The notes: a model not told the origin generated them from the letters alone. Counted from the stretch's first letter, positions 1 to 64,000 are shown. The stretch is 64,000 bases of DNA from an uncultured Gammaproteobacteria bacterium (GCA_963764725.1 CAVXTM010000011.1:1-64000), one strand, 5' to 3'. Numbers and translations: made by a program.

Positions 1-20
1 CAACGCGCGGTTTCTTACCG

Positions 21-479
21 ATGAAAAACGACCCGCAAATCCCTCCGCTTCCGCTCCGGCTCGGCGCCGGCGGGCTGGTGCCGTTTATCGTCCTCGCGGG
101 CAGTTTGTGGGCGGCGCCCCTCGGCTACCGGCCGCTCTTGCTCGCTTGGCTCAGCACCTATGCAGCCGTGATATTGAGTTTTATCGGTGCGCTGCACTGG
201 GGCATCGCGATGGTCCACCGCAATATGACTGAAAGCGATCGCGCAGTGTTCATGACCTGGAGCGTGGTGCCGGCGATCGCCGCTTGGTTGGCGCTATTGC
301 TTCCGGAAACCACCCGCTTCATGGTACTCGCGGCGGCCTTCGCGGCTCACTACGCGGTGGATCGCGAGCTCGTGCGCCGCTATTCGATCACGCCCTGGTA
401 TCTTAAGCTCCGCGGCGGGCTCACCGCGGTCGTCGTGCCGTGCTTGTTGTTGGCGGCATTGCGTGCGTTTCTCCCATGA
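21..479 (+). CDS. DUF3429-family membrane protein
   Basis: LG..GLVPF, Y.AVILSFIGALHWG and the C-terminal PWYLKLR..LT motifs; several hydrophobic helices. Confidence 0.85.
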   Translation: MKNDPQIPPLPLRLGAGGLVPFIVLAGSLWAAPLGYRPLLLAWLSTYAAVILSFIGALHWGIAMVHRNMTESDRAVFMTWSVVPAIAAWLALLLPETTRFMVLAAAFAAHYAVDRELVRRYSITPWYLKLRGGLTAVVVPCLLLAALRAFLP

Positions 480-627
480 GAAGCTTGTGAATAAATCTAC
501 TGCGCAGCCCGCCCGCTTCGTTGCGCGGTGCTCGGAATCCTCATGTATTTGCACATACACTGCGGTCTCGCTGCGCGCCGTGCGCTCGCGGTCGTGCGTG
601 CTCGCTAACGATTTCTTCACAAGTCTC
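478..627. repeat. MITE-like element, subfamily A, about 150 bp
   Basis: Imperfect TIRs gcttgtgaataaatc / gatttcttcacaagt; a closely similar left part recurs at 16240; lies between convergent genes. Confidence 0.75.
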
Positions 628-635
628 CTGAGCGC

Positions 636-1349
636 TCAAGGCGTCATCGGCAGCCGCTCGCAGGCCGCCTCGATCCAATCCTCGACCAATCGATTGATCT
701 CGGCCGCGCCTTTCCCGTTGGACTCGATCATCGGACCGATGACCACGTCGATGACGCCCGATTTTTTCTCGAGCCGGCCGCGCGGCCAAAACACCCCGGC
801 GTTATGCGCGACCGGCACGACCGGAACCCCGGTCTTGGCGGCGAGATAGGCACCGCCGGCTTCATAGCTTACCCGCTGGCCTGGGGCCACGCGCGTACCT
901 TCCGGGAAAATGGTGATCCATAAGCCCCTTTGCAAACGGTCGCGCCCTTGCTCGACCACTTGCCGCAGCGCGCGGCGCACAGCCTTTCGGTCGATGGCAA
1001 TCGGCTCGAGTGTGGCCAGTCCCCAGCCAAAGAGCGGCAACCACAGGAGCTCGCGTTTTAGCACCCAAACATGCGGTGGAAAGAATTTTTGCAAGGCAAA
1101 AGTCTCCCAGGCGGATTGGTGCTTGCACATGATGATGGCCGGGCCGTCGGGAATGTTTTCCATGCCCGTCACCCGCCAGCGCAGACCGCAGCATGTAGCG
1201 AGCCACCAGACGTTGAGATGAGCCCACAGCGTCACGATGCGGTAACGCAGATGGTAAGGCAGGGGCCACACCACGAGCGAGATAGGCGCGAACACGATGA
1301 GTGAGACGAAAAGCCCGAGATAGAAAACGATCGATCGGGAGAGATTCAT
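636..1349 (-). CDS. plsC: 1-acyl-sn-glycerol-3-phosphate acyltransferase
   Basis: KHQSAWE, LKREL..P.FG and IFPEGTR acyltransferase motifs. Confidence 0.93.
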   Translation of the reverse strand: MNLSRSIVFYLGLFVSLIVFAPISLVVWPLPYHLRYRIVTLWAHLNVWWLATCCGLRWRVTGMENIPDGPAIIMCKHQSAWETFALQKFFPPHVWVLKRELLWLPLFGWGLATLEPIAIDRKAVRRALRQVVEQGRDRLQRGLWITIFPEGTRVAPGQRVSYEAGGAYLAAKTGVPVVPVAHNAGVFWPRGRLEKKSGVIDVVIGPMIESNGKGAAEINRLVEDWIEAACERLPMTP

Positions 1350-1494
1350 TGACGGACGACAATGCGGGTGGGTGATTTTCGATTAAGCTTGGAGGGCATC
1401 ACCGGCAGCGGACGCATAATGTACTGAATATTTCCGGATTCTAAAAATGGATATTTGACGGAAAGGCCGATGAGCGACCCGCTATGCCCGCTTT

Positions 1495-2532
1495 TCAGTC
1501 TTCAAGCAGCTCAATCGGAACCTTATACGGGGCGCCCGGCTGTTCCCGAACGAAACGCGGGACCATATAGCCGGGGAGGCGGGAGCGCAGACCCGCCATG
1601 AGCGCAACGGCATGGGCGCGCGGCGTGTCGTAGTGCGCCGCCCCTTGCACGCGGTCGAGAAGGTGCAGGTAATAGGGCAGGATGCCGGCCGCCACGAGCC
1701 GCCCGCTGAGATCGACGAGGGCCGGGAGCGTGTCGTTGACGCCGCGTAGCAGCACGGACTGGTTGAGGAGGATGGCGCCAATCGCGCGCAGCCGCTGGAT
1801 GGCTTCGCTGACCCCCTCATCGATCTCCGCACCGTGGTTGACGTGGACCACGATCACGGTGCGGAGACGCGTTGCGCCCAGCCATGCTAGAAGCCGATCG
1901 TCGATGCGCTCGGGTAGCACGATGGGCATGCGCGTATGGATGCGCAAGCGTTCGAGATGCGGGATATTATCAAGCTCGGCAACCAGCGCGGCTAAGCGCT
2001 GGTCCGTGATCGCTAAGGGATCGCCGCCGCTCAGTATGATTTCGGTGATCGATGAATCGTGCCGGAGATAGTCAAGGCCACCTTGCCAGCGATCCAAGCC
2101 GGCGTTGGCGCTGCTATACGGGAAGTGTTGCCGGAAGCAGTAGCGGCAATGGATCGCGCAGCCCCCCGTGACGATGAAAAGCGCCCGGCCTTGGTACTTG
2201 TGCAGGACACCCGGACGGACCTGCGCGCCGAGGTCCCCGACGGGATCGAGCGAAAAATCTTTGGTAGTGGTTGCCTGGGACGGGAGCGGAAATACCTGGC
2301 GTAACAACGGGTCCTCGGGATCGCCCTTGCGCATGCGGGCGACGAAGCCGCGCGTTACCCGCAGCGGGAAACCTGTTCGTGAAATTTCTGGCTGACCAAA
2401 GATGTCGGGCGGTAGTTCCAAGCATCGAAGCAGTTCCTCCGGCCGCGAGATCGCGCGCGCCAGCTCGATCTGCCACCCCGCAAGCTGCTGGGAATGAAGC
2501 GTTTCGGTTATCATGAGCATCGATATCAGCAC
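1495..2532 (-). CDS. epmB: EF-P beta-lysylation protein EpmB (lysine 2,3-aminomutase-like radical SAM); start uncertain
   Basis: [10 protein letters not shown] radical SAM motif, [20 protein letters not shown]; divergent from efp. Confidence 0.95.
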
Positions 2533-2550
2533 CGGGATTTAAACATTGAA

Positions 2551-3120
2551 ATGACAACCTATAGTACCAACCAATTCAAGGCGGGGCTCAAAGTGATGCT
2601 CGACGGCAGTCCCTGTGCGATCGTCGAAAACGAATTCGTGAAACCCGGCAAAGGGCAAGCTTTCAACCGCGTGAAGATCCGTAACTTGAAGACCGGGCGG
2701 GTGATCGAACGGACGTTTAAATCGGGAGATACCCTCGAAGGCGCGGACGTTGTCGATCGAGAAATGCAGTATCTCTACTCCGACGGCGAATACTGGCATT
2801 TCATGGACGCCGCCAGTTTCGAGCAATTATCCGCCAGCGAAACCATTATGGCCGATGCGCGCCAATGGCTAAAGGGTCAGGAGACCTGTGTGGTGACCCT
2901 GTGGAACGGCGAGGCCATGTCCGTGGCGCCGCCAAACTTCGTGATCCTCGAGATCACCGAGACCGATCCCGGGATCCGCGGGGACACGGCCACGGGCGGA
3001 ACGAAACCCGCGACCCTGGAGACCGGCGCGGTAGTGAGAGTGCCGCTCTTCGTCGAGGTACACGAGCTAATCAAGATCGATACGCGCACGGGCGCCTACG
3101 TGGCGCGAGCGAAGGAGTGA
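2551..3120 (+). CDS. efp: Elongation factor P
   Basis: VKPGKGQAF and [18 protein letters not shown]; start trimmed to MTTYSTNQF. Confidence 0.98.
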
Positions 3121-4106
3121 TCTCGAGCGCCCGCCCCTCTCCCGAGACAGCCTGGAAACCGAGCGCCTCGTGGGAGGTCTTGAGGCTGCGGGCGGAGTTG
3201 CTGGCAAAAATCCGCGCATTCTTCACTGCCCGTTCCGTCCTGGAGGTCGAGACCCCAGTGCTAAGCCGCGCTGGGATCACCGATCCGCAGCTCCTGAGCT
3301 TGAGCACCCGCTTGCAAATGCCGGCGGCGCCTCAGGTGCTGTACCTGCAAACCTCGCCCGAATTTGCCATGAAGCGCCTGCTGGCCTCGGGGCGCGGGCC
3401 CATCTATCAGATCGCCCGGGTATTCCGCGACGGCGAGTCCGGCCGCTTGCACAACCCCGAGTTTACGCTCATCGAATGGTATCAACCCGATCACGATCAC
3501 CATGCGCTCATGGATGAGGCCGAATCGCTCGTTGCGGATCTGATCGATCTCGGACCGTGCCTACGGATGAGCTATGCCGAGGCGTTCGTAACCCACGCGG
3601 GCTTCGATCCGCACCGCGAGGACCCGTGTAAATTAGCGTTGCATGCGGAGCGCTTGGGTTTACACCTAGGCGGCGACGGAATGCACGATCCGAGTATTTA
3701 TCTCGACTTGATTCTCAGTCATGTGGTCGCGCCAAGACTCGGGAAGGGACAGCCGTGTTTCATCTACGATTACCCGGTCAGGCAGGCGGCATTAGCGCGT
3801 ATTCGAGACGATGATCCGCCGGTCGCGGAACGCTTCGAGCTCTTCGTTCACGGTATGGAGTTGGCCAGTGGCTATCACGAACTCACGGATCCCATCGAGC
3901 AGCGCAGGCGCTTCGAGTCGGACCTCGAAGGGCGCCGGCGTTCAGGGGCGCCCGAGATCCCGATCGACGAGCGGCTTTTGGACGCGCTGGCCCATGGGCT
4001 CCCGCCGTGCGCGGGGTGTGCGTTGGGTTTCGACCGGCTGGTGATGCTTGCCGCCGGTGCCCGCGACATTCAGGATGTATTGGCGTTTCCGGTCGCCCTG
4101 GCCTAA
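3117..4106 (+). CDS. epmA: EF-P lysine aminoacylase EpmA
   Basis: [35 protein letters not shown]; GTG start overlaps the efp stop. Confidence 0.95.
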
Positions 4107-4176
4107 GCTTCCCAAGCTAACGAATGCAACCCTATCGTCATAAACCCGTAGCGCCCAATATGCCAGAGATCTAATT

Positions 4177-4998
4177 ATGGCCGGAACACCAGAGACCAAG
4201 AACATGGCATTGTTCTGCGACTTTGAAAACATTGCCCTGGGTGTGCGTGATGCCAAGTATGCACAATTTGATGTCACCAAAGTCCTTGAGCGCTTACTGC
4301 TGAAAGGCGGCATCGTCGTGAAGAAGGCCTATTGCGACTGGGAGCGTTATAAGGATTTCAAAGCCGCCATGCACCAGGCCTCCTTCGAGCTCATAGAAAT
4401 TCCTCACGTGAGCCAGTCCGGGAAGAACAGCGCCGATATCCGTATGGTCGTCGACGCGCTTGACCTTTGTTATACAAAATCACATGTGGATACCTTTGTC
4501 ATCATCAGTGGCGACTCTGACTTCTCACCGCTGGTGAGCAAGCTGCGTGAGAACAATAAGGTCGTAATCGGTGTGGGAGTCAAGAATTCCACCTCTGATC
4601 TGCTGATCGCAAATTGTGACGAATTCATTTATTACGATGACCTGGTCCGTGAACAAGAAAGCAAGAGGCGCCACCACAAAAGAGCGACTGGCCGATCCGC
4701 ATCCGGCCTGCCGGAAAAGGCCGCACCGAAAGAGGAAGGTAAAAAACAACAGGCCTTGGACCTCATCATAGAAACAATCAAAGCGTTGTCTACAGAACGT
4801 GGGGACGAAGAGAAGATCTGGGGATCCATGGTCAAGCAGGCGTTAAAGCGGCGCAATCCGGGCTTCAACGAAGCTTACTATGGATTCCGCTCCTTCGGTA
4901 AGTTGCTGGAAGAAGCACAAGGACGCCACTTGCTTGAACTGGAGCGCGATGAAAAGTCGGGAGGATACATTATTAAGAGTGTAAACCGAGAGGATTAA
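4177..4998 (+). CDS. NYN (LabA/DUF88) domain protein with C-terminal OST-HTH/LOTUS domain
   Basis: DFENI, GKNSADI..VVDA and SGDSDFSPL; C-terminal FNEAYYGFRSFGKLL. Confidence 0.9.
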   Translation: MAGTPETKNMALFCDFENIALGVRDAKYAQFDVTKVLERLLLKGGIVVKKAYCDWERYKDFKAAMHQASFELIEIPHVSQSGKNSADIRMVVDALDLCYTKSHVDTFVIISGDSDFSPLVSKLRENNKVVIGVGVKNSTSDLLIANCDEFIYYDDLVREQESKRRHHKRATGRSASGLPEKAAPKEEGKKQQALDLIIETIKALSTERGDEEKIWGSMVKQALKRRNPGFNEAYYGFRSFGKLLEEAQGRHLLELERDEKSGGYIIKSVNRED

Positions 4999-5022
4999 TC
5001 AATATACGACGAGACATATCAA

Positions 5023-8000
5023 CTACTCGTCACCTGGCGCGTGAGCGGGATTGACAGTGCTTCCCCGTCGCTGCGCCTCCTGCGGTTTTTCCGATCCCTG
5101 GCTCTGAATAGGCACGAACGAGCGTACATCCACGGTGCGCTCCTGTAAAGGCGTCTCAATGTGGTGAGCGCGCAATTTATCGTGAATGGCGAGGCGTAGC
5201 TCGTGGTTGACCAATGCACGTTGCGCCAGCTCTTTGACGAATACCTGTACTTCGATATTGATAGCACCCTCCGCAAAGCCGACGATTACTACGGCCGGGT
5301 CCGGGTTCGGCATGACCAACGGATGGGCCCGCACGGCATCGGAGATCACCCGGTGCGCGAGTGCGAGATCGGCCCGGTAAGCGATGCTCACGGGAATGAC
5401 GACACGCGTGGTCGTATCGGACAGCGTCCAGTTTATGACCTCACCAGTGATGAGGGTCTTGTTGGGAACGATCAGCTCGCGCTTATCCGCATCGGTAATG
5501 GTCGTCGCCCGGATGCGGATGCGGGTGACGGTGCCCGTGATATCTTTGACCGTCACGACGTCACCCATGCGGACCGGTCGCTCGAACAACAGGATCAAAC
5601 CCGATACAAAGTTGCCGAAGATCTCCTGCAGGCCAAAACCGAGCCCCACGCTGAGCGCCGCGACCAACCACTGGACCTGGGACCACTGGCCACCGATCGT
5701 ATTGAACACCACGATCACGCCGACGACGGCGATCACGTAGCGGGCGATCTGGGTGATAGCATAACGGCTGCCGGGTTCGATAGACAGCCGCCGCAGCACG
5801 ACGACCTCGAGCACGCCGGGGACATTACGTACGGCGACCCCGACGATGATGGCAAGCACCACAGCCAGCGCCAGATCCGCCAGGGTGATCAGTTCCATTC
5901 GCTCTTGCCCGTCTGTGACTACCGCGTATTGCCAGACTGTTACCGTATCCAGTATACGAAGTGCCGGGAGCACCTCGGCCCAGATAAGCCAGAGTCCCAC
6001 GATCGCAGAGAGGACGATCAGCGTCCGCAGCAAATGGCGGGTCTGCCGGTCGATGGTCGGAATGTCGATCTCGGGAATATCAAGCTGCTCCGGGACGCTC
6101 GCGCTGGCGGCCCCGGCCCCGACGTTCGCTGCCTCGGCCGCCCGAGCGGCTGTACGTTGCTCTTGGGCCTTGATCAAGGCGTGCTTGCGGTTTTCGACCG
6201 TCAACCAGCGGATAGCGAGGTCGTAGGCAATGACCGCACCGGCGATGAGCCAGACGGTAGCGACCAGCTGGCTTTCGAGTTGTAGCGCAGTGTAGTAATA
6301 GCCGGCGGCGGCCAATCCCACCAGCACGAGCGGCAAGCCGATAGCCATGGGATACCATAGGACACGCAGCCGCGCGAGCCATCCATGCGGGTGTTCCTTC
6401 AGATGGGCTTCTAGGGCGCCTCCCTCGGGCCGCAGCAGGCGCTGGAGGAACACGGCGAAGGCGAAAAGGCTGATGATGAACGCGAGCCGGCCCAGACTGT
6501 CCCGGTAGGTTTCCTCGGCCTCCCAGCCGGCCATCGACGTCACGAAGACGGCGGGTAGCACGATCAGCATCAACCACGGCAGGTGCCGGCGGAATAGCCT
6601 GAGCGGCTGTTCCTGCCAGCCGAGGTGCAGCTCCGCAATCCCTTTGGGGCGGCACAAGAGAAAAAACGTATGGAATAAAAATAGCGACACCGCGAGCCGC
6701 TGGAATGCCGTGCCCAGCGCCCGCTGGAACTCCGAGCCCGCGGCCATCCCCTCTAGGTTCCATCCGAGGAAGTAGAGAAGCAGCGGCCAGGGAGCGGCCA
6801 CCAGCAGGGTGAGTCCCAGGGCCTGCACGGTGAGGATGAAACGGTCCGAATAGGGCCTGCTCACTCGCTCGGCGACTATCCCGAGCGTGAGGAGCGCGCG
6901 CCGGCGGATCAAAAATACCACGCCGAACAGGAACACTGCGAAGGCCACCCAGAATGGCGTCCGCAGCGCCGGCGCGATCAGCCTCTCGCTGGCCTCGGCC
7001 CAACTAAGTGGAGACAGCATCCAACCGGTTGCGAGCGCGAGATCCCGGAGGGTGGCCAGGCCCACGGGACGCGCGCTCGGGATCCACACCAACCGTTCAT
7101 CCAGAAACAGCGCGAAGCGTTGCTCCTGATTGAGCAGTTGCTTCTGCAGAACGTCCAGATCGCCGAGGGCCCGCAGGTAACTCGTGTAGGCATCCGCAAG
7201 CCGGGCCAGCAATTCTCGCTGATCTTTCACCAGCCCACGGAGATCCGCTCGGATCACCTTCTGCTCTTCGAGCGGCAGGCCGGCGGTGTTTCCTTCGCTC
7301 ATAAGCCGATCGAGCGCCCGTTTAAGCACTCGCAAGGAGCGACGGCGCTCGTCGATTCGCAATTGAGCTAGGCCCACTTCCCCGATGATCTCCTGGCGTT
7401 CCTGGGTGTCCTCGCGGTACCAGCGAAGTTCCGGCAGTCTTCTGCGGCTCTCGCGCAGCACTTGGCCGAGCGCCTGGCTCAGCCCCGCGATATCGAGCTT
7501 CTGTTTGACGTTCTGGAAGTCTTGCTCAAGCTGATCGAGTTGCTTACTCGTGCGCTCGCGCTCGGCTGTGGTCGTGCTCAGATCCTTGACGATCGAAGCC
7601 AGCTCGCGGCTGAATTCGGCGTTTTGTTCGGCGAGATCGCGAATGATAGGGTGTTTACTCGCAGCCTCCAGTTGCGCTCGTTCCGCCGCGATTCGAGCTT
7701 CTTCGGCCTCGGTTTGCCGGCGCGAGGCAATGAGTTGCTCGAACTGGCGGACCTCCGTCTGCGCTCGCGCGACCTGTTCGGTTACCTGATCCCGCCGTGC
7801 CCTGAGCAGTTCGGTCCGGATATCGTGGCTCAGTAACTCCTGTTCGAGGGTGTGGATCTCGCTGCTGCGAGCTTGCTGATGGGCTTGCAGCGCCATTCGG
7901 CGGGCTTCGATCACCAGCGGAGACTCTTGCGGCCCGGGGCGTGCCTGGAAATCCTTTTCTAACGATGCGAGGTCTTCTTTCGCCGCTGCGATCTCATCCT

Positions 8001-8508
8001 GGATCTCCTCCGAGGTCCGGCCCTGGCTTTCCTGTATCTCTGTTTCCAGATCGCCTCGCACAAACTGGAGTCCCGCCAACTCAGCCCGGGCGGTAAGCAG
8101 GCGCCGTTCGATCTCCGCTAGGGGCATGTCCGTTGCGGGTGAGGCCGCGGTCCCCGCCTCTTGTTCCAATGCCCGGTGGAGTTTTTCGATCTCGGAGGGC
8201 GCAGATTGCACGGCTTTCTTGTAGGAGAGGGCGCTGGCCGCATGCCTCTCGGCAGCCTCAAGATGCGCTTGCGCCTGGCGGTAGATCTCAAGCAGCCGCT
8301 TCTTGAGCGATTCCTCCAAACCCTCGCGCGCCTCGATGTCTTGGATCCTGGACCGCACCGTTCCCCGGGAGAGGCGGTCCGCGGCGGTATCTTGAGTCGG
8401 TGGCGATTGCGCGAAAGCCGCCGGCAGGCCGATGCTGATCCCTAGCCACGCCATCAGGATCAAGCGCAATGTCATGCTCAAGTGCATTGTAGGCTGGCTA
8501 CCCATCAC
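5023..8508 (-). CDS. MscK/KefA-like mechanosensitive channel (MscS family, large periplasmic coiled coil)
   Basis: ALSVGLGFGLQEIFGNFVSGLILLFERPVR; signal peptide; 1161 aa. Confidence 0.92.
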   Translation of the reverse strand: MMGSQPTMHLSMTLRLILMAWLGISIGLPAAFAQSPPTQDTAADRLSRGTVRSRIQDIEAREGLEESLKKRLLEIYRQAQAHLEAAERHAASALSYKKAVQSAPSEIEKLHRALEQEAGTAASPATDMPLAEIERRLLTARAELAGLQFVRGDLETEIQESQGRTSEEIQDEIAAAKEDLASLEKDFQARPGPQESPLVIEARRMALQAHQQARSSEIHTLEQELLSHDIRTELLRARRDQVTEQVARAQTEVRQFEQLIASRRQTEAEEARIAAERAQLEAASKHPIIRDLAEQNAEFSRELASIVKDLSTTTAERERTSKQLDQLEQDFQNVKQKLDIAGLSQALGQVLRESRRRLPELRWYREDTQERQEIIGEVGLAQLRIDERRRSLRVLKRALDRLMSEGNTAGLPLEEQKVIRADLRGLVKDQRELLARLADAYTSYLRALGDLDVLQKQLLNQEQRFALFLDERLVWIPSARPVGLATLRDLALATGWMLSPLSWAEASERLIAPALRTPFWVAFAVFLFGVVFLIRRRALLTLGIVAERVSRPYSDRFILTVQALGLTLLVAAPWPLLLYFLGWNLEGMAAGSEFQRALGTAFQRLAVSLFLFHTFFLLCRPKGIAELHLGWQEQPLRLFRRHLPWLMLIVLPAVFVTSMAGWEAEETYRDSLGRLAFIISLFAFAVFLQRLLRPEGGALEAHLKEHPHGWLARLRVLWYPMAIGLPLVLVGLAAAGYYYTALQLESQLVATVWLIAGAVIAYDLAIRWLTVENRKHALIKAQEQRTAARAAEAANVGAGAASASVPEQLDIPEIDIPTIDRQTRHLLRTLIVLSAIVGLWLIWAEVLPALRILDTVTVWQYAVVTDGQERMELITLADLALAVVLAIIVGVAVRNVPGVLEVVVLRRLSIEPGSRYAITQIARYVIAVVGVIVVFNTIGGQWSQVQWLVAALSVGLGFGLQEIFGNFVSGLILLFERPVRMGDVVTVKDITGTVTRIRIRATTITDADKRELIVPNKTLITGEVINWTLSDTTTRVVIPVSIAYRADLALAHRVISDAVRAHPLVMPNPDPAVVIVGFAEGAINIEVQVFVKELAQRALVNHELRLAIHDKLRAHHIETPLQERTVDVRSFVPIQSQGSEKPQEAQRRGSTVNPAHAPGDE

Positions 8509-8574
8509 GATCCGGTTTTCCGTGGAGTTGCTCTGCGTGCTGGACCGCTTGGGGGACGTGGCGTTTGAACAAGC

Positions 8575-8662
8575 TCAACCGGGACCACACGACAGCCTCA
8601 AATGCCGCTTCGTCCTCAGCCAAGGCTTCTTCTTCGGTATGTGATGTGCTCGCGTCCCACCC
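8575..8662 (-). pseudogene. Remnant of a small hypothetical gene (GWD...TEEEALAEDEAAFE)
   Basis: Minus-strand translation directly after the GFA stop resembles a small acidic protein family recalled from gene cassettes; no start codon. Confidence 0.4.
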
Positions 8663-9092
8663 TTATTCTGAAGGCGCCGAATACTGCGCGAATACCTCGG
8701 CCCCGGTCAGGTTTTTGGTGTGGTTTGCGAACGAATAGAAGGAAGGCTTCTCATCGATAAAAATATGCTGATCAAAGACCCATTGCTCTCCGTCATCGAG
8801 CAGACCAACAGGGACCTCGTAGTACCCCTTCTTCTTTAGACGGTAGAACAGATGGCTGCCACACTTGCTACAGAAGCCACGCTCGGCCCAGTCCGAAGAA
8901 CTGAAGACAGATATACTGTCATTGCCTTCAAAATGAACGTCGCTACCGCACTCGATCGCGAGCAAGGGTTCCACCTCCCCATTTCCGGCACATACTGCAG
9001 TGGCAGGCACCTACACTCTTGCTCGTCGTCTTTATCAAAATGCGGACTGCGCCGCAAAGGCACCTTCCTCTTCGCTCGGTTTCGCCTACCAT
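8663..9092 (-). pseudogene. GFA (Mss4-like) family protein with one frameshift
   Basis: N-terminal frame MVGETERRGRCLCGAVR..ACHCSMCRKWGGG after RBS aggaga; shifts near 8970 into the frame with AERGFCSKCGSHLFYR. Confidence 0.85.
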
Positions 9093-9178
9093 ATCTCCTC
9101 CTTTTGCATAACTAGAATTCGGCCTCGCTTATACATATAGGAACAGCTAATACTTTTATAAACTTGTTTATATACATA

Positions 9179-9242
9179 GCAATCCTAGCGCGAGCGCGTT
9201 TGTAGATATATTAACCCAAACATCGTGGTTCGTTGTTCATGG
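9179..9242. repeat. About 65 bp dispersed block, copy 1 of 3
   Basis: gcaatc(c/t)tagcgcgagcgcgttt...atatattaacc..aacatcgtggttcg recurs at 15621 and 16106. Confidence 0.85.
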
Positions 9243-9314
9243 CACACCAAGTTTGGGGTCCAGCAAGATTGTGAATGAACGAGAAAGCTGATATTTCAAG
9301 CCCTGACCCGTTCA

Positions 9315-9632
9315 TCACGGCAACTGCTTGCTACGGGACGCAAGCACGCTAGGACGCAGCAAACGCTCGCCGCGCATGACGTACAGGATAAAGACGCGAG
9401 AGCCCTCTTGACGATAAGAGACTCGGCATGGTGGCTCGACGATCTGCCTGTAGCGCCAACCTTTCAGTTCTTGCGGCTTGGAGCCGCTTTTTGGATGATC
9501 TGCCAGCTGCTCCACATGCCGAAACGCCTTCCGGACTAAAAGCTTGGCCGCGTTCGGATCGTCCAGCGCGACGTAGTCAGCAATGGTATCCAGATCACGG
9601 AGCGCAGGCTCAGTCCAAATTACCTCAGCCAT
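9315..9632 (-). CDS. RelE/ParE family toxin
   Basis: VIWTEPALRDL.......DDPNAA..L and YRQIVEPPCRV; overlaps the antitoxin. Confidence 0.92.
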   Translation of the reverse strand: MAEVIWTEPALRDLDTIADYVALDDPNAAKLLVRKAFRHVEQLADHPKSGSKPQELKGWRYRQIVEPPCRVSYRQEGSRVFILYVMRGERLLRPSVLASRSKQLP

Positions 9633-9877
9633 CGGGCCATGCGTTGTTTAGCCTGCGCATGAGACAGGGTCCGCCCCTCCTCGATGGCTCTCTCTCCACG
9701 CGCGATCCCTTCAAGCAGGCTCATGCGACGCTGCAGCGCCTCATACGTCTCAACGTCCACAAGGTAGGCGCTAGGTACGCCGTGCTGTGTAATAAGGATG
9801 GGCTCCTTATCCCGCTCTAACTCGGAGAGGAGTTCCGTGGCCCGACACTTCAGCGTTGTAACGAGTTCGGTGCGCAT
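9620..9877 (-). CDS. Phd/YefM family antitoxin
   Basis: TTLK..ATELL....EPILITQHGVPSAYLVDV. Confidence 0.92.
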   Translation of the reverse strand: MRTELVTTLKCRATELLSELERDKEPILITQHGVPSAYLVDVETYEALQRRMSLLEGIARGERAIEEGRTLSHAQAKQRMARWLR

Positions 9878-9881
9878 GATA

Positions 9882-9899
9882 GTGATACTAAAATATCAC
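9882..9899. promoter_or_regulatory. Putative TA autoregulatory operator palindrome
   Basis: gtgatac-taaa-atatcac inverted repeat immediately upstream of the antitoxin ATG. Confidence 0.6.
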
Positions 9900-9922
9900 A
9901 AGACCCGGTACAAGCCCGTGAG

Positions 9923-10001
9923 GCCCAACGAGCCGCGAGCTGAACGGCGCCCCTTCCCTTGACGCGGGTTGCACGGGCGTCAGCTTGCGTGCCTAGTGGA
10001 C
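9923..10001 (-). other. Degenerate attC-like recombination site
   Basis: Minus strand gtccact-aggcacgcaagctgacgccc ... gggcgccgttcagctcgcggctc-GTTGGGC; an imperfect hairpin ending in a perfect GTTRRRY. Confidence 0.65.
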
Positions 10002-10002
10002 G

Positions 10003-10092
10003 CTACTCGTGACCGTGCAGAGAGATTTCCCGCGCAACCAAGCAGAGTGCTCCTACGAGCGCGGCCAGTGCGATAACGACTATCCACTCCAT
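10003..10092 (-). CDS. 29-aa hydrophobic small ORF (MEWIVVIALAALVGALCLVAREISLHGHE)
   Basis: ATG overlaps the stop of the upstream 75-aa gene; its stop lies just before the attC-like site. Confidence 0.4.
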   Translation of the reverse strand: MEWIVVIALAALVGALCLVAREISLHGHE

Positions 10093-10319
10093 CACACGTT
10101 CTCCAGTTCCTCAATGCGTCTGTACGCCCAACGGTTGATAAGTACGATCATGACGGCGATTACCAACACAGCAATCAAGCCCGCTCCCACTATGATAGGG
10201 CTCGCCGTTGCATAGTTCTGGGCAAGCCACGCGACGAGCGAAGCATCAAGTGCCACAGCGATTCCGAAGGCGACCTTGAGCCAACCGATTTCTTCCTTGA
10301 GGCGGTCTGCCCTCGACAT
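10092..10319 (-). CDS. Small two-helix membrane hypothetical protein
   Basis: MSRADRLKEEIGWLK plus two TM segments and RRIEELE; preceded by an attC-like right arm at 10350. Confidence 0.7.
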   Translation of the reverse strand: MSRADRLKEEIGWLKVAFGIAVALDASLVAWLAQNYATASPIIVGAGLIAVLVIAVMIVLINRWAYRRIEELENV

Positions 10320-10458
10320 GTAAATAGTGTACCACTAGGCTACTCCGATGCCCAAACGCCGCCGCTCAGCCGCGCCCGCCACGGAGCAAGCGTATATCTG
10401 GACTCCACCCCGGTTTGCAAGGTGAGAAGTCGATGATGGCGCGTAAGGAAGACTGCAT

Positions 10459-10479
10459 GTAGGGCGCGTGCCCGCGCCA
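10459..10479 (+). repeat. REP sequence (GTAG type), left of RAYT
   Basis: gtagggcgcgtgcccgcgcca; an inverted copy lies at 11033-11053. Confidence 0.85.
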
Positions 10480-10502
10480 TTCATTGACTTTATGATTCCG
10501 TC

Positions 10503-11030
10503 ATGGCTGATTATCGCCGCGCCCATGTGCCGGGTGGCAGCTATTTTTTCACCGTTAACACCTATCGGCGCCAAACGTTTCTCACCGATGCCGATGTGCG
10601 CTCCGCCCTGCGGGAAGCGATCGGAACGCTTCGTTTGACCGAGGCTGTTGCTGCCTGACCACATGCATCCCCTCTGGACATTGCCTCCCGGAGATGAGGA
10701 TTTCTCCCACCGCAGGCGTGTCATCAAGCGAATGCGTCACGCAGCGCTGCCAAACGAGGCTCAATCGACTTGAATGGATGAATGCGCGTCGCAGAATACG
10801 GAACCAAGCACCTTATGGCAGCATCGATTTTGGGAACATCTCATCCGCGATGAGGCCGACTTCAACCGGCATATCGATTACATCCATTGGAACCCGGTGA
10901 AGCATGGGTACGTGGCACAGGTGAGCCATTGGCCGTATCGAGCTTCCATCGGTATGTCAAACAGGGGTGGCTGCCAGCAAATTGGGGAAGCAACATCGAA
11001 CCACTCAACGGCGCTGACTTCGGCGAATGA
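10503..11030 (+). pseudogene. REP-associated tyrosine transposase (RAYT, Y1/HUH), frameshifted
   Basis: MADYRRAHVPGGSYFFTV, LPDHMH.LWTLP and LWQHRFWEHLIRDEADFNRHIDYIHWNPVKHG lie in different frames. Confidence 0.9.
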
Positions 11031-11032
11031 GT

Positions 11033-11053
11033 TGGCGCGGACACGCGCCCTAC
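11033..11053 (-). repeat. REP sequence, right of RAYT
   Basis: Reverse complement gtagggcgcgtgtccgcgcca differs from the left copy by one base. Confidence 0.85.
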
Positions 11054-11058
11054 GCTCG

Positions 11059-11190
11059 CTGCTTTCGTGCCTACGCATCAAGCAAGCTGTTGCCAGCCCA
11101 CCTGCAAGGCTCGATACCGGGCCTGTGGCTAGCAGTTACCCGGGCGGGCATCTCACCCGCTAGAGTGCGCGACATTGCCATGCCGCAACC
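11059..11190 (-). mobile_element. Probable group II intron 5' (domain I) fragment
   Basis: Minus strand gttgcggcatggcaatgtcgcg...gcgggtgagatgcccgc...ggtatcgagccttgc...gatgcgtaggcacgaaagc resembles the 5' part of bacterial group II introns; no RT ORF or domain V seen. Confidence 0.55.
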
Positions 11191-11480
11191 AAGACCTGAC
11201 CCTTTCGCCCCCTTGCTTCCAAATCCAATGTCGCATGTCAAGTAAATAAATCACAAACTTTTCGTGAGTAGTTCACAGAGTTCTCCGTTCAGGATCGGAA
11301 GAATAACGTCCAGCCGGAAAGAATTGCGGCGCGGCTCAATCGGTCCCACTGATTGATCCTGATAACTTGAGAAACCGTACCATCCTTTAGATGTGCGTTT
11401 CTCGATAGGTGTTGGCCTTGCCAAAAGTTAGGACGGTGAGGTCGATACGGGTATCTATACGTCTATGAGGAAGAGTCATC

Positions 11481-13793
11481 ATGAACTACACATCGAGATA
11501 CTTACCGGCCTTGATGCTTGGGCTTTTCTTATCTCTCAGTCCAGGCCTTTATGCTGCAGAGGTGCTTGAGGGCGTGGAAATTGAACGGCCAGGAGCAGCA
11601 GCCCCCGCAGCGGCGGAGCCAGAACCGAGGGCTGTGCCCGCCAAACCCGACCGTACGGTTATCGGACCCGGCGTACACCCCAACAAGGTCATCGTCAAGT
11701 TTGTGGAAGGTAGTGCTGTCCGTTTTAGGACGGGCAATCTGGTAAGCCTGGGACCACCGGGCGCTAAGGCGGCCATGGACCCCTTGTCCGACCTGATCTC
11801 AAGCTTCCACGGAGCAAAAATAGAAAGACAGTTCACCCGTCCCGAACAGGATCTGGAGAAGGAAAAGGTGCAGGGAGAAGCACGTTCTGGCAAGGAGTTG
11901 GCGGACCTCAACAATTATTACGTAATCACCTTAAAGGAAGATGCGGATACGGGTGCGTTTATTGATGCCTTGAATGCCATGGACATCGTGGAGATTGCCT
12001 ATCCTGAGCCGATCCCAGAACCCGCAGCCATAGACCCGCCCCATGTCCCTAGCGATATATCACCGGTAACCCCTGATCTATCCGGTGGTAGAGGTTATCT
12101 GAACGCCGACCCAAGGGGCGTGAACGCATCGTTTGCGTGGACTAAACCGGGAGGAAGGGTGCCGGTATCAAGGTCGCCGACATCGAGGGCGGCTGGCAGA
12201 TAGGTCACGAGGATCTCGATATCCATGCCACAGACCTTTTATCCGGGACTAATAACGCTGATCCGGTGTGGCGAAACCACGGCACCGCTGTGCTCGGCGA
12301 GATCATCGGGCACAAAAACGGCTACGGCATCACCGGGATAGCTAACGAAGCCAAAGCCCGCATGGTATCCATCTTTGGAAACACGACTGCTAATGCTATC
12401 AACATCGCAGCGAGCAATCTTAGCCGGGGGGATATCATCCTGATCGAACTGCACGCTCCGGGTCCGGATAGCGGTGCCGTATGCGAGTGTAACTGCGGTC
12501 AGTTCGAATTTATCGCCATGGAGTTCTGGCAAGATAACTTCGACGCCATCCAAGCGGCGACGGCCAATGGCATCATCGTGGTCGAGGCGGCCGGTAATGG
12601 ATCGATGAACCTCGATAACGCCATTTATGGTGGTAATTCTGACCGCGGCGTTCGCGATTCCGGTGCCATCTTGATTGGTGCCGCGACCTCCTCCGTCCCG
12701 CACAACCCGACCTGCTGGACAAACTTCGGTAATAGGATAGACTCTTATGGCTGGGGGGAGAATGTCAGGACCACCGGATACGGTGACCTCTTCAATGGCG
12801 GGGGCGATACCAACCAGTATTACACCAGTTTTTTCAGTGGTACCTCTAGCGCCTCACCGATCGTGGTCGGTGCAGCGGCATCCCTGCAGGGTTATGTCCG
12901 GGCCAAGATCGGCGGGGGCCGCCTCACGCCCCGCTGGAATGCGCCATGTCCTAACAGGAACCGGTACCGGACAGGGGTTTGGTGGATCCTGGGGTTTTAA
13001 ACACATCGGCACGCTGCCCGATTTGCAAAAGGCGATTGGTTATCTGAGCGGAAAGGTCAACTTTGACATCGTAGCGGCTCCGAGTGCATTTCTTTCAACT
13101 ACCGCACTCAGGGATACCTTTGCAAAGTTCGGAGCAAAGTTTAGAGGTCCGGGGACATCCCCAGATGGCGGTGCGGTCCTCAACGAAGGAAGCAATTTCT
13201 TCGTAAGTGGCTACTCAGCGCGGAACTTCCTCGCCTTTAACTGCGGTGCAACCTTGAGCAACGGTGCCATACCGCAGTTTCCAGAGCGAGTGATATTTTC
13301 GAAACCGCCGCTTTCCAAGCTCCCGGAGCGGGTAACCCTGAGAGCGGGATCCGGTCTATCGGTAGGTGAGACGGTGACATTCGCTGCCCAGAGCAGCACC
13401 GGAAACGTTCTCGATACGGCAACGCTCAACCTAGCCTCCGGCCTACAGAGCGTAGACCTCTTAGGGCCGGGTATCAAGACAGTCAATATGAAAGGCCCCG
13501 CGGCTTATAAGGCCGTTGTTGACAACGTCTACTTCGGCGGTTGTATGACCCAGAAGTACACCGATAATTTTGGGACCGAGTATTATCTGGTGCAAGATGG
13601 TTCTAGTAACATCAGTGGTAGAACCCATAATGGAAGTGTTGACGGAAACCCGTGGATAATCCGGGGGAATCGCAGCGGATCGAGTTTGACCTTCCGTGTC
13701 ACGAATCCGTCCCTCGACACAGGGTGCTTCTCATACACGTTCACCGGCACCGTAGGGGCAGGCTGCGGAACAGCAACCGGCACCTGGGCTTAA
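11481..13793 (+). pseudogene. Secreted S8 subtilisin-like serine protease with C-terminal extension; two frameshifts
   Basis: Signal peptide and propeptide; triad motifs VADIEGG, NHGTAVLG and FSGTSSASP; frame changes near 12160 and 12930. Confidence 0.85.
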
Positions 13794-14399
13794 CGAACTG
13801 CGGGCTGATAGAAGCATGACTGAATGCGAGCGTTCTCAGCTCCGCGCCCAGTAGTCTGCGCGGCGCAGGCTGCAATCCCAGCCACGCAAGGGTGATGAAC
13901 GACGCCAAGACCTGCCCTCGACTGATCGACTTAGCGCACCGCGACCTTCCCCTTCCCGTAACACCGTGCGACTGCAACGGCATATCGATTGCAATGTGGA
14001 ACCCGATTAGTGGTAAAGGTCATAGCGGACTTCTCATCGTCTGTTCAAGAGGTTGTTACAGCCTCCAATTGGGGACATCACGATGCCGTTCGGGAGGGGA
14101 GGAGTCGATACCTTATCCTACTCGGGCTAATAATACTCCGGCGGCAGGCGACTTCGAATCGTCTTCACGCAGACACCGATAAGAGGAGCGACTTCGCCAC
14201 CATAGCGCCGCGAGGACGGAACCCGCGACATATCCGACCACGGTGACGACCACGATAACCAGGAATGTTCTCTCCGACGGCAGGGTTGCGGTCGCGAGTG
14301 TGACGGTACGCCCTTCATCAACGACCAAGTCGCCCGAGAAAGCAGCTCGACCCCCTGGCAAGCTTTGATCGCAGACTGTTTCAGCGCGAAAGCGATTCA

Positions 14400-15240
14400 T
14401 GTTCAGGTCTGGGTTCACAGATCGTGATGAAGGGAGATGTCTCGGTCAGCCCGTACGCTTGAGTAACCACCCATCCGAGTTCACCTCGATTCGTTCGATG
14501 GTTGCCGCGGCTGGCGGCGCACCGGCTGTCAGATGCGCACACCGCGGCGCGCTTCGCGTCTCAGTTCCTCCGGACCATTGGCGATGCTGATCAAAACCGT
14601 CGGAGCGCGCAGAGCATGCTGATCGATTCTTGCTGATCTTTTCGAAGACGGCAAACGGCTCGACTTTGCTCAGACAGATATGAGTCGCCCCACGGCTGTG
14701 ACAGTCCCCACGAACGTCCAGCCGTTGGCATGCAACATCGGCAGCGTCCAGAGATAACGATCCGTATGAGTCATGGCGTGATGGATAGCGTGCCACGAGT
14801 TAATGTAAGCGTTGCGATGGGTAATCATCACCCCTTTGGGCTTGGAAGTGGTGCCGCTGGTGTAATTGATGGTCAACAGATTCTGTTTCCAGAATGGCCG
14901 GCCGTGTGAAGTCGGCAGGTGCTTCCGCGAGGAGCTTCTCGTAATCCAGCCAGCCAGGTTCGGCTCCCTTCGAGCGCAACGAACGCCGCAACATTCGGCA
15001 ACTGTGAGCGAACGCTGTCGACCGCGTCAAGGTAATCGGAGTGGGCGCACACGATCCGCGCGCCGCTGTGATTGATGAGATAAGCGAAGTCATCGGCAGT
15101 CAAGCGATAGTTGACCGGCACCAGGATCGCTCCGATCTGGGGCACGGCGTAAAAAGATTCGAGCTGGGCATGAGTGTTAGGTGCGATATAGGCAACGCGG
15201 TCGCCTTGTCGAACTCCGAGCGCTTGCAATGCCGACGACC
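14400..15240 (-). pseudogene. Acyl-CoA synthetase (AMP-binding) fragments
   Basis: GDRVAYIAPN, INYTSGTTSKPKGVMITHRN, YLWTLPMLHANGW and GLTETSPFIT spread over several frames. Confidence 0.88.
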
Positions 15241-15286
15241 ATCGACGAGACGTTATGCCAAATCGGGAGCAGAATCTGCTCGCCGG

Positions 15287-16099
15287 TCACGGCTCGGTGA
15301 CGAGGCCGTCGAGTGCGTAGTTCGGCCATCCCTTTCCTAAGAATGATTGCGACAGAACGACGACGCCAAGGCGGCTCCTCGCCAGTCCGGTATCGATCTT
15401 CCGCCTTAGGCGATCGCCGGCAGGACCAATGTCGAGTGAGGGGTCGGAGCCGTACTGTCGACCGCGTAGCGAGATCGAGAAGTAGGGATGCGACGGCGGC
15501 GCGATAGCCTGATTTGGAGCTAATTCATCGAACCACACGCTGAGGCCGGCCTTCTGGCAACGCGTGCGCCAGTGGTCGCACAACTTCTGGCCGAGATCGT
15601 GTTGCGTGAATTGATTCGCAGCAATCTTAGCGCGAGCGCGTTTACGGATATATAAACTCAACATCGTGGATCGAGCTATGAGACAGATGCGCGTCTTTGT
15701 CTTCCGACGCATGAGAGATGAAGACATCATACTCTCTTTCGTCGGGGCGCTCGGCTACACGGGGTGCCTCTGCGTGGCTTTGAACCAGCGATGGTACAGA
15801 TGACAGTGGAGCTTCGCTCAGTGGCGGTAGAGCACCCGGCAGAACCCGAATTCCAGACCGGACTGAACCCGGATAACCCCCAAGGTCGATCACCACATAC
15901 CAATGTCCTGAGTGAGGGATCTGGAGCCGTACTGTTGACCGCGTAGCGTGTCCGCCGAAGTACGATGCTGACGGCCGGCGCGGTAGCTCTGAAAGTTGGA
16001 GCTATCCATCAGCCGCACGTTGGCGGCACTTCCGGACAAGCTAACTTCGACAACCTCGCCGCCCTGCTTCTGACCAAGATCGTATTGCGTGAATTGCAT
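15287..16099 (-). pseudogene. DUF1883-TIR domain protein, frameshifted and internally scrambled
   Basis: MQFTQYDLGQKQGGEVVEVSLSGSAANVRLMDSSNFQSY; TIR motifs YDVFISHASEDKD, VWFDE and LRRKIDTGLARSRLGVVVLS..F.GKGWPNY.LDGL. Confidence 0.82.
15621..15684. repeat. About 65 bp dispersed block, copy 2 (inside the TIR gene)
   Basis: Matches 9179 and 16106; accompanied by a duplicate of the gene start (NQFTQHDLGQK). Confidence 0.8.
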
Positions 16100-16105
16100 T
16101 CTCAA

Positions 16106-16171
16106 GCAATCTTAGCGCGAGTGCGTTTATAGATATATTAACCCAACATCGTGGTTCGTTAGCCATGAGAC
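16106..16171. repeat. About 65 bp dispersed block, copy 3 (upstream of DUF1883-TIR)
   Basis: Matches 9179-9242. Confidence 0.85.
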
Positions 16172-16239
16172 TCGATGTTCGGGGTCAGGTTAACAACCGC
16201 TTGATTCCGCCAAACGATGACGAGCAATGAGTCCGACTG

Positions 16240-16593
16240 AGAGCTTGTGAATAAATCTACTGCGCCACCCGCCCGCCCGCATCGCTGCGCGAGTGCTCGG
16301 AATCCTCATGTATTTCCACATACCCTGCGGTTCACCTGCGCAGGCCGTGCGCAGCTCGCGGGCGGGAATCAGCAAAGGGTGATCGTGCTGTATGCAGAAA
16401 CTGCTGACATTCGGAATGCATGTTGAAAAATAATGCCCTTTGGAAGCTGCGAAGCACTTGACTTTGAACAAGGTTGCTCTCCCGGAGGGAGAGGGAGAAA
16501 AGGCGATGCCTGTTGCGGCAGGACAGGGACCTTGACGATGTACCCGACATTTCAAATATCTTTGGTGCTCGCGACGAGTTCTTCACAAGCTCT
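16240..16593. repeat. MITE-like element, subfamily A, with an internal insert of about 200 bp
   Basis: TIRs agagcttgtgaa / ttcacaagctct; first about 120 bp and last about 30 bp match 478-627. Confidence 0.75.
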
Positions 16594-16665
16594 GAACGCC
16601 TTATCTTGCCTCACCGCCACTCAGGGACAGACCACGAGGACAACGCACGTCGAGTACTATAAGCA

Positions 16666-17757
16666 CTAAACCTTGAACCGGAAACGCACGACATCGCCGT
16701 CACGAAGGACGTATTCCTTGCCTTCCAACCGCCACTTGCCGGCTTCCTTCGCCCCGTTCTCGCCGCGGTAGGTCAGAAAATCGTCGTAAGTGATGACCTC
16801 GGCGCGAATAAACCCGCGCTCGAAGTCCGTGTGAATGACCCCGGCGGCATGGGGCGCCGTCGCTCCCACCGGAATCGTCCAGGCGCGCGCTTCTTTCGGG
16901 CCGGCGGTAAAAAAGGTGTGCAAGCCCAGCAAGGCGTAGCCGGCGCGGATGAAACGATTGAGGCCGGGTTCTTGGAGGCCGAGCGCCGTCAAGTACTCGC
17001 GGCGTTCGCCTTCGCTCAAGCACACGAGCTCCGCCTCTAAGGCGGCACAAACGACGAGACTGGCCGCACCTTCACGCGCGGCGTAGTGGATGAGATCCTC
17101 CGTCCAGCGATTCCCGCAAAGCTCCGCCTCCTTGACGTTCGCGATATAAATCGTGGGCTTCATCGTTAACAGGTGCAGATCGCGCAAGCGCTCGCGTTCT
17201 TGGAACGTGAACTCCACCGACCGCAGCGCTTGACCCGAATCGAGGCGGGTGCGCGCGGTCTCGAAAACCTCTCTCGCGGCCGAGGCTTCCTTATCGCCGA
17301 TCTTGGTGCGCTTGACGGCGCGCTCCAAGGCGCGCTCGACCGTCTCGAGGTCCGCGAGACAGAGCTCGGTATGGATGGTCTCGATGTCGGACAGGGGATC
17401 GACATGACCTGCCACATGCACCACATTATCGTCCTCGAAACAGCGCACGACCTGGGCGATGGCTTGTGTTTCCCGGATATGGGCCAGGAACTGGTTGCCC
17501 AAGCCCTCGCCCTTGGAGGCCCCGGCCACCAGGCCCGCGATATCGACGAATTCCACTTGGGTCGGAACGATTTTTTGCGGCTTGACGATGTCCGCGAGCG
17601 CCGTTAAGCGAGGGTCGGGTATGGCGACCAGACCGATGTTCGGGTCGATGGTGCAGAAAGGATAATTCTCGGCCGCGATCGAGGCCTTGGTGAGCGCATT
17701 AAAGAGCGTGGACTTACCGACATTCGGCAGGCCCACGATGCCGCATTTAAACCCCAT
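16666..17757 (-). CDS. ychF: Redox-regulated ATPase YchF
   Basis: [49 protein letters not shown]. Confidence 0.98.
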
Positions 17758-17767
17758 CAGGGAAGCT

Positions 17768-17916
17768 TAGGGAAACTCTGAATTAGTGTTATGAGCACGC
17801 CCAGATGCGCGAAGCCGCACAGCGAGACGCGAGACATATCTGCAGATAGGCGAGCGGCGAGCGAGCACGCGACAAAGCAAGATGGGCAGCACAGTAGCTT
17901 ATTCAGAGTTTCCTTG
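17768..17916. repeat. MITE-like element, subfamily B, about 150 bp
   Basis: TIRs ggaaactctgaat / attcagagtttcc; the reverse complement aligns with 23571-23716. Confidence 0.8.
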
Positions 17917-18510
17917 GAGCTTGTCATCGCGCCGATGCAGACGATTCATCGCCGCCGGCAGATCACCGCTGATGATCTGAGGCATCAGCTCGAGGGCCGT
18001 GTCGAGCGCCGATCCGATCGCCTCCCGATCGGCGCTCGAGGGGCGGCTCAAGAGGAACGGCGTGACCAGCTCGCGCGCTCCCGGGTGTCCGACTCCTACG
18101 CGCAGGCGAATGAAACCAGGATCGGGCAGGCAGGCCAAAATATCCCGCAGCCCGTTGTGCCCGCCGTGACCCCCGCCGCGTTTCAAGCGCACCGTTCCGG
18201 GGGGGAGATCCAACTCATCGTAAGCCACCAATACCGATGCCGCCGGAATTCGATAATAGTGCGTGAACGCCGCGACGCTGCGCCCGCTATGGTTCATGAA
18301 CGCCATGGGCTTCAGCAACCAACACTCACGGTCCGCGAGACGGACGCGGCCGATGTGGCCAAAAAAATGCCTTTGTAGCTGAAACTCGGCGCCGCACGAG
18401 CGCGCTATCCGATCCAGCAGCCAGAAACCGATATTGTGGCGCGTCTCGGCGTACTCGGGGCCCGGGTTGCCAAGACCGACGATGAGATCGATCCCTGCGC
18501 AGTCCGACAC
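17899..18510 (-). CDS. pth: Peptidyl-tRNA hydrolase
   Basis: LIVGLGNPG.EY..TRHNIGF and GGGHGGHNGLR. Confidence 0.97.
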   Translation of the reverse strand: MSDCAGIDLIVGLGNPGPEYAETRHNIGFWLLDRIARSCGAEFQLQRHFFGHIGRVRLADRECWLLKPMAFMNHSGRSVAAFTHYYRIPAASVLVAYDELDLPPGTVRLKRGGGHGGHNGLRDILACLPDPGFIRLRVGVGHPGARELVTPFLLSRPSSADREAIGSALDTALELMPQIISGDLPAAMNRLHRRDDKLQGNSE

Positions 18511-18522
18511 GTCCGAGCCGGA

Positions 18523-19191
18523 TCAAGCGCTCGGTTTCGGTTCGGCTGCCGCCGCGGCGGCAGGCTCCTCCACGGTCTCCGCTAGAGCCTCGCCTTCGGG
18601 CACGACCACCCGCGGGATATGCACCGAGACCACGGGTTGGGCCGGATCGCCGCCGTGCAGGAGCCCGGCGGCCTCGACACCGGCGGGCAGGCTCAGGTCC
18701 GAGAGGTGCAGTGTCGTACCGACGCCTATGTCCGCAAGATCGACAGCGATAAATTCCGGCAGGTCTTTCGGCAAGCACACGACTTCGACCTCGGTCATCA
18801 AGTGGCTGATGACGCCGCCGCCTGTTTTAACGCCGACACACTTGTCCGCGTTGACAAAGTGAATCGGCACCCGCATCGTGAGCTTCTCATGCTCGCTCAC
18901 GCGCAGCAGATCGACATGCATGATGCGCGGCTTAAAGGGATGCCGTTGCAGATCCTTGAGCACTACCTTCTCCGTAGAGTCGTTCAGATTCACGCTCAGA
19001 ATATGCGAATAGAACGCTTCCTGCGCCAGGTGTTTTTCCATCTCGTCGTGACTCAACTGCAGCATCACCGGGTCTTTACCGGCGCCATACATGATGGCCG
19101 GGATCTTGCCTGCGCGGCGCAGGCGGCGGCTCGCACCTTTCCCGGCGCCGGCACGGTTTTCAGCGCTGATTTCGAACTGGTTCACTTTCAT
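18523..19191 (-). CDS. rplY: 50S ribosomal protein L25/Ctc
   Basis: GKGASRRLRR.GKIPAIMYG and QRHPFK..IMHVDL; start trimmed to MKVNQF. Confidence 0.97.
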   Translation of the reverse strand: MKVNQFEISAENRAGAGKGASRRLRRAGKIPAIMYGAGKDPVMLQLSHDEMEKHLAQEAFYSHILSVNLNDSTEKVVLKDLQRHPFKPRIMHVDLLRVSEHEKLTMRVPIHFVNADKCVGVKTGGGVISHLMTEVEVVCLPKDLPEFIAVDLADIGVGTTLHLSDLSLPAGVEAAGLLHGGDPAQPVVSVHIPRVVVPEGEALAETVEEPAAAAAAEPKPSA

Positions 19192-19255
19192 TTCCCCTTT
19201 CGTTTGCGGTTTTTTGCGGCTGGTCATGCGCCCCTGCGACCGGGAACCTTGACCA

Positions 19256-20209
19256 TCAATCCATAAACATCGAGCTCAAGGACTCTCCCGAGGCGATCCG
19301 GCGTATGCTCTCGCCGAGCAGCCCGGCGACACTGAGCTGGCGGATCCGCGGACATGCGGCCGCCACGGGCGCTAAGGGTATGGTATCGGTCACCACCAGT
19401 TCATCCAATGCGGAAGACTGAATACGCTCGACGGCATTGCCCGAAAGCACCGGATGCGTGCAGTAGGCTAAAACCCGTGTGGCGCCGCGGGCCTTAAGCG
19501 CTTGGGCGGCCTCGCACAGGGTTCCGGCGGTATCCACCAAGTCATCGATCATGACACAGGTCCGGCTCTCGACATCGCCGATAATATTCATGACCCGGGC
19601 TTCGTTGGGGTTGGGACGGCGCTTGTCGATGATCGCGAGATCCGCATCATCGAGCCGCTTGGCCAGCGCCCGCGCTCTGACAACGCCGCCCACATCGGGG
19701 GAGACCACCATGACGCTCGGGTATTCGTGTTTCCACACATCGCCGAGCAGCACAGGCGAGGCGTAGATGTTGTCGAGCGGGATATCGAAAAATCCTTGGA
19801 TCTGCTCAGAGTGGAGATCGACCGTCATGACCCGATCGGTCCCCACGCTCGCAATCATATTGGCGATCATCTTCGCGGTAATCGGCACGCGCGCAAAACG
19901 CGGGCGCCGGTCCTGGCGTGAATAACCCATGTAGGGCATAACCGCGGTAATGCGATACGCCGAAGCACGCCGGATGGCGTCGGCCATCACCAAGAGTTCG
20001 AGCAAGTGATCATTGGTCGGAGCGCAGGTAGGCTGTAGCACGAAGACATCGCGCCCGCGCACGTTCTCGGTTATCTCGACCATCACCTCGCCGTCGCTGA
20101 AACGGCCCACCATCGCCTTCCCCAAGGGGATCTGCAGATGGTTGGCCACGGCCTGCGCCAAAGCAGGGTTGGCATTGCCTGTGAACAGCATCACCGAATC
20201 AAACGACAT
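19256..20209 (-). CDS. prs: Ribose-phosphate pyrophosphokinase
   Basis: [34 protein letters not shown]. Confidence 0.98.
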
Positions 20210-20233
20210 GCCTGCCCCTTGGTCACCTAAACA

Positions 20234-20308
20234 TGGCTGGGGTGCCAGGATTCGAACCTGGGAATGCGGGGATCAAAACCCCGTGCCTTACCGCTTGGCT
20301 ACACCCCA
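20234..20308 (-). tRNA. tRNA-Gln (anticodon TTG)
   Basis: TGGGGTGTAGCCAAGCGGTAAGGCACGGGGTTTTGATCCCCGCATTCCCAGGTTCGAATCCTGGCACCCCAGCCA; canonical ispE-prs position. Confidence 0.97.
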
Positions 20309-21177
20309 ATAGCACCTTGATGCGAGCCCCGCGCGTGCTCTTCGGCGAGCCGATCCAACAACGGGGAGCGGTTTAACCCTCTGGCCACAATCCCTTGCCA
20401 ATCATCAGGCAAGGCCCGAATCACATCGCGCGCCCGCGCTTGCGCGCTAAAGTGAACGAACACGCAGGCGCCGGTTCCCGTTAGCCGGGCGTCGCCCCAT
20501 TGCTTGAGCCAGTCCAAGGCCCTTGCCACTTCCGGGTAACGCGCCCGCACCACGGGTTCGCAGTCGTTGCGGCCGCCCGAGTTGATGAAATCGGCGATTG
20601 TGATGGCAGTCGAATCCCGTGTCAAATGCGGATCGGCGAACACTGCCTCGGTCGATACCATGCAGGGGGGTTGGATGATCGAAAACCAGGGCTCATCGAG
20701 CGACAGCGTCGTCAGCTTCTCTCCGACTCCTTCCGCCCAAGCCGCCCGGCCATGGATAAAGATGGGAATATCGGCGCCGAGTTTTACCCCTAATTCGATC
20801 AGGCGCTCGGTGGGCAATCCAAGTCCCCATAATTGGTTTAAGGCGACGAGCGTGGTTGCGGCGTCGGAGCTCCCTCCGCCGAGTCCGGCGCCGATCGGCA
20901 AACGCTTTCTTACCCTGAGATCGGCGCCGAAGCGGGTACCCGTGGCCGCCTGCAGAGACCGCGCCGACTTGACCACCAGGTCATCGTCGGCATGCACGCC
21001 GGACAGCTCCGACAAGCGCCTGATCCTGCCGTCCTCGCGCGGATGGATTTCGATGCTATCGCCCCAATCCAGGAATTGAAATACGGTTTGTAACTCGTGA
21101 TAACCGTCCCCGCGCCTCCCGGTAATGTGGAGAAATAGATTTATCTTTGCCGGTGCGGGCCAGGGTGTGGCGAGCAC
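20299..21177 (-). CDS. ispE: 4-diphosphocytidyl-2-C-methyl-D-erythritol kinase
   Basis: PAPAKINLFLHI, GAGLGGGSSDAA, LTGTGACVF. Confidence 0.97.
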   Translation of the reverse strand: MLATPWPAPAKINLFLHITGRRGDGYHELQTVFQFLDWGDSIEIHPREDGRIRRLSELSGVHADDDLVVKSARSLQAATGTRFGADLRVRKRLPIGAGLGGGSSDAATTLVALNQLWGLGLPTERLIELGVKLGADIPIFIHGRAAWAEGVGEKLTTLSLDEPWFSIIQPPCMVSTEAVFADPHLTRDSTAITIADFINSGGRNDCEPVVRARYPEVARALDWLKQWGDARLTGTGACVFVHFSAQARARDVIRALPDDWQGIVARGLNRSPLLDRLAEEHARGSHQGAIGV

Positions 21178-21180
21178 TTT

Positions 21181-21783
21181 TCAACCCATCTCCCAGCTTT
21201 GCACGACCATCCGCAGCTCGAGCTGATCGCTGTGCAAGGAGAGCTTGAGCGGGAGATCGACCGCCCCGCTGCGGCCATAACCTAGAACACTGATGCGCCA
21301 CCCGGACTGCTCTAGATCGACCATGCGGCCCAAGGGATCCAACTGAAGCCGGGATACCGGCGCCTCGGGATCTGGGATCCCGCGCACCCAGTAATGGAGA
21401 CCCGCCACCGGCAGGGTCCACCCGAGTTGCTCCGAGAGCAGGGTCTCGGCATCGCGGGCCGTTAAAGATTTATTGTCCGGCGTACGCAGGACGACGCCGC
21501 TCGCATCGCCATCCAGACCGTAGGTTCCTTGTCCCAGCGGGGCGACGATTCGCAGCGAGAAACCTTCACCCGCCTGTCGCCACTGCAAACCCGCGTGCCA
21601 ACCGTCTCGGGGTGTCTGCACCGCGACTCTCCCATGGAGCGACCAGCGCCGCAAGGCATCGATCTCGCCGCGGTGGCGTTGCCAAGCCTGATCGATAGCC
21701 GCGTTCCCGCCCAAGTGGTAGACGGGGATCTGCGCGCACGCGGCGAGCATGAGCAACCCAAGCGCGGCAAGCCTTGTTTTCAC
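21181..21783 (-). CDS. lolB: Outer-membrane lipoprotein LolB
   Basis: Lipobox LAAC, LGW.LPV..L.YWV.G.P and LEQSGW; upstream of ispE; GTG start overlaps the TPR gene stop. Confidence 0.92.
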   Translation of the reverse strand: MKTRLAALGLLMLAACAQIPVYHLGGNAAIDQAWQRHRGEIDALRRWSLHGRVAVQTPRDGWHAGLQWRQAGEGFSLRIVAPLGQGTYGLDGDASGVVLRTPDNKSLTARDAETLLSEQLGWTLPVAGLHYWVRGIPDPEAPVSRLQLDPLGRMVDLEQSGWRISVLGYGRSGAVDLPLKLSLHSDQLELRMVVQSWEMG

Positions 21784-23546
21784 TGGTTGAGCCGTCTCAT
21801 CACTTTCAGTAGGTTCGGGTCCCCCGGCGCTACCCGCAGCGCGCCGTCCCAAACCCGCCGTGCCTCGGCCCTGTCGCCCTTCACCCACAGGATCTCCCCG
21901 AGATGCGCCGCGACCTCGGGGTCATTGCGGATCTGGAGCGCTCGTCGAAGATAGTTTTCTGCCTCATCCAAGCGCCCTAAACGGTAAAGCACCCACCCCA
22001 TGCTATCGAGGACAAAAAAATCATTCGGCGTCAATTCCAGCGCTCTTTTGATGAGCGCGTAAGCCTCTTGGTAACGGGTGGTGCGATCGGCGAGAGAAAA
22101 ACCGAGGGCGTTGAGGGCTTGAGCGTTCTTGGGTTCGCGCGCCAGAATGTGCTTCAGATCGCGCTCCAACAGATCGATGCGGCCGATCTTGTCCGCGAGC
22201 ATTGCCCGGGTATAGAGCAGTTCCGAATCATAACCCCCGGCCAGCGCTTGGTCATAAAGCTTCATGGCCTCCGTGTACCGGCCTTGGTGGCTAAGTATTT
22301 CGCCCGCGATCCGGATTGCCTTTATCCTCTGCTGCTCGTTCGTAGGATTGATGGTCGCCAGATGGCGCTCGGCGTCTTTCACCTTACCGTCTTTAACCAG
22401 CGTCAGCGCGATGCTCAGTTGGGCGTCGAAATGGTTCGGTCCTTCCTCGACCGATGCGTACCAATGAAGCGCCGATCCGTAATCCTTTTTCGCTTCGGCT
22501 ATTTGTCCCAAGTAAAAACGCGCATCCTGGGTGTACTGCCCGCTCCGCGCGATGCGCATAAAACTTTGCTCGGCTTTGGCCAGGTCATTGCCTTGGAGGT
22601 AGAGCAGCCCTAGCGCAAAGCGGACATCAGGGTTGTCGGGTTGCTCCTTAGCAAGGATCTCGAATTGGTCGCGGGCCGCATCGAAACGCTTATTGTCGGC
22701 GAGCAGCCGGCCGTAAGCCATGCGCAGATGAAAGTCCTCGGGATGTTCCTTCACGGCCTCCTCGATCCAGGTCAAGGCGGTTTGCACGTCGCCCTGCTTT
22801 TGCAAGATCCCGAGATAGGCCACCGCCATGTTCGTGTCGAAGGGAGGAAGTCTCAGCGCCCGCTCCATGGTTTCCCGCGCTACCTGAACCTTGCCGGCGC
22901 GAAGCGCCAACCACGCATAAGCGAATAAGGCCTGCGGGTCATCTTGGCGTTTCGCCACCAACCGCTCCATTACCCCGAGCGCCGCGGCTTGGTCCTTTCC
23001 GGTGCTGAGTAAATTGGCGATCAAGCGCAAGTTATGACTCGCCCGCTCATCGTCTGAGTGCGTCGCGATTTCGAGATGTTTCAAGGCTTCGTCATGCCGA
23101 CCTCCGCGTATCAATAACGCCGCCAACACACGCCGCGCCTCCGGATCATCCCCGGCGCGCGCGACCCAGAGCTCGGCCCCTTCGAGCGCGTCGTGTTCGC
23201 GTTTGGCAAAAATCGCGATGCGGGTCGCACGCTCCGCGACGCGCGCATCGGCTACTGTACGTGCGATGGCTAAATAATTTTCTGCCGCGATCTCGGGATG
23301 CCCCCGCTGCCCGGCGATTTCAGCGACCAGCAGCTTGTATAACATCTCTTCGGTGAGGTCGATCCTCGGCGTGGGGGCAACGGCGTTCGCGGAGGGCTGG
23401 ATCACCGCTTGCGTCCCCGGCTGGGTCTGAACCTGGCTCGTAGCGCAACCGGCGAGCCACGCTGCGAGTAGGCACACAAGCCCAGAGCGCGGAGATTGGC
23501 GCCGCCTAAACGGCGCCAACGTCAAGGAATCACGCGAGGACAGCAT
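21780..23546 (-). CDS. TPR-repeat lipoprotein
   Basis: Lipobox LAGC, LLVAEIAGQRG, ALNALGFSLAD, DSMGWVLYR; conserved position next to lolB. Confidence 0.92.
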   Translation of the reverse strand: MLSSRDSLTLAPFRRRQSPRSGLVCLLAAWLAGCATSQVQTQPGTQAVIQPSANAVAPTPRIDLTEEMLYKLLVAEIAGQRGHPEIAAENYLAIARTVADARVAERATRIAIFAKREHDALEGAELWVARAGDDPEARRVLAALLIRGGRHDEALKHLEIATHSDDERASHNLRLIANLLSTGKDQAAALGVMERLVAKRQDDPQALFAYAWLALRAGKVQVARETMERALRLPPFDTNMAVAYLGILQKQGDVQTALTWIEEAVKEHPEDFHLRMAYGRLLADNKRFDAARDQFEILAKEQPDNPDVRFALGLLYLQGNDLAKAEQSFMRIARSGQYTQDARFYLGQIAEAKKDYGSALHWYASVEEGPNHFDAQLSIALTLVKDGKVKDAERHLATINPTNEQQRIKAIRIAGEILSHQGRYTEAMKLYDQALAGGYDSELLYTRAMLADKIGRIDLLERDLKHILAREPKNAQALNALGFSLADRTTRYQEAYALIKRALELTPNDFFVLDSMGWVLYRLGRLDEAENYLRRALQIRNDPEVAAHLGEILWVKGDRAEARRVWDGALRVAPGDPNLLKVMRRLNQ

Positions 23547-23570
23547 GGTTGAATGTCTACATCCATGGTT

Positions 23571-23716
23571 TAGGGAAGCTCTCCAAACTTACTGCGCAGC
23601 CCATCTGCTTTGTCGCGTGCTCGCTGGTCGCTCGCCTATCTACCTGATATGTCTCGCGACTCGCTCCGCGGCTTCGCGCATCTGCTTGCTCGCGACACTT
23701 TTGCAGAGCTTCCTTC
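23571..23716. repeat. MITE-like element, subfamily B, copy 2
   Basis: TIRs ggaagctct / agagcttcc; inverted copy of 17768-17916. Confidence 0.8.
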
Positions 23717-23874
23717 GCAGTGGACTTATGAACGCGTTGACCGACCCCGGTAAGGTCTTGAAAACAGCGTCAGAAACCTCGGCAGCACTTCAGAATGGCG
23801 ACTTCGACCAACCTCGGGGATATGCTAATGTTGCTATTCTACTGCATTCGTATGAGTAATTACTAAGACCGCCG

Positions 23875-24957
23875 ATGAAGGATTCTTTGCGCATAAAACT
23901 CGAACGGCTGCGCGACAGGCTGTCAGAGTTAGATCACCTGCTTGCCGATCAACGGGTGATCAACGATCAAGTGGCTTTCAGAGCGCTTGGGCGGGAATAT
24001 GCCGAGCTGAGCCCGGTCGTGTCGTGCTTCGGCGAGCATTTGCAAAACCGCAAGGCGATCGAGGCAGCCAAGGAGATACTTAACGATGGCGATCCCGAAC
24101 TGCGGGCCCTGGCCGCGGAAGAACTGAAGGAGGCCACGGCAAAGGACACGCGTCTCGAACGGGAACTTCATGCCTACTTGCTCCCGAGCGACCCCGCGGA
24201 TAACAACAACATCTTCCTCGAGGTGCGGGCGGGAACCGGCGGCGGCGAGGCGGCGCTGTTCGCGGGCGATCTCTTCAGGATGTATACGCGCTACGCAGAA
24301 CTGAGGTCATGGGGCATCGAGATCCTCAGCGCCAGCCGCACCGAGGGCGGGGGTTACAAGGAAATTATCGCCCGCGTTGCCGGGCGCGGGGCATACTCGA
24401 GACTTAAATTCGAGTCCGGGGTGCACCGGGTTCAACGGGTGCCAGCAACCGAGGCGCAAGGCCGCATACATACCTCCGCTTGCACGGTCGCCGTGCTGCC
24501 GGAAGCCGATGAGGTCACGAACATCGAGATCTCGCCCTCCGATCTTCGCATTGATACGTTCCGGGCATCGGGCGCCGGCGGACAGCATGTTAATAAAACC
24601 GATTCCGCGATCCGCATCACGCACCTACCGACGGGGCTGGTCGTGGAGTGCCAGGAAGAACGCTCCCAACATAAGAACCGCGCCCGCGCGCTGAGCCTGC
24701 TGCGGTCAAGGCTCCTGTCCGCCGAGCGCGAACGGCAGCGCGCGGAACAAGCGGAGAGCCGCCGCATCCTGGTCGGCAGCGGGGATCGGTCCGAACGCAT
24801 CCGGACCTACAATTTTCCGCAAGGCCGGCTCACCGATCACCGCATCAATCTCACCCTGTATAAGCTTAACGATATTCTCGAAGGACAGATCGACCTCGTC
24901 ATCGATCCGCTTATCAGCGAGCATCAGGCGGAGTTGATGGCGGCTACTGGTGCTTAA
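23875..24957 (+). CDS. prfA: Peptide chain release factor 1
   Basis: PAT (PxT) motif, [22 protein letters not shown]. Confidence 0.98.
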
Positions 24958-25819
24958 TCAGAAGCGGCCGCGCTCACCAACCATTGGGTCCATCATCGCG
25001 GAGGCCGAGCGCAAGCTCGCTAGGTTGGGGTCGGCACGGCTCGACGCCGAGTTGTTACTGGCTAAACTCCTCGGTGTCAGCCGCGCCCATCTCTACGCCT
25101 ATCCCGAGCGCCCCTTACCGGTGCGCGCGGCTATAAGGTATGGGCGGGTCATCGACGAGCGCGCCCGCGGCGTTCCGCTCGCCTATTTGGCCGGATCGCA
25201 CGAGTTCTGGTCGTTAGAGATCACGGTTAACCCAAACACCCTTATCCCGCGTCCGGAAACCGAGCACCTCGTGGAAACCGCGCTCGCCCTGATTCACTCC
25301 CACGGCCTGCGTACGGTGGCGGATCTCGGCACCGGCAGCGGCGCCGTGGCGCTCGCCCTTAAGCGCGAAGTTCCATCGCTCGGAGTGTTCGCCACAGATA
25401 TTTCTCCGCAAGCCCTCGTGGTCGCGCGGCGCAACGTTAAGGTGCTGGGGCTGTCCGGCATTAAGTTACTCCGGGGAGACTGGTACCGAGCGTTGCCCGA
25501 GCGACGATTTGATCTGATTGTGTCGAACCCCCCTTACGTGGCCTCGGACGACCCGCGCCTTCGCATGGGCGAAATCCGCTTCGAGCCTTTGATCGCCCTT
25601 GACGGAGGCCGTGACGGACTGGAAGCGATCCGTAAGGTCATCGCGGGCGCCCGTGAGCGCTTGCAAGCGGGCGGCTGGCTTGCGATCGAGCACGGACCCG
25701 AGCAAAGAAAACCGGTCGAGACTCTGTTCGGTGCGCACGGATTTCGTTCCATCGGGTGCGTTCGTGATTATGCCGGCCATGAGCGCATCTGCCTTGGGCG
25801 CTTTGTCGTGGCGGATTGA
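24950..25819 (+). CDS. prmC: Release factor glutamine methyltransferase
   Basis: [21 protein letters not shown]. Confidence 0.97.
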
Positions 25820-25868
25820 ACCGAGTATTTCGCAAGCGCCCCGTTCCGTGGAAACCTATTCTGGCTCG

Positions 25869-26630
25869 ATGCAAGACCCACAACTGCTCCGCTACAGCCG
25901 CCAGATCTTGTTGCCTGAGATCGACATTGCCGGCCAAGAGCGGCTCCTGGGCGCGACCGTGATGATCTTAGGCCTGGGCGGGCTCGGATCGGCGGCCGGC
26001 ATGTATTTGGCGGCCGCCGGCATCGGTCACCTCATCTTGGTCGATTTTGATCGGGTCGATGTGGCGAATTTGCAGCGTCAAATCGCCCACAGCACCAAGG
26101 ATATCGGCCGGCTCAAGGTCGACTCCGCGGCGGAACGCCTGGATGCGCTCAATCCCGATTGTCGAATAACGACGATCGGCTGTCGACTGGACAGCGGCGA
26201 GTTGACCCGAACAATGGCCGGGGTCGACGCCGTGGTGGATGCCAGCGACAACTTCGCGACCCGTTTCGCGTTGAATCAGGCCTGCTACGAAACGAAAACA
26301 TCGCTCGTTTCAGGCGCCGCCATGGGATTCGGAGGGCAGGTGGGTGTGTTTAAACCAGGCCAGGCAGACAGCCCTTGCTATGCCTGCCTCTATGACGACC
26401 ACGATGCGGCCGTGGACACCTGTACGGAATCGGGCGTGATCGCGCCCTTGGTGGGGATCATCGGCAGCGTGCAGGCGCTCGAAATCATCAAGCTGCTCAC
26501 GGCCACGGGCGTATCCCTGCTCGGGCGGCTGCTCCGGCTCGAAGCTCTAACGATGACCTGGACCAGCGCGCGGATCGCTAAGGATCCGCGCTGTCGCGTC
26601 TGCGGCGGCGTAAAACCGATCTCGGTCTAG
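25869..26630 (+). CDS. moeB: MoeB/ThiF family adenylyltransferase
   Basis: RYSRQI, GLGGLG, NLQRQ, DNFATR, CYAC and CRVC; moeB versus thiF not resolvable. Confidence 0.88.
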   Translation: MQDPQLLRYSRQILLPEIDIAGQERLLGATVMILGLGGLGSAAGMYLAAAGIGHLILVDFDRVDVANLQRQIAHSTKDIGRLKVDSAAERLDALNPDCRITTIGCRLDSGELTRTMAGVDAVVDASDNFATRFALNQACYETKTSLVSGAAMGFGGQVGVFKPGQADSPCYACLYDDHDAAVDTCTESGVIAPLVGIIGSVQALEIIKLLTATGVSLLGRLLRLEALTMTWTSARIAKDPRCRVCGGVKPISV

Positions 26631-26700
26631 CGCTTTTGGGCGTTGATCGCTCCGCAATCTGCATTCCGGCAGAGGATCACCGGGCTGCCATTACGGCCCG

Positions 26701-27066
26701 TTAATCGTCCAACTCGTGGCCGATCACGCTACCTGCGATGGCGCCGGCGCCCGTGGCGAAGGGGTCACCGTAACTCAATTCACTGCCTAAGAAACCGCCG
26801 ACCACCCCGCCCAGGATGATCCCGAGCGGCGAGTGACCATCGTAGTGCCGACGATATCCATGACCCCCGGCATAATAGTGATTACGCTGCTGATAATTGT
26901 ACCGGGGTCGGTACTCCGGATAAAAACGCGGAGCGTGATGATAGTGGCGGTGATGGTGGTAATTGCGGCCATGATGCCCATGACCATGGTGGCCGCCCCC
27001 CGCAAATCCCGGCGAAGATAATAGTAAACTTACCGCCATTGCGCTGCCAAGCATAAAATTTTTCAT
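26701..27066 (-). CDS. Secreted His/Tyr-rich protein with glycine-zipper tail
   Basis: RBS aggagg, signal peptide, His-rich tract, GGVVGGFLG..GAGAIAGSVIG. Confidence 0.75.
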   Translation of the reverse strand: MKNFMLGSAMAVSLLLSSPGFAGGGHHGHGHHGRNYHHHRHYHHAPRFYPEYRPRYNYQQRNHYYAGGHGYRRHYDGHSPLGIILGGVVGGFLGSELSYGDPFATGAGAIAGSVIGHELDD

Positions 27067-27192
27067 CGCTAACCTCCTGTATAAACACCGGTCTCTGGTT
27101 TATCCAACGGGCGCATTTCCCATAAAACGCCGCCAGGTTACAGGTGGGAGGCTGAACGGAGGCTGAATACCGCTTGAGGCTCGCGATGCCTT

Positions 27193-28155
27193 TCAATTAC
27201 TCGACAAACGGTAGTTGTGCATGAATTGCCAACTGCGCGTAATGTGAAGGATATCGACCTCACCGCTGATGTTGTCGGGGAAGGGTGCGAACGGTTGCGC
27301 TAATTTCACGATCCGGATCGCCGCGTCATCGAGGACTTTAAAACCCGACGGCCTTCGCACCGCGACTTCAAACACGGAGCCATCGGCTCGCAGCGCCACA
27401 TCGAGGATCAGGTTGCCGGCGAGCTTATTGCGGCGCGCTTCCTCGGGGTAATTGAGGTTTCCGACCCGTTCCACCTTGGTGCGCCATGCTTCCATATAGG
27501 CGGCGTAACGGTACTCCGTCGTGGTGGCGGAGATAAATTTACGTTTCGGCCGTTTAGCCCGTGCTTCCAAGCGTTGGGCCAGCTCGGCATTCAAGCTGGC
27601 CATCGCCAGGCTGTGGCTGATCAGCATCGTCGCACTCGCAGGCGGCGCCGCTATCGCACTCGGTTCCTGAACCGCTTGGCTCTTCTTTGCAGGCTCCGCG
27701 ACCACGGCCTTATGGTTGGATTTCGCCTCGGCGACCAATACCTTACGCTGTTGTTTTTGGCCGCTCTTATCGGCAACCTCGCGCTTGAGTTCCTTGGTCA
27801 TCGCCTTGACCGCTTGCTCGAGCCGACTCACGCTTCCGGGAGGGGGCGCCGCGGCGACGTCCGCGCGCCGTTCGGGAAAGGGCGCGGCGAGCAGTGTGGT
27901 CGGACGCAACTTGCGCTCGCTCTCTCCTCCGCCCACCAGGTCGGCTTGCGCCAAGAGATCGGCTTTAGCGGGTCTCCGGGCGCTACGCTGCTGCACTAAA
28001 ATCACATCCAGGGAATCGTAACGCGGCGCGGGTCGATCCGGGGGCACGAAGCTCACGCCCAGGATGACGATCGCGTGCACCACGAGGGCAAAACAGAGTG
28101 TAAGCGTCAACCGATCGGCCGGAGTAACCGTGGGATAGGCGACAGTCTCGCTCAC
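27193..28155 (-). CDS. TonB-family protein
   Basis: N-terminal TM, KVERVGNLNYPEEARR, SG...LDDAAIRIV..A.PFAPFP; GTG start coupled to the upstream stop. Confidence 0.9.
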   Translation of the reverse strand: MSETVAYPTVTPADRLTLTLCFALVVHAIVILGVSFVPPDRPAPRYDSLDVILVQQRSARRPAKADLLAQADLVGGGESERKLRPTTLLAAPFPERRADVAAAPPPGSVSRLEQAVKAMTKELKREVADKSGQKQQRKVLVAEAKSNHKAVVAEPAKKSQAVQEPSAIAAPPASATMLISHSLAMASLNAELAQRLEARAKRPKRKFISATTTEYRYAAYMEAWRTKVERVGNLNYPEEARRNKLAGNLILDVALRADGSVFEVAVRRPSGFKVLDDAAIRIVKLAQPFAPFPDNISGEVDILHITRSWQFMHNYRLSSN

Positions 28156-28664
28156 TTGGTCAATAGTACCTGGGTCATACTGCGGGCGATTATACCGTTC
28201 AAGAGTCCGAAGACGAGCGCCGCGCTCATCAGCACCGGAAGCAGCTTGAACAATCCGGTATGGGGTATGAATAGGCAATAAGCCGCACCGATTTGCCCTC
28301 CCATATGCGCGAGCGCGGCAAGCAGACTGTAGCCCACTTCACTCAAGGCCTTGCGACTGACGGACACGGCAAGACCCAGCACCATGAGACTCGCCAGGGC
28401 GCCGGACAGGCTTAAGGCGAAGCCCGGCGACAAAAACGTACCGGCGAGCAGGCTCCCCGCGAGCACCCGGAGTAGCGCTATCCAGGCCGCGGTCGCCCAT
28501 CCGAAACATACCAGCGCCGCCACGGTGACGATATTGGCCAAGCCCGGTTTGAAGCCGGGCAAGGGGCTGGGAAACGCCATTTCCAAAACGTACATCCCTA
28601 ACGCCAAGGCCGTTAACCATGCGATGCGGATGTCCTCTCGTGTGACCTCGAATTCCACGCTCAA
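28152..28664 (-). CDS. Gx transporter family (heptaprenyl-PP synthase component I-like) membrane protein
   Basis: PSPLPGFKPGLANIV, LSLSGA, AH..GQ. Confidence 0.88.
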   Translation of the reverse strand: MSVEFEVTREDIRIAWLTALALGMYVLEMAFPSPLPGFKPGLANIVTVAALVCFGWATAAWIALLRVLAGSLLAGTFLSPGFALSLSGALASLMVLGLAVSVSRKALSEVGYSLLAALAHMGGQIGAAYCLFIPHTGLFKLLPVLMSAALVFGLLNGIIARSMTQVLLTK

Positions 28665-29020
28665 AAGTTTATTGCATCAAAACCCGTACCTTTTCCTACG
28701 ACCTGAACCGCAACACCGTTCGGTAGACAAGCCGCGAAATCACCGTCGCTTGCGAGCCATCCGCTATGAATACATAGCTTAGCGAGGCAAGGCGCGCGAC
28801 GAAAGCGAATGCGGCCGTCCCGTATTTCGAGATCGGTGGGCCCCAGCACGCCCTCGATCACCACCGTGCGGTCAGCGCCGAGAGCAAGCCATAGGTCCGG
28901 TTTTCCGGCGCTCGACACCCGCGCGCTTTCCGCCATCGGCGCGGGCGCCCAAAAATGCGCATACAAGGCCGCGATCAGAGCTAGCGCCAGTATCAGAATG
29001 ACTTTATCGGCGGTCGTCAT
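28661..29020 (-). CDS. NusG domain II-containing protein
   Basis: N-terminal TM, G.LG.T.LEI.DG.IR and PC..KLCIHSGW.......ACLPN.V. Confidence 0.88.
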   Translation of the reverse strand: MTTADKVILILALALIAALYAHFWAPAPMAESARVSSAGKPDLWLALGADRTVVIEGVLGPTDLEIRDGRIRFRRAPCLAKLCIHSGWLASDGDFAACLPNGVAVQVVGKGTGFDAINF

Positions 29021-30057
29021 GGGTCCGCGCTTGTGAAGATACTCCGGCCAGGATCGACATGAAAACGTATGCGTGCCCCCAGCTTGGAGGTCACATGAAT
29101 GTTTCCGGCGGCGTCCACTAGCATGGCTTGATCTATTCCCATCGCATTCGCCAGCGCTTCCCAATGATCGGGACCTGCGACCAGTAGCGCGGTTGCCGTC
29201 GCATCGCCGACTGCCGCACTGCGACGGATCACCGTCGCACAAACCGCGTCCCGTACGGGATAACCGGTCCGTGGGTCGATCACATGATGATATCTTTTCC
29301 GATTATAAATGAAAAACCGTTCGTAATCTCCTGACGTTAAGATACTTTCATCAGTCTCTATCTCGATCGAAGCAAACACCCCCGGCGCCCGCGGATGGCG
29401 GATGCCGATACGCCAGGGCCGGACCCCGCGACGGCCGTAGGCGCGCAGATCGCCCCCGGCGTTGAGAATCGCATTCTTTATCCCCAAGGCGCGTAAGGCT
29501 TCGACCCCACGGTCAACAGCGTAACCCTTGGCATATGCGCCAAAATCCAGGCGCAACGCCTTATTCGTACTTTTGAGCGTTCGGCCCGCGAACACCAACG
29601 CCTGCATGCCCGGCTGCCCGGCGACTAGCCGCATGATATCCTTTCGTGGCGGCGGTTTTTGCGGCGGTTCGCCGCCGGTAAAGCCCCACAACTCGACGAG
29701 CCCCCCGATCGCGGGGTTAAATAGACCCTCGCTCAGCCGCGATAAGCGCGTGGCCTCGTCGATCATCGGTACAAGCATGGGGTCCACCGTAAAGGGCTGT
29801 CCTCGAGCGAGCAATCGATTGGTGCGCGCTAGAACGCCTTCCCGCCACGGGTACAGGTCTTCATCCAGCGTCTTGAAATCCTTTTCGATGCGGCGGTACG
29901 CCCGTTGCGCCGAGCGGGATTCCGCGCCGGCGATCGTCAGCTCGATGAGCGTCCCGAATGCGAAGAATTGAAACTCGTGGACGGGGATCTCGCGTTGTTC
30001 GCACGCGCATAGAAGAAAAGCTAAAACCGTCCCAATCCGGCACCGATGCGTATGCAT
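29017..30057 (-). CDS. apbE: FAD:protein FMN transferase
   Basis: DFGAYAKGYAVD, NAGGDL, TSGDYER, HHVIDPRTGYP. Confidence 0.95.
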   Translation of the reverse strand: MHTHRCRIGTVLAFLLCACEQREIPVHEFQFFAFGTLIELTIAGAESRSAQRAYRRIEKDFKTLDEDLYPWREGVLARTNRLLARGQPFTVDPMLVPMIDEATRLSRLSEGLFNPAIGGLVELWGFTGGEPPQKPPPRKDIMRLVAGQPGMQALVFAGRTLKSTNKALRLDFGAYAKGYAVDRGVEALRALGIKNAILNAGGDLRAYGRRGVRPWRIGIRHPRAPGVFASIEIETDESILTSGDYERFFIYNRKRYHHVIDPRTGYPVRDAVCATVIRRSAAVGDATATALLVAGPDHWEALANAMGIDQAMLVDAAGNIHVTSKLGARIRFHVDPGRSIFTSADP

Positions 30058-30100
30058 TTAAATTTATTTCCGGCGGGCTTGCCGCGGGATCCTTAGCCAT

Positions 30101-30166
30101 GGGGTTTCCAAAGGGGAGAGGCGCAGCTCTCCCCTTTGGTCGCTCCACGGGGTTCATACCCCGTGG
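30101..30166. repeat. Tandem GC-rich hairpins between gshB and apbE
   Basis: ccaaaggggagag-gcgcag-ctctcccctttgg followed by ccacggggt-tcat-accccgtgg. Confidence 0.65.
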
Positions 30167-30174
30167 TGGCGAAA

Positions 30175-31140
30175 TCAAATTGCTCCGAGAAGCAGGCTTA
30201 ACCGGCGTTCTATCGCAGCCATTAGTTGAGCGGCGATATCAAGCCCATAGAGCGCATCGATCTCGCGGATGCATGTCGGACTCGTCACGTTGATCTCGGT
30301 AAGATAGTCGCCGATGACATCGAGGCCGACAAACACAAGTCCCTTCTCGCACAATGCGGCCCGCACTTGACTGCATATCCAGTAATCGCGCTCGTTTAGC
30401 GCCACGCCTTTGCTCATACCACCGACCGCCAGGTTTCCGCGGGTCTCACCGGGGGCCGGGGTGCGGGCCAGGGCATAGGGTACGGGTTCGCCGTCGATCA
30501 GCAGGATGCGCTTATCCCCCGCCACGATTTCCGGGACGAAGCGCTGCGCCATCGTGAACTGACTGCCGTGGCCGGTCAAGGTCTCGATGATGACGTTGGT
30601 GTTCGGGTCGCCGTCACGCACGCGAAAGATAGAGACGCCCCCCATGCCGTCCAGGGGCTTCAAGATGATATCGCCGTGTACCTTAAGGAATGCCCTAATG
30701 CGTGTCCGGCTCCTTGTCACCAGGCTCGGCGGACAGCATTGCGGAAACCAGGACGTAAAGAGCTTTTCGTTCGCGTCCCGAAGGCTACGGGGCGCGTTTA
30801 CGACCAAGACGCCGGCGGCTTCGGCAAGCTCCAAGAGATAGGTCGCATAAATATATTCCATATTATAGGGCGGATCTTTACGCATGAGCACCACATCCAG
30901 ATCCGACACCGGCCGCGTTTGCTCATGGATAAATCGATGCCAATGATCGCTACGGTCCTCTACCGCCAGTTCCCGCATGCGCGCAAAGGCCCGGCCGTTG
31001 TCAAGAAACAGATCCGCCAACTCCATGTAATAGAGTGACCAGCCGCGCGCTTGCGCCGCGAGCAACATGGCGAAGCTACTGTCTTTCTTGATGTCGATCG
31101 CCGCAATCGGGTCCATCACAATGCCAAGCTTGATGCTCAT
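30175..31140 (-). CDS. gshB: Glutathione synthetase
   Basis: IVMDPI..I..KKDSSFAML, MRKDPP, RGNLAVGG, TEINVTSPT. Confidence 0.97.
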   Translation of the reverse strand: MSIKLGIVMDPIAAIDIKKDSSFAMLLAAQARGWSLYYMELADLFLDNGRAFARMRELAVEDRSDHWHRFIHEQTRPVSDLDVVLMRKDPPYNMEYIYATYLLELAEAAGVLVVNAPRSLRDANEKLFTSWFPQCCPPSLVTRSRTRIRAFLKVHGDIILKPLDGMGGVSIFRVRDGDPNTNVIIETLTGHGSQFTMAQRFVPEIVAGDKRILLIDGEPVPYALARTPAPGETRGNLAVGGMSKGVALNERDYWICSQVRAALCEKGLVFVGLDVIGDYLTEINVTSPTCIREIDALYGLDIAAQLMAAIERRLSLLLGAI

Positions 31141-31379
31141 AGTGCCCACCACCGAAAGCTCACAGGATCACGTTTCTACTACCATTCTGCATCATGCTCG
31201 ATTCGTCATCACCGTTCCAGCGTGAAGATACCCTTAGGAAACGGCCCCTGGGTTAGCCGTCGCGAAAGCCGCTTGATCACCTGAATCGGTGCCTGCTAAC
31301 CTTTGACGAACGAACAAGGACAACAACGTGCTATGCACGGAGGTCGGCGAGGAAAGGAAGCGCGGGATCTAACACACGA

Positions 31380-31985
31380 ATGACGGAGATCACGAACGGC
31401 AGGCAGCGCGCACCCGCACGCTGCCCCTGGGCGCTGTCGGATGCCTTGACCATCGGTTATCACGATACCGAGTGGGGCGTGCCGGTGCATGAGGACCGCA
31501 GCTTATTCGAGTTTCTGGTGCTGGAAGGCGCCCAAGCGGGCCTGAGCTGGCTCACGGTTCTAAGAAAACGCGAGAATTACCGCGACGCCTTCGATAACTT
31601 CGATCCCGCTACCGTGGCCAACTACGACGCGCATAAGATAGCCCGGTTGCTCGAAAACGCCGGCATTATCCGCAACCGGCGTAAGATCGAAGGCGCAATC
31701 AATAACGCGCGGGCGTTTTTACGCGTTCAAAGCGAGTTCGGGAGCTTCGATGCGTATATTTGGGGCTTCGTGGACGGCACGCCTAAGAACAACCACTGGC
31801 ACAGCATCACCGAGCTTCCCGCCCGTACTCCTCAGTCCGACGCGCTCAGCAAGGATCTCGTCCAACGAGGGTTCAAGTTCGTGGGCTCGACCATCTGCTA
31901 TGCGCACATGCAGGCAACGGGAATGGTCAACGATCATATCGTCGGCTGTTTCCGCCATGCGCAATTGCGGTCCGGCCGGGGTTAG
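31380..31985 (+). CDS. tag: DNA-3-methyladenine glycosylase I
   Basis: RC.W, YHDTEWG, LEGAQAGLSW, NDHIVGC. Confidence 0.96.
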   Translation: MTEITNGRQRAPARCPWALSDALTIGYHDTEWGVPVHEDRSLFEFLVLEGAQAGLSWLTVLRKRENYRDAFDNFDPATVANYDAHKIARLLENAGIIRNRRKIEGAINNARAFLRVQSEFGSFDAYIWGFVDGTPKNNHWHSITELPARTPQSDALSKDLVQRGFKFVGSTICYAHMQATGMVNDHIVGCFRHAQLRSGRG

Positions 31986-32118
31986 AGCCTAGTCAAGACT
32001 CGAAGCGGCGGTTTTGTAGAGGACTCGGACGCGGGCTGGGCTCGGATCACTTCGGCGCGCGGCGTCGTCGCACCCCCTCTAGAGCGGTATGCGAAAGGCT
32101 CTCTTTTAAGGACGGTCC

Positions 32119-33432
32119 TTAGCGCAGGTAGGTAGCGACGAAACCCAACGCGCCACAGGCGCCAATCACGGGAATGATGCCCCACTGAAAGCGCCACATG
32201 GCTAGAAAAGCGGCGGCACCGATAAGCGCGGCGACGCCCTCTAACGGCCTGGCGAAGCCTTCGGGCCAGAGAACGTGAACAGCAAAAAAAACCGCGAGAT
32301 TGAGCACGACCCCGACGACCGCCGCGGTGATTGCAGTCAGAGGCGCCGTAAACTTTAAATCGCCGTGTGTGGCCTCCACCAGCGGACCGCCGATTAAGAT
32401 GAACAAAAAGGAGGGTAAAAACGTAAAAAATGTTGCCACCGCCGCCCCAATTATCCCAGCCGTTGCCAGGGCTTCGGGGCCGAAAACTTGCTCGCCCCAC
32501 GCGCCCACAAATCCAACGAACGCCACCACCATAATCAAGGGTCCGGGTGTGGTTTCGCCAAGCGCAAGACCGTCCATGATCTGCGCGGTCGTGAGCCAGC
32601 CGAAGGATTCGACTGCCCCTTGGTAGACGTAAGGCAGGACCGTATACGCCCCACCGAAGGTCAAGAGCGCCGCTTTGGTAAAAAACCAACCCATCCGCGG
32701 CAGGGTTCCCTCGCCGCCGTGCAGCGCATAGAGGCCGCCCAAGACGACGCCCCAAAGAGCGACACCGATCGCGGCGTAGCGCAACAACCGTCCCCGCTGG
32801 AAGCGAGCGTGCTCGGGCGTCGGGGTGTGATCATCGATCAACGCCGGACAATGAGCTTCCGTTGCCGCCTGATGGCTCGCAGAGAGTTGAAACTTTTCCG
32901 GAAATCGGCGGCTCCCCAGGAAACCTATGGTCGCGGCCCCTAAAACAATGGCTGGAAACGGGACATTAAAGACGAAAATAGCGATGAATGCCGTCACCGC
33001 AACGGCCCACAGGGTCTCGTTTTTTAAAGCCCGCTTGCCAATCCGGTAAGCTGCGAAAACGACGATGACGGTTACCGCCGGCTTGATCCCGTAAAGAACA
33101 CTGGCGACGGCCGGCACATCGCCAAACGCCATGTAAGTCCAGGATAGCCCGACCAATATCACCAGAGACGGCAAAGTGAAAAGCGCACCGGCGACGATTC
33201 CGCCCCAGGTTCCATGCAACAGCCAACCGATGTAGGTTGCGAGCTGTTGCGCCTCCGGCCCGGGCAACAGCATGCAGTAGTTCAACGCATGCAGAAAGCG
33301 TCTCTCCGAAATCCACCGGCGCTTTTCGACCAACTCTTCGTGCATGATGGCGATTTGGCCCGCCGGCCCGCCAAAACTGATAAAACCAAGTCTCAGCCAG
33401 TACTTAAAGGCGTCCCGGAAGCTCACGGGCAC
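32119..33432 (-). CDS. chrA: Chromate efflux transporter (long-chain CHR)
   Basis: SFGGPAGQIA, LLPGPEAQQ, TFGGAY, GETTPGP. Confidence 0.95.
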   Translation of the reverse strand: MPVSFRDAFKYWLRLGFISFGGPAGQIAIMHEELVEKRRWISERRFLHALNYCMLLPGPEAQQLATYIGWLLHGTWGGIVAGALFTLPSLVILVGLSWTYMAFGDVPAVASVLYGIKPAVTVIVVFAAYRIGKRALKNETLWAVAVTAFIAIFVFNVPFPAIVLGAATIGFLGSRRFPEKFQLSASHQAATEAHCPALIDDHTPTPEHARFQRGRLLRYAAIGVALWGVVLGGLYALHGGEGTLPRMGWFFTKAALLTFGGAYTVLPYVYQGAVESFGWLTTAQIMDGLALGETTPGPLIMVVAFVGFVGAWGEQVFGPEALATAGIIGAAVATFFTFLPSFLFILIGGPLVEATHGDLKFTAPLTAITAAVVGVVLNLAVFFAVHVLWPEGFARPLEGVAALIGAAAFLAMWRFQWGIIPVIGACGALGFVATYLR

Positions 33433-33555
33433 GGTCCCGTGGATGTCCGCCGGGCGTTTTTCTCGTAGCAGACACGTCCCTCGAGAAATCAGGTTTTATG
33501 CGCGGTGGAAGACGAGATGCAGCCGGCGAGCGCCAGCCGTGCGGCGAGAGTAGAG

Positions 33556-33587
33556 AGCAGAGGGTTGTCGCCAACCCTCTGCTTTTT
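33556..33587. terminator. Intrinsic terminator-like hairpin
   Basis: agcagagggttg-tcgc-caaccctctgct followed by a T run. Confidence 0.7.
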
Positions 33588-33598
33588 GGTGCAATCTA

Positions 33599-33697
33599 CT
33601 ATTTGCTGCTATCTCCGGCTTTATTTGTCGCGATTAACGCGGCAAAGCAGACAACGGATAAAGCTAACAACACCCACATTCCAGCATCGCCATCCAT
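33599..33697 (-). CDS. 32-aa single-TM small protein (MDGDAGMWVLLALSVVCFAALIATNKAGDSSK)
   Basis: Strong RBS gaaggaggaga, one hydrophobic helix, hairpin just downstream; below the ORF-track cutoff. Confidence 0.5.
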   Translation of the reverse strand: MDGDAGMWVLLALSVVCFAALIATNKAGDSSK

Positions 33698-33912
33698 AAT
33701 CTCCTCCTTCGGGTTCGTTATAGTTTAGGTTAAACGACGACCAAAACCGCTTTTTTTCGGTTTTGATCGGCTCGACTTCTTAAGGCAATTGGCATCTGGC
33801 AGCGAACAGATGGGGCATGCCCCCCTATAATATACAGAAATTATCTTGAATGCGGAATAGGGAACGTTCCGCGATACCCGCGTAAGTGGCGCAGCGCAGT
33901 TTTGTCTGCGCG

Positions 33913-35004
33913 TCAAGCCGCGAAGTCCCGGAGGTGCACGGGAAGGCGCCGCGCACCCCATCGCCCCGGCCGCGGCTCGAAGACACCCGGGCACGGCATA
34001 TCGCAGGCGGCACAGCGCCCGTCGGTGCCAAGGTTCCAATCGCTGAGCGTGTACCGGTCGCGCCCGATGAGCGTCGTCCCGCACCGGTGGCAGTAGGTGC
34101 TGCCGCCGGCCTTATCATGCACGTTGCCGGTATAGGCATAGCGGACACCGTTGCGTAGCGCGATGTCGCGCGCCCGGGTGAGGGTGGCGGGCGGGGTGTG
34201 TGCCTTATTCATCATCTTCCAGTCGGGATGGAAAGCGGTGAAGTGCATCGGCACCTCGGGGCCGAGGTTCTCGACGACCCAGCGGGTCATCGCGTCGATC
34301 TCTTGCTCGGAGTCGTTCTCGCCGGGGATCAAGAGCGTCGTGATCTCGAACCAAACCCGGGTCTCGTGCTTGAGGTATGTGAGCGTGTCGAGCACCGGTT
34401 GTAAGTGGCCGCCACAGATCTTCCAATAAAATCGTTCGCTGAAACCCTTGAGGTCCACATTGGCGGCATCCATATAGCGGTAGAACTCCGCGCGCGGCTT
34501 CGGACAGATATATCCGGCGGTCACCGCGACCGATTTAATTCCGTATTCCCGGCACGCCTGCGCGACGTCGATGGCGTATTCCATGAAAATCACTGGATCA
34601 TTATAGGTGTAGGCGACACTCGCGCACCCAAGGGCCTTGGCGGCGCGGGCGATCCGATCGGGGGCCGCCTGGTCGGCCAGCGTGTCCGTCTCCCGCGACT
34701 TGCTGATGTCCCAGTTCTGGCAGAACTTGCAGGCGAGATTACAGCCCGCGGTGCCAAAGGAGAGGATCGGGGTGCCCGGTAAAAAATGATTGAGCGGTTT
34801 CTTTTCGATCGGGTCCACGCAGTAACCGCTAGAACGCCCGTAGGTGGTTAACACCACCTCTCCGCCGCGGTTCGCGCGCACGAAGCACATCCCCTCTTGG
34901 CCTTCGTGCAGCTTGCACGCGCGCGGGCATACGTCGCATTGGATCCGCCCGTCGGCGAGGCGGTGCCAATAATGTGTGGCGTGAAACGATTCCGTTGACT
35001 GCAT
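33913..35004 (-). CDS. amrS: AmmeMemoRadiSam system radical SAM enzyme
   Basis: C..CPR.C, VDPIEKKPLNHF.PG, GCNLACKFCQNWDIS, FHPDWKM. Confidence 0.93.
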   Translation of the reverse strand: MQSTESFHATHYWHRLADGRIQCDVCPRACKLHEGQEGMCFVRANRGGEVVLTTYGRSSGYCVDPIEKKPLNHFLPGTPILSFGTAGCNLACKFCQNWDISKSRETDTLADQAAPDRIARAAKALGCASVAYTYNDPVIFMEYAIDVAQACREYGIKSVAVTAGYICPKPRAEFYRYMDAANVDLKGFSERFYWKICGGHLQPVLDTLTYLKHETRVWFEITTLLIPGENDSEQEIDAMTRWVVENLGPEVPMHFTAFHPDWKMMNKAHTPPATLTRARDIALRNGVRYAYTGNVHDKAGGSTYCHRCGTTLIGRDRYTLSDWNLGTDGRCAACDMPCPGVFEPRPGRWGARRLPVHLRDFAA

Positions 35005-35085
35005 GTAGCAATTCTAGTCTTTCAACGTCCCATATCAAACGTACAAAAATCCAGATAGAATATACGTATCAGAAAGGAGATAACC

Positions 35086-35277
35086 GTGCACAGGCAGAAC
35101 CATAATCACAGGCAGTTTCAGGTCAGACGATTGGATACTCACCCCCCTTCCGAAGACTGGGAGTTACAGCGCGTGGTGGTGCGGGATGGAATTTCGTTCG
35201 ACTTCTCCCCCCTGGTTTACACCACGGAGACTGAGGCACTGGAGGCGGGTAAAAGATGGGTGTGGGCTGGAAATTAG
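35086..35277 (+). CDS. Small hypothetical protein
   Basis: RBS aaggaga before GTG; no recognisable motif. Confidence 0.5.
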   Translation: MHRQNHNHRQFQVRRLDTHPPSEDWELQRVVVRDGISFDFSPLVYTTETEALEAGKRWVWAGN

Positions 35278-35340
35278 AAGCGCCTGCTACGATACGACTA
35301 AGAGCAGGTTTTCCCATCCGCTATCCATAGGAGTCGATTT

Positions 35341-35541
35341 ATGAGCATCAAATACCTCTTATATACACGCGATCGCGTGGTGGGGTGGACTGACCAAGAG
35401 CGAGGTTTGACGGGGATACATGTTGAATATGGCCTAAGGGATGGAAAGGGTCTATTACATACCTCAGGTATCGCCCGTTTAGAGCTGGCGAGCCGCTACC
35501 CCAGAACGCACGTTGAAGAGCTTAAGCATTGGGATTCGTAA
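35341..35541 (+). CDS. Small hypothetical protein
   Basis: RBS aggag before ATG; no recognisable motif. Confidence 0.45.
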   Translation: MSIKYLLYTRDRVVGWTDQERGLTGIHVEYGLRDGKGLLHTSGIARLELASRYPRTHVEELKHWDS

Positions 35542-35569
35542 AACGGGCGAGGGCTGAGCGCGACGCAAG

Positions 35570-37261
35570 GTGATGGTCGTCAACGCCTCGGCGTTGGACA
35601 TCACACTAGCGTACCATTATCGATCGAAGCACTGTCCGTTTCGATTTGCGCCCGCTCTTGGTTACATGGACTGGGACACGCAACCCGATCCAATGCGCCG
35701 ATTCGAAGGCGCCGCTGTGCTGCCTCTCGACCTCTTGCCGGTAGGGCGCGAGCCGCGCTATGAGTCGGCGTTCGCGCTCGGTCACATCGCCCGAGCCCCG
35801 CTGGATCGTGTCTCGGTCTCCCAACTCTTCCAAGATGCGCTCGCCCTCTCCGCCTGGAAACAGGCCGGGAACTCCCGTTGGTCGCTCCGCGTCAATCCCT
35901 CGAGCGGCAATCTTCATCCGACCGAGGGCTACCTGGTCGCCGGGCCCATCGCCGGTCTGCTTCCACGGCCCGCGGTCTACCACTACACACCGTTCGAGCA
36001 CGCACTCGAGATCAGGGCCGAGCTGTCGGGTGAAGCGTGGCTGAAGATCGCGGCACAGCTGCCTGAGAGTGCTGTTCTCGTGGGCCTTACGTCCATCCAT
36101 TGGCGCGAATCGTGGAAGTACGGCGAGCGGGCCTTCCGCTACTGCCACCACGACGCCGGTCACGCGATCGGGAGCTTCGCTGTGTCCGCCGCCGGGCTCG
36201 GCTGGGAGGCGAAGCTGCTCGAAAGCGTCACCGACGGCGATCTGGCTGTGGTACTGGGGGTGCGTGTCCAGACGGGGATCGAGGCCGAGCACGCCGACTG
36301 CCTCTTGGCCGTTGTCCCGCAGCGCGCCGGCTTCACGATCGAAGCGCAGCGAGTGTTCACCATTCCGGGCACGGTGTGCGATGAGCTCCGTGGCACGCGC
36401 TGGACTGGAGTGCCGAACCGGCTGAGCAGCGATCATCATTCGTGGCCCGTCATCGACGAGGTAGCCGCCGCAACGGAGAAGGTCTCGCGCCCTGGCGAGA
36501 CGTTCTGGTCTCCAATCGATTTCGACAACAGCTCCCTCGAGATCGGCGACTCGCCGCTCGCGCTTCGCCGCATCATCCACCAGCGGCGAAGCGCAGTCGC
36601 TCTCGATGGCCATACGGGGATCACACGCGACGCTTTCTACCAGATCCTGCTTAAGCTCATGCCCGGCTCGCAGCAGGTCCCGTTCACCACGCTACCGTGG
36701 CGCCCTTGCGTCGATCTCTTGCTCTTCGTCCACCGCGTGGCGAACTTGCCCTCTGGCCTTTATGCCCTGTTGCGAGACCCCGCGCGCAGGCAGGCGCTCG
36801 AAGACGCGATGGATCGGACCTTTGTCTGGACGCGACCAGCCGAGTGTCCTCTGTCCTTGCCCCTTTTCTTCTTGGTGGAAGGAGATGCGCGCTCTGCCGC
36901 CCAACAGACGAGCTGCAATCAGGAAATCGCGGCTGACGGCGTCTTCGCAGCGGCCATGCTTACCGAGTACCGCGCGTCCCTAGAGGCGTTCGGGCCCTGG
37001 TTCTACCGCCGTCTGTATTGGGAAACAGGCGTCATCGGACAGGTCCTGTATCTCGAAACCGAAGCCAGAGGCATTCGCGGCACCGGCATCGGCTGCTTCT
37101 TCGACGACCTCACGCACCAGGTCTTCGGCCTGACTGGAGACCGTTTCCAGGTGCTCTACCACTTCACCGTGGGCGGGCCAGTCGACGATCCACGCCTACA
37201 GACCGATCCCCCGTATCAGCACCTCGCGCACGCCCACGGCCGCGAGGTCACGCGGGAGTAA
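35570..37261 (+). CDS. SagB/ThcOx-family double nitroreductase-domain protein
   Basis: DWDTQP.P.R, LRVNPSSGNLHPTEGY, WKYGERAFRYC.HD.GHA, QRRSA, GTGIGCFFDD. Confidence 0.92.
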   Translation: MMVVNASALDITLAYHYRSKHCPFRFAPALGYMDWDTQPDPMRRFEGAAVLPLDLLPVGREPRYESAFALGHIARAPLDRVSVSQLFQDALALSAWKQAGNSRWSLRVNPSSGNLHPTEGYLVAGPIAGLLPRPAVYHYTPFEHALEIRAELSGEAWLKIAAQLPESAVLVGLTSIHWRESWKYGERAFRYCHHDAGHAIGSFAVSAAGLGWEAKLLESVTDGDLAVVLGVRVQTGIEAEHADCLLAVVPQRAGFTIEAQRVFTIPGTVCDELRGTRWTGVPNRLSSDHHSWPVIDEVAAATEKVSRPGETFWSPIDFDNSSLEIGDSPLALRRIIHQRRSAVALDGHTGITRDAFYQILLKLMPGSQQVPFTTLPWRPCVDLLLFVHRVANLPSGLYALLRDPARRQALEDAMDRTFVWTRPAECPLSLPLFFLVEGDARSAAQQTSCNQEIAADGVFAAAMLTEYRASLEAFGPWFYRRLYWETGVIGQVLYLETEARGIRGTGIGCFFDDLTHQVFGLTGDRFQVLYHFTVGGPVDDPRLQTDPPYQHLAHAHGREVTRE

Positions 37262-37367
37262 CGCCTATGTCGAACCGCCTCGCTCACGACCGACATCCGG
37301 TTAGGCATGTCCTCTACGCGAGCTCGGCGAAACCCCTCGTCGCTCCACGGGTATCCGGTTAAAACCG

Positions 37368-39623
37368 ATGGACTCTCCCTTGCCGATTGCGTTCCTCGGG
37401 AGCTATCCGCCGCGCCGATGCGGTATCGCCACCTTCACCCGCGATCTCTCCGCGGCGGTCGGCGCCGCTAGCGATTGCGTACTCCCAATGACCATCGCGG
37501 TGAGCGATCCGGGAGGTCAGTACGAGTACTCGGGTGAGGTCAAATACGAAATCCGGCAGGCGGTGAAGGCCGACTATGCCCGGGCGGCCGAGTTCGTCAA
37601 CTATTCTGACGTGCGGCTCGTATCCATCCAGCACGAGCACGGCATCTTCGGCGGCGATGACGGCGCGTACATCCTCGACCTTCTGACGACGCTACGCACG
37701 CCAACCATAGCAACGCTGCACACCGTCCTCAAGCGGCCGTCAGACTCGCAAAGAGCGATCATCCAAAAGATGTCCTGGCAGTGCGCGCGGCTCGTCGTGA
37801 TGAGCAAAGTCGCGGCGGAACTGCTCGGTGCATCTTACGGGGTGAACGAGCGAAAGATCCGGGTCATTCCGCACGGGATCCCCGAGATGGCACCTCGGGA
37901 CCAGCAGCGGCTGAAGGCCAAGTTCGGCGTGTCGGGTCAACGGATGTTGCTGACGTTCGGGCTCCTGGGCCCCAACAAAGGGATAGAGACGGTCATCCGC
38001 GCGCTGCCGGCGGTGATCGAGACGTTCCCCGATGTCGTTTACTTCGTCGTGGGCCCGACCCACCCCATGATCGTGCGCCGCCACGGCGAGGCGTACCGGA
38101 CCTCCCTCGAACGCGAGGCCGAGCGCCTCGGTGTCCGCGAACACGTGGTCTTCCGCGACCGGTTCGTCTCCAACGAAGAGCTTTGCAGCTATCTACAAGC
38201 CGCCGACATCTATCTCAGCCCTTACCAGAACGAGGCGCAGGTCACGAGCGGCGCGTTGTCCTACGCGATGGGGGCGGGAGCGGCCGTCGTATCGACGCCG
38301 TACTGGCACGCCCAGGAGCTTCTCTCGGAGGGACGCGGGTACCTGTTCCCGTTCGGCGATCACGGCGCCTTGAGCGCCACCCTGCGCTCCCTCCTCGGCT
38401 CTCCGGCGGAGCTCGAGCGCGTCCGGCGCTCCGCCTTCGAGTTCACCCGGTCCATGGTGTGGCCGCAGATCGGACAGGCGTACCTCGAGCTTGCGACGAA
38501 GGTGATGGCCGAGGCGCCCACCCGAATGACGTCCATCCAGCCGACGCGCGCCAGCAGCCTACCCGAGCTGCGCCTCGATCACCTGATCCGGATGACCGAC
38601 GACACCGGAGTGATCCAACACGCCACTTACAGCGTTCCCGCGAGGAACACCGGGTACTGCGTCGACGACAACGCGCGCGCTTTGATCGTCGCGCTGCGCG
38701 CGGACCGGGTAAGCAGCGACCCACAGACGAAGCGTCTCGTGAGCACGTACCTCGGCTACCTGCACTGCGCCCAGAGCGAGGCGGGTGACTTCGAGAACCT
38801 GATGAGCTACGACCGCACGCAGAAGTCGGGTCCTGGCTCGGAAGACTGCCTGGGCCGCGCCCTCTGGGCGCTGGGGACCACGGCCGAGCTCGCGACCGAC
38901 GAGGGTTGCAAGCTGCTGGCAAGGGAGATGCTAGACCGCGCCTTGCCGAAGGCGATGGATCTCGGCCCGCGCGGCACTGCGACGACCATCCTCGGCCTGG
39001 CCAGCTTGGTCGCCGCGGAGCCGTCCGCCGACGCCGTCCGCAAGAGCCTGAGCGTCCTGGCCGACAAGCTGGTCCAGCGCTATCAGCAGGAGGCCACCGA
39101 TGACTGGCGGTGGTTCGAGCCGACCTTAACCTACGAAAACGCCATCATCCCGCTCGCGCTCTTCAGAGCCTTCTCCGTGACGGGCGAGCGGGCGAGCTTG
39201 CGCGTGGCGCGTGAGTCGCTGGAGTTCCTCGAGGACGTCTGCTTCGGGGACGGGCACCTGGCATTGGTGGGCAACGCCGGCTGGCACTGTCGCGGCGGCA
39301 AGAAGCCGCACGCCGACGAGCAGGCGATCGATGCCGCGGCCTTCGTGCTCGCTTTCCGGGGCGCCTACCTCGCGACCGGAGATCATCGGTACCTCCGTCG
39401 CATGCGCGAATCGTTCGCGTGGTTCCTCGGCGTCAACCGCCTCGGGACGCCGCTCTACGACTCCGTGACCGCGGGCTGCCGGGATGGGCTCGGGGCGACC
39501 CAGGCGAACCAGAATCAAGGCGCCGAGAGCACCATCTGCTTTCTGCTGTCGCTCCTGGAGATGCTCGAGATTGCGGGCGAAGGCCTCGAGCATGCCGGCC
39601 GGTTCGAAGAGCCGGAGGCATGA
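37368..39623 (+). CDS. GT4 glycosyltransferase fused to a C-terminal alpha/alpha-barrel-like domain
   Basis: SYPPRRCGIATFT, QHEHGIFGG, FGLLGPNKG; C-terminal GYCVDDNARAL and NQNQGAEST. Confidence 0.9.
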   Translation: MDSPLPIAFLGSYPPRRCGIATFTRDLSAAVGAASDCVLPMTIAVSDPGGQYEYSGEVKYEIRQAVKADYARAAEFVNYSDVRLVSIQHEHGIFGGDDGAYILDLLTTLRTPTIATLHTVLKRPSDSQRAIIQKMSWQCARLVVMSKVAAELLGASYGVNERKIRVIPHGIPEMAPRDQQRLKAKFGVSGQRMLLTFGLLGPNKGIETVIRALPAVIETFPDVVYFVVGPTHPMIVRRHGEAYRTSLEREAERLGVREHVVFRDRFVSNEELCSYLQAADIYLSPYQNEAQVTSGALSYAMGAGAAVVSTPYWHAQELLSEGRGYLFPFGDHGALSATLRSLLGSPAELERVRRSAFEFTRSMVWPQIGQAYLELATKVMAEAPTRMTSIQPTRASSLPELRLDHLIRMTDDTGVIQHATYSVPARNTGYCVDDNARALIVALRADRVSSDPQTKRLVSTYLGYLHCAQSEAGDFENLMSYDRTQKSGPGSEDCLGRALWALGTTAELATDEGCKLLAREMLDRALPKAMDLGPRGTATTILGLASLVAAEPSADAVRKSLSVLADKLVQRYQQEATDDWRWFEPTLTYENAIIPLALFRAFSVTGERASLRVARESLEFLEDVCFGDGHLALVGNAGWHCRGGKKPHADEQAIDAAAFVLAFRGAYLATGDHRYLRRMRESFAWFLGVNRLGTPLYDSVTAGCRDGLGATQANQNQGAESTICFLLSLLEMLEIAGEGLEHAGRFEEPEA

Positions 39624-41107
39624 GTAGCTCGGGGTTGGCCGTAACACGAACCGCGCACACCCTGCTGCCCAACCCCCGGCGCGTGATCGCCAAGCCGTAC
39701 CTGCCGGGCCAGGAAATAATCCCCGGGGGCGACGCCCGGACGGCGCTGCTGATGGATCGCATCCTCGCGATCCCGGAGCCCGAGGTCGCCTCGATGCTCG
39801 CGGGCGTGCTGGCGGACTTCTCGTCCCGCCACCGGGGGTTCGAGCAGATCCTGCAGCGGCATTTCGAGCTGGTCGTGCACCACATCGCTCCCGGGACCCA
39901 GCTCAGTCACGAGCGGCGCCTCCTCATCGGCGCGTACTTCACGCACGAGTATTCGGTCGAGGCCGCCGCGCTCTTCAATCCGTCGATGGTGCTCGCGCCC
40001 GACCAGACCAAGCTCCGACCCGGCGAGCGCCGATTCGTGATGAGCCTCCGAGCCGTGGGTGAAGGTCACATCTCGTCCATCGAGTTTCGCTCTGGCACCC
40101 TCGACGCCGCGAGCGAGGTGACGCTCGACCCCGTGGGCTCGAAGCTCGTCAGTGGGCGGCGCACTCCCCCCAGCAGCTACGACAAGCAAAAGTTCGCCGC
40201 TAAGCTCGTCGAGCTCGAAGCGGCCAACGAAATCGCCTCGAGCGTGCTCGCTCGGCTCTCGGAACGGTTTACACTCGATGATCTGGAGCACGCGCTCGCG
40301 CTGCTGGAAGAGAACGGCCTTCCCCACGCCATCAGCTTCGAGACCGTGAAGATCATCCGCGTCCTGGCCTCGTCCAACTACGTGACCACATTCCCCGCCG
40401 ATTCCGGGCTCTGCGAGCGGGTGATCTTCCCCGCCGGGCCGAACGAGACGCAAGGGATGGAAGACGCCCGCTTCGTCCGCTTCGTCGAGGACGACGGGCG
40501 CGTGAAGTATTACGCCACGTACACCGCCTTCGACGGATACGAGATCTTGCCTCAGCTGATAGAGACAGAGGACTTCGTGTCCTTCACGATCTCGACCCTG
40601 AACGGCGCCGCGGCACAGAATAAGGGCATGGCGCTGTTCCCGCGTCGAATCGACGGCAAGTACGTGATGCTGTCACGAAAAGATCGCGAGAACCTCCACC
40701 TCGCGACCTCGAACGACGTGCGGTTCTGGAACGACGTCACCGAGCTCCACAAGCCATCCAAGCCATGGGATCTCCTGCAGATCGGTAACTGCGGTTCGCC
40801 CCTCGAGACCGACGCCGGGTGGCTCGTGCTCACGCACGGCGTGGGGCCGATGAGACGTTATACCCTCAGCGCCCTGCTCCTCGATCTCGCCGACCCCCGG
40901 CGGGTGATCGGCCACCTGCCGGTCCCGCTGCTGGCTCCGGACGAGACGGAGCGCGAGGGCTACGTCCCGAACGTCCTGTACTCTTGCGGCGGCCTCATCA
41001 ACGGCGACACACTCGTTCTTCCCTACGGGTTCTCCGATCACGGGATCAACATCGCGCTCATCTCGGTGCCGGAGCTGCTGGCGAAGCTGCGGAGCTCCGC
41101 GGTTTGA
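39620..41107 (+). CDS. GH130-family glycoside hydrolase/phosphorylase with N-terminal extension
   Basis: EYSVEAAALFNPS, EDARFVRF, NKGMALFPRRI, EREGYVPNVLYSCG; ATGA overlap with the GT4 gene. Confidence 0.9.
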   Translation: MSSSGLAVTRTAHTLLPNPRRVIAKPYLPGQEIIPGGDARTALLMDRILAIPEPEVASMLAGVLADFSSRHRGFEQILQRHFELVVHHIAPGTQLSHERRLLIGAYFTHEYSVEAAALFNPSMVLAPDQTKLRPGERRFVMSLRAVGEGHISSIEFRSGTLDAASEVTLDPVGSKLVSGRRTPPSSYDKQKFAAKLVELEAANEIASSVLARLSERFTLDDLEHALALLEENGLPHAISFETVKIIRVLASSNYVTTFPADSGLCERVIFPAGPNETQGMEDARFVRFVEDDGRVKYYATYTAFDGYEILPQLIETEDFVSFTISTLNGAAAQNKGMALFPRRIDGKYVMLSRKDRENLHLATSNDVRFWNDVTELHKPSKPWDLLQIGNCGSPLETDAGWLVLTHGVGPMRRYTLSALLLDLADPRRVIGHLPVPLLAPDETEREGYVPNVLYSCGGLINGDTLVLPYGFSDHGINIALISVPELLAKLRSSAV

Positions 41108-41197
41108 ACGCCCATTGGAGATCGGGCCGTGCGGCGCCCAGTTCAACGGCGGATTGCACCCGCCGGTCGCTATTCTTCGATTCTGTCATTGGCATCC

Positions 41198-41233
41198 TTG
41201 ACATCGTCATTATAGGTGTATATACTCCTATAA
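41198..41233 (+). promoter_or_regulatory. Sigma70 promoter overlapped by a palindromic operator
   Basis: TTGACA-17 bp-TATACT; near-perfect palindrome ttataggtgtatatactcctataa at 41210-41233. Confidence 0.8.
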
Positions 41234-41261
41234 CGAACGAACAACAAGGTGGACGGAAACG

Positions 41262-41714
41262 ATGGCGCGACGCTTAGAGAAGGCAGAGTTGGTGAATTGC
41301 GTTAACTGCGCGTGCTTCAGCTTACGCAAAGTAACCCGTGCGGTGACCCAGCTTTATGACGACATGCTCCGGCCCTCGGGGCTGCGCGTTACACAGTTTT
41401 CGCTGCTGGTTGCGGGAAGAATGATGGGCCCGGTGAGTGTGACGCGGCTTGCGGAAATGACGGTCATGGATCGCACGACCTTAACGCGTAACTTGGAGCT
41501 GCTGCGGAAGCAGGGACTGATCGAGGTCGCCTCAGGCGAGGACCGGCGCACGCGAATCGTGACTATCACTTCTCGGGGGAACGGCGCGCTGGCCGAGGCC
41601 ATGCCGTTTTGGAAGAAGGCTCAGTCGCATGTGGTCAAGGCACTGGGGCAGGAACGCTGGACGGCGATGCAGACCGATCTCGGAGAAATGGTGGCGCTGA
41701 CGCAGGTACAGTAA
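41262..41714 (+). CDS. MarR-family regulator
   Basis: CACFSLRK.TRAVTQLYD, MDRTTLTRNL, DRR.R.V.IT..G. Confidence 0.93.
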   Translation: MARRLEKAELVNCVNCACFSLRKVTRAVTQLYDDMLRPSGLRVTQFSLLVAGRMMGPVSVTRLAEMTVMDRTTLTRNLELLRKQGLIEVASGEDRRTRIVTITSRGNGALAEAMPFWKKAQSHVVKALGQERWTAMQTDLGEMVALTQVQ

Positions 41715-41731
41715 TTTTTTTACCTACAAAT

Positions 41732-41743
41732 GTGTATATACAC
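41732..41743. promoter_or_regulatory. Second putative MarR operator
   Basis: Perfect palindrome gtgtatatacac sharing its core with the promoter operator. Confidence 0.7.
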
Positions 41744-41756
41744 TAACGGAGTCGCG

Positions 41757-43724
41757 ATGAACGGTAGAGTTCGATTTGACGGTAAGGTAAGACGTTCTCT
41801 GAGGATTAGTCTCATCATTCTAATAGGGGCTAGCCTGCTCGGGAGCGGTTGTACAACAACCTCCACTGCGCCATATCAAACTTACCATCCGGAACTGGAA
41901 TATCTGAAATCGTTGCATCAGGCTGGCCCTGTCACTGACCCTCAGATCGTCGTTTTCTTGATGCAGCAATTCATGAATACCAACCAGTTGCAAGCTGGCA
42001 TCGCGTTCTTCGACTCCTTCCTGGAAAAATACGAAGCTCAGCTTTCCTCCGAGCAAAAGGCATTATATCTTGGCACTTTGGGCGTTCTGCGCGCCTCCTA
42101 TGCCAATCAGGTGCCTCTCTGGAGACGAATCGCATGGGTGAATGAGACCATCGAGATTCTGGAAAACGCAAGGACGCTGAGCAACAACGAGAGCTTTCTG
42201 GTACGGTGGATGACCGGGGTAGTCTATGCACAGCTTCCTGATCGCTTTAACAAGGCCGACGCAGCCATTGCCGATCTCAAATGGTGCGTGGATGATATCT
42301 CTAAAGCACCCCATACGGGTTGGCTGCGGGAGGTTTTCTATCACCTGGCTGTTCTGTACAAGCGGACCGACGATCAACAACAGGCTCAGGCCTATCTGCA
42401 ATGGAGCGGCTATGACAGCTTTGACAAGCGCATCACGCTGACCACCCCGTATGCGGTCAATGCCACGAAAGGCCATACATTCTATCCCAAGCGCCTAAGA
42501 GAGATCATTCCCGGAAAGATATTTAATCTCTCGGGCTTCGAATTCACCGAGTATTACTTCGTTGTGTCAAAGGACGGCAAGGAGCTGATATCAATCGATG
42601 CCGGAACAAGGCCCGACTCGGCGCAGGGGGCCTATGAGTTCCTGCGGAATCGTTTTCCTGATCTGCCCCCGCTGACGACGGTGTTTGTGACCCATGCCCA
42701 CTGGGACCATATTGGCGGACACAGCTATTTCCGTCAGTTGGGTCCGCAGGTGAAGTTCTATGCCAGGGACAATTACCGCAAGGAGCTAGAGATCGTCACT
42801 CAAGGCTTCAGAGGATATAGATTTACGTACTTTTTCGGTACTGATTTCAAAGAAGAATTCATGTCTAATTTCAAGCCCGATGTCGCTCTTGGCCAGCGTA
42901 CTGAAGTCACCGTGGGAGGGACGCATTTTGATCTCATTCCAGTCCCGGGCGGAGAGACAATCGATGGAATGTTTATCCATGTGCCCGAGCACGGCGTCCT
43001 TTTCGTCGGGGATTTTATTATGCCGTATATCGGCGCCCCTTTCTTAGAGGAGGGCAACATCCAAGGGCTCTTCGAGGCCATTGATGTGGCTGTATCCTTA
43101 AACCCCCAACATCTGCTCCATGGGCATGAGCCGTTAACTCGGCTCTGGAGCTCTCCGGCGCTGCTCGCCAAAGTCAAAACCCATCTCCAGTGGCTTTATC
43201 GAGAGACGCTCAAGGGCATCGGGACCGGGATGGACCGGACAGCGATTCATCATCAAAACTTGATGCCGCCATTCATCCATCAAAATCCCGATGTGCAGCT
43301 GCCTTTCCTCGTCATGCGCGAGAATGTGATCAATCGACTATACGATCAGAATGTCGGTTACTGGCAGCCCGACCTTCAGGGCATGGACCATCTTAGCCAG
43401 GAAGAATTTGGATCGTTATTGACGCGCTACTTCGAGCTTTCAGAACAAGAATTAGCCAGCGCCATCGAAAAGATGTTGAGCAGCGGCGACCACGAGCTCG
43501 GAGCGCGCACAACGACATGGGCGCTTACTCAATATCCGTCCAACAAGAAATTGCAAGAGCTTAAGGAGCTTGCTTTCTTGAAACTAAAAGAGAAATACCA
43601 GGAGTTCAATCCCTTCAAGTTCATTATCTACTCACAGTCTATCCATCATGAAACGCCCCAGTTGCAGCAATTCCTGCCTAACAAAGGCATTGAGGCGGAC
43701 GCTGAACCTCCCCCGAAAAAGTAG
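41757..43724 (+). CDS. Lipoprotein with helical/TPR-like N-terminus and metallo-beta-lactamase-fold hydrolase domain
   Basis: Lipobox LLGSGC; THAHWDH, GGET, VGDF and HGH motifs. Confidence 0.85.
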   Translation: MNGRVRFDGKVRRSLRISLIILIGASLLGSGCTTTSTAPYQTYHPELEYLKSLHQAGPVTDPQIVVFLMQQFMNTNQLQAGIAFFDSFLEKYEAQLSSEQKALYLGTLGVLRASYANQVPLWRRIAWVNETIEILENARTLSNNESFLVRWMTGVVYAQLPDRFNKADAAIADLKWCVDDISKAPHTGWLREVFYHLAVLYKRTDDQQQAQAYLQWSGYDSFDKRITLTTPYAVNATKGHTFYPKRLREIIPGKIFNLSGFEFTEYYFVVSKDGKELISIDAGTRPDSAQGAYEFLRNRFPDLPPLTTVFVTHAHWDHIGGHSYFRQLGPQVKFYARDNYRKELEIVTQGFRGYRFTYFFGTDFKEEFMSNFKPDVALGQRTEVTVGGTHFDLIPVPGGETIDGMFIHVPEHGVLFVGDFIMPYIGAPFLEEGNIQGLFEAIDVAVSLNPQHLLHGHEPLTRLWSSPALLAKVKTHLQWLYRETLKGIGTGMDRTAIHHQNLMPPFIHQNPDVQLPFLVMRENVINRLYDQNVGYWQPDLQGMDHLSQEEFGSLLTRYFELSEQELASAIEKMLSSGDHELGARTTTWALTQYPSNKKLQELKELAFLKLKEKYQEFNPFKFIIYSQSIHHETPQLQQFLPNKGIEADAEPPPKK

Positions 43725-43749
43725 ACACCTTGATCTAACCAAAGAGGAG

Positions 43750-44235
43750 GTGTCGGATGCCGAGAGCAGGGCTGTCCCGTTATCCTTGCCAGCCGCCGCG
43801 ACGCTGGTCTTTGAGGATGACAAAGCGCATTTCAGCCGTGCCGAGCTGGACCAGATGCTGGCGCCGATTGCGCTCTATCCGGACACGGTGCTCTCCCACG
43901 TCCTAATTGCTTCGACGTATCCACTCGAAGTGGTCGAGGCGGCGCGGTGGTCGCACCGGCACCCGGATCTACAGGGCGAAGAGGCGGTGGAGGCGATCGA
44001 GGACATGGACTGGGACCCCAGCGTCAAGGCCGAGGTGAATCCCCGGATGCCGCGGGTGGAAGGCATCCCGGAGATTGGCGGCCATCGTGTGCAGGTGTCG
44101 GTAGTCGATGCGCTCGTCAGCGAAGCGGCGATGGTGTTCGTCGTGGTCGAACTGCGCGCCCGCTCTCCGATGTTGCCGCTGCAGCTGTTTCGGATCCGCT
44201 ACTTCAGTGGCGCCAACCTGATCACGCTGTCGTCC
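43750..44235 (+). pseudogene. Chimeric remnant: DUF3300 N-terminal fragment joined to an MFS transporter fragment
   Basis: ELDQMLAPIALYPD.VLS.VL.ASTYPLEVVEAARW and WDPSVKA, then FVVVE.RARSPMLPLQLFR...FSGANL.TL. Confidence 0.75.
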
Positions 44236-44479
44236 GACTTCGTGATTCGAGAGGCGCCCGGCGCTGTGCGGGTCTTCCGTTGTCATGGCGATGAAAGCCG
44301 CGGTGGATTTCGAAGTCGGCTCGCGAACTCACGATACCAACCGAAGGTGGTGGCAGGGCTATGCGGATAACTGAAGAAAGTGGGAAGGTAAGAAGCGATT
44401 TGGCCATTGTCGATTTCCGGCATCCCCGAACGACTATTTGGTGGACCAACAATTCCACCAAACCAGAGGAGGCACGAAA

Positions 44480-44914
44480 ATGCGATTCATGATCATAGTC
44501 AAGGCAACCAAAAACTCAGAGGCGGGCGTTCTGCCGAGCGAGAAACTAATCGCCGAGATGACCAAGTATAACGAAGAACTGGCGAAAGCCGGTGTGTTGC
44601 TGGCGGGCGAAGGGCTTCAGGCAAGTTCGAAGGGCGCGCGGGTCAAGTTCTCTGGAGGAAAGCGGACGGTGATTGACGGGCCGTTTGCCGAGACCAAGGA
44701 GCTGGTCGCCGGTTTCTGGATCTGGAAGTGCAAATCGCTGCAAGAGGCGATTGAATGGGTCAAACGCTGCCCTAACCCTATGCCGGGCGAAGAGGCTGAG
44801 ATCGAGATTCGCCAAGTGTTCGAAGCCGAGGACTTTGGCGCCGAGTTCACGCCCGAGCTCCGCGCGCAAGAGGATCGGCTGCGCGCGCAGATCGAAAGGT
44901 ACAAAGTTTCATGA
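44480..44914 (+). CDS. YciI (DGPF) family protein
   Basis: MRFMIIVKA and DGPFAETKELVAGFWI; RBS ggagg. Confidence 0.93.
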   Translation: MRFMIIVKATKNSEAGVLPSEKLIAEMTKYNEELAKAGVLLAGEGLQASSKGARVKFSGGKRTVIDGPFAETKELVAGFWIWKCKSLQEAIEWVKRCPNPMPGEEAEIEIRQVFEAEDFGAEFTPELRAQEDRLRAQIERYKVS

Positions 44915-45008
44915 CGCTGTCGATCAGGAGAAGATTATGAAATACATCTGGCTTGGATAAGTGGGAAAACGATGTCCGAAAGCGAGCGGAACGCTCCCAT
45001 GGAGCACT

Positions 45009-45710
45009 TCACCAGTTCTCACCGAAAGGCCGTGCTTCGACCTCGAACGACCAAGTCGAGCGATGCTGGCTAGTCAGGAGGAACACCGTGTCCGCGACAC
45101 CGTCCGGCTTGACGAAGAACTCGTCTGGCTTATCTGGCATGCGCTCGCGTGTCTTGGGCAAGTCGACCACGCCGTCGATGATGACGACAGCAACGTGAAT
45201 GCCCGCCGGCCAAAGGTGACGGGCCATCGATTCGGCCAGGCTGCGCTGGGCTGCCTTCGCCGGTGCAAAGGCCGCCGTATGCGCCGCGCCGCGACGCGAA
45301 GCAGTCGCGCCAATGAAGATGATATTGCCCTGTCCACTGCGCTTCATTGCCGGGATTACCTGCTGTGCGGTGAGCAGCGCTCCTAGTGCATTGACGCGCC
45401 AGTTCATCTCAAAGCCCTCGGGAGTAATTTCTTCAACTGTCCCCCACGATCCAGAGCCGGCGTTATAGATGAGGGCGTCGACGTCACCGAATCCCGTGCG
45501 GATCTGCCCAAAGACTTGTTCGACTGACGCCGGCTCGGTCACGTCGCACGCATAGGCCTGCGCGCCATCGAGTTCATGGGCGAGTGTCTGGCTGAAATCG
45601 ATGGTGCGCGCGAGCAACGCGACACGGTAGCCTTCTTTTGAGAACCGTCGGGCGATGGCCGAGCCATTGCCCGGTCCTACACCGACGACTGCGCATATCG
45701 GTTTGCTCAT
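45009..45710 (-). CDS. SDR-family oxidoreductase
   Basis: VVGVGPGNG, YNAG, GATASRRG, FAPAK. Confidence 0.92.
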   Translation of the reverse strand: MSKPICAVVGVGPGNGSAIARRFSKEGYRVALLARTIDFSQTLAHELDGAQAYACDVTEPASVEQVFGQIRTGFGDVDALIYNAGSGSWGTVEEITPEGFEMNWRVNALGALLTAQQVIPAMKRSGQGNIIFIGATASRRGAAHTAAFAPAKAAQRSLAESMARHLWPAGIHVAVVIIDGVVDLPKTRERMPDKPDEFFVKPDGVADTVFLLTSQHRSTWSFEVEARPFGENW

Positions 45711-46126
45711 AATGGGTCTCCTGTCGGCTAGGCGGATCCTTTGCCATCAAACGCCAAAAGTACTTCAGTTATCAGAAATGGACCCCATGGGACAAGGGCT
45801 TAAGTGGAATTTTCGCTCCTTATCATGCCGCGTCGGCCAGATTCTGTCAACCAATATACAGTGTATCTCTTCTCATCCACTACCGAGCGACCTTTGGAGG
45901 TTTTTGAGGTGATTCGCCGCTTCGGTTTATAGCCTATGTTAGCCCGATCTTCGCGATTCGGGGGGGGTCCTACTAGCTGTTCGGGAACCACGCGCTCTGC
46001 TACAGGCCACCCAGTCGCCCGTCTCGTAGGGATAAAAAAGGCGGTTATGTCTAACTTGACACCAATCACCAAAAAAGGGGGAGTATGTTTCGACAGGCCG
46101 GTATCCAGTTGTCTTTTGTCGTCTTG

Positions 46127-46880
46127 CTATTTCATTCGATCATAGGGAGCGTAAATACCCAACTTCTTGCCAGTGTCGTCGCTACGCACAGGATAGAAGC
46201 GAGCAATCTCCGTTATTCTTTCGCGAGTCGTGAGAACATCTCGATAACGGACGCAGCCGTGTATAAAAAGCCGTGCGGTTTTACCAAGGATCATGTTGAC
46301 TTTAACGTCATCGAGGCGCCGGGACAGAATGTCAGTTTTCCAAGAAGCATCAGACCCGATAAATTCCGGGGGACGATCCAGGCTTGGGGCATTCCCAATC
46401 TTTATACTTGGGAAAAGCGGTGAGGTCGGGCCCGGGAATGAACGTAAATTCCCATCCGCTAGAGACTTCAAGCGCGGCAGTTTTCCCGATGTTCTTGAGA
46501 GAAACCCTGAATTTCAGTCGGTTATTTTCAACCCCCTCAAAATTCCAAGTTTTCGGGACGATCCATGCAGCGGTCGAAGCGGAGGCGGCATTGGCGGCCA
46601 ATTCGGTAGCCTTAGTAGTTTTAATAATCTCGTAGTATTGGAAGCCAGCAAAAACAGCAACAATCCAAGCGCCGATGACAGCAGCAATCGTAATTCCACG
46701 ATTAATCTTGTTTTCTCTATCATTTTGTTTTTTGTAAGCGCGACATTCCTCAAGTATGGCATTTGGAATCTCTATGACGGTCCTTGTGACTGGCGCGCGC
46801 CCGCTAGCTTTATCGTTGGTTGGGTTCCCTTCTTTGGAGGAGCCTGGTTGCTTATTTACGGAGTCTTGTTCTGACGCCAT
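46127..46880 (-). pseudogene. Single-TM hypothetical passenger gene, frameshift near 46360
   Basis: TM helix plus LKNIGKTAA, continuing in another frame as LFIHGCVRYRDV; low GC. Confidence 0.55.
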
Positions 46881-46884
46881 GCGT

Positions 46885-47043
46885 TTATTTTTTCGCCTTC
46901 GCTGTCTTGACATATTTACTTCGTCGCTTTTTTGGACGTTTTGAAATGATGCCAATGCGTTCCGGCGAATCACTGTGAATGAGAGCTTTAATCGCCTCCT
47001 CGAACGTTAACGGGTGCAACGAGACCGGTTTCGCTTTTGGCAT
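46885..47043 (-). CDS. Small basic ORF downstream of the IS1595 transposase
   Basis: MPKAKPVSLHPLTFEEAIKALI...; RBS gggaga. Confidence 0.55.
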   Translation of the reverse strand: MPKAKPVSLHPLTFEEAIKALIHSDSPERIGIISKRPKKRRSKYVKTAKAKK

Positions 47044-47092
47044 ACTTTCTCCCTCAATGGCTTTAGCTGAGAACGCCGTAGCGGTGGCGTCC

Positions 47093-47576
47093 TCAGCATC
47101 CTGCTACCACATTCTGAAATATATCAGGATTCTTTCGGTTATTGTGCCTAAACGAAAACTCGGACAAGTACAGCGGCAAATACTTCTTGCTCATGTGGTG
47201 ATGTGTGCCCATCACACCGCGCTTGAGCAACGACCAAAACGAGTCAATGTTGGAGGTATGGATCTTACCGCGCACATATTCGCCCTGGCTGTGCTTAACC
47301 GATTCGTGATTGGTAATCCCTACCGAGCAGCCGATAACCGGAATGATCATCCGTGGCAACGAGAGAGACCCTTTCGTCTACGGTTCTACGCACAAAACTA
47401 TCAAGCGTGGCCGTGTCTGTGTTTCCTATCATCCTGCAAACGACGTTACCTTTGCGAGATATGGCACCGATAACGGGAGTCTTACCGGTAGTCCCACGAC
47501 CCTTGACACGCTTCGCCAAGGGTTTGTTACTCTCTTTTCCGCCCATGTAGGTTTCGTCAACTTCGACTTCGCCCAT
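47093..47576 (-). pseudogene. IS1595-family (ISXO2-like) transposase, 5'-truncated and frameshifted
   Basis: VEVDETYMGG, ATDD..GY, V.HSQGEYVRG.IHT..IDSFWSLLKRG..GTHHHMSKKYL..Y..EF.FR.N. Confidence 0.92.
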
Positions 47577-47899
47577 TGGACACCAGCATCGTCGCGCCCT
47601 TGCTCCTACCGGAGGCCACGAGCGATGAGGTGGAGCGGTATCTTCAGAACTTCTCTGCAGGCGAGCTTTCGACGAGCGCTTGGACCAAAGTAGAGTTTTC
47701 GTCTCTTGTAAGCTGAGGATGGGCGAGCTCGACGAGCGACAGGCTGATGAAGTGAGGTAAGGCGTGGCGGCAGATATGCTATCGCCAGCCTTTCGGTCCC
47801 GTGGTGCCGAGGCTTCCTGTGCCCGGGGATGAACCGGCTAACGCTGCCGTGACGATTTGATGACACTTCGGCGCCCCGGTCTGTGGTTTGCTGGGCGGC

Positions 47900-49204
47900 A
47901 TGGAGCAGATCGGGGTCATCGGTCTCTCGTACCGGCATGCGGATGCGGAGGAGATCGCTCGCTTCGCGATCCCGAAGCAGGACGTTCCCGAGCGCCTTGC
48001 CGCCCTCCGGGACACTTTGAGCACGGGCGAGATCGTCTACCTCGCCACCTGCAATCGGGTCGAAGTTCTTTTCGCGACGGCGGATGGCGCAGCGGCGCAG
48101 GATCGCCGCCGAGAAGTCTTCAAGACTCTCACCGGCCGCGATCCGCAGCCGGGCGAAGCCCGGACTGCGCTTCGGGCCTGGACGGACGAAGCGGCGGTCG
48201 AGCACCTCTTTCTGGTGGCTTGCGGGCTCGACTCCGCGCAAGCAGGCGAGCGTGAAATCGCTGCACAGCTTCGCGGGGCGTGGGACGCGGCTCGCGCGGC
48301 GGGCGTGTGCGGCCCCATCCTCGATCGCATTCTCGGCGAAGCCTTGTCGATGGCGAGCCGGATGCGGCGCATTGCAGCTCATGCGCGGCCGCCTTCGCTC
48401 GCCGATCTCGCGGCGGAGCGCGTGCTCGTTCATTTGGCCGAAAAGCCCGGATCGGTGGCGCTCGTCGGCGTTTCGCCGATGACGCGCCGCTGCGGCGCGC
48501 TTTTGCATCAGGCCGGCGTGTCGCTCATGGTTGTCAACCGTTCGGCGAAGCCGGCGGAAGAATTTGCCGAGGCGGTTGCGGCGTGGCCCGTGACGCTCGA
48601 GCAGTTCCGCGCGAATCCTCGAAACGTCGCCGCGCTCGTTCTCGCCACAGGCGGGGCGGAACCCGTGTTCGACGGCGCCGCGCTCGCACGAATCGCGCAA
48701 GCCGCCGCGGTGCCGCCGTTGATCGTTGATTTCGGTTCGCCCGCCAACGTCGAGCCCGAAGCGGCGCGCGAGCATGGACTGCTCCGGATCGGCATGAACG
48801 AAATGATTCAGGCGGCGCAGGATCGGCGCATGTCGCAGCTACTGCGACTCGCACCCGTGCGGGCCGCAATCGATGAGCGGTTGACGCGATTGAGGGCCCA
48901 GCTTGCGACGCGCGCCATCGGCCGCGAGCTTGCGGATCTGCACGGGACGTTCGAGCAGATCGCGACGGCCGAAGCCGACCGGCTGCTCGCCGAAGACCTG
49001 CACGGGCTCGATAGCCGGCAAAGAGAGCGGATCCGGCGCTTTGCCACGACAATAGCGCACCGCCTCGCGCACCTGCCGCTGGCGGGGATACGCGCCGCCG
49101 CCGCGCACGCCAGCGCAGAGGCAGTCGATGCTTTTTTCCGCGAGGCGCGATTGCGACGCGCGCAGCACGGAGACGCTGAGCACACTGACGAAAGGTCACA
49201 ATGA
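47900..49204 (+). CDS. hemA: Glutamyl-tRNA reductase (divergent)
   Basis: GLSYR, TCNRVE with catalytic Cys, HLF.VACGLDS...GE.EI..Q, VVNRS; heads a hem operon. Confidence 0.88.
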   Translation: MEQIGVIGLSYRHADAEEIARFAIPKQDVPERLAALRDTLSTGEIVYLATCNRVEVLFATADGAAAQDRRREVFKTLTGRDPQPGEARTALRAWTDEAAVEHLFLVACGLDSAQAGEREIAAQLRGAWDAARAAGVCGPILDRILGEALSMASRMRRIAAHARPPSLADLAAERVLVHLAEKPGSVALVGVSPMTRRCGALLHQAGVSLMVVNRSAKPAEEFAEAVAAWPVTLEQFRANPRNVAALVLATGGAEPVFDGAALARIAQAAAVPPLIVDFGSPANVEPEAAREHGLLRIGMNEMIQAAQDRRMSQLLRLAPVRAAIDERLTRLRAQLATRAIGRELADLHGTFEQIATAEADRLLAEDLHGLDSRQRERIRRFATTIAHRLAHLPLAGIRAAAAHASAEAVDAFFREARLRRAQHGDAEHTDERSQ

Positions 49205-49217
49205 CGGAAACTTCGCA

Positions 49218-49316
49218 ATGACGGCTTATAGAAATCCTTTGTCGCACGCTACGCCTTCACGCTCCGTGGAATTGTATGAGCGCGCGTGCCGCGTCATCCT
49301 CGCCGCACGCTCATGA
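49218..49316 (+). pseudogene. hemL: Glutamate-1-semialdehyde aminomutase remnant (internal deletion)
   Basis: SRSVELYERACRVI matches the HemL N-terminus just before PGGVNSP; the frame then ends after LAARS, with its stop coupled to the next ATG. Confidence 0.7.
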
Positions 49317-50395
49317 AAGCGACCCGCGTCTTTCAGCTCACCGCGCTGGTGCTCGTGATCGTCTCCGTCGTGCAGGTCGGCTGGTGGTTGTTCGATCAAT
49401 ACGATTACACGACGGAGAAGGTGCAGGTCGCTCGTGAGCTGCATGCGCGGGAGGTCGCCGCTGCGCAGGCATTGCTGGATTCCGGCGTATCCGCCGACCG
49501 CGTACGAGAGCTTGTGCCGGAAGTGAGCGTGGAGGGCGGAAAGGCGAGCTTTCCCGCCAGCGTGAGCCAGGCGCTGGACAACGAACGCGATCGGCGCATC
49601 AATCAATATGCATGGGAGAGCGCATTCTTCTTGCTCGCGCTTACCGTGTGCATCGCGGTTATCTGGCGGGCCTTGCGTGCCGAAGCGCGGGTGTTCCAGG
49701 AACAGGACAGCTTCCTCGCGCTCGTCTCGCATCAGTTCAAGACGCCGCTCGCGAGCCTGCAGCTGTCGCTCGAGACGATGGCGATGCGCACGCTTTCGGC
49801 CGACCAGTCGCGAACGCTTATCGACCGGATGCTCTCCGACCTCGCGCGCATGGAGATCATGGTCTCGCAGATTCTCGACAGCGTGCGTCTCGAAGGCGGG
49901 CGCGTGGATCTGAAGCGCGAGCCCCTCGATCTCTCCGCCGCCGTGGCGCGCGTGCTCAGCCAGTTCGAGGATCGCGCACGCAACGATCGCATCAAGATCG
50001 CGGGGGACATGCCGCCCGGGCTGCAGGTGCTCGCCGATCCGCTGGCCGTCGATGTCGTGGTCCGCAATCTTCTCGAGAACGCCATTGCGGCCGTCGCGCC
50101 CGTGGGCGGCGGCACGATTACGCTTGCGGCGCGGCAGTTAAACGGCGAAGTAGAGCTGACCATCCGCGACAGCGGCATCGGCTTTCGTCAGGTCGACAGT
50201 CCGCGGCTGTTCAAGAAGTTCTCGCGCCTGCATCCGGGCGGCGGCAGCCGCCACTACGGGACAGGGCTCGGGCTTTTCATCGTGCGGCGGCTCATGCAAC
50301 TGGCCGGCGGCCGTGTCAGCGCGCACAGTGATGGTGTGGGGCAGGGTGCATCGTTCGTTCTCACGTGGCCGATGGCGCCGGTGGAAAGCGCGTGA
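49313..50395 (+). CDS. Membrane sensor histidine kinase
   Basis: Two TMs, SHQFKTPL H-box, NLLENA, DSGIG, GTGLGLFIV. Confidence 0.93.
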   Translation: MKATRVFQLTALVLVIVSVVQVGWWLFDQYDYTTEKVQVARELHAREVAAAQALLDSGVSADRVRELVPEVSVEGGKASFPASVSQALDNERDRRINQYAWESAFFLLALTVCIAVIWRALRAEARVFQEQDSFLALVSHQFKTPLASLQLSLETMAMRTLSADQSRTLIDRMLSDLARMEIMVSQILDSVRLEGGRVDLKREPLDLSAAVARVLSQFEDRARNDRIKIAGDMPPGLQVLADPLAVDVVVRNLLENAIAAVAPVGGGTITLAARQLNGEVELTIRDSGIGFRQVDSPRLFKKFSRLHPGGGSRHYGTGLGLFIVRRLMQLAGGRVSAHSDGVGQGASFVLTWPMAPVESA

Positions 50396-51150
50396 CGACA
50401 CTTCCGCAAGCCTTGCGCACCGTACTGGTCGTCGAGGACGATCCGCATCTATCCGCCGGGCTCGTCGAGAATCTGCGAGCCGAGGGCTATGTGGTGCATA
50501 CGGTCGCAGAAGGCCGCGTCGCGCTCGACTGGCTGCGGGCCGACAACTGCGATCTTGTCGTGCTCGACGTGATGTTGCCGCACATCGATGGATACACGGT
50601 GTGCCGCACGATGCGCGAGAGGGGTAACAACACACCGGTATTATTTCTCACCGCACGCGGCGATCCGCAGGATCGAATTCTCGGGCTCGAAGCCGGCGGC
50701 GACGACTACCTCGCGAAGCCGTTTCATCTGCAAGAGCTCCTGCTGCGCGTGCGCGCGATCCTGCGCCGGCGCGAGTGGTATCAGAATGCCTCCGCTTCGC
50801 CGGCCGCCGCGACCTTGCGTTTCGGAGGAAACGAAGTGGACTTTCGCGCCTTCCGCGGGCGCTCGTGGAACGGCGCAACCCAGGATCTCACCGAGAAAGA
50901 AGCGATGATTCTCAAGGTGCTCGCCGAGCATCCCGGTGAGATCGTCTCGCGCGAGGATCTGCTCGAACGCGTGTGGGGCTACGACGTGTTCCCCTCGACG
51001 CGCACCGTGGACAATTTCATTTTGCGCCTGCGCAAGCGTTTCGAGCGCGATCCGGCCGATCCGCGTCACTTTCTTACCGTGTGGGGCGTGGGTTACCGGT
51101 TCCTCATCGAGGGCGCGAGCGAAGCGCAATCGCAGCCGGATCGGAGGTGA
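50392..51150 (+). CDS. OmpR-family response regulator
   Basis: VVEDD, LDVMLP, DDYLAKPF, STRTVDNFILRLRK, TVWGVGY. Confidence 0.94.
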   Translation: MTTLPQALRTVLVVEDDPHLSAGLVENLRAEGYVVHTVAEGRVALDWLRADNCDLVVLDVMLPHIDGYTVCRTMRERGNNTPVLFLTARGDPQDRILGLEAGGDDYLAKPFHLQELLLRVRAILRRREWYQNASASPAAATLRFGGNEVDFRAFRGRSWNGATQDLTEKEAMILKVLAEHPGEIVSREDLLERVWGYDVFPSTRTVDNFILRLRKRFERDPADPRHFLTVWGVGYRFLIEGASEAQSQPDRR

Positions 51151-51160
51151 GGGTCGAACC

Positions 51161-52120
51161 GTGACGCAAGCGCGCCCGCTCCGCATCGGCACACGCGCAT
51201 CGGCGCTCGCTCTGTGGCAGGCGCGGCATGTCGCCGGGCTCATCGGCCGCCAGCCCGGCGCGCCCTCTGTTGACCTGGTGCGTATCCGCACCGAAGGCGA
51301 CATGCGCAACAACGTGCCGCTCTGGGCCGTTGACGGGCGCGCCTTTTTTACGAAGGAAATCGATCGCGCGCTGCGCGCGAGCGAAATAGACGTCGCGGTT
51401 CATAGCCTCAAGGATCTCTCGACCTTGCTGGAGCCCGGGATCGATCTCGTCGCGGTTATCCAGCGCGAAGATCCGCGTGACGCGCTGCTCTGCCGGACGG
51501 AAAACTCGCTGGCGGCTCTGCCGGCCGGTGCCCGTGTCGGCACGAGCAGCCTGCGGCGCCGGGCGTTTCTCGCGCGCGCGCGGCCGGACATTCAGGCGAT
51601 CGAGCTTCGCGGAAATGTCCCCACGCGTATCGACACGCTGCAGAAGGGCGACTACGACGCGATCATTCTTGCCACGGCCGGTCTCAAACGGCTGGGGCGC
51701 GAGTCGAGCATCTCCGTGTATCTCAGCATCAGGGATTTTCCACCTGCGGTTTCGCAGGGGGCCATCGGTGTCTGCGCGCGCTCGGGCGACGCAGAAACAT
51801 TACTTTGGCTGCGGCAACTGGACGATCCGGCCACGCGGCTCGCGACGACCGCTGAGCGCACGCTCCTGCGTTGCATCGAAGGCGGCTGTCAGGTTCCGCT
51901 CGGCGCGCTCGCCACTCTGGATGACGAAACGTTGAGCGCCTATGCCGCCGTATGCGCGCACGACGGCTCTACAATGGTGAATGCCGAAGGCACCGTCGCG
52001 GCGACGCCCGCCAATGCTGTGGCTCTTGGTGAGCGGCTGGCGGAAGCGCTGCTCGCGAAAGGCGCGGGTTTCATCATTGCGCGCGAGCGCGCCACTCCCC
52101 GGGTGGTGGAGGCACCGTGA
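51161..52120 (+). CDS. hemC: Hydroxymethylbilane synthase
   Basis: IGTRASALALWQA, AVHSLKD, GTSSLRR, LRGNVPTR, EGGCQVPLGA. Confidence 0.96.
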   Translation: MTQARPLRIGTRASALALWQARHVAGLIGRQPGAPSVDLVRIRTEGDMRNNVPLWAVDGRAFFTKEIDRALRASEIDVAVHSLKDLSTLLEPGIDLVAVIQREDPRDALLCRTENSLAALPAGARVGTSSLRRRAFLARARPDIQAIELRGNVPTRIDTLQKGDYDAIILATAGLKRLGRESSISVYLSIRDFPPAVSQGAIGVCARSGDAETLLWLRQLDDPATRLATTAERTLLRCIEGGCQVPLGALATLDDETLSAYAAVCAHDGSTMVNAEGTVAATPANAVALGERLAEALLAKGAGFIIARERATPRVVEAP

Positions 52121-52881
52121 GCACGCCGGGCGCAGAGTTCCCTCCGGTCGTGGTGACGCGCGCCGAAGCGAGCGATGGGCCGTTGAGCTCGCAGCTTCGC
52201 AGCCTCGGCTTGCAGGTTCTCCTGTGGCCTGCGGTCCGCGTGACCGCGGCCGATAGCCCGCTTCTCGAAGCGACGCTCGGGCGCCTACACGATTTCGACT
52301 GGATTGTCTTTGCAAGCCGCCACGCGGTCGCCGCAGTCACTGCGCGTGTCTCCGTGCCGCCCGCCAATCTCCGCGTAGCCGCAGTCGGTCAGGCCACGGC
52401 GCAGGTGCTGCGCCATTGCGGCTGGCGCGTGGACCTCGTGCCAGGCGATGCAAATGCCGGCGCGCTCGTTGCCGCATTCGCGCAGATCGCTCGCGTCGGA
52501 ATACGTGTTCTCTTTCCCGCAAGCTCGCGTGCGTTGCCGACTCTCTGGAAAGGGCTCACGCAGCTGGGCGCCCTCGTCACGCAGGTCGAGGCTTATCGCA
52601 CCGATCCTTCGCCGCTCGATGTCGACGACTGTCGCTCGTGGATCGAGCGCGACGCGATCGGCGCCGTCACATTCGCGAGCCCATCTGCGGTCGTCGAGAT
52701 CGCGCGCGCACTCGGCAAAACGGACTTCGAGAGGCTTCTCACGAATGCGGCCGCGGTCGCGATCGGTCCGACGACGGCGCGCGCGCTCACGGAGCGGGGC
52801 CGCGCGTCAGTGCTCGCCGAGTCCGCCACGCTGCGCGGCCTAGCAAACACCACTTTGCGCCTGATTCAAACGAGGCATTGA
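52117..52881 (+). CDS. hemD: Uroporphyrinogen-III synthase
   Basis: VVVTR, DWIVFAS..AV, AVG.ATA, FASPSAV, AIGPTTA. Confidence 0.92.
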   Translation: MSTPGAEFPPVVVTRAEASDGPLSSQLRSLGLQVLLWPAVRVTAADSPLLEATLGRLHDFDWIVFASRHAVAAVTARVSVPPANLRVAAVGQATAQVLRHCGWRVDLVPGDANAGALVAAFAQIARVGIRVLFPASSRALPTLWKGLTQLGALVTQVEAYRTDPSPLDVDDCRSWIERDAIGAVTFASPSAVVEIARALGKTDFERLLTNAAAVAIGPTTARALTERGRASVLAESATLRGLANTTLRLIQTRH

Positions 52882-52883
52882 CC

Positions 52884-53861
52884 ATGACATTTCCGCTGCA
52901 CAGACCGCGTCGCCTGCGCCAGTCCGAAACCTGGCGGCGCGTCGTCACCGAGACGCGTCTCACGCGCGATGCGCTCGTGTATCCACTCTTCGTCGTACCC
53001 GGCCGGAGCGTGCGCCGCCCCGTGGAAAGCATGCCTGGCATCTTCCAGCTCTCCGTCAACGAGGTCGTCGCTGAAGCAAAACGTGCTGCGGATCTGGGTG
53101 TACCGGCGGTGCTGCTGTTCGCCGCTCCCGCACACAAAGATGCGCGCGGGAGCGCGGCGCTCGATCCGAAGGGTCTCGTTCCACAGTCGATTGCCGCAAT
53201 CAAGCGCGCATGCCCGAAGCTTCTCGTTTGGGCCGATGTCTGCCTTTGCAGCGCGACCGATCACGGACATTGCGGGCACGTTCTGCCGTCCGGCGCGATC
53301 GACAACGATCCTTCGGTCGAGACCTTGGCCCAGGTTGCATTGAACTATGCGCGCGCCGGTGCCGACTCGGTCGCGCCGAGCGACATGATGGACGGGCGTG
53401 TGCTGGCGATCCGTCAGTTGCTCGATCGGAACGGCTACGCCAACACGCCGATCGTTTCCTATGCGGCCAAATATGCCTCCGCATTCTACGGACCGTTTCG
53501 CGAGGCGGCGGAATCGGCCCCCGCTTTCGGCGATCGTCGCTCCTACCAGCTCGATCCGGCGAACGCGCGCGAAGCCTTGCGTGAGGTGCTTCTCGACGTT
53601 GAAGAGGGTGCCGACCTCGTCATGGTGAAGCCGGCCGGCGCGTATCTGGACATCATCCGACGCGTGCGTGACGCCGTGCAGGTGCCGGTCGTTGCGTACC
53701 AGGTTTCAGGTGAATACAGCCTCATCAAGGCGGCGAGCGAGCGCGGCTGGATCGACGAGCGCGCCGCGGCGTTCGAAACACTCACGGGCATCAAACGCGC
53801 GGGAGCGGATCTCATCATCACCTACTACGCGCCGGATGCGGCGAAATGGTTGCGGGAATGA
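52884..53861 (+). CDS. hemB: Porphobilinogen synthase (Zn-binding type)
   Basis: RPRRLR, DVCLC...DHGHCG, APSDMMDGRV, MVKP, AYQVSGEY. Confidence 0.97.
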   Translation: MTFPLHRPRRLRQSETWRRVVTETRLTRDALVYPLFVVPGRSVRRPVESMPGIFQLSVNEVVAEAKRAADLGVPAVLLFAAPAHKDARGSAALDPKGLVPQSIAAIKRACPKLLVWADVCLCSATDHGHCGHVLPSGAIDNDPSVETLAQVALNYARAGADSVAPSDMMDGRVLAIRQLLDRNGYANTPIVSYAAKYASAFYGPFREAAESAPAFGDRRSYQLDPANAREALREVLLDVEEGADLVMVKPAGAYLDIIRRVRDAVQVPVVAYQVSGEYSLIKAASERGWIDERAAAFETLTGIKRAGADLIITYYAPDAAKWLRE

Positions 53862-54380
53862 ACGTGCCGGCCGCGAGAAACCTCGCCCGACGCCGTTGCA
53901 CGGCTGGTGGACTACTTGCACGTCTGGCGTTAAGGCGATTAGCTACGATTCGGTAAACATGTGTCGTTGGGTATCGAAACGCGGATTCTTACCGAACAGT
54001 TTTTCGCGCCCGCTAATCACCAACGCCACTATGAAATTCAATGCAGATATGCCGGTTAGGAACTCCAAGCCTGTACTGATCATCTGCATCGAATAGCGGG
54101 CGGTCGTTGCCGGCGCCGTTGCTTCGGTGGCGTAATACCACAACTGGGTCATCACAAGAGCCGCCAATGCCCAGCGCAGCCAGAACCATCCTCGCCGCAG
54201 GAAATACTGGCTCTTCGTTTCACGAGCTTGGGTATACGCCGATCGATAGGCGTTCGAGAGCTATTGCGGTTCATCATGCCGCCCGCCCCGAACAGTGCGA
54301 TTTTCATAGTGACCTCCTGACACGCAAATGATCAACCGATCTTTAGCGTGCTGATCCATGACTGTTTCCTCATCTATCCA

Positions 54381-54641
54381 CTATTCGATCAACAACTCAT
54401 CGGGGTAGCACCACAGCCAGTCCTCACGCGGCTCGTGCGACTGGATAATCGGATGCTGTGTCTTGTGATAGTGCCTGGTGGCGTGCTTGTTCTTGGAATC
54501 GTCGCAGCAGCCGACATGCCCGCAAGTCAGGCACAGGCGCAGATGCACCCAGGTGTCCCCGATTGCCAGACACTCCTCGCAGCCGTTCGCACTGGGTGTG
54601 ACTGGTCGGATCTGATTCACATGAACGCATGGTCTGGACAT
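54381..54641 (-). CDS. UBP-type zinc-finger protein
   Basis: C.H, GCEECL, WVHLRLCLTCGHVGCCDDSKNKHATRH. Confidence 0.93.
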   Translation of the reverse strand: MSRPCVHVNQIRPVTPSANGCEECLAIGDTWVHLRLCLTCGHVGCCDDSKNKHATRHYHKTQHPIIQSHEPREDWLWCYPDELLIE

Positions 54642-54674
54642 GATTATCTCCTTGCTTATGAGATGATCTAGGCG

Positions 54675-55040
54675 TCAATTGGAAGCGAGGTATTCGTGCA
54701 CGAATTGCACAGCCATCGCCCCTTCGCCTACTGCGGAGGCAACACGCCTGGTGGAGCCACAGCGCACATCGCCCGCGGCAAAGGTGCCAGGAAGGCTGGT
54801 CTCGAGCAGAAATGGCTGGCGGCGAAGCGGCCACGACTGCGCAATCTGCAGTCCGGTCTTCACAAATCCGTTACCATCAACCTCAATCGCGACGATCGCA
54901 ACCTCGCCGCTCTTCACCGCGAAGACCTTAAAATCGCGTTCGCCCGCGGCAAAGAGCGTTTCTCCTTGCGCAAACGATTTGAGCATTGCAAATTTCGCCA
55001 ATGCCGATCCTTGCTCGTCGTCGAGCATTGGGAAATGCAC
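54675..55040 (-). pseudogene. cNMP-domain thioredoxin-reductase-like gene reduced to head plus tail
   Basis: cNMP start (FP.L...Q, GETLF..GER, VKSGEVAIV) fused in frame to the C-terminus (GFVKTG, LETSLPG.FAAGDVR.GS.RRVASAVGEG). Confidence 0.85.
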
Positions 55041-55133
55041 TGGGATCTCGCTTGAGAGCCATAACGCTTAAAAACGCAGCGGCTTGATCGGTGCTGTTAC
55101 CACCTTGGGCTTTTGCTGGCGACATGGCCTGCG

Positions 55134-56300
55134 TCATCTCCATCGCTCGTCCACACAGGGCTTGGGTTGTTCGCCGCGTTCCTGGGGAAGGCTGGGATAG
55201 TCGGTATAGCCTTTGGCGCCGCCGCCGTAATAGGTGGACGGATCGTCGGCGTTGAGCGGGGCGCGCGAGCGGAAACGCTCGGGCAGGTCAGGATTCGCGA
55301 GAAACTTGCGGCCGAAAGCAATCAAATCCGCCTTGCCCCGGCCAAGCCATTCCTCGGCACTGTCATGATCGAAGCCGCCAGCGAGGATGAGGGTCCCGCG
55401 ATATTTTTCCCGCATCAGCTCGAGCATACGCAATGCGCGAGAGTCGGGTTCGCCGCCTTTCTCCATCGCGGCAGCGCCTGGGTTGATAACGTGCAGATAA
55501 GCGAGGTTGTGCTCGTTAAGCCCTTCGGCGATGTATCCAAACGTCGCTTCCGGATGGTCGTCGCTGACATCGTTAAATGTTCCGAGCGGCGATAGTCTTA
55601 CGCCGACCCGATTCCCGCCCCAGATTGCACAGACCGCGGCGACCACTTGCAGCAGCAGCCGGGCCCGGTTCTCGATTGCACCGCCGTACTCATCGGCGCG
55701 GCGATTAGTGCTCGAATTGATGAACTGGTCCAGCAGATAACCGTTGGCGGCGTGGATCTCGATGCCGTCGAATCCGGCGTCGAGCGCGTTCCGAGCGCCT
55801 CGCACGTATTGCTGGACGATGAGGGGCATCTCTTCGGTTACCAAGGCGCGCGGAGTCACAAACGGAACGAGCGCCCCCTCGCCCATGTCGTTTTCTATGA
55901 AGGCTTCGCCGGGTGGCCTGATGGCTGAGGGCGCGACCGGCAGCATGCCATCGGGTTGTAATGAAGGATGGGAAATGCGGCCGACATGCCAAAGCTGGAG
56001 GAAGATCAAGCCACCGGCTTCATGCACCGCGTCGGTGACTTCCCGCCAGCCCGCAACCTGTTCGCGGCTGTGGATCCCCGGAGTCCACGCATAGCCCTGG
56101 CCCTGCATCGAGACCTGCGTCGCTTCGGCAATGATGAGCGCAGCGGAGGCGCGCTGGGCGTAATAACATGCGTTGAGCCGCGTCGGAACATTGCCGGGTT
56201 GACCTGCCCGCGAGCGAGTCAGCGGGGCCATGACGATACGGTGGGGTAGTTTGTAGTGCCCGAGGTTTACCGGCTCAAACAGTATCGAACCTGCTGACAT
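55134..56300 (-). CDS. Old yellow enzyme / NemA-type alkene reductase
   Basis: MAPLTRSR, QLWHVGRISH, IEIHAANGYLLDQF, ANPDLP.R, GYTDYP; start trimmed to MSAGS. Confidence 0.94.
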   Translation of the reverse strand: MSAGSILFEPVNLGHYKLPHRIVMAPLTRSRAGQPGNVPTRLNACYYAQRASAALIIAEATQVSMQGQGYAWTPGIHSREQVAGWREVTDAVHEAGGLIFLQLWHVGRISHPSLQPDGMLPVAPSAIRPPGEAFIENDMGEGALVPFVTPRALVTEEMPLIVQQYVRGARNALDAGFDGIEIHAANGYLLDQFINSSTNRRADEYGGAIENRARLLLQVVAAVCAIWGGNRVGVRLSPLGTFNDVSDDHPEATFGYIAEGLNEHNLAYLHVINPGAAAMEKGGEPDSRALRMLELMREKYRGTLILAGGFDHDSAEEWLGRGKADLIAFGRKFLANPDLPERFRSRAPLNADDPSTYYGGGAKGYTDYPSLPQERGEQPKPCVDERWR

Positions 56301-56309
56301 AACGATCAT

Positions 56310-56500
56310 CCGGGAAGCTTTGCCGTGAGGATCAATGATGTACTTCTTCGGCGAGCCGTCGTCGAACTTCCGGTAGGCCTCGAGCGCTTTGTCGAGCGAG
56401 ACGACTTCGGCATTCATGACCTCTTTCAGAGTAGTCCAGCCGACCACACAGAATCGCCATCATCAGGTCACGGCTGTACTTGACCACAGGCAATGGCCGG
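56310..56500 (-). pseudogene. C-terminal fragment of a glutathione-independent formaldehyde dehydrogenase-like gene
   Basis: PVVKYSRDLMMAIL and NAEVVSLD.A.EAY.KFD.G.PKKYIIDPHG in two frames. Confidence 0.7.
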
Positions 56501-56691
56501 CCGTCATGCTCGGTGACTTGATCCATGCCTACTCTTAGCATCGGGATCGCGAACAACCATACCTTACTGCTCCGTGCTAGCGTGACTGTCACTACGCTCT
56601 AAGCTACATACCTTACCCTCCGCAAGTGCTTACTGAAACCTGCGGGGATCGGGTAGTCCGCGCAAGGTGGCGGCGCACAGCACGTCGTATC

Positions 56692-57198
56692 CTAGCGGAC
56701 TTCGACCTGGATCACGCGAGGCCGCGCGGTCTCTGCCTTGGGCAGCTCCACCTTCAGCACGCCGTGGCGGTAGGCCGCCTTGGCCTTGTCCGCCTGCACC
56801 GGCGCCGGTAGCGGGAGAGTACGCTGAAACCTCCCATAGGCGCGCTGCAAAAGGCGGTAGCGGCCTTCACTCTCCTCATGCTCGAAGCGCTTCTCGCCCC
56901 GCACCACCAGCACATCGTCCCGGACCTCGAGATCCAGGTCCTCGGCCTCGAGGCCCGGTACCTCCAGGCGCACCACTACCCGCCGCTCGTCTTCGAACAC
57001 CTCACCCGCAAGCAGCGCCCAGGAGGGTGCCGTGAATGGAAAGGGGCCCTCATTCGAGCGCACCGGGATACCCGACTTCGCGCTCGGGCGGAAGCGGGTA
57101 AGCGCGCTCGCTGCCCGCTCCCGGATATGATTCCAGCCCTCGGAAAGCGACTCCCAGACCTCTTCGAGGCTGTGCTTAAGTTTAGTCAATGCGTTCAT
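56692..57198 (-). CDS. Hsp20/alpha-crystallin protein
   Basis: LEVPGL, VRGEKR, AYGRFQR.LPLP, YRHGVLKVELPK. Confidence 0.93.
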   Translation of the reverse strand: MNALTKLKHSLEEVWESLSEGWNHIRERAASALTRFRPSAKSGIPVRSNEGPFPFTAPSWALLAGEVFEDERRVVVRLEVPGLEAEDLDLEVRDDVLVVRGEKRFEHEESEGRYRLLQRAYGRFQRTLPLPAPVQADKAKAAYRHGVLKVELPKAETARPRVIQVEVR

Positions 57199-57205
57199 GT
57201 TTAGC

Positions 57206-57592
57206 TCACCCCACGCTTACGTCGATGCGCCGCGGCTTGGCGGCCTCGGTCTTGGGGATGCGGAGCGTGAGCACCCCGTCCTTGAGCGAGGCGTTCACCC
57301 TCGTTCCATCCAGCTCACGGCTCAGTGTGAAGCTGCGCCGGTAGACGATCAGCGGCGGGACCTCGGCGTAGACCGGTTCCGTGCCTGTAGATACGTCGAG
57401 ACTCGCTACGCCTTCGACCATCAGGGTATCACCGTCCACGCGCACCTGCAGCCTATCTTTGGCGAGCCCCGGCAGATCGGCCGACAGGGTAATGCCCGAC
57501 TCGTCCTCGACCACGTCGACCGGAGGTCGCACCTCGGTAGCGGCGACGGGCTTTGCCTCCTCGCGTTCGCTTAGCTCTTGCTTCTCGCTCAT
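57206..57592 (-). CDS. Hsp20/alpha-crystallin protein
   Basis: PPVDVVE, ADLPG, YRRSFTLSRELD, ASLKDGVLTLRIPK; start MSEKQE. Confidence 0.93.
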   Translation of the reverse strand: MSEKQELSEREEAKPVAATEVRPPVDVVEDESGITLSADLPGLAKDRLQVRVDGDTLMVEGVASLDVSTGTEPVYAEVPPLIVYRRSFTLSRELDGTRVNASLKDGVLTLRIPKTEAAKPRRIDVSVG

Positions 57593-57620
57593 GACTTTTT
57601 CTCCTCTGTACGGAACAGAA

Positions 57621-58073
57621 TCATTGGATCTCGATGCGGCGCGGCTTGGCCTCTTCGCGCCGGTTTGCAGTGATGCGGAGCACGCCATCTCGGTACTGGG
57701 CCGCGACGCGCGCCGGATCAGCGTCCTCGGGTAAACTGATGACTCGCTTAAACGCCCCCGCGAAGCGCTCCTTCGCGTAGACGTTGATCTTGTCGGTCTC
57801 CGCTGGCAGGTCGGCGCTACGCTCACCAGCGATGGTCAGCAGGCCTCGGTCGATGGACATCTGGAGCTTGCTCGGGTCGATGCCCGGTGCCAACGCCCAG
57901 ATCTCGATCGCATCGGGCCTACTACCAATGGTGATCGCCGGAAAGGCCCCGCGACCCACGGCGCGGATGCTCACCGGTCTACCCGCCCCTCCGAACACCT
58001 GCTCCATCTCGCGCTGCATGCGCTCGAATTCGCCCAGAATATCACCCGGCAACCTCAACAAGGACTCGTACAT
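57621..58073 (-). CDS. Hsp20/alpha-crystallin protein
   Basis: APGIDP, ERFAG.FKR.ISLPED.DP, YRDGVL; RBS ggagg. Confidence 0.93.
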   Translation of the reverse strand: MYESLLRLPGDILGEFERMQREMEQVFGGAGRPVSIRAVGRGAFPAITIGSRPDAIEIWALAPGIDPSKLQMSIDRGLLTIAGERSADLPAETDKINVYAKERFAGAFKRVISLPEDADPARVAAQYRDGVLRITANRREEAKPRRIEIQ

Positions 58074-58679
58074 GGCCTATACCTCCTCGAATAGTGGCTG
58101 ATGCCGTAGTGGTAAGCGCAAGCGTCGTTCCACAACGGCAGCCAAGGAACGCCCTGGCCTAACTTGCGATATTCAGGACAGATTCGATTGCAGGAGCCGA
58201 GTAGCGAATGACGAGGGGTGATCGGATGCCGAAGCAAGCTGCCGAATGGCCGTCAGCGCTGCCGGAGGGTGGGCATTCGAAGCGGGGTGACCACCGCAGG
58301 TGCAGCCGCGCCGCCCAAGGTGCGCTGCTCGAGCGAGGGCAATGCTTGCGAGGAAGACCCCGAATCATGCGCAGCTCGCGGTTGGAGACCAGTGATGCTA
58401 TACAGGTGGTTGGATCCTGATGTAAAGTTCTGCATTGCGGAAAGGGTGACCATCTGGCGCTGAAGGCGCGGGGGCCACACGGGGATGCAATGTCCACGGA
58501 TGGCTCTATAGAGGGTAAAGACAGTGCCGCCAGAGAACGACAGCAATCACGCGCTGGACCATCTCGGTGCCGACCCCTGGGAGCCGATACGGATCACGTC
58601 TTGGCGAATACCGGCACATCTGCGCCTTCTTTCACGCCCCTGAGGAAGAGTACCAATGGCACTAACATCGTCCTGAGCC

Positions 58680-60314
58680 GTGGACGAGCAACCCGACGAG
58701 ATTCAAGGTATCCGGGTATGCATGAATAACCTAATGAGCCTGCTGGCGCTGCCGGCCTTGTGGAGCGGTCGCGAGCCGCCCCACACTGTCGGTATCCTGC
58801 TCGATACCATATTGCGGATGCTGGACCTGGAATTCGCCTATGCCCGAATCGACGACACGGTCGACGGCTCGGTGATAGAGCTGGCGCGGTTCGCTCGGGG
58901 GCGAGCTGCCGCCCCTCGACCCCAGGACGTCGGCAGAGCGCTCAATCCTTGGTTGGCGGCCGAGCCGACCACATCTCCTTTACTGATACCGAATCCGGTC
59001 GGCGAAGGGGAGATCGCGATCGCACTTGTCCGTTCAGGCATGCAGGGCGAAATCGGCGTGCTGGCAGCCGGCTCGCATCGAACCGACTTCCCAACCAAGA
59101 TCGAAGCGCTGCTCCTTAACGTCGCCGCGAACCAGGCGGCAATTGGATTGCAAGACGCTTGGCGCCTGAACGAGCAGAAGCGAGCCGCAGAGGTGCTCGA
59201 TCAACGGGTTGCCGACCGCACCAGTGAGCTCGTGGCGGCAAATGAGAAGCTCAGGCTGGAGGTTGTCCAGCGCAAGCGCGGCGAGGAAGAGCTGAAGAAG
59301 GCCTTTGACGAGATCAACATCCTGAAGGACCAGCTCGCATACGAGAAGCGTTATCTGGAGGAGGAGATCCGCCTAGAGCGCGGCTTCGAGGAGATGCTTG
59401 GTGAAAGCCCGGCGCTACAGAACATTCTGAAGCACGTTGCGATCGTCGCCCCAACCGACTCCACGGTGCTGATTCAGGGGGAGACAGGCACCGGTAAGGA
59501 GCTCATCGCGCGGGCAATCCACAACCTGAGCAACCGACGCGAGCGCACCTTCGTGAAGATCAACTGCGCGGCGATCCCCACGGGGCTTTTGGAGAGCGAG
59601 CTTTTCGGGCACGAGAAGGGTGCATTCACGGGGGCCGTCGCGCAGCGGATGGGGCGTTTCGAGCTGGCCAATGGCGGCACCATGTTTCTCGATGAGGTCG
59701 GCGAGATCCCACTTGAGCTCCAGGTGAAGCTCCTGCGAGTGCTACAAGAGCAGGAGTTCGAGCGGCTGGGCAGCAGTCGAACGGTGCGGGTCGATGTGCG
59801 TCTGATCGCGGCAACGAATCGAGACCTCGCGCAGATGATGGAGGATCGAGAATTTCGCAGCGATCTCTACTATCGGCTCAAGGTGTTTCCTATCATGGCC
59901 CCACCTCTGCGCGAGCGGGTTGAAGACATTCCTATTCTGGTAGGGCATTTTACGGGGCGTCATGCCCGTCACTGCAAGAAGTCGATTTCGAGTATCTCCC
60001 CGGAAACCATGACCGCGCTCTGCCGTTATCATTGGCCCGGTAACATACGAGAGCTGGAAAATTTCATCGAACGCAGCGTGATCTTGTCGCGGGGTCCGTC
60101 CCTCGAGGTGCCGCTCGGCGAGCTGAAACCCGCTGGCGCCAAGACTGCGGATGCGGCAACGCTCGAAGACATCCAGCGCGAGCACATCCTGCACGCGCTC
60201 GACGAGTGCAACTGGGTGATCTCGGGCCCCACCGGAGCAGCGGCGAAGCTCGGCATGAAGCGTACGTCGTTGCAGTACAAGATGCAGAAGCTCGGGATCA
60301 CCCGCGCCCACTAA
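58680..60314 (+). CDS. Sigma54-dependent activator (FhlA-like AAA+ with Fis HTH and GAF-like N-terminus)
   Basis: GETGTGKE, ESELFGHEKGAFTGA, FLDEVGE, WPGNIREL, GAAAKLGMKR. Confidence 0.95.
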   Translation: MDEQPDEIQGIRVCMNNLMSLLALPALWSGREPPHTVGILLDTILRMLDLEFAYARIDDTVDGSVIELARFARGRAAAPRPQDVGRALNPWLAAEPTTSPLLIPNPVGEGEIAIALVRSGMQGEIGVLAAGSHRTDFPTKIEALLLNVAANQAAIGLQDAWRLNEQKRAAEVLDQRVADRTSELVAANEKLRLEVVQRKRGEEELKKAFDEINILKDQLAYEKRYLEEEIRLERGFEEMLGESPALQNILKHVAIVAPTDSTVLIQGETGTGKELIARAIHNLSNRRERTFVKINCAAIPTGLLESELFGHEKGAFTGAVAQRMGRFELANGGTMFLDEVGEIPLELQVKLLRVLQEQEFERLGSSRTVRVDVRLIAATNRDLAQMMEDREFRSDLYYRLKVFPIMAPPLRERVEDIPILVGHFTGRHARHCKKSISSISPETMTALCRYHWPGNIRELENFIERSVILSRGPSLEVPLGELKPAGAKTADAATLEDIQREHILHALDECNWVISGPTGAAAKLGMKRTSLQYKMQKLGITRAH

Positions 60315-60658
60315 GCGCCCCGCCTGCCCGCCCCCCGTCAGTCTGACGGCCGCCCGGCGGGCCGCTCTGGCATCCCATTCCATCCGGCCCGCGCACTAAG
60401 CCGGAACGACTCATATAATCTTTCCTAATAACAATATCTTAGCACGATACGGCCTTCGCTGTCGGTTGTGGAACGGCTGTTGCCCCTCGAAGGCGTATAG
60501 CGTTCATGCGCATGGCCATTGAGGCGTGTGAGCACGTCTGCGGATGGCGAACCAAGCGGCGCCGAGGAGGCCAAGGCAATCCAGAGAATGTTCGAGGCGG
60601 GTCGATTGATGAGACGAGAGCGATGGGGTACCAGACCGGCGCTCCGCGAGATGAAGAC

Positions 60659-61666
60659 ATGAAAGCATACGAGTTGCGAGGCGGCTTCGGCATCGGATCG
60701 TTGCAGCTCATCGACCGTCCCCAGCCGCAACCCGGTCCCGGCCAGGCAATGCTCAAGCTGCGCGCGTGGTCGCTGAACTACCGCGATCTGATGATCGTCA
60801 AGGGCCAATACGATCCGAAGCTCCGCCTGCCATGCACCCCGTTGTCGGATGGCGTCGGCGAGGTCGTCGCCGTGGGTGACGGCGTTACGCGCGTCAAAAC
60901 CGGCGATCGCGTAGCGCCCATCTTTATGCAGAAGTGGATCAACGGAGAGCTGACCGAGGCCAAGGCGCGATCGGCGCTCGGTGGCGCCAGCGAGGGGTTG
61001 CTCGCCGAGTATGCCGTGCTGGACGAGGATGGCGTGGTCCACGTGCCCGAACACCTCAACGACGAAGAGGCCGCAACGCTGCCCTGCGCGGCAGTAACCG
61101 CATGGCACGCCCTGGTGACGGAGGGCGCGGTCGCGGCCGGAAATACCGTCCTGGTCCAGGGCACCGGTGGCGTATCGCTGTTCGCCCTGCAGTTCGCGAG
61201 GCTCCTGGGCGCGCGAGTCATCGCTACATCCTCGAGCGATGCCAAGCTCGCGCGCCTGCGAGAGCTTGGAGCCTCCGACGGCGTCAACTACAAGACTACG
61301 CCCGAGTGGGGCAAGCGGGCACGTGAACTGACCGGCGGCGTGGGCGTCGATCACCTGGTGGAAGTCGGCGGCGCAGGCACGCTCAGCGAGTCGCTGCGCG
61401 CCGTGCGTATGGGGGGTCGCATCAGCCTCATCGGCGTGCTCAGCGGCCCGGGCCAGGTGGATCCGACCCCCATTCTCATGAAGAACGTGTGCGTCCAAGG
61501 CATCTTCGTCGGCAGCCGTGCCATGTTCGAGGCCATGAATGCCACCATCGCCACGGAGCAACTGCGTCCGGTCGTGGACCGGGTATTTGCGTTCGACGAG
61601 ATACGTGAGGCGCTCCGCTACATGGATAGCGGCTCGCACTTCGGCAAGATCGGGGTACGACGTTAA
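60659..61666 (+). CDS. MDR-family NAD(P)-dependent alcohol dehydrogenase/oxidoreductase
   Basis: SLNYRDL, PLSDG.G, ATLPCAAVTAW.AL, QGTGGVS, HFGKI. Confidence 0.93.
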   Translation: MKAYELRGGFGIGSLQLIDRPQPQPGPGQAMLKLRAWSLNYRDLMIVKGQYDPKLRLPCTPLSDGVGEVVAVGDGVTRVKTGDRVAPIFMQKWINGELTEAKARSALGGASEGLLAEYAVLDEDGVVHVPEHLNDEEAATLPCAAVTAWHALVTEGAVAAGNTVLVQGTGGVSLFALQFARLLGARVIATSSSDAKLARLRELGASDGVNYKTTPEWGKRARELTGGVGVDHLVEVGGAGTLSESLRAVRMGGRISLIGVLSGPGQVDPTPILMKNVCVQGIFVGSRAMFEAMNATIATEQLRPVVDRVFAFDEIREALRYMDSGSHFGKIGVRR

Positions 61667-61816
61667 TGTCCTGGCGCCGGGAGCGGCTTTGATGTACACC
61701 ACATCGTGCTTTTCAAACTACCCTTGGCACTGCCGCCCCCCAAGGACGAGCAATGATAAGGCCGTAGCGAGGCAAAGACCCGCAGAGAGAGCGACCCAGC
61801 GAGAGTCGATTTATTC

Positions 61817-62035
61817 ATGACCTCCGCGATGACAGAGAGCGGTGTTTGCCAACCGGCCAATACCCGCCAGACCTATTACGTCTCGCGGAAAGACTTGCCG
61901 GTGTCCTGCCCGATGCCGGACATGTGTCTCTGGGACTCTCACCCGCGCGTCTACTTGCCGCTGGAGGAAGGCGGAGCGGCGCGATGCCCTTATTGCAGCG
62001 CGCTCTACATTTTGACGGGATCTGACTCGGATTAA
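61817..62035 (+). CDS. zf-CHCC zinc-finger protein
   Basis: DLP.SCP....LWDSHPRVYL........CPYC. Confidence 0.88.
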   Translation: MTSAMTESGVCQPANTRQTYYVSRKDLPVSCPMPDMCLWDSHPRVYLPLEEGGAARCPYCSALYILTGSDSD

Positions 62036-62250
62036 TGACTACCGAAAGAAGCCGGCATCTGATCAGGCTTTCTGCCGGGTCTGGGCTGCGTATACATGAC
62101 TCCCGGACGCTGTGGTGCGGCTTGATGATACAGGTCCATCAGCTCATACACTAGCTTGGGCATCTCGGTTGAGACGGGCAGGCCAAGCTCCCGCGCCAAG
62201 GAGACTGTGATCGGGAAGTCGTGCGTCCACCGGCCTGACCGTGACCTTAC
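62032..62250 (-). pseudogene. C-terminal fragment of an SDH-family Clp-fold serine protease
   Basis: GRWTHDFPIT...ARELGLPVSTEMP..VYELMDLY.Q; N-terminus missing. Confidence 0.75.
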
Positions 62251-62417
62251 CCTTGTGTGCGGCGAGCGCCTGGGCGATCTGTTCGGCCGCAGGCTTAGCT
62301 CATGGGCCTCGGGTGGATCCTGCTTGAAGGGGAGTCGCTCACGGCGTCGGGCACCCGGCATAAGACTTGCGGAGCGCCCTAGGCATCTTACGCACGGTTC
62401 GAATAAGGAGGTGGCAA

Positions 62418-63041
62418 ATGACAACTTTATTAGACGAGACTGTTATTTCTAGAAGCGTCGCAAACATCCTCACTCAGAAATGGTGGGCGGTCGCTTGGCG
62501 AGGCGTGTTCGCGCTGATGTTCGGTGTGCTGGTCTTCTTCTGGCCCGGCATCAGCCTGATATGGCTCGTCATGCTGTTCGGTGCTTACGCGCTGGCCGAT
62601 GGCATCTTTGCCCTCGCAAGCGCAATCGAGAAGGCAACCGAGAAGACAAGCGAGCCCAAACAGCCGTGGTGGCCCATGCTGTTACAGGGGGTGGTGGGTA
62701 TCGCGGCAGCGGTGCTCACCTTTGCCTGGCCGGACATCACCGCCTTGGTGTTGCTGTATCTGATCGCCGCCTGGGCCATCATCGCCGGTATCTTCCAGAT
62801 CGTTCAGGCGATTCGCCTCAGAAAAGAGATAGAGGGCGAGTGGCTGTTGGTGCTCGGAGGAATCGCCTCCGTGGTCTTCGGCCTGCTGCTTCAAATATTT
62901 CCCGGCGCAGGCACCTTGGCGATAGTATGGCTTATCGGAATCTACTCGATGGCCTTCGGGGTCTTGCTCCTGTTCCTCGCCTTTCGGCTGCGCCAGCGGC
63001 TCGTCAAGGCGCCGCCAGCGACGTCGCCCAAGCCGACCTAG
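62418..63041 (+). CDS. HdeD/DUF308 family membrane protein
   Basis: WW....RGV.A..FG....WPGI, FGAYALADG, AIRLRKEIEGEW; RBS aggagg. Confidence 0.92.
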   Translation: MTTLLDETVISRSVANILTQKWWAVAWRGVFALMFGVLVFFWPGISLIWLVMLFGAYALADGIFALASAIEKATEKTSEPKQPWWPMLLQGVVGIAAAVLTFAWPDITALVLLYLIAAWAIIAGIFQIVQAIRLRKEIEGEWLLVLGGIASVVFGLLLQIFPGAGTLAIVWLIGIYSMAFGVLLLFLAFRLRQRLVKAPPATSPKPT

Positions 63042-63700
63042 CGCGCAGGGGCAGTGGCTGCTTGTGGTCTGCAACGCGACGCCTGTCGTCCGCGACAACT
63101 ACCGGGTGGGCGTCCCCCTGGGGGGCTTACTGGGAGGAATGCATGAACAGCGATGTCGCCTGTTACGGCGGCGGTGGCCTGGGCAACCTGGGTGGCGTGG
63201 AGGCGGCACCGGTAGGCCCACGGGCGCTACCATTCGCTCGTCCTCATGCTCCCGCCGCTCGCGGTGCTCTTCCTCAAGCCGCGAGAGCTCGCCCGAAATT
63301 ATCTCTTTCCTCCGGGAAGGGATAGGGTGCGGGTATAGAGCTACAGGATCTAACGGTCGTCCCCAGGCGCGCTATCGTGCTCGATGGAATCTATCGGACC
63401 ACCCTAAATGAACGACCCTCCGCCGCTGCAAATTCTACCGATGTCGTGAGGGATGTCGGTATCTTTTACAACCATCGATTTCAGCGGCGGCAGCAACCGG
63501 GCAATTATACTCATGTTTTTTTTGGCATGGTGCTTGAGCGACCAGCTTCATCACGCCGTTTTCTACTCCCAAGCCGATGGGTCCAACACGAAACCTCTTG
63601 TGTCAGATTCCGCGTGCGTGGGTACGCGTGATGAGGATGCGGTAGCGATTGCGTTGCCGCTACGTGGTGACTCAATGTTACATAATTCGTGGAGGAATCT

Positions 63701-64000
63701 ATGTCAAAGTTTAAATACGGAATGGCGACAGCCAGTGCGATAGCAGCCTTTGTGGGCGTTGCTGGCCTCTCTCTCCCCCAAGCGCTGGCAGGCGATGTCC
63801 TGGGAATCCAAGTATCAGACCTCGCGACGCAACGAGCGAAGATTGAATACGAGCTCCAGAAGCAGGAATGCGATACGCTGAAGCATAGCCAACCACAAGG
63901 CTACGAATCTTGCCTGCAGAAGGCCCAATCGACGCGCGACAATCTGCTCACACAAGCCGGCTCGGCGCCCGCAGGGCAAGGGTCGCAAGGTTTCGGGTCC
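63701..64000 (+). CDS. Secreted hypothetical protein, runs off the window end
   Basis: RBS ggagga; MSKFKYGMATASAIAAFVGVAGLSLPQALA signal peptide; open frame to the window edge with two Cys. Confidence 0.65.
   Translation, partial: MSKFKYGMATASAIAAFVGVAGLSLPQALAGDVLGIQVSDLATQRAKIEYELQKQECDTLKHSQPQGYESCLQKAQSTRDNLLTQAGSAPAGQGSQGFGS

Follow-up and report, generated by a model that had tools for sequence, protein, structure and literature searches.

The 64,000-nucleotide stretch analysed here (hereafter the window), from the genome of an uncultured Gammaproteobacteria bacterium, carries between about position 47850 and 53861 what is probably a horizontally acquired, self-regulating module for early heme synthesis, with a HemKR-type two-component system inside it. 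We put the probability of this whole reading at roughly 0.7. The operon consists of seven co-oriented elements on the plus strand (47900-53861), and every junction is either a gap of at most 13 nt or an overlap of stop and start codons. A first-pass annotation had described co-oriented hem genes with an embedded two-component system and overlapping or near-abutting codons, and all seven elements were recovered:

47900-49204, plus strand: hemA (glutamyl-tRNA reductase), xenolog, ATG start (Pfam GlutR_N, Shikimate_DH, GlutR_dimer)
49218-49316, plus strand: hemL remnant, a 32-codon ORF (alignment to hemL of related loci)
49313-50395, plus strand: HemK-like sensor histidine kinase (HK), 360 aa, ATG start (HisKA and HATPase_c)
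50392-51150, plus strand: HemR-like OmpR/PhoB-type response regulator (RR), GTG start (Pfam Response_reg and Trans_reg_C)
51161-52120, plus strand: hemC (hydroxymethylbilane synthase), xenolog, GTG start (TIGR00212, 315.8 bits)
52117-52881, plus strand: hemD (uroporphyrinogen-III synthase), xenolog, GTG start
52884-53861, plus strand: hemB (porphobilinogen synthase), xenolog, ATG start (NF006762, 480 bits)

The remnant starts 13 nt after hemA and its stop overlaps the kinase start as ATGA. Kinase and regulator overlap as GTGA, 10 nt separate the regulator from hemC, hemC and hemD overlap by 4 nt and hemB follows hemD after 2 nt. For hemA the ATG at 47900 is the likelier start, since the TTG at 47888 falls inside a promoter-like element. 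The HemA protein is divergent, as its score of 164.9 bits against TIGR01035 stays under the cut-off of 209.55. The first ~27 codons of the hemL remnant match the N-terminus of the hemL that occupies the same position in related loci, ending at the motif before PGGVNSP, and the last ~5 codons match the C-terminus of that same gene. Because both hemL ends are kept, the remnant is, judged from its sequence, real and the product of an in-frame internal deletion. It is open and ATGA-coupled to the kinase in this genome (G000) as well as in G003 and G005, and 38 of 74 loci show an overlap between the hemL stop and the kinase ATG. A native hemL is present on contig C15, with 87-94% identity to that of seven of the eight congeners.

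Horizontal acquisition, already proposed from first inspection, is backed by protein identities, the HemB tree, GC content, mobile-element debris and remnants of the native hem genes. The HemA of the window shows 20-30% identity to hemA of other sampled genomes (about 26% in six of the eight other genomes of the same genus), compared to 55-68% for the Steroidobacteraceae-type cluster (a label taken from the record titles of the cluster-bearing genomes) and 94-98% for G005 and the sister genome G003. For HemB the values are 55-57% to the native copies of the same genus against 74-86% to Steroidobacteraceae-type loci. In a maximum likelihood (ML) tree of HemB with 49 rows, the window groups with G003 and G005 (support 100/99), nested in a Steroidobacteraceae-type clade of 23 rows (100/99), whereas the natives of the same genus form a separate clade (100/100). 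Vertical branching of the Hem proteins would have counted against transfer; the tree places HemB with the Steroidobacteraceae-type loci and apart from these natives. The operon has a GC content of 66.0% and the genome one of 59.4%; only 1.4% of the 6-kb windows of the genome reach the operon value. Donor-type operons have a median GC of 69.9%, and the flanks of the operon are at 50.7% (left) and 55.8%. Two further features of the window concern the border of the segment and the native hemA position:

47295-47576, minus strand: fragment of an IS1595-family transposase, bordering the imported segment on its left (PF12762, profile positions 4-97 of 153)
23547-23874, no strand: empty native hemA site between a TPR gene (21780-23546, minus) and prfA (23875-24957, plus), the latter followed by prmC (24950-25819, plus)

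The genome holds a single hemA and a single hemB, and both are located in the imported operon. The orthologous TPR gene and prfA of G004 and G006 enclose a typical gammaproteobacterial hemA, and these flanks are 91-95% identical; in the 328-nt gap between these two genes in the window no hemA remnant was found. Contig C13 carries a fused native stub of hemC (1-99) and hemD (153-230) before hemX, and G003 holds a native-type hemB pseudogene that is 86-93% identical to the HemB of G004 and contains one stop as well as frame changes. The dispersed layout that the first-pass annotation had set against this locus (hemA-prfA-prmC, hemCDXY, separate hemB and hemL) is the native state of the genus. 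The canonical gammaproteobacterial arrangement can still be recognised in the hemA before prfA of G004 and G006, in the prfA-prmC pair kept by the window and in the hemC'-'hemD stub followed by hemX on C13. The difference is that G000 has lost these native genes or keeps them only in broken form, and that the imported operon supplies their functions. The signs of xenologous displacement are found together here, namely grouping with another lineage, loss or decay of the native genes, atypical GC and a mobile-element trace at the border.

The source would be a nine-gene cluster, hemA-hemL-HK-RR-hemC-hemD-hemB-hemE-hemF, typical of Steroidobacteraceae-titled genomes, and its acquisition may be placed in the common ancestor of G000, G003 and G005. 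Imported copies of hemA, hemC, hemD and hemB would have displaced the native ones, with native hemL, hemE and hemF presumably kept. The imported hemL was probably lost by an in-frame deletion that spared both its start codon and the stop/start overlap that it shares with the kinase. It might be argued that the genus inherited the arrangement vertically from its ancestor and that change took place in the six congeners whose hem genes are ordinary. Such a history could draw on the HemB tree, where the window clade branches close to the base of the Steroidobacteraceae-type clade and not deep within it (support 82/49, which is weak). We find it hardly credible, however, given that the decayed native-type hemC/D and hemB and the empty hemA-prfA site in G000 and G003 match the versions of the congeners at 86-95%, that the ordinary type is found in the other sampled families and in genera g2 and g3 of this family, and given the GC content and the IS fragment.

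As had been suspected, synteny and a conserved regulator-type repeat before hemA support a dedicated link of the two-component system to the hem genes. The order hemA-hemL-HK-RR-hemC-hemD-hemB is the same, on the same strand, in all 59 Steroidobacteraceae-type loci with enough flank. Taken singly, every gene of the cluster was found wherever the locus had room for it (65-76 of 65-76), an intact hemL stands upstream of the kinase in all 76 donor-type loci that have room, hemE comes after hemB in 60 of 61 loci and hemF is also usual. The gene-neighbourhood search proposed for homologs of the pair thus returned hem linkage in related loci, and it did so in six distant loci as well. Here, among family members of 27-40% identity, hemL-HK-RR occurs in six of 80 metagenome loci (L219, L221, L224, L226, L227 and L229), all six within the 11 best-scoring, and is absent from the remaining 69 of 80, which represent generic kinases. 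L219 and L227 show the order hemA-C(-D)-B-L-HK-RR-(TPR)-hemE. No hem gene was found in the 1.2-1.7 kb upstream of the family-like kinases L220, L241 and L265.

Two-component genes are mobile, and this pair reached G000 by transfer, so it could be a chance passenger within the hem operon that regulates unrelated genes. This is very unlikely in our judgement: the order is fixed in the 59 loci, the hemL-HK-RR linkage persists in distant members despite a different gene order and GC, and the pair is tied to its hem neighbours by stop/start overlaps. Moreover, neither G000 nor five donor-type genomes hold any other strong copy of the upstream box above control level. The dedicated pair is therefore the reading that we retain. 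The box and a second element lie directly before hemA:

47850-47865, plus strand: putative regulator binding site, the hem-box-like direct repeat TGACG-N6-TGACA (k-mer enrichment, then upstream alignment)
47884-47892, plus strand: -10-like element (TGg TTTGCT) 7 nt upstream of the hemA ATG

The repeat first emerged from k-mer enrichment and was then seen in an alignment of the regions upstream of hemA from 68 loci. Its family form TGAC(C)-N6-TGACA has invariant TGA and TGACA cores and is located 47-51 nt upstream of the hemA ATG in 68 of 68 loci. The sequence TGACA-N6-TGACA is matched at 9/10 positions in 61 of the 68 upstream regions and at 8/10 in the other 7; the window site matches at 9/10. 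Controls at a threshold of at least 9/10 gave 0/68 for reversed sequences, 0/68 for opposite strands and 8/335 for random windows. The window site is also the best PWM match in the 4.2-Mb genome (24.1 bits), and the runner-up, at 18.2, is about the shuffle maximum. An identical site is present in G003, and an exact copy of the box occurs once in four of five donor-type genomes, the fifth having a hemA site with 2 mismatches. Upstream of hemA in the distant hem-linked locus L219 no match of at least 8/10 was found. The half-sites have an 11-bp periodicity, which is the OmpR/PhoB geometry. Past the box, a second conserved block follows at constant spacing across the 68 loci, in two forms (TAAGCT or TGGTCTGCT). 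A scan for sigma-70 consensus promoters upstream of hemA returned nothing, and the closeness of the -10-like element to the ATG would imply a leaderless or very short-leader hemA mRNA.

On the opposite strand the repeat reads TGTCA-N6-TGTCA and resembles the core of the PhoB box, so its specificity to HemR-like regulators may not hold. Together with the fact that TGACA makes up five-sixths of the -35 consensus TTGACA, this likeness to PhoB-type boxes suggests an alternative in which the repeat belongs to the core promoter or is bound by a different regulator of the OmpR/PhoB type, and the embedded pair acts on another target. We consider this improbable, since both half-sites are conserved at 11-bp periodicity and the -10-like block lies 21 nt past the proximal TGACA, too far for the latter to act as a -35. 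In addition, the site moved with the pair into the new host, where it is the only strong one, and the Leptospira regulator is described as binding the same repeat (PMC11426443). A site for the embedded regulator remains our preferred interpretation.

The kinase had been described as having two transmembrane (TM) segments flanking a small extracytoplasmic loop without a recognised sensor domain, and hydropathy, Pfam and an AlphaFold model agree on this. Its hydrophobic segments span approximately residues 6-28 and 103-122, and the order is TM1, a loop of ~75 aa, TM2, DHp (H140, T144) and CA, with no HAMP. Pfam found only HisKA and HATPase_c in the whole protein and no domain in the loop. In the AlphaFold model (mean pLDDT 88.4) TM2 is continuous with the DHp helix that bears H140. 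Conservation of the TM segments (0.85-0.89) is at the same level as that of the catalytic core; the loop is the lowest region (0.64), and its length within the kinase family lies between about 10 and 75 aa. Conserved residues in or beside the membrane are W24, W25, D28, Q29, Y99, W101 and E102. The best solved relatives of the regulator are PrrA, RegX3 and MtrA. The top NCBIfam matches are all under cut-off (PnpS, PhoR and MtrB for the kinase; OmpR, RpaB and MtrA for the regulator), and those of the kinase to phosphate-system families are confined to its core. An identity as PhoR/PhoB or PnpS/PnpR was rejected on these scores: 130.9 bits for PnpS (cut-off 400), 122.6 for PhoR (334), 166 for PhoB (296) and 196 for OmpR (331).

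Instead, the pair looks like a HemKR-type system resembling, in synteny, architecture and DNA box, the one so far studied only in Leptospira, and may be orthologous to HemK/HemR. The pair had been called uncharacterised, which does not hold for its kind: Leptospira HemKR (Hklep/Rrlep) has been studied and, as described, has the same place in the hem cluster, the same architecture and a near-identical box (PMC2266917, PMC11426443). In both systems the kinase and then the regulator lie inside the heme cluster directly after hemL (a stub in the window), and the L. interrogans genes LB014/LB015 are located between hemL and hemE (PMC2266917), as is the pair in L219 and L227. Both kinases have two TMs, a short loop without a known sensor domain and a HisKA with Thr at His +4, and both regulators are of the OmpR/PhoB type. 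The loop, poorly conserved in the window family, is reported as dispensable in Leptospira, where the TM part is required (PMC2266917). The hem-box upstream of the Leptospira hemA is TGACA-N6-TGACA (PMC11426443), the sequence matched at 9/10 in the window, where binding is putative. The systems differ in host (a gammaproteobacterium against a spirochete), in loop length (~75 aa against the 32 aa given for Leptospira) and in gene order, which is hemA-hemL-HK-RR-hemC-hemD-hemB here, with hemL as a stub in the window. They also differ, as far as Leptospira is described, in second targets: no box was found at any such target in the genome of the window, for example hmuO or exbBD.

By analogy with Leptospira, the phosphorylated regulator would bind the 47850-47865 repeat, which lies shortly before the -10-like element, and would activate the whole operon, its own genes included; the position of the box would also fit repression. 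The kinase may read its signal via the conserved membrane-spanning helices and not via the variable loop. A build-up of a pathway product (ALA or porphyrin) would then turn the kinase into a phosphatase and switch the operon off. According to the Leptospira report, the hemA operon there is under composite control and is unchanged in an unstressed hemKR deletion mutant (PMC11426443).

It is possible, though we lean against it, that the pair does control the operon via the box but that the kinase senses iron, oxygen/redox, finished heme or the state of the envelope or membrane; heme synthesis would in that case be set by demand or supply and not by feedback. The conserved residues in or next to the membrane would also suit a lipophilic ligand (heme or porphyrin), and Leptospira HemKR shapes the response to iron limitation too, in a report that leaves ALA as the cognate signal open (PMC11426443). 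The same report nonetheless describes ALA as triggering the phosphatase switch, and the kinase gene is tightly linked to hemL, which encodes an ALA-making enzyme, in the 76 donor-type loci with room and in the six distant loci. We therefore favour feedback by a pathway product.

The window pair can also be compared with other heme-responsive systems. HssRS (Staphylococcus aureus) and ChrSA/HrrSA (Corynebacterium) have membrane kinases for heme status that probably sense within or at the membrane. Their signal is heme and their main targets are efflux (hrtAB) or heme oxygenase, HrrSA acting on heme biosynthesis genes too, and they are not known to be encoded within hem operons. The extracytoplasmic domain of HssS is larger and is accompanied by a HAMP domain, whereas ChrS and HrrS are multi-pass kinases with NarL-type regulators. 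In the early-heme operons hemAXCDBL of Bacillus/Staphylococcus, hemA is directly followed by the gene for HemX, a membrane protein that limits flux at the HemA step. HemX is not a kinase, acts on HemA protein abundance rather than transcription and has no homology to the window pair by Pfam content. For the bacterium itself, the results indicate that its own early heme-synthesis genes were probably replaced by an imported operon that brought along its own sensor-regulator pair.

The stretch from hemA to hemB carries seven co-oriented genes and, by all sequence criteria, reads as a single operon.

Genes of the hem operon (window positions)
47900-49204, + strand: hemA, three GlutR domains; TIGR01035 at 164.9 bits, below the cut-off of 209.55
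49218-49316, + strand: hemL remnant, a 32-codon ORF
49313-50395, + strand: histidine kinase, HisKA and HATPase_c
50392-51150, + strand: OmpR-type regulator, Response_reg and Trans_reg_C
51161-52120, + strand: hemC, TIGR00212
52117-52881, + strand: hemD, HEM4
52884-53861, + strand: hemB, NF006762

The junctions are, in order, a 13-nt spacer, an ATGA overlap, a GTGA overlap, 10 nt, a 4-nt overlap and 2 nt. Domain and profile matches together with these junctions show that the first-pass annotation had the gene content right, including the hemL remnant. The remnant aligns with the first ~27 and the last ~5 codons of hemL from Steroidobacteraceae-type clusters (hereafter donor-type), and is therefore the product of an in-frame internal deletion in which the start and the kinase overlap were retained. 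The remnant ORF is open and coupled to the kinase in the window's genome (G000) and in both sister genomes with the operon (G003 and G005); the unpublished G005 has an additional in-frame deletion of 18 nt. Among short contigs from public sequencing runs, one of 1372 nt from a cave run covers the stretch from the remnant to the regulator. In a contig from a sediment run positions 49205-49276 (~70 letters) are swapped for 38 other letters, so the hemL stub varies among populations.

Relatives of the kinase number in the thousands. The best 120 measure 357-369 aa, with three at 96-97% identity and 117 at 69-74%, and their named sources are Steroidobacteraceae or Gammaproteobacteria MAGs. A scan of one-genome-per-species contigs yielded 194 relatives, from which 80 loci were kept; two of these are the sister genomes. 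The remaining 78 were searched with the window proteins (tblastn), counting for each gene only loci with room for it. Here hemL precedes the kinase in 76 of 76 loci, and hemA (67/67), the regulator (71/71), hemC (69/69), hemD (68/68) and hemB (65/65) are always present. All 59 loci with full flanks show the seven genes in identical order and strand, in support of a dedicated link between the pair and the hem genes. Downstream of hemB follows hemE (60 of 61 loci with room, the exception being a frameshifted assembly) and then hemF (at least 51 of 61). Donor-type hemL encodes 430-445 aa and, in 38 of 74 loci, shares its stop region with the overlapping ATG of the kinase. In a phylum-wide sample of 400 genomes no kinase match was found at E <= 1e-50, indicating rarity in that sample rather than absence.

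Hydrophobic segments of the kinase (residues ~6-28 and 103-122) surround a loop of ~75 residues. An AlphaFold model (28 input sequences, mean pLDDT 88.4) predicts that the TM1 helix reaches residue 56, followed by a short helix and a hairpin, and that an unbroken helix (82-158) runs from TM2 into the DHp with H140, without a HAMP domain. Structure prediction and hydrophobicity thus agree with the two membrane segments and small loop first described from the sequence. Within the close family the mean column identity of the TM regions (0.85-0.89) equals that of the catalytic domains, and it is lowest in the loop (0.64). A profile search of 1.84 billion representatives returned ~80 full-length clusters (~350-390 aa) scoring 215-440 bits, above generic kinase cores. 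When aligned with 27 distant clusters (29-51% identity), W25, E102 and F105 are invariant outside the kinase motifs, and the consensus of this alignment is AQVxWWxxDQ where TM1 ends and RYxWEGGFFL where TM2 begins. Named clusters among the Atlas look-alikes come from Pseudomonadota, Deinococcota and Bacteroidota only. Searches of the PDB gave no chain named as Leptospira HemK or HemR.

The distant kinase set returned 80 metagenome loci. In six of these (L219, L221, L224, L226, L227 and L229), all among the 11 best-scoring, hemL lies directly 5' of the kinase; the 69 loci below these 11, with a match to the kinase core only, have no hem gene adjoining it. Among six near-full-length matches hemL is upstream in three and missing from the 1.5 kb available in L220, and two loci are too short. 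The GC-rich L219 has the order hemA-hemC-hemD-hemB-hemL-HK-RR-hemE (HK and RR being the kinase and regulator), and the AT-rich L227, with a kinase of 292 aa and a ~10-aa loop, has hemA-hemC-hemB-hemL-HK-RR-TPR-hemE-hemJ-like. No hem gene was found in the 1.2-1.7 kb upstream of the kinases at L220 1563-2585, L241 1181-2122 and L265 1676-2719. These three show the family TM motifs or a near-full-length match, and L220 has no regulator downstream of the kinase.

A putative operator precedes hemA. When k-mers were counted, ahead of any motif assumption, in 65 hemA upstream regions of 350 nt, GTGACA (56 loci), TTCGGTGA (39) and TGACCATT (34) stood out. Alignment of 68 regions (66 donor-type loci, G005 and the window) reveals in every one the direct repeat TGAC(C)-rTTCgg-TGACA with invariant TGA and TGACA cores, starting 47-51 nt before the ATG (single exceptions at 42 and 46). 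The Leptospira hem-box, TGACA-N6-TGACA (PMC11426443), is matched at 9/10 or better in 61 of the 68 hemA upstream regions and at 8/10 in the other seven; at the stricter threshold the controls gave 0/68 for reversed regions, 0/68 for the opposite strand and 8/335 for random 353-nt windows of the same loci. The window's site lies at 47850-47865, and G003 has an identical one. A weight matrix of the 66 donor-type sites ranks it first in the 4.2-Mb genome (24.1 bits); the next match (18.2 bits) is at shuffle level, and no extra regulon member was found in G000. The exact consensus occurs once per genome, at hemA, in four of five donor-type genomes, and the fifth has a hemA site with two mismatches. 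Across these five, hits with one or two mismatches are no commoner than for the reversed pattern, and the three best near-matches (by psd and an aminotransferase gene, inside a dehydrogenase gene, and by unnamed ORFs) involve no heme gene. A perfect TGACA-N6-TGACA lies between the phosphatidylserine decarboxylase and class-III aminotransferase genes of a donor-type genome (L160; G043:C3:890262-890277, minus strand), which may be due to chance. As for the distant loci, L227 carries TTACA-N6-TGACA upstream of hemA, and L219 has no match of at least 8/10 there.

A second conserved block, TAAGCT or TGGTCTGCT, follows the box at a distance of 19-27 nt and precedes the ATG by 6-7 nt.

Second conserved block in the window
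47884-47892: TGGTTTGCT

We read this block as a putative -10 element. On that basis the hemA mRNA would be leaderless or nearly so and the box would fall at about -51 to -36, the usual location for activator sites of the OmpR/PhoB type. A scan with the sigma-70 consensus found no promoter, and terminator-like sites are at chance level.

The closest comparison is with HemKR of Leptospira. The L. interrogans pair Hklep/Rrlep lies between hemL and hemE in hemACDBL...ENYH and is co-transcribed with these genes (Louvel et al. 2008, PMC2266917). In Hklep two TM segments enclose a loop of 32 residues; function survives replacement of the loop but not removal of the TM part, and mutants require hemin or ALA (PMC2266917). 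ALA turns HemK into a phosphatase, and phosphorylated HemR acts as an activator of the hemA operon and a repressor of hmuO (Imelio et al. 2024, PMC11426443). The pair and box found here match HemKR in position, architecture and box, and for these reasons we file the pair as HemKR-type and regard the module as probably self-regulating. The first-pass annotation had proposed a dedicated and uncharacterised pair: its dedication to the hem genes is supported by the constant gene order and the conserved repeat, but the kind is not novel, as HemKR has been studied in Leptospira. A literature search of main texts found HemKR only in Leptospira papers, besides two unrelated texts, and nothing on a hemL-linked pair of this kind in Proteobacteria. 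The name hemK formerly denoted the methyltransferase PrmC, which is unrelated to the HemK kinase; that prmC occurs in the window (24950-25819), by the empty native hemA site, is a coincidence of names. By analogy with Leptospira, the phosphorylated regulator would likely activate the hem operon, and a build-up of ALA or porphyrin, sensed via the membrane-embedded part of the kinase, would likely shut it down.

Full-length orthologues of the kinase are found in two of the eight other genomes of the genus (G003 98%, G005 96%); the remaining hits across 41 genomes cover the kinase core only, at 35% identity or less. HemA is about 26% identical to the same-genus natives (20-30% over the whole sample), 94-98% to G003/G005 and 55-68% to the donor type, and for HemB these values are 55-57%, 96-98% and 74-86%. 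In a maximum-likelihood tree of HemB (49 rows, every third donor-type locus sampled) the window groups with G003 and G005 (100/99) within a donor-type clade of 23 rows (100/99), and six same-genus natives fall in a separate clade (100/100) with other gammaproteobacterial families, long branches meeting at that point according to a tool warning. HemB thus groups with the donor type and not with the genus natives, in support of the horizontal acquisition suggested earlier. Some rows and figures involve unpublished genomes (G001, G002, G005, G007, G008, G009 and G012); the outcome is unchanged when only the published G003, G004 and G006 are considered. The GC content of the operon is 66.0%, compared to 59.4% for the genome, 50.7% and 55.8% for the flanks and a median of 69.9% for donor-type operons; just 1.4% of 6-kb genome windows reach the operon's value.

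An IS1595 transposase fragment adjoins the left edge of the operon segment. Some 24 kb upstream the window carries the TPR-prfA-prmC locus of the genus (91-95% identical to the congeners G004 and G006), hence the contig belongs to the genus. Flank synteny within the genus gave no clean before/after comparison for the insertion site, the flanking SDR and OYE genes being patchy. The region 43.6-47.9 kb appears degraded and GC-poor. A DUF3300 match at 43648-44370 (plus strand) spans only profile positions 2-68 of 227 and looks like a gene fragment, and at 47606-47770 (plus), between the IS1595 fragment and the box, we see by eye what resembles a PIN/VapC-type toxin gene fragment with two stops. 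The distance from SDR to hemA is 2.2 kb in the window (45710-47900) against ~3.7 kb in G003, where the insertion sequence on contig C302 may be more complete. On the other side, two tandem HSP20 genes adjoin a gene for a sigma-54-dependent activator (56692-57826, minus, and 58680-60314, plus).

G000 has one copy of hemA and one of hemB. G004 and G006 have an ordinary-type hemA between the TPR gene and prfA; the corresponding gap in the window (23547-23874) holds no hemA remnant. G003 keeps a native-type hemB pseudogene with one stop and frame changes (86-93% to the HemB of G004 vs 49-61% to that of the window). On contig C13 of G000 a hemC stub (model positions 1-99) abuts a hemD stub (153-230), followed by a hemX-like gene. 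The native hemL on contig C15 is kept and is 87-94% identical to the copies of seven of the eight congeners (G002, G005, G007 and G008 unpublished). Also hemE and hemF of G000 are of the ordinary type and located elsewhere (hemE 50% and hemF 47% identical to the donor type). With native hemA, hemB, hemC and hemD lost or broken and native hemL, hemE and hemF kept, the pathway is chimeric, with reciprocal losses.

In the native hemL of G000 (C15:112307-113573, minus), its only full-length copy, a single additional C shifts the reading frame around codon 171, just past the codons of ..PAALAQ, and the gene falls into two frames; the congener frames are intact (432-488 aa). This extra C may be an error of the long-read assembly; if real, the genome would have no intact hemL, since the imported one is a stub, and a different aminotransferase would have to provide ALA. 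A second class-III aminotransferase gene on this contig (315255-316437, minus) is also split over two frames, and a hemL-like paralogue is located at C7:66318-67292 (plus; TIGR00713, 241.8 bits, positions 2-344).

Summarizing, a kinase-regulator pair is tied to hem genes across a wide evolutionary range, and an operator-like repeat is conserved before hemA. On the boldest reading of these data, HemKR-type pairs would be no Leptospira peculiarity but an ancient, widely distributed means of feedback control over C5 tetrapyrrole synthesis, physically tied to hemL, with the signal read by a conserved pocket at the periplasmic face of the two TM helices (WW..DQ ending TM1, Y.WE..FF opening TM2). 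Since sensor, regulator, operator and enzymes move as a package, the module could enter a new host and replace the unlinked native hem genes in turn, leaving a chimeric pathway that would be caught midway in G000 and G003. Taken jointly we give this reading a probability of about 0.4, which makes it tentative. The HemKR kind is already known, and its features of position, kinase architecture, regulator type and box are found here. What is new is a HemKR-type system in Proteobacteria as a fixed nine-gene cluster across many species, together with the conserved putative operator, the family-wide TM motifs and a post-transfer replacement of the native hem genes in steps. The principle is not new, but the case is of solid interest to the fields of heme regulation and pathway evolution.

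To our knowledge, how Gram-negative bacteria control heme synthesis at the level of transcription is understood only in patches, and HemKR is the one dedicated two-component system to have been studied. The large set of relatives with a fixed candidate operator (194 in one-genome-per-species contigs plus the distant members) makes it possible to map the sensing residues and the box by comparison, and the family points to easier hosts for asking what HemK senses. The sister genomes show three stages, namely an import that is intact, native genes reduced to pseudogenes, and clean deletions in which the redundant imported hemL was reciprocally lost, and the window illustrates cleanly how a regulated gene cluster displaces the native genes of a pathway.
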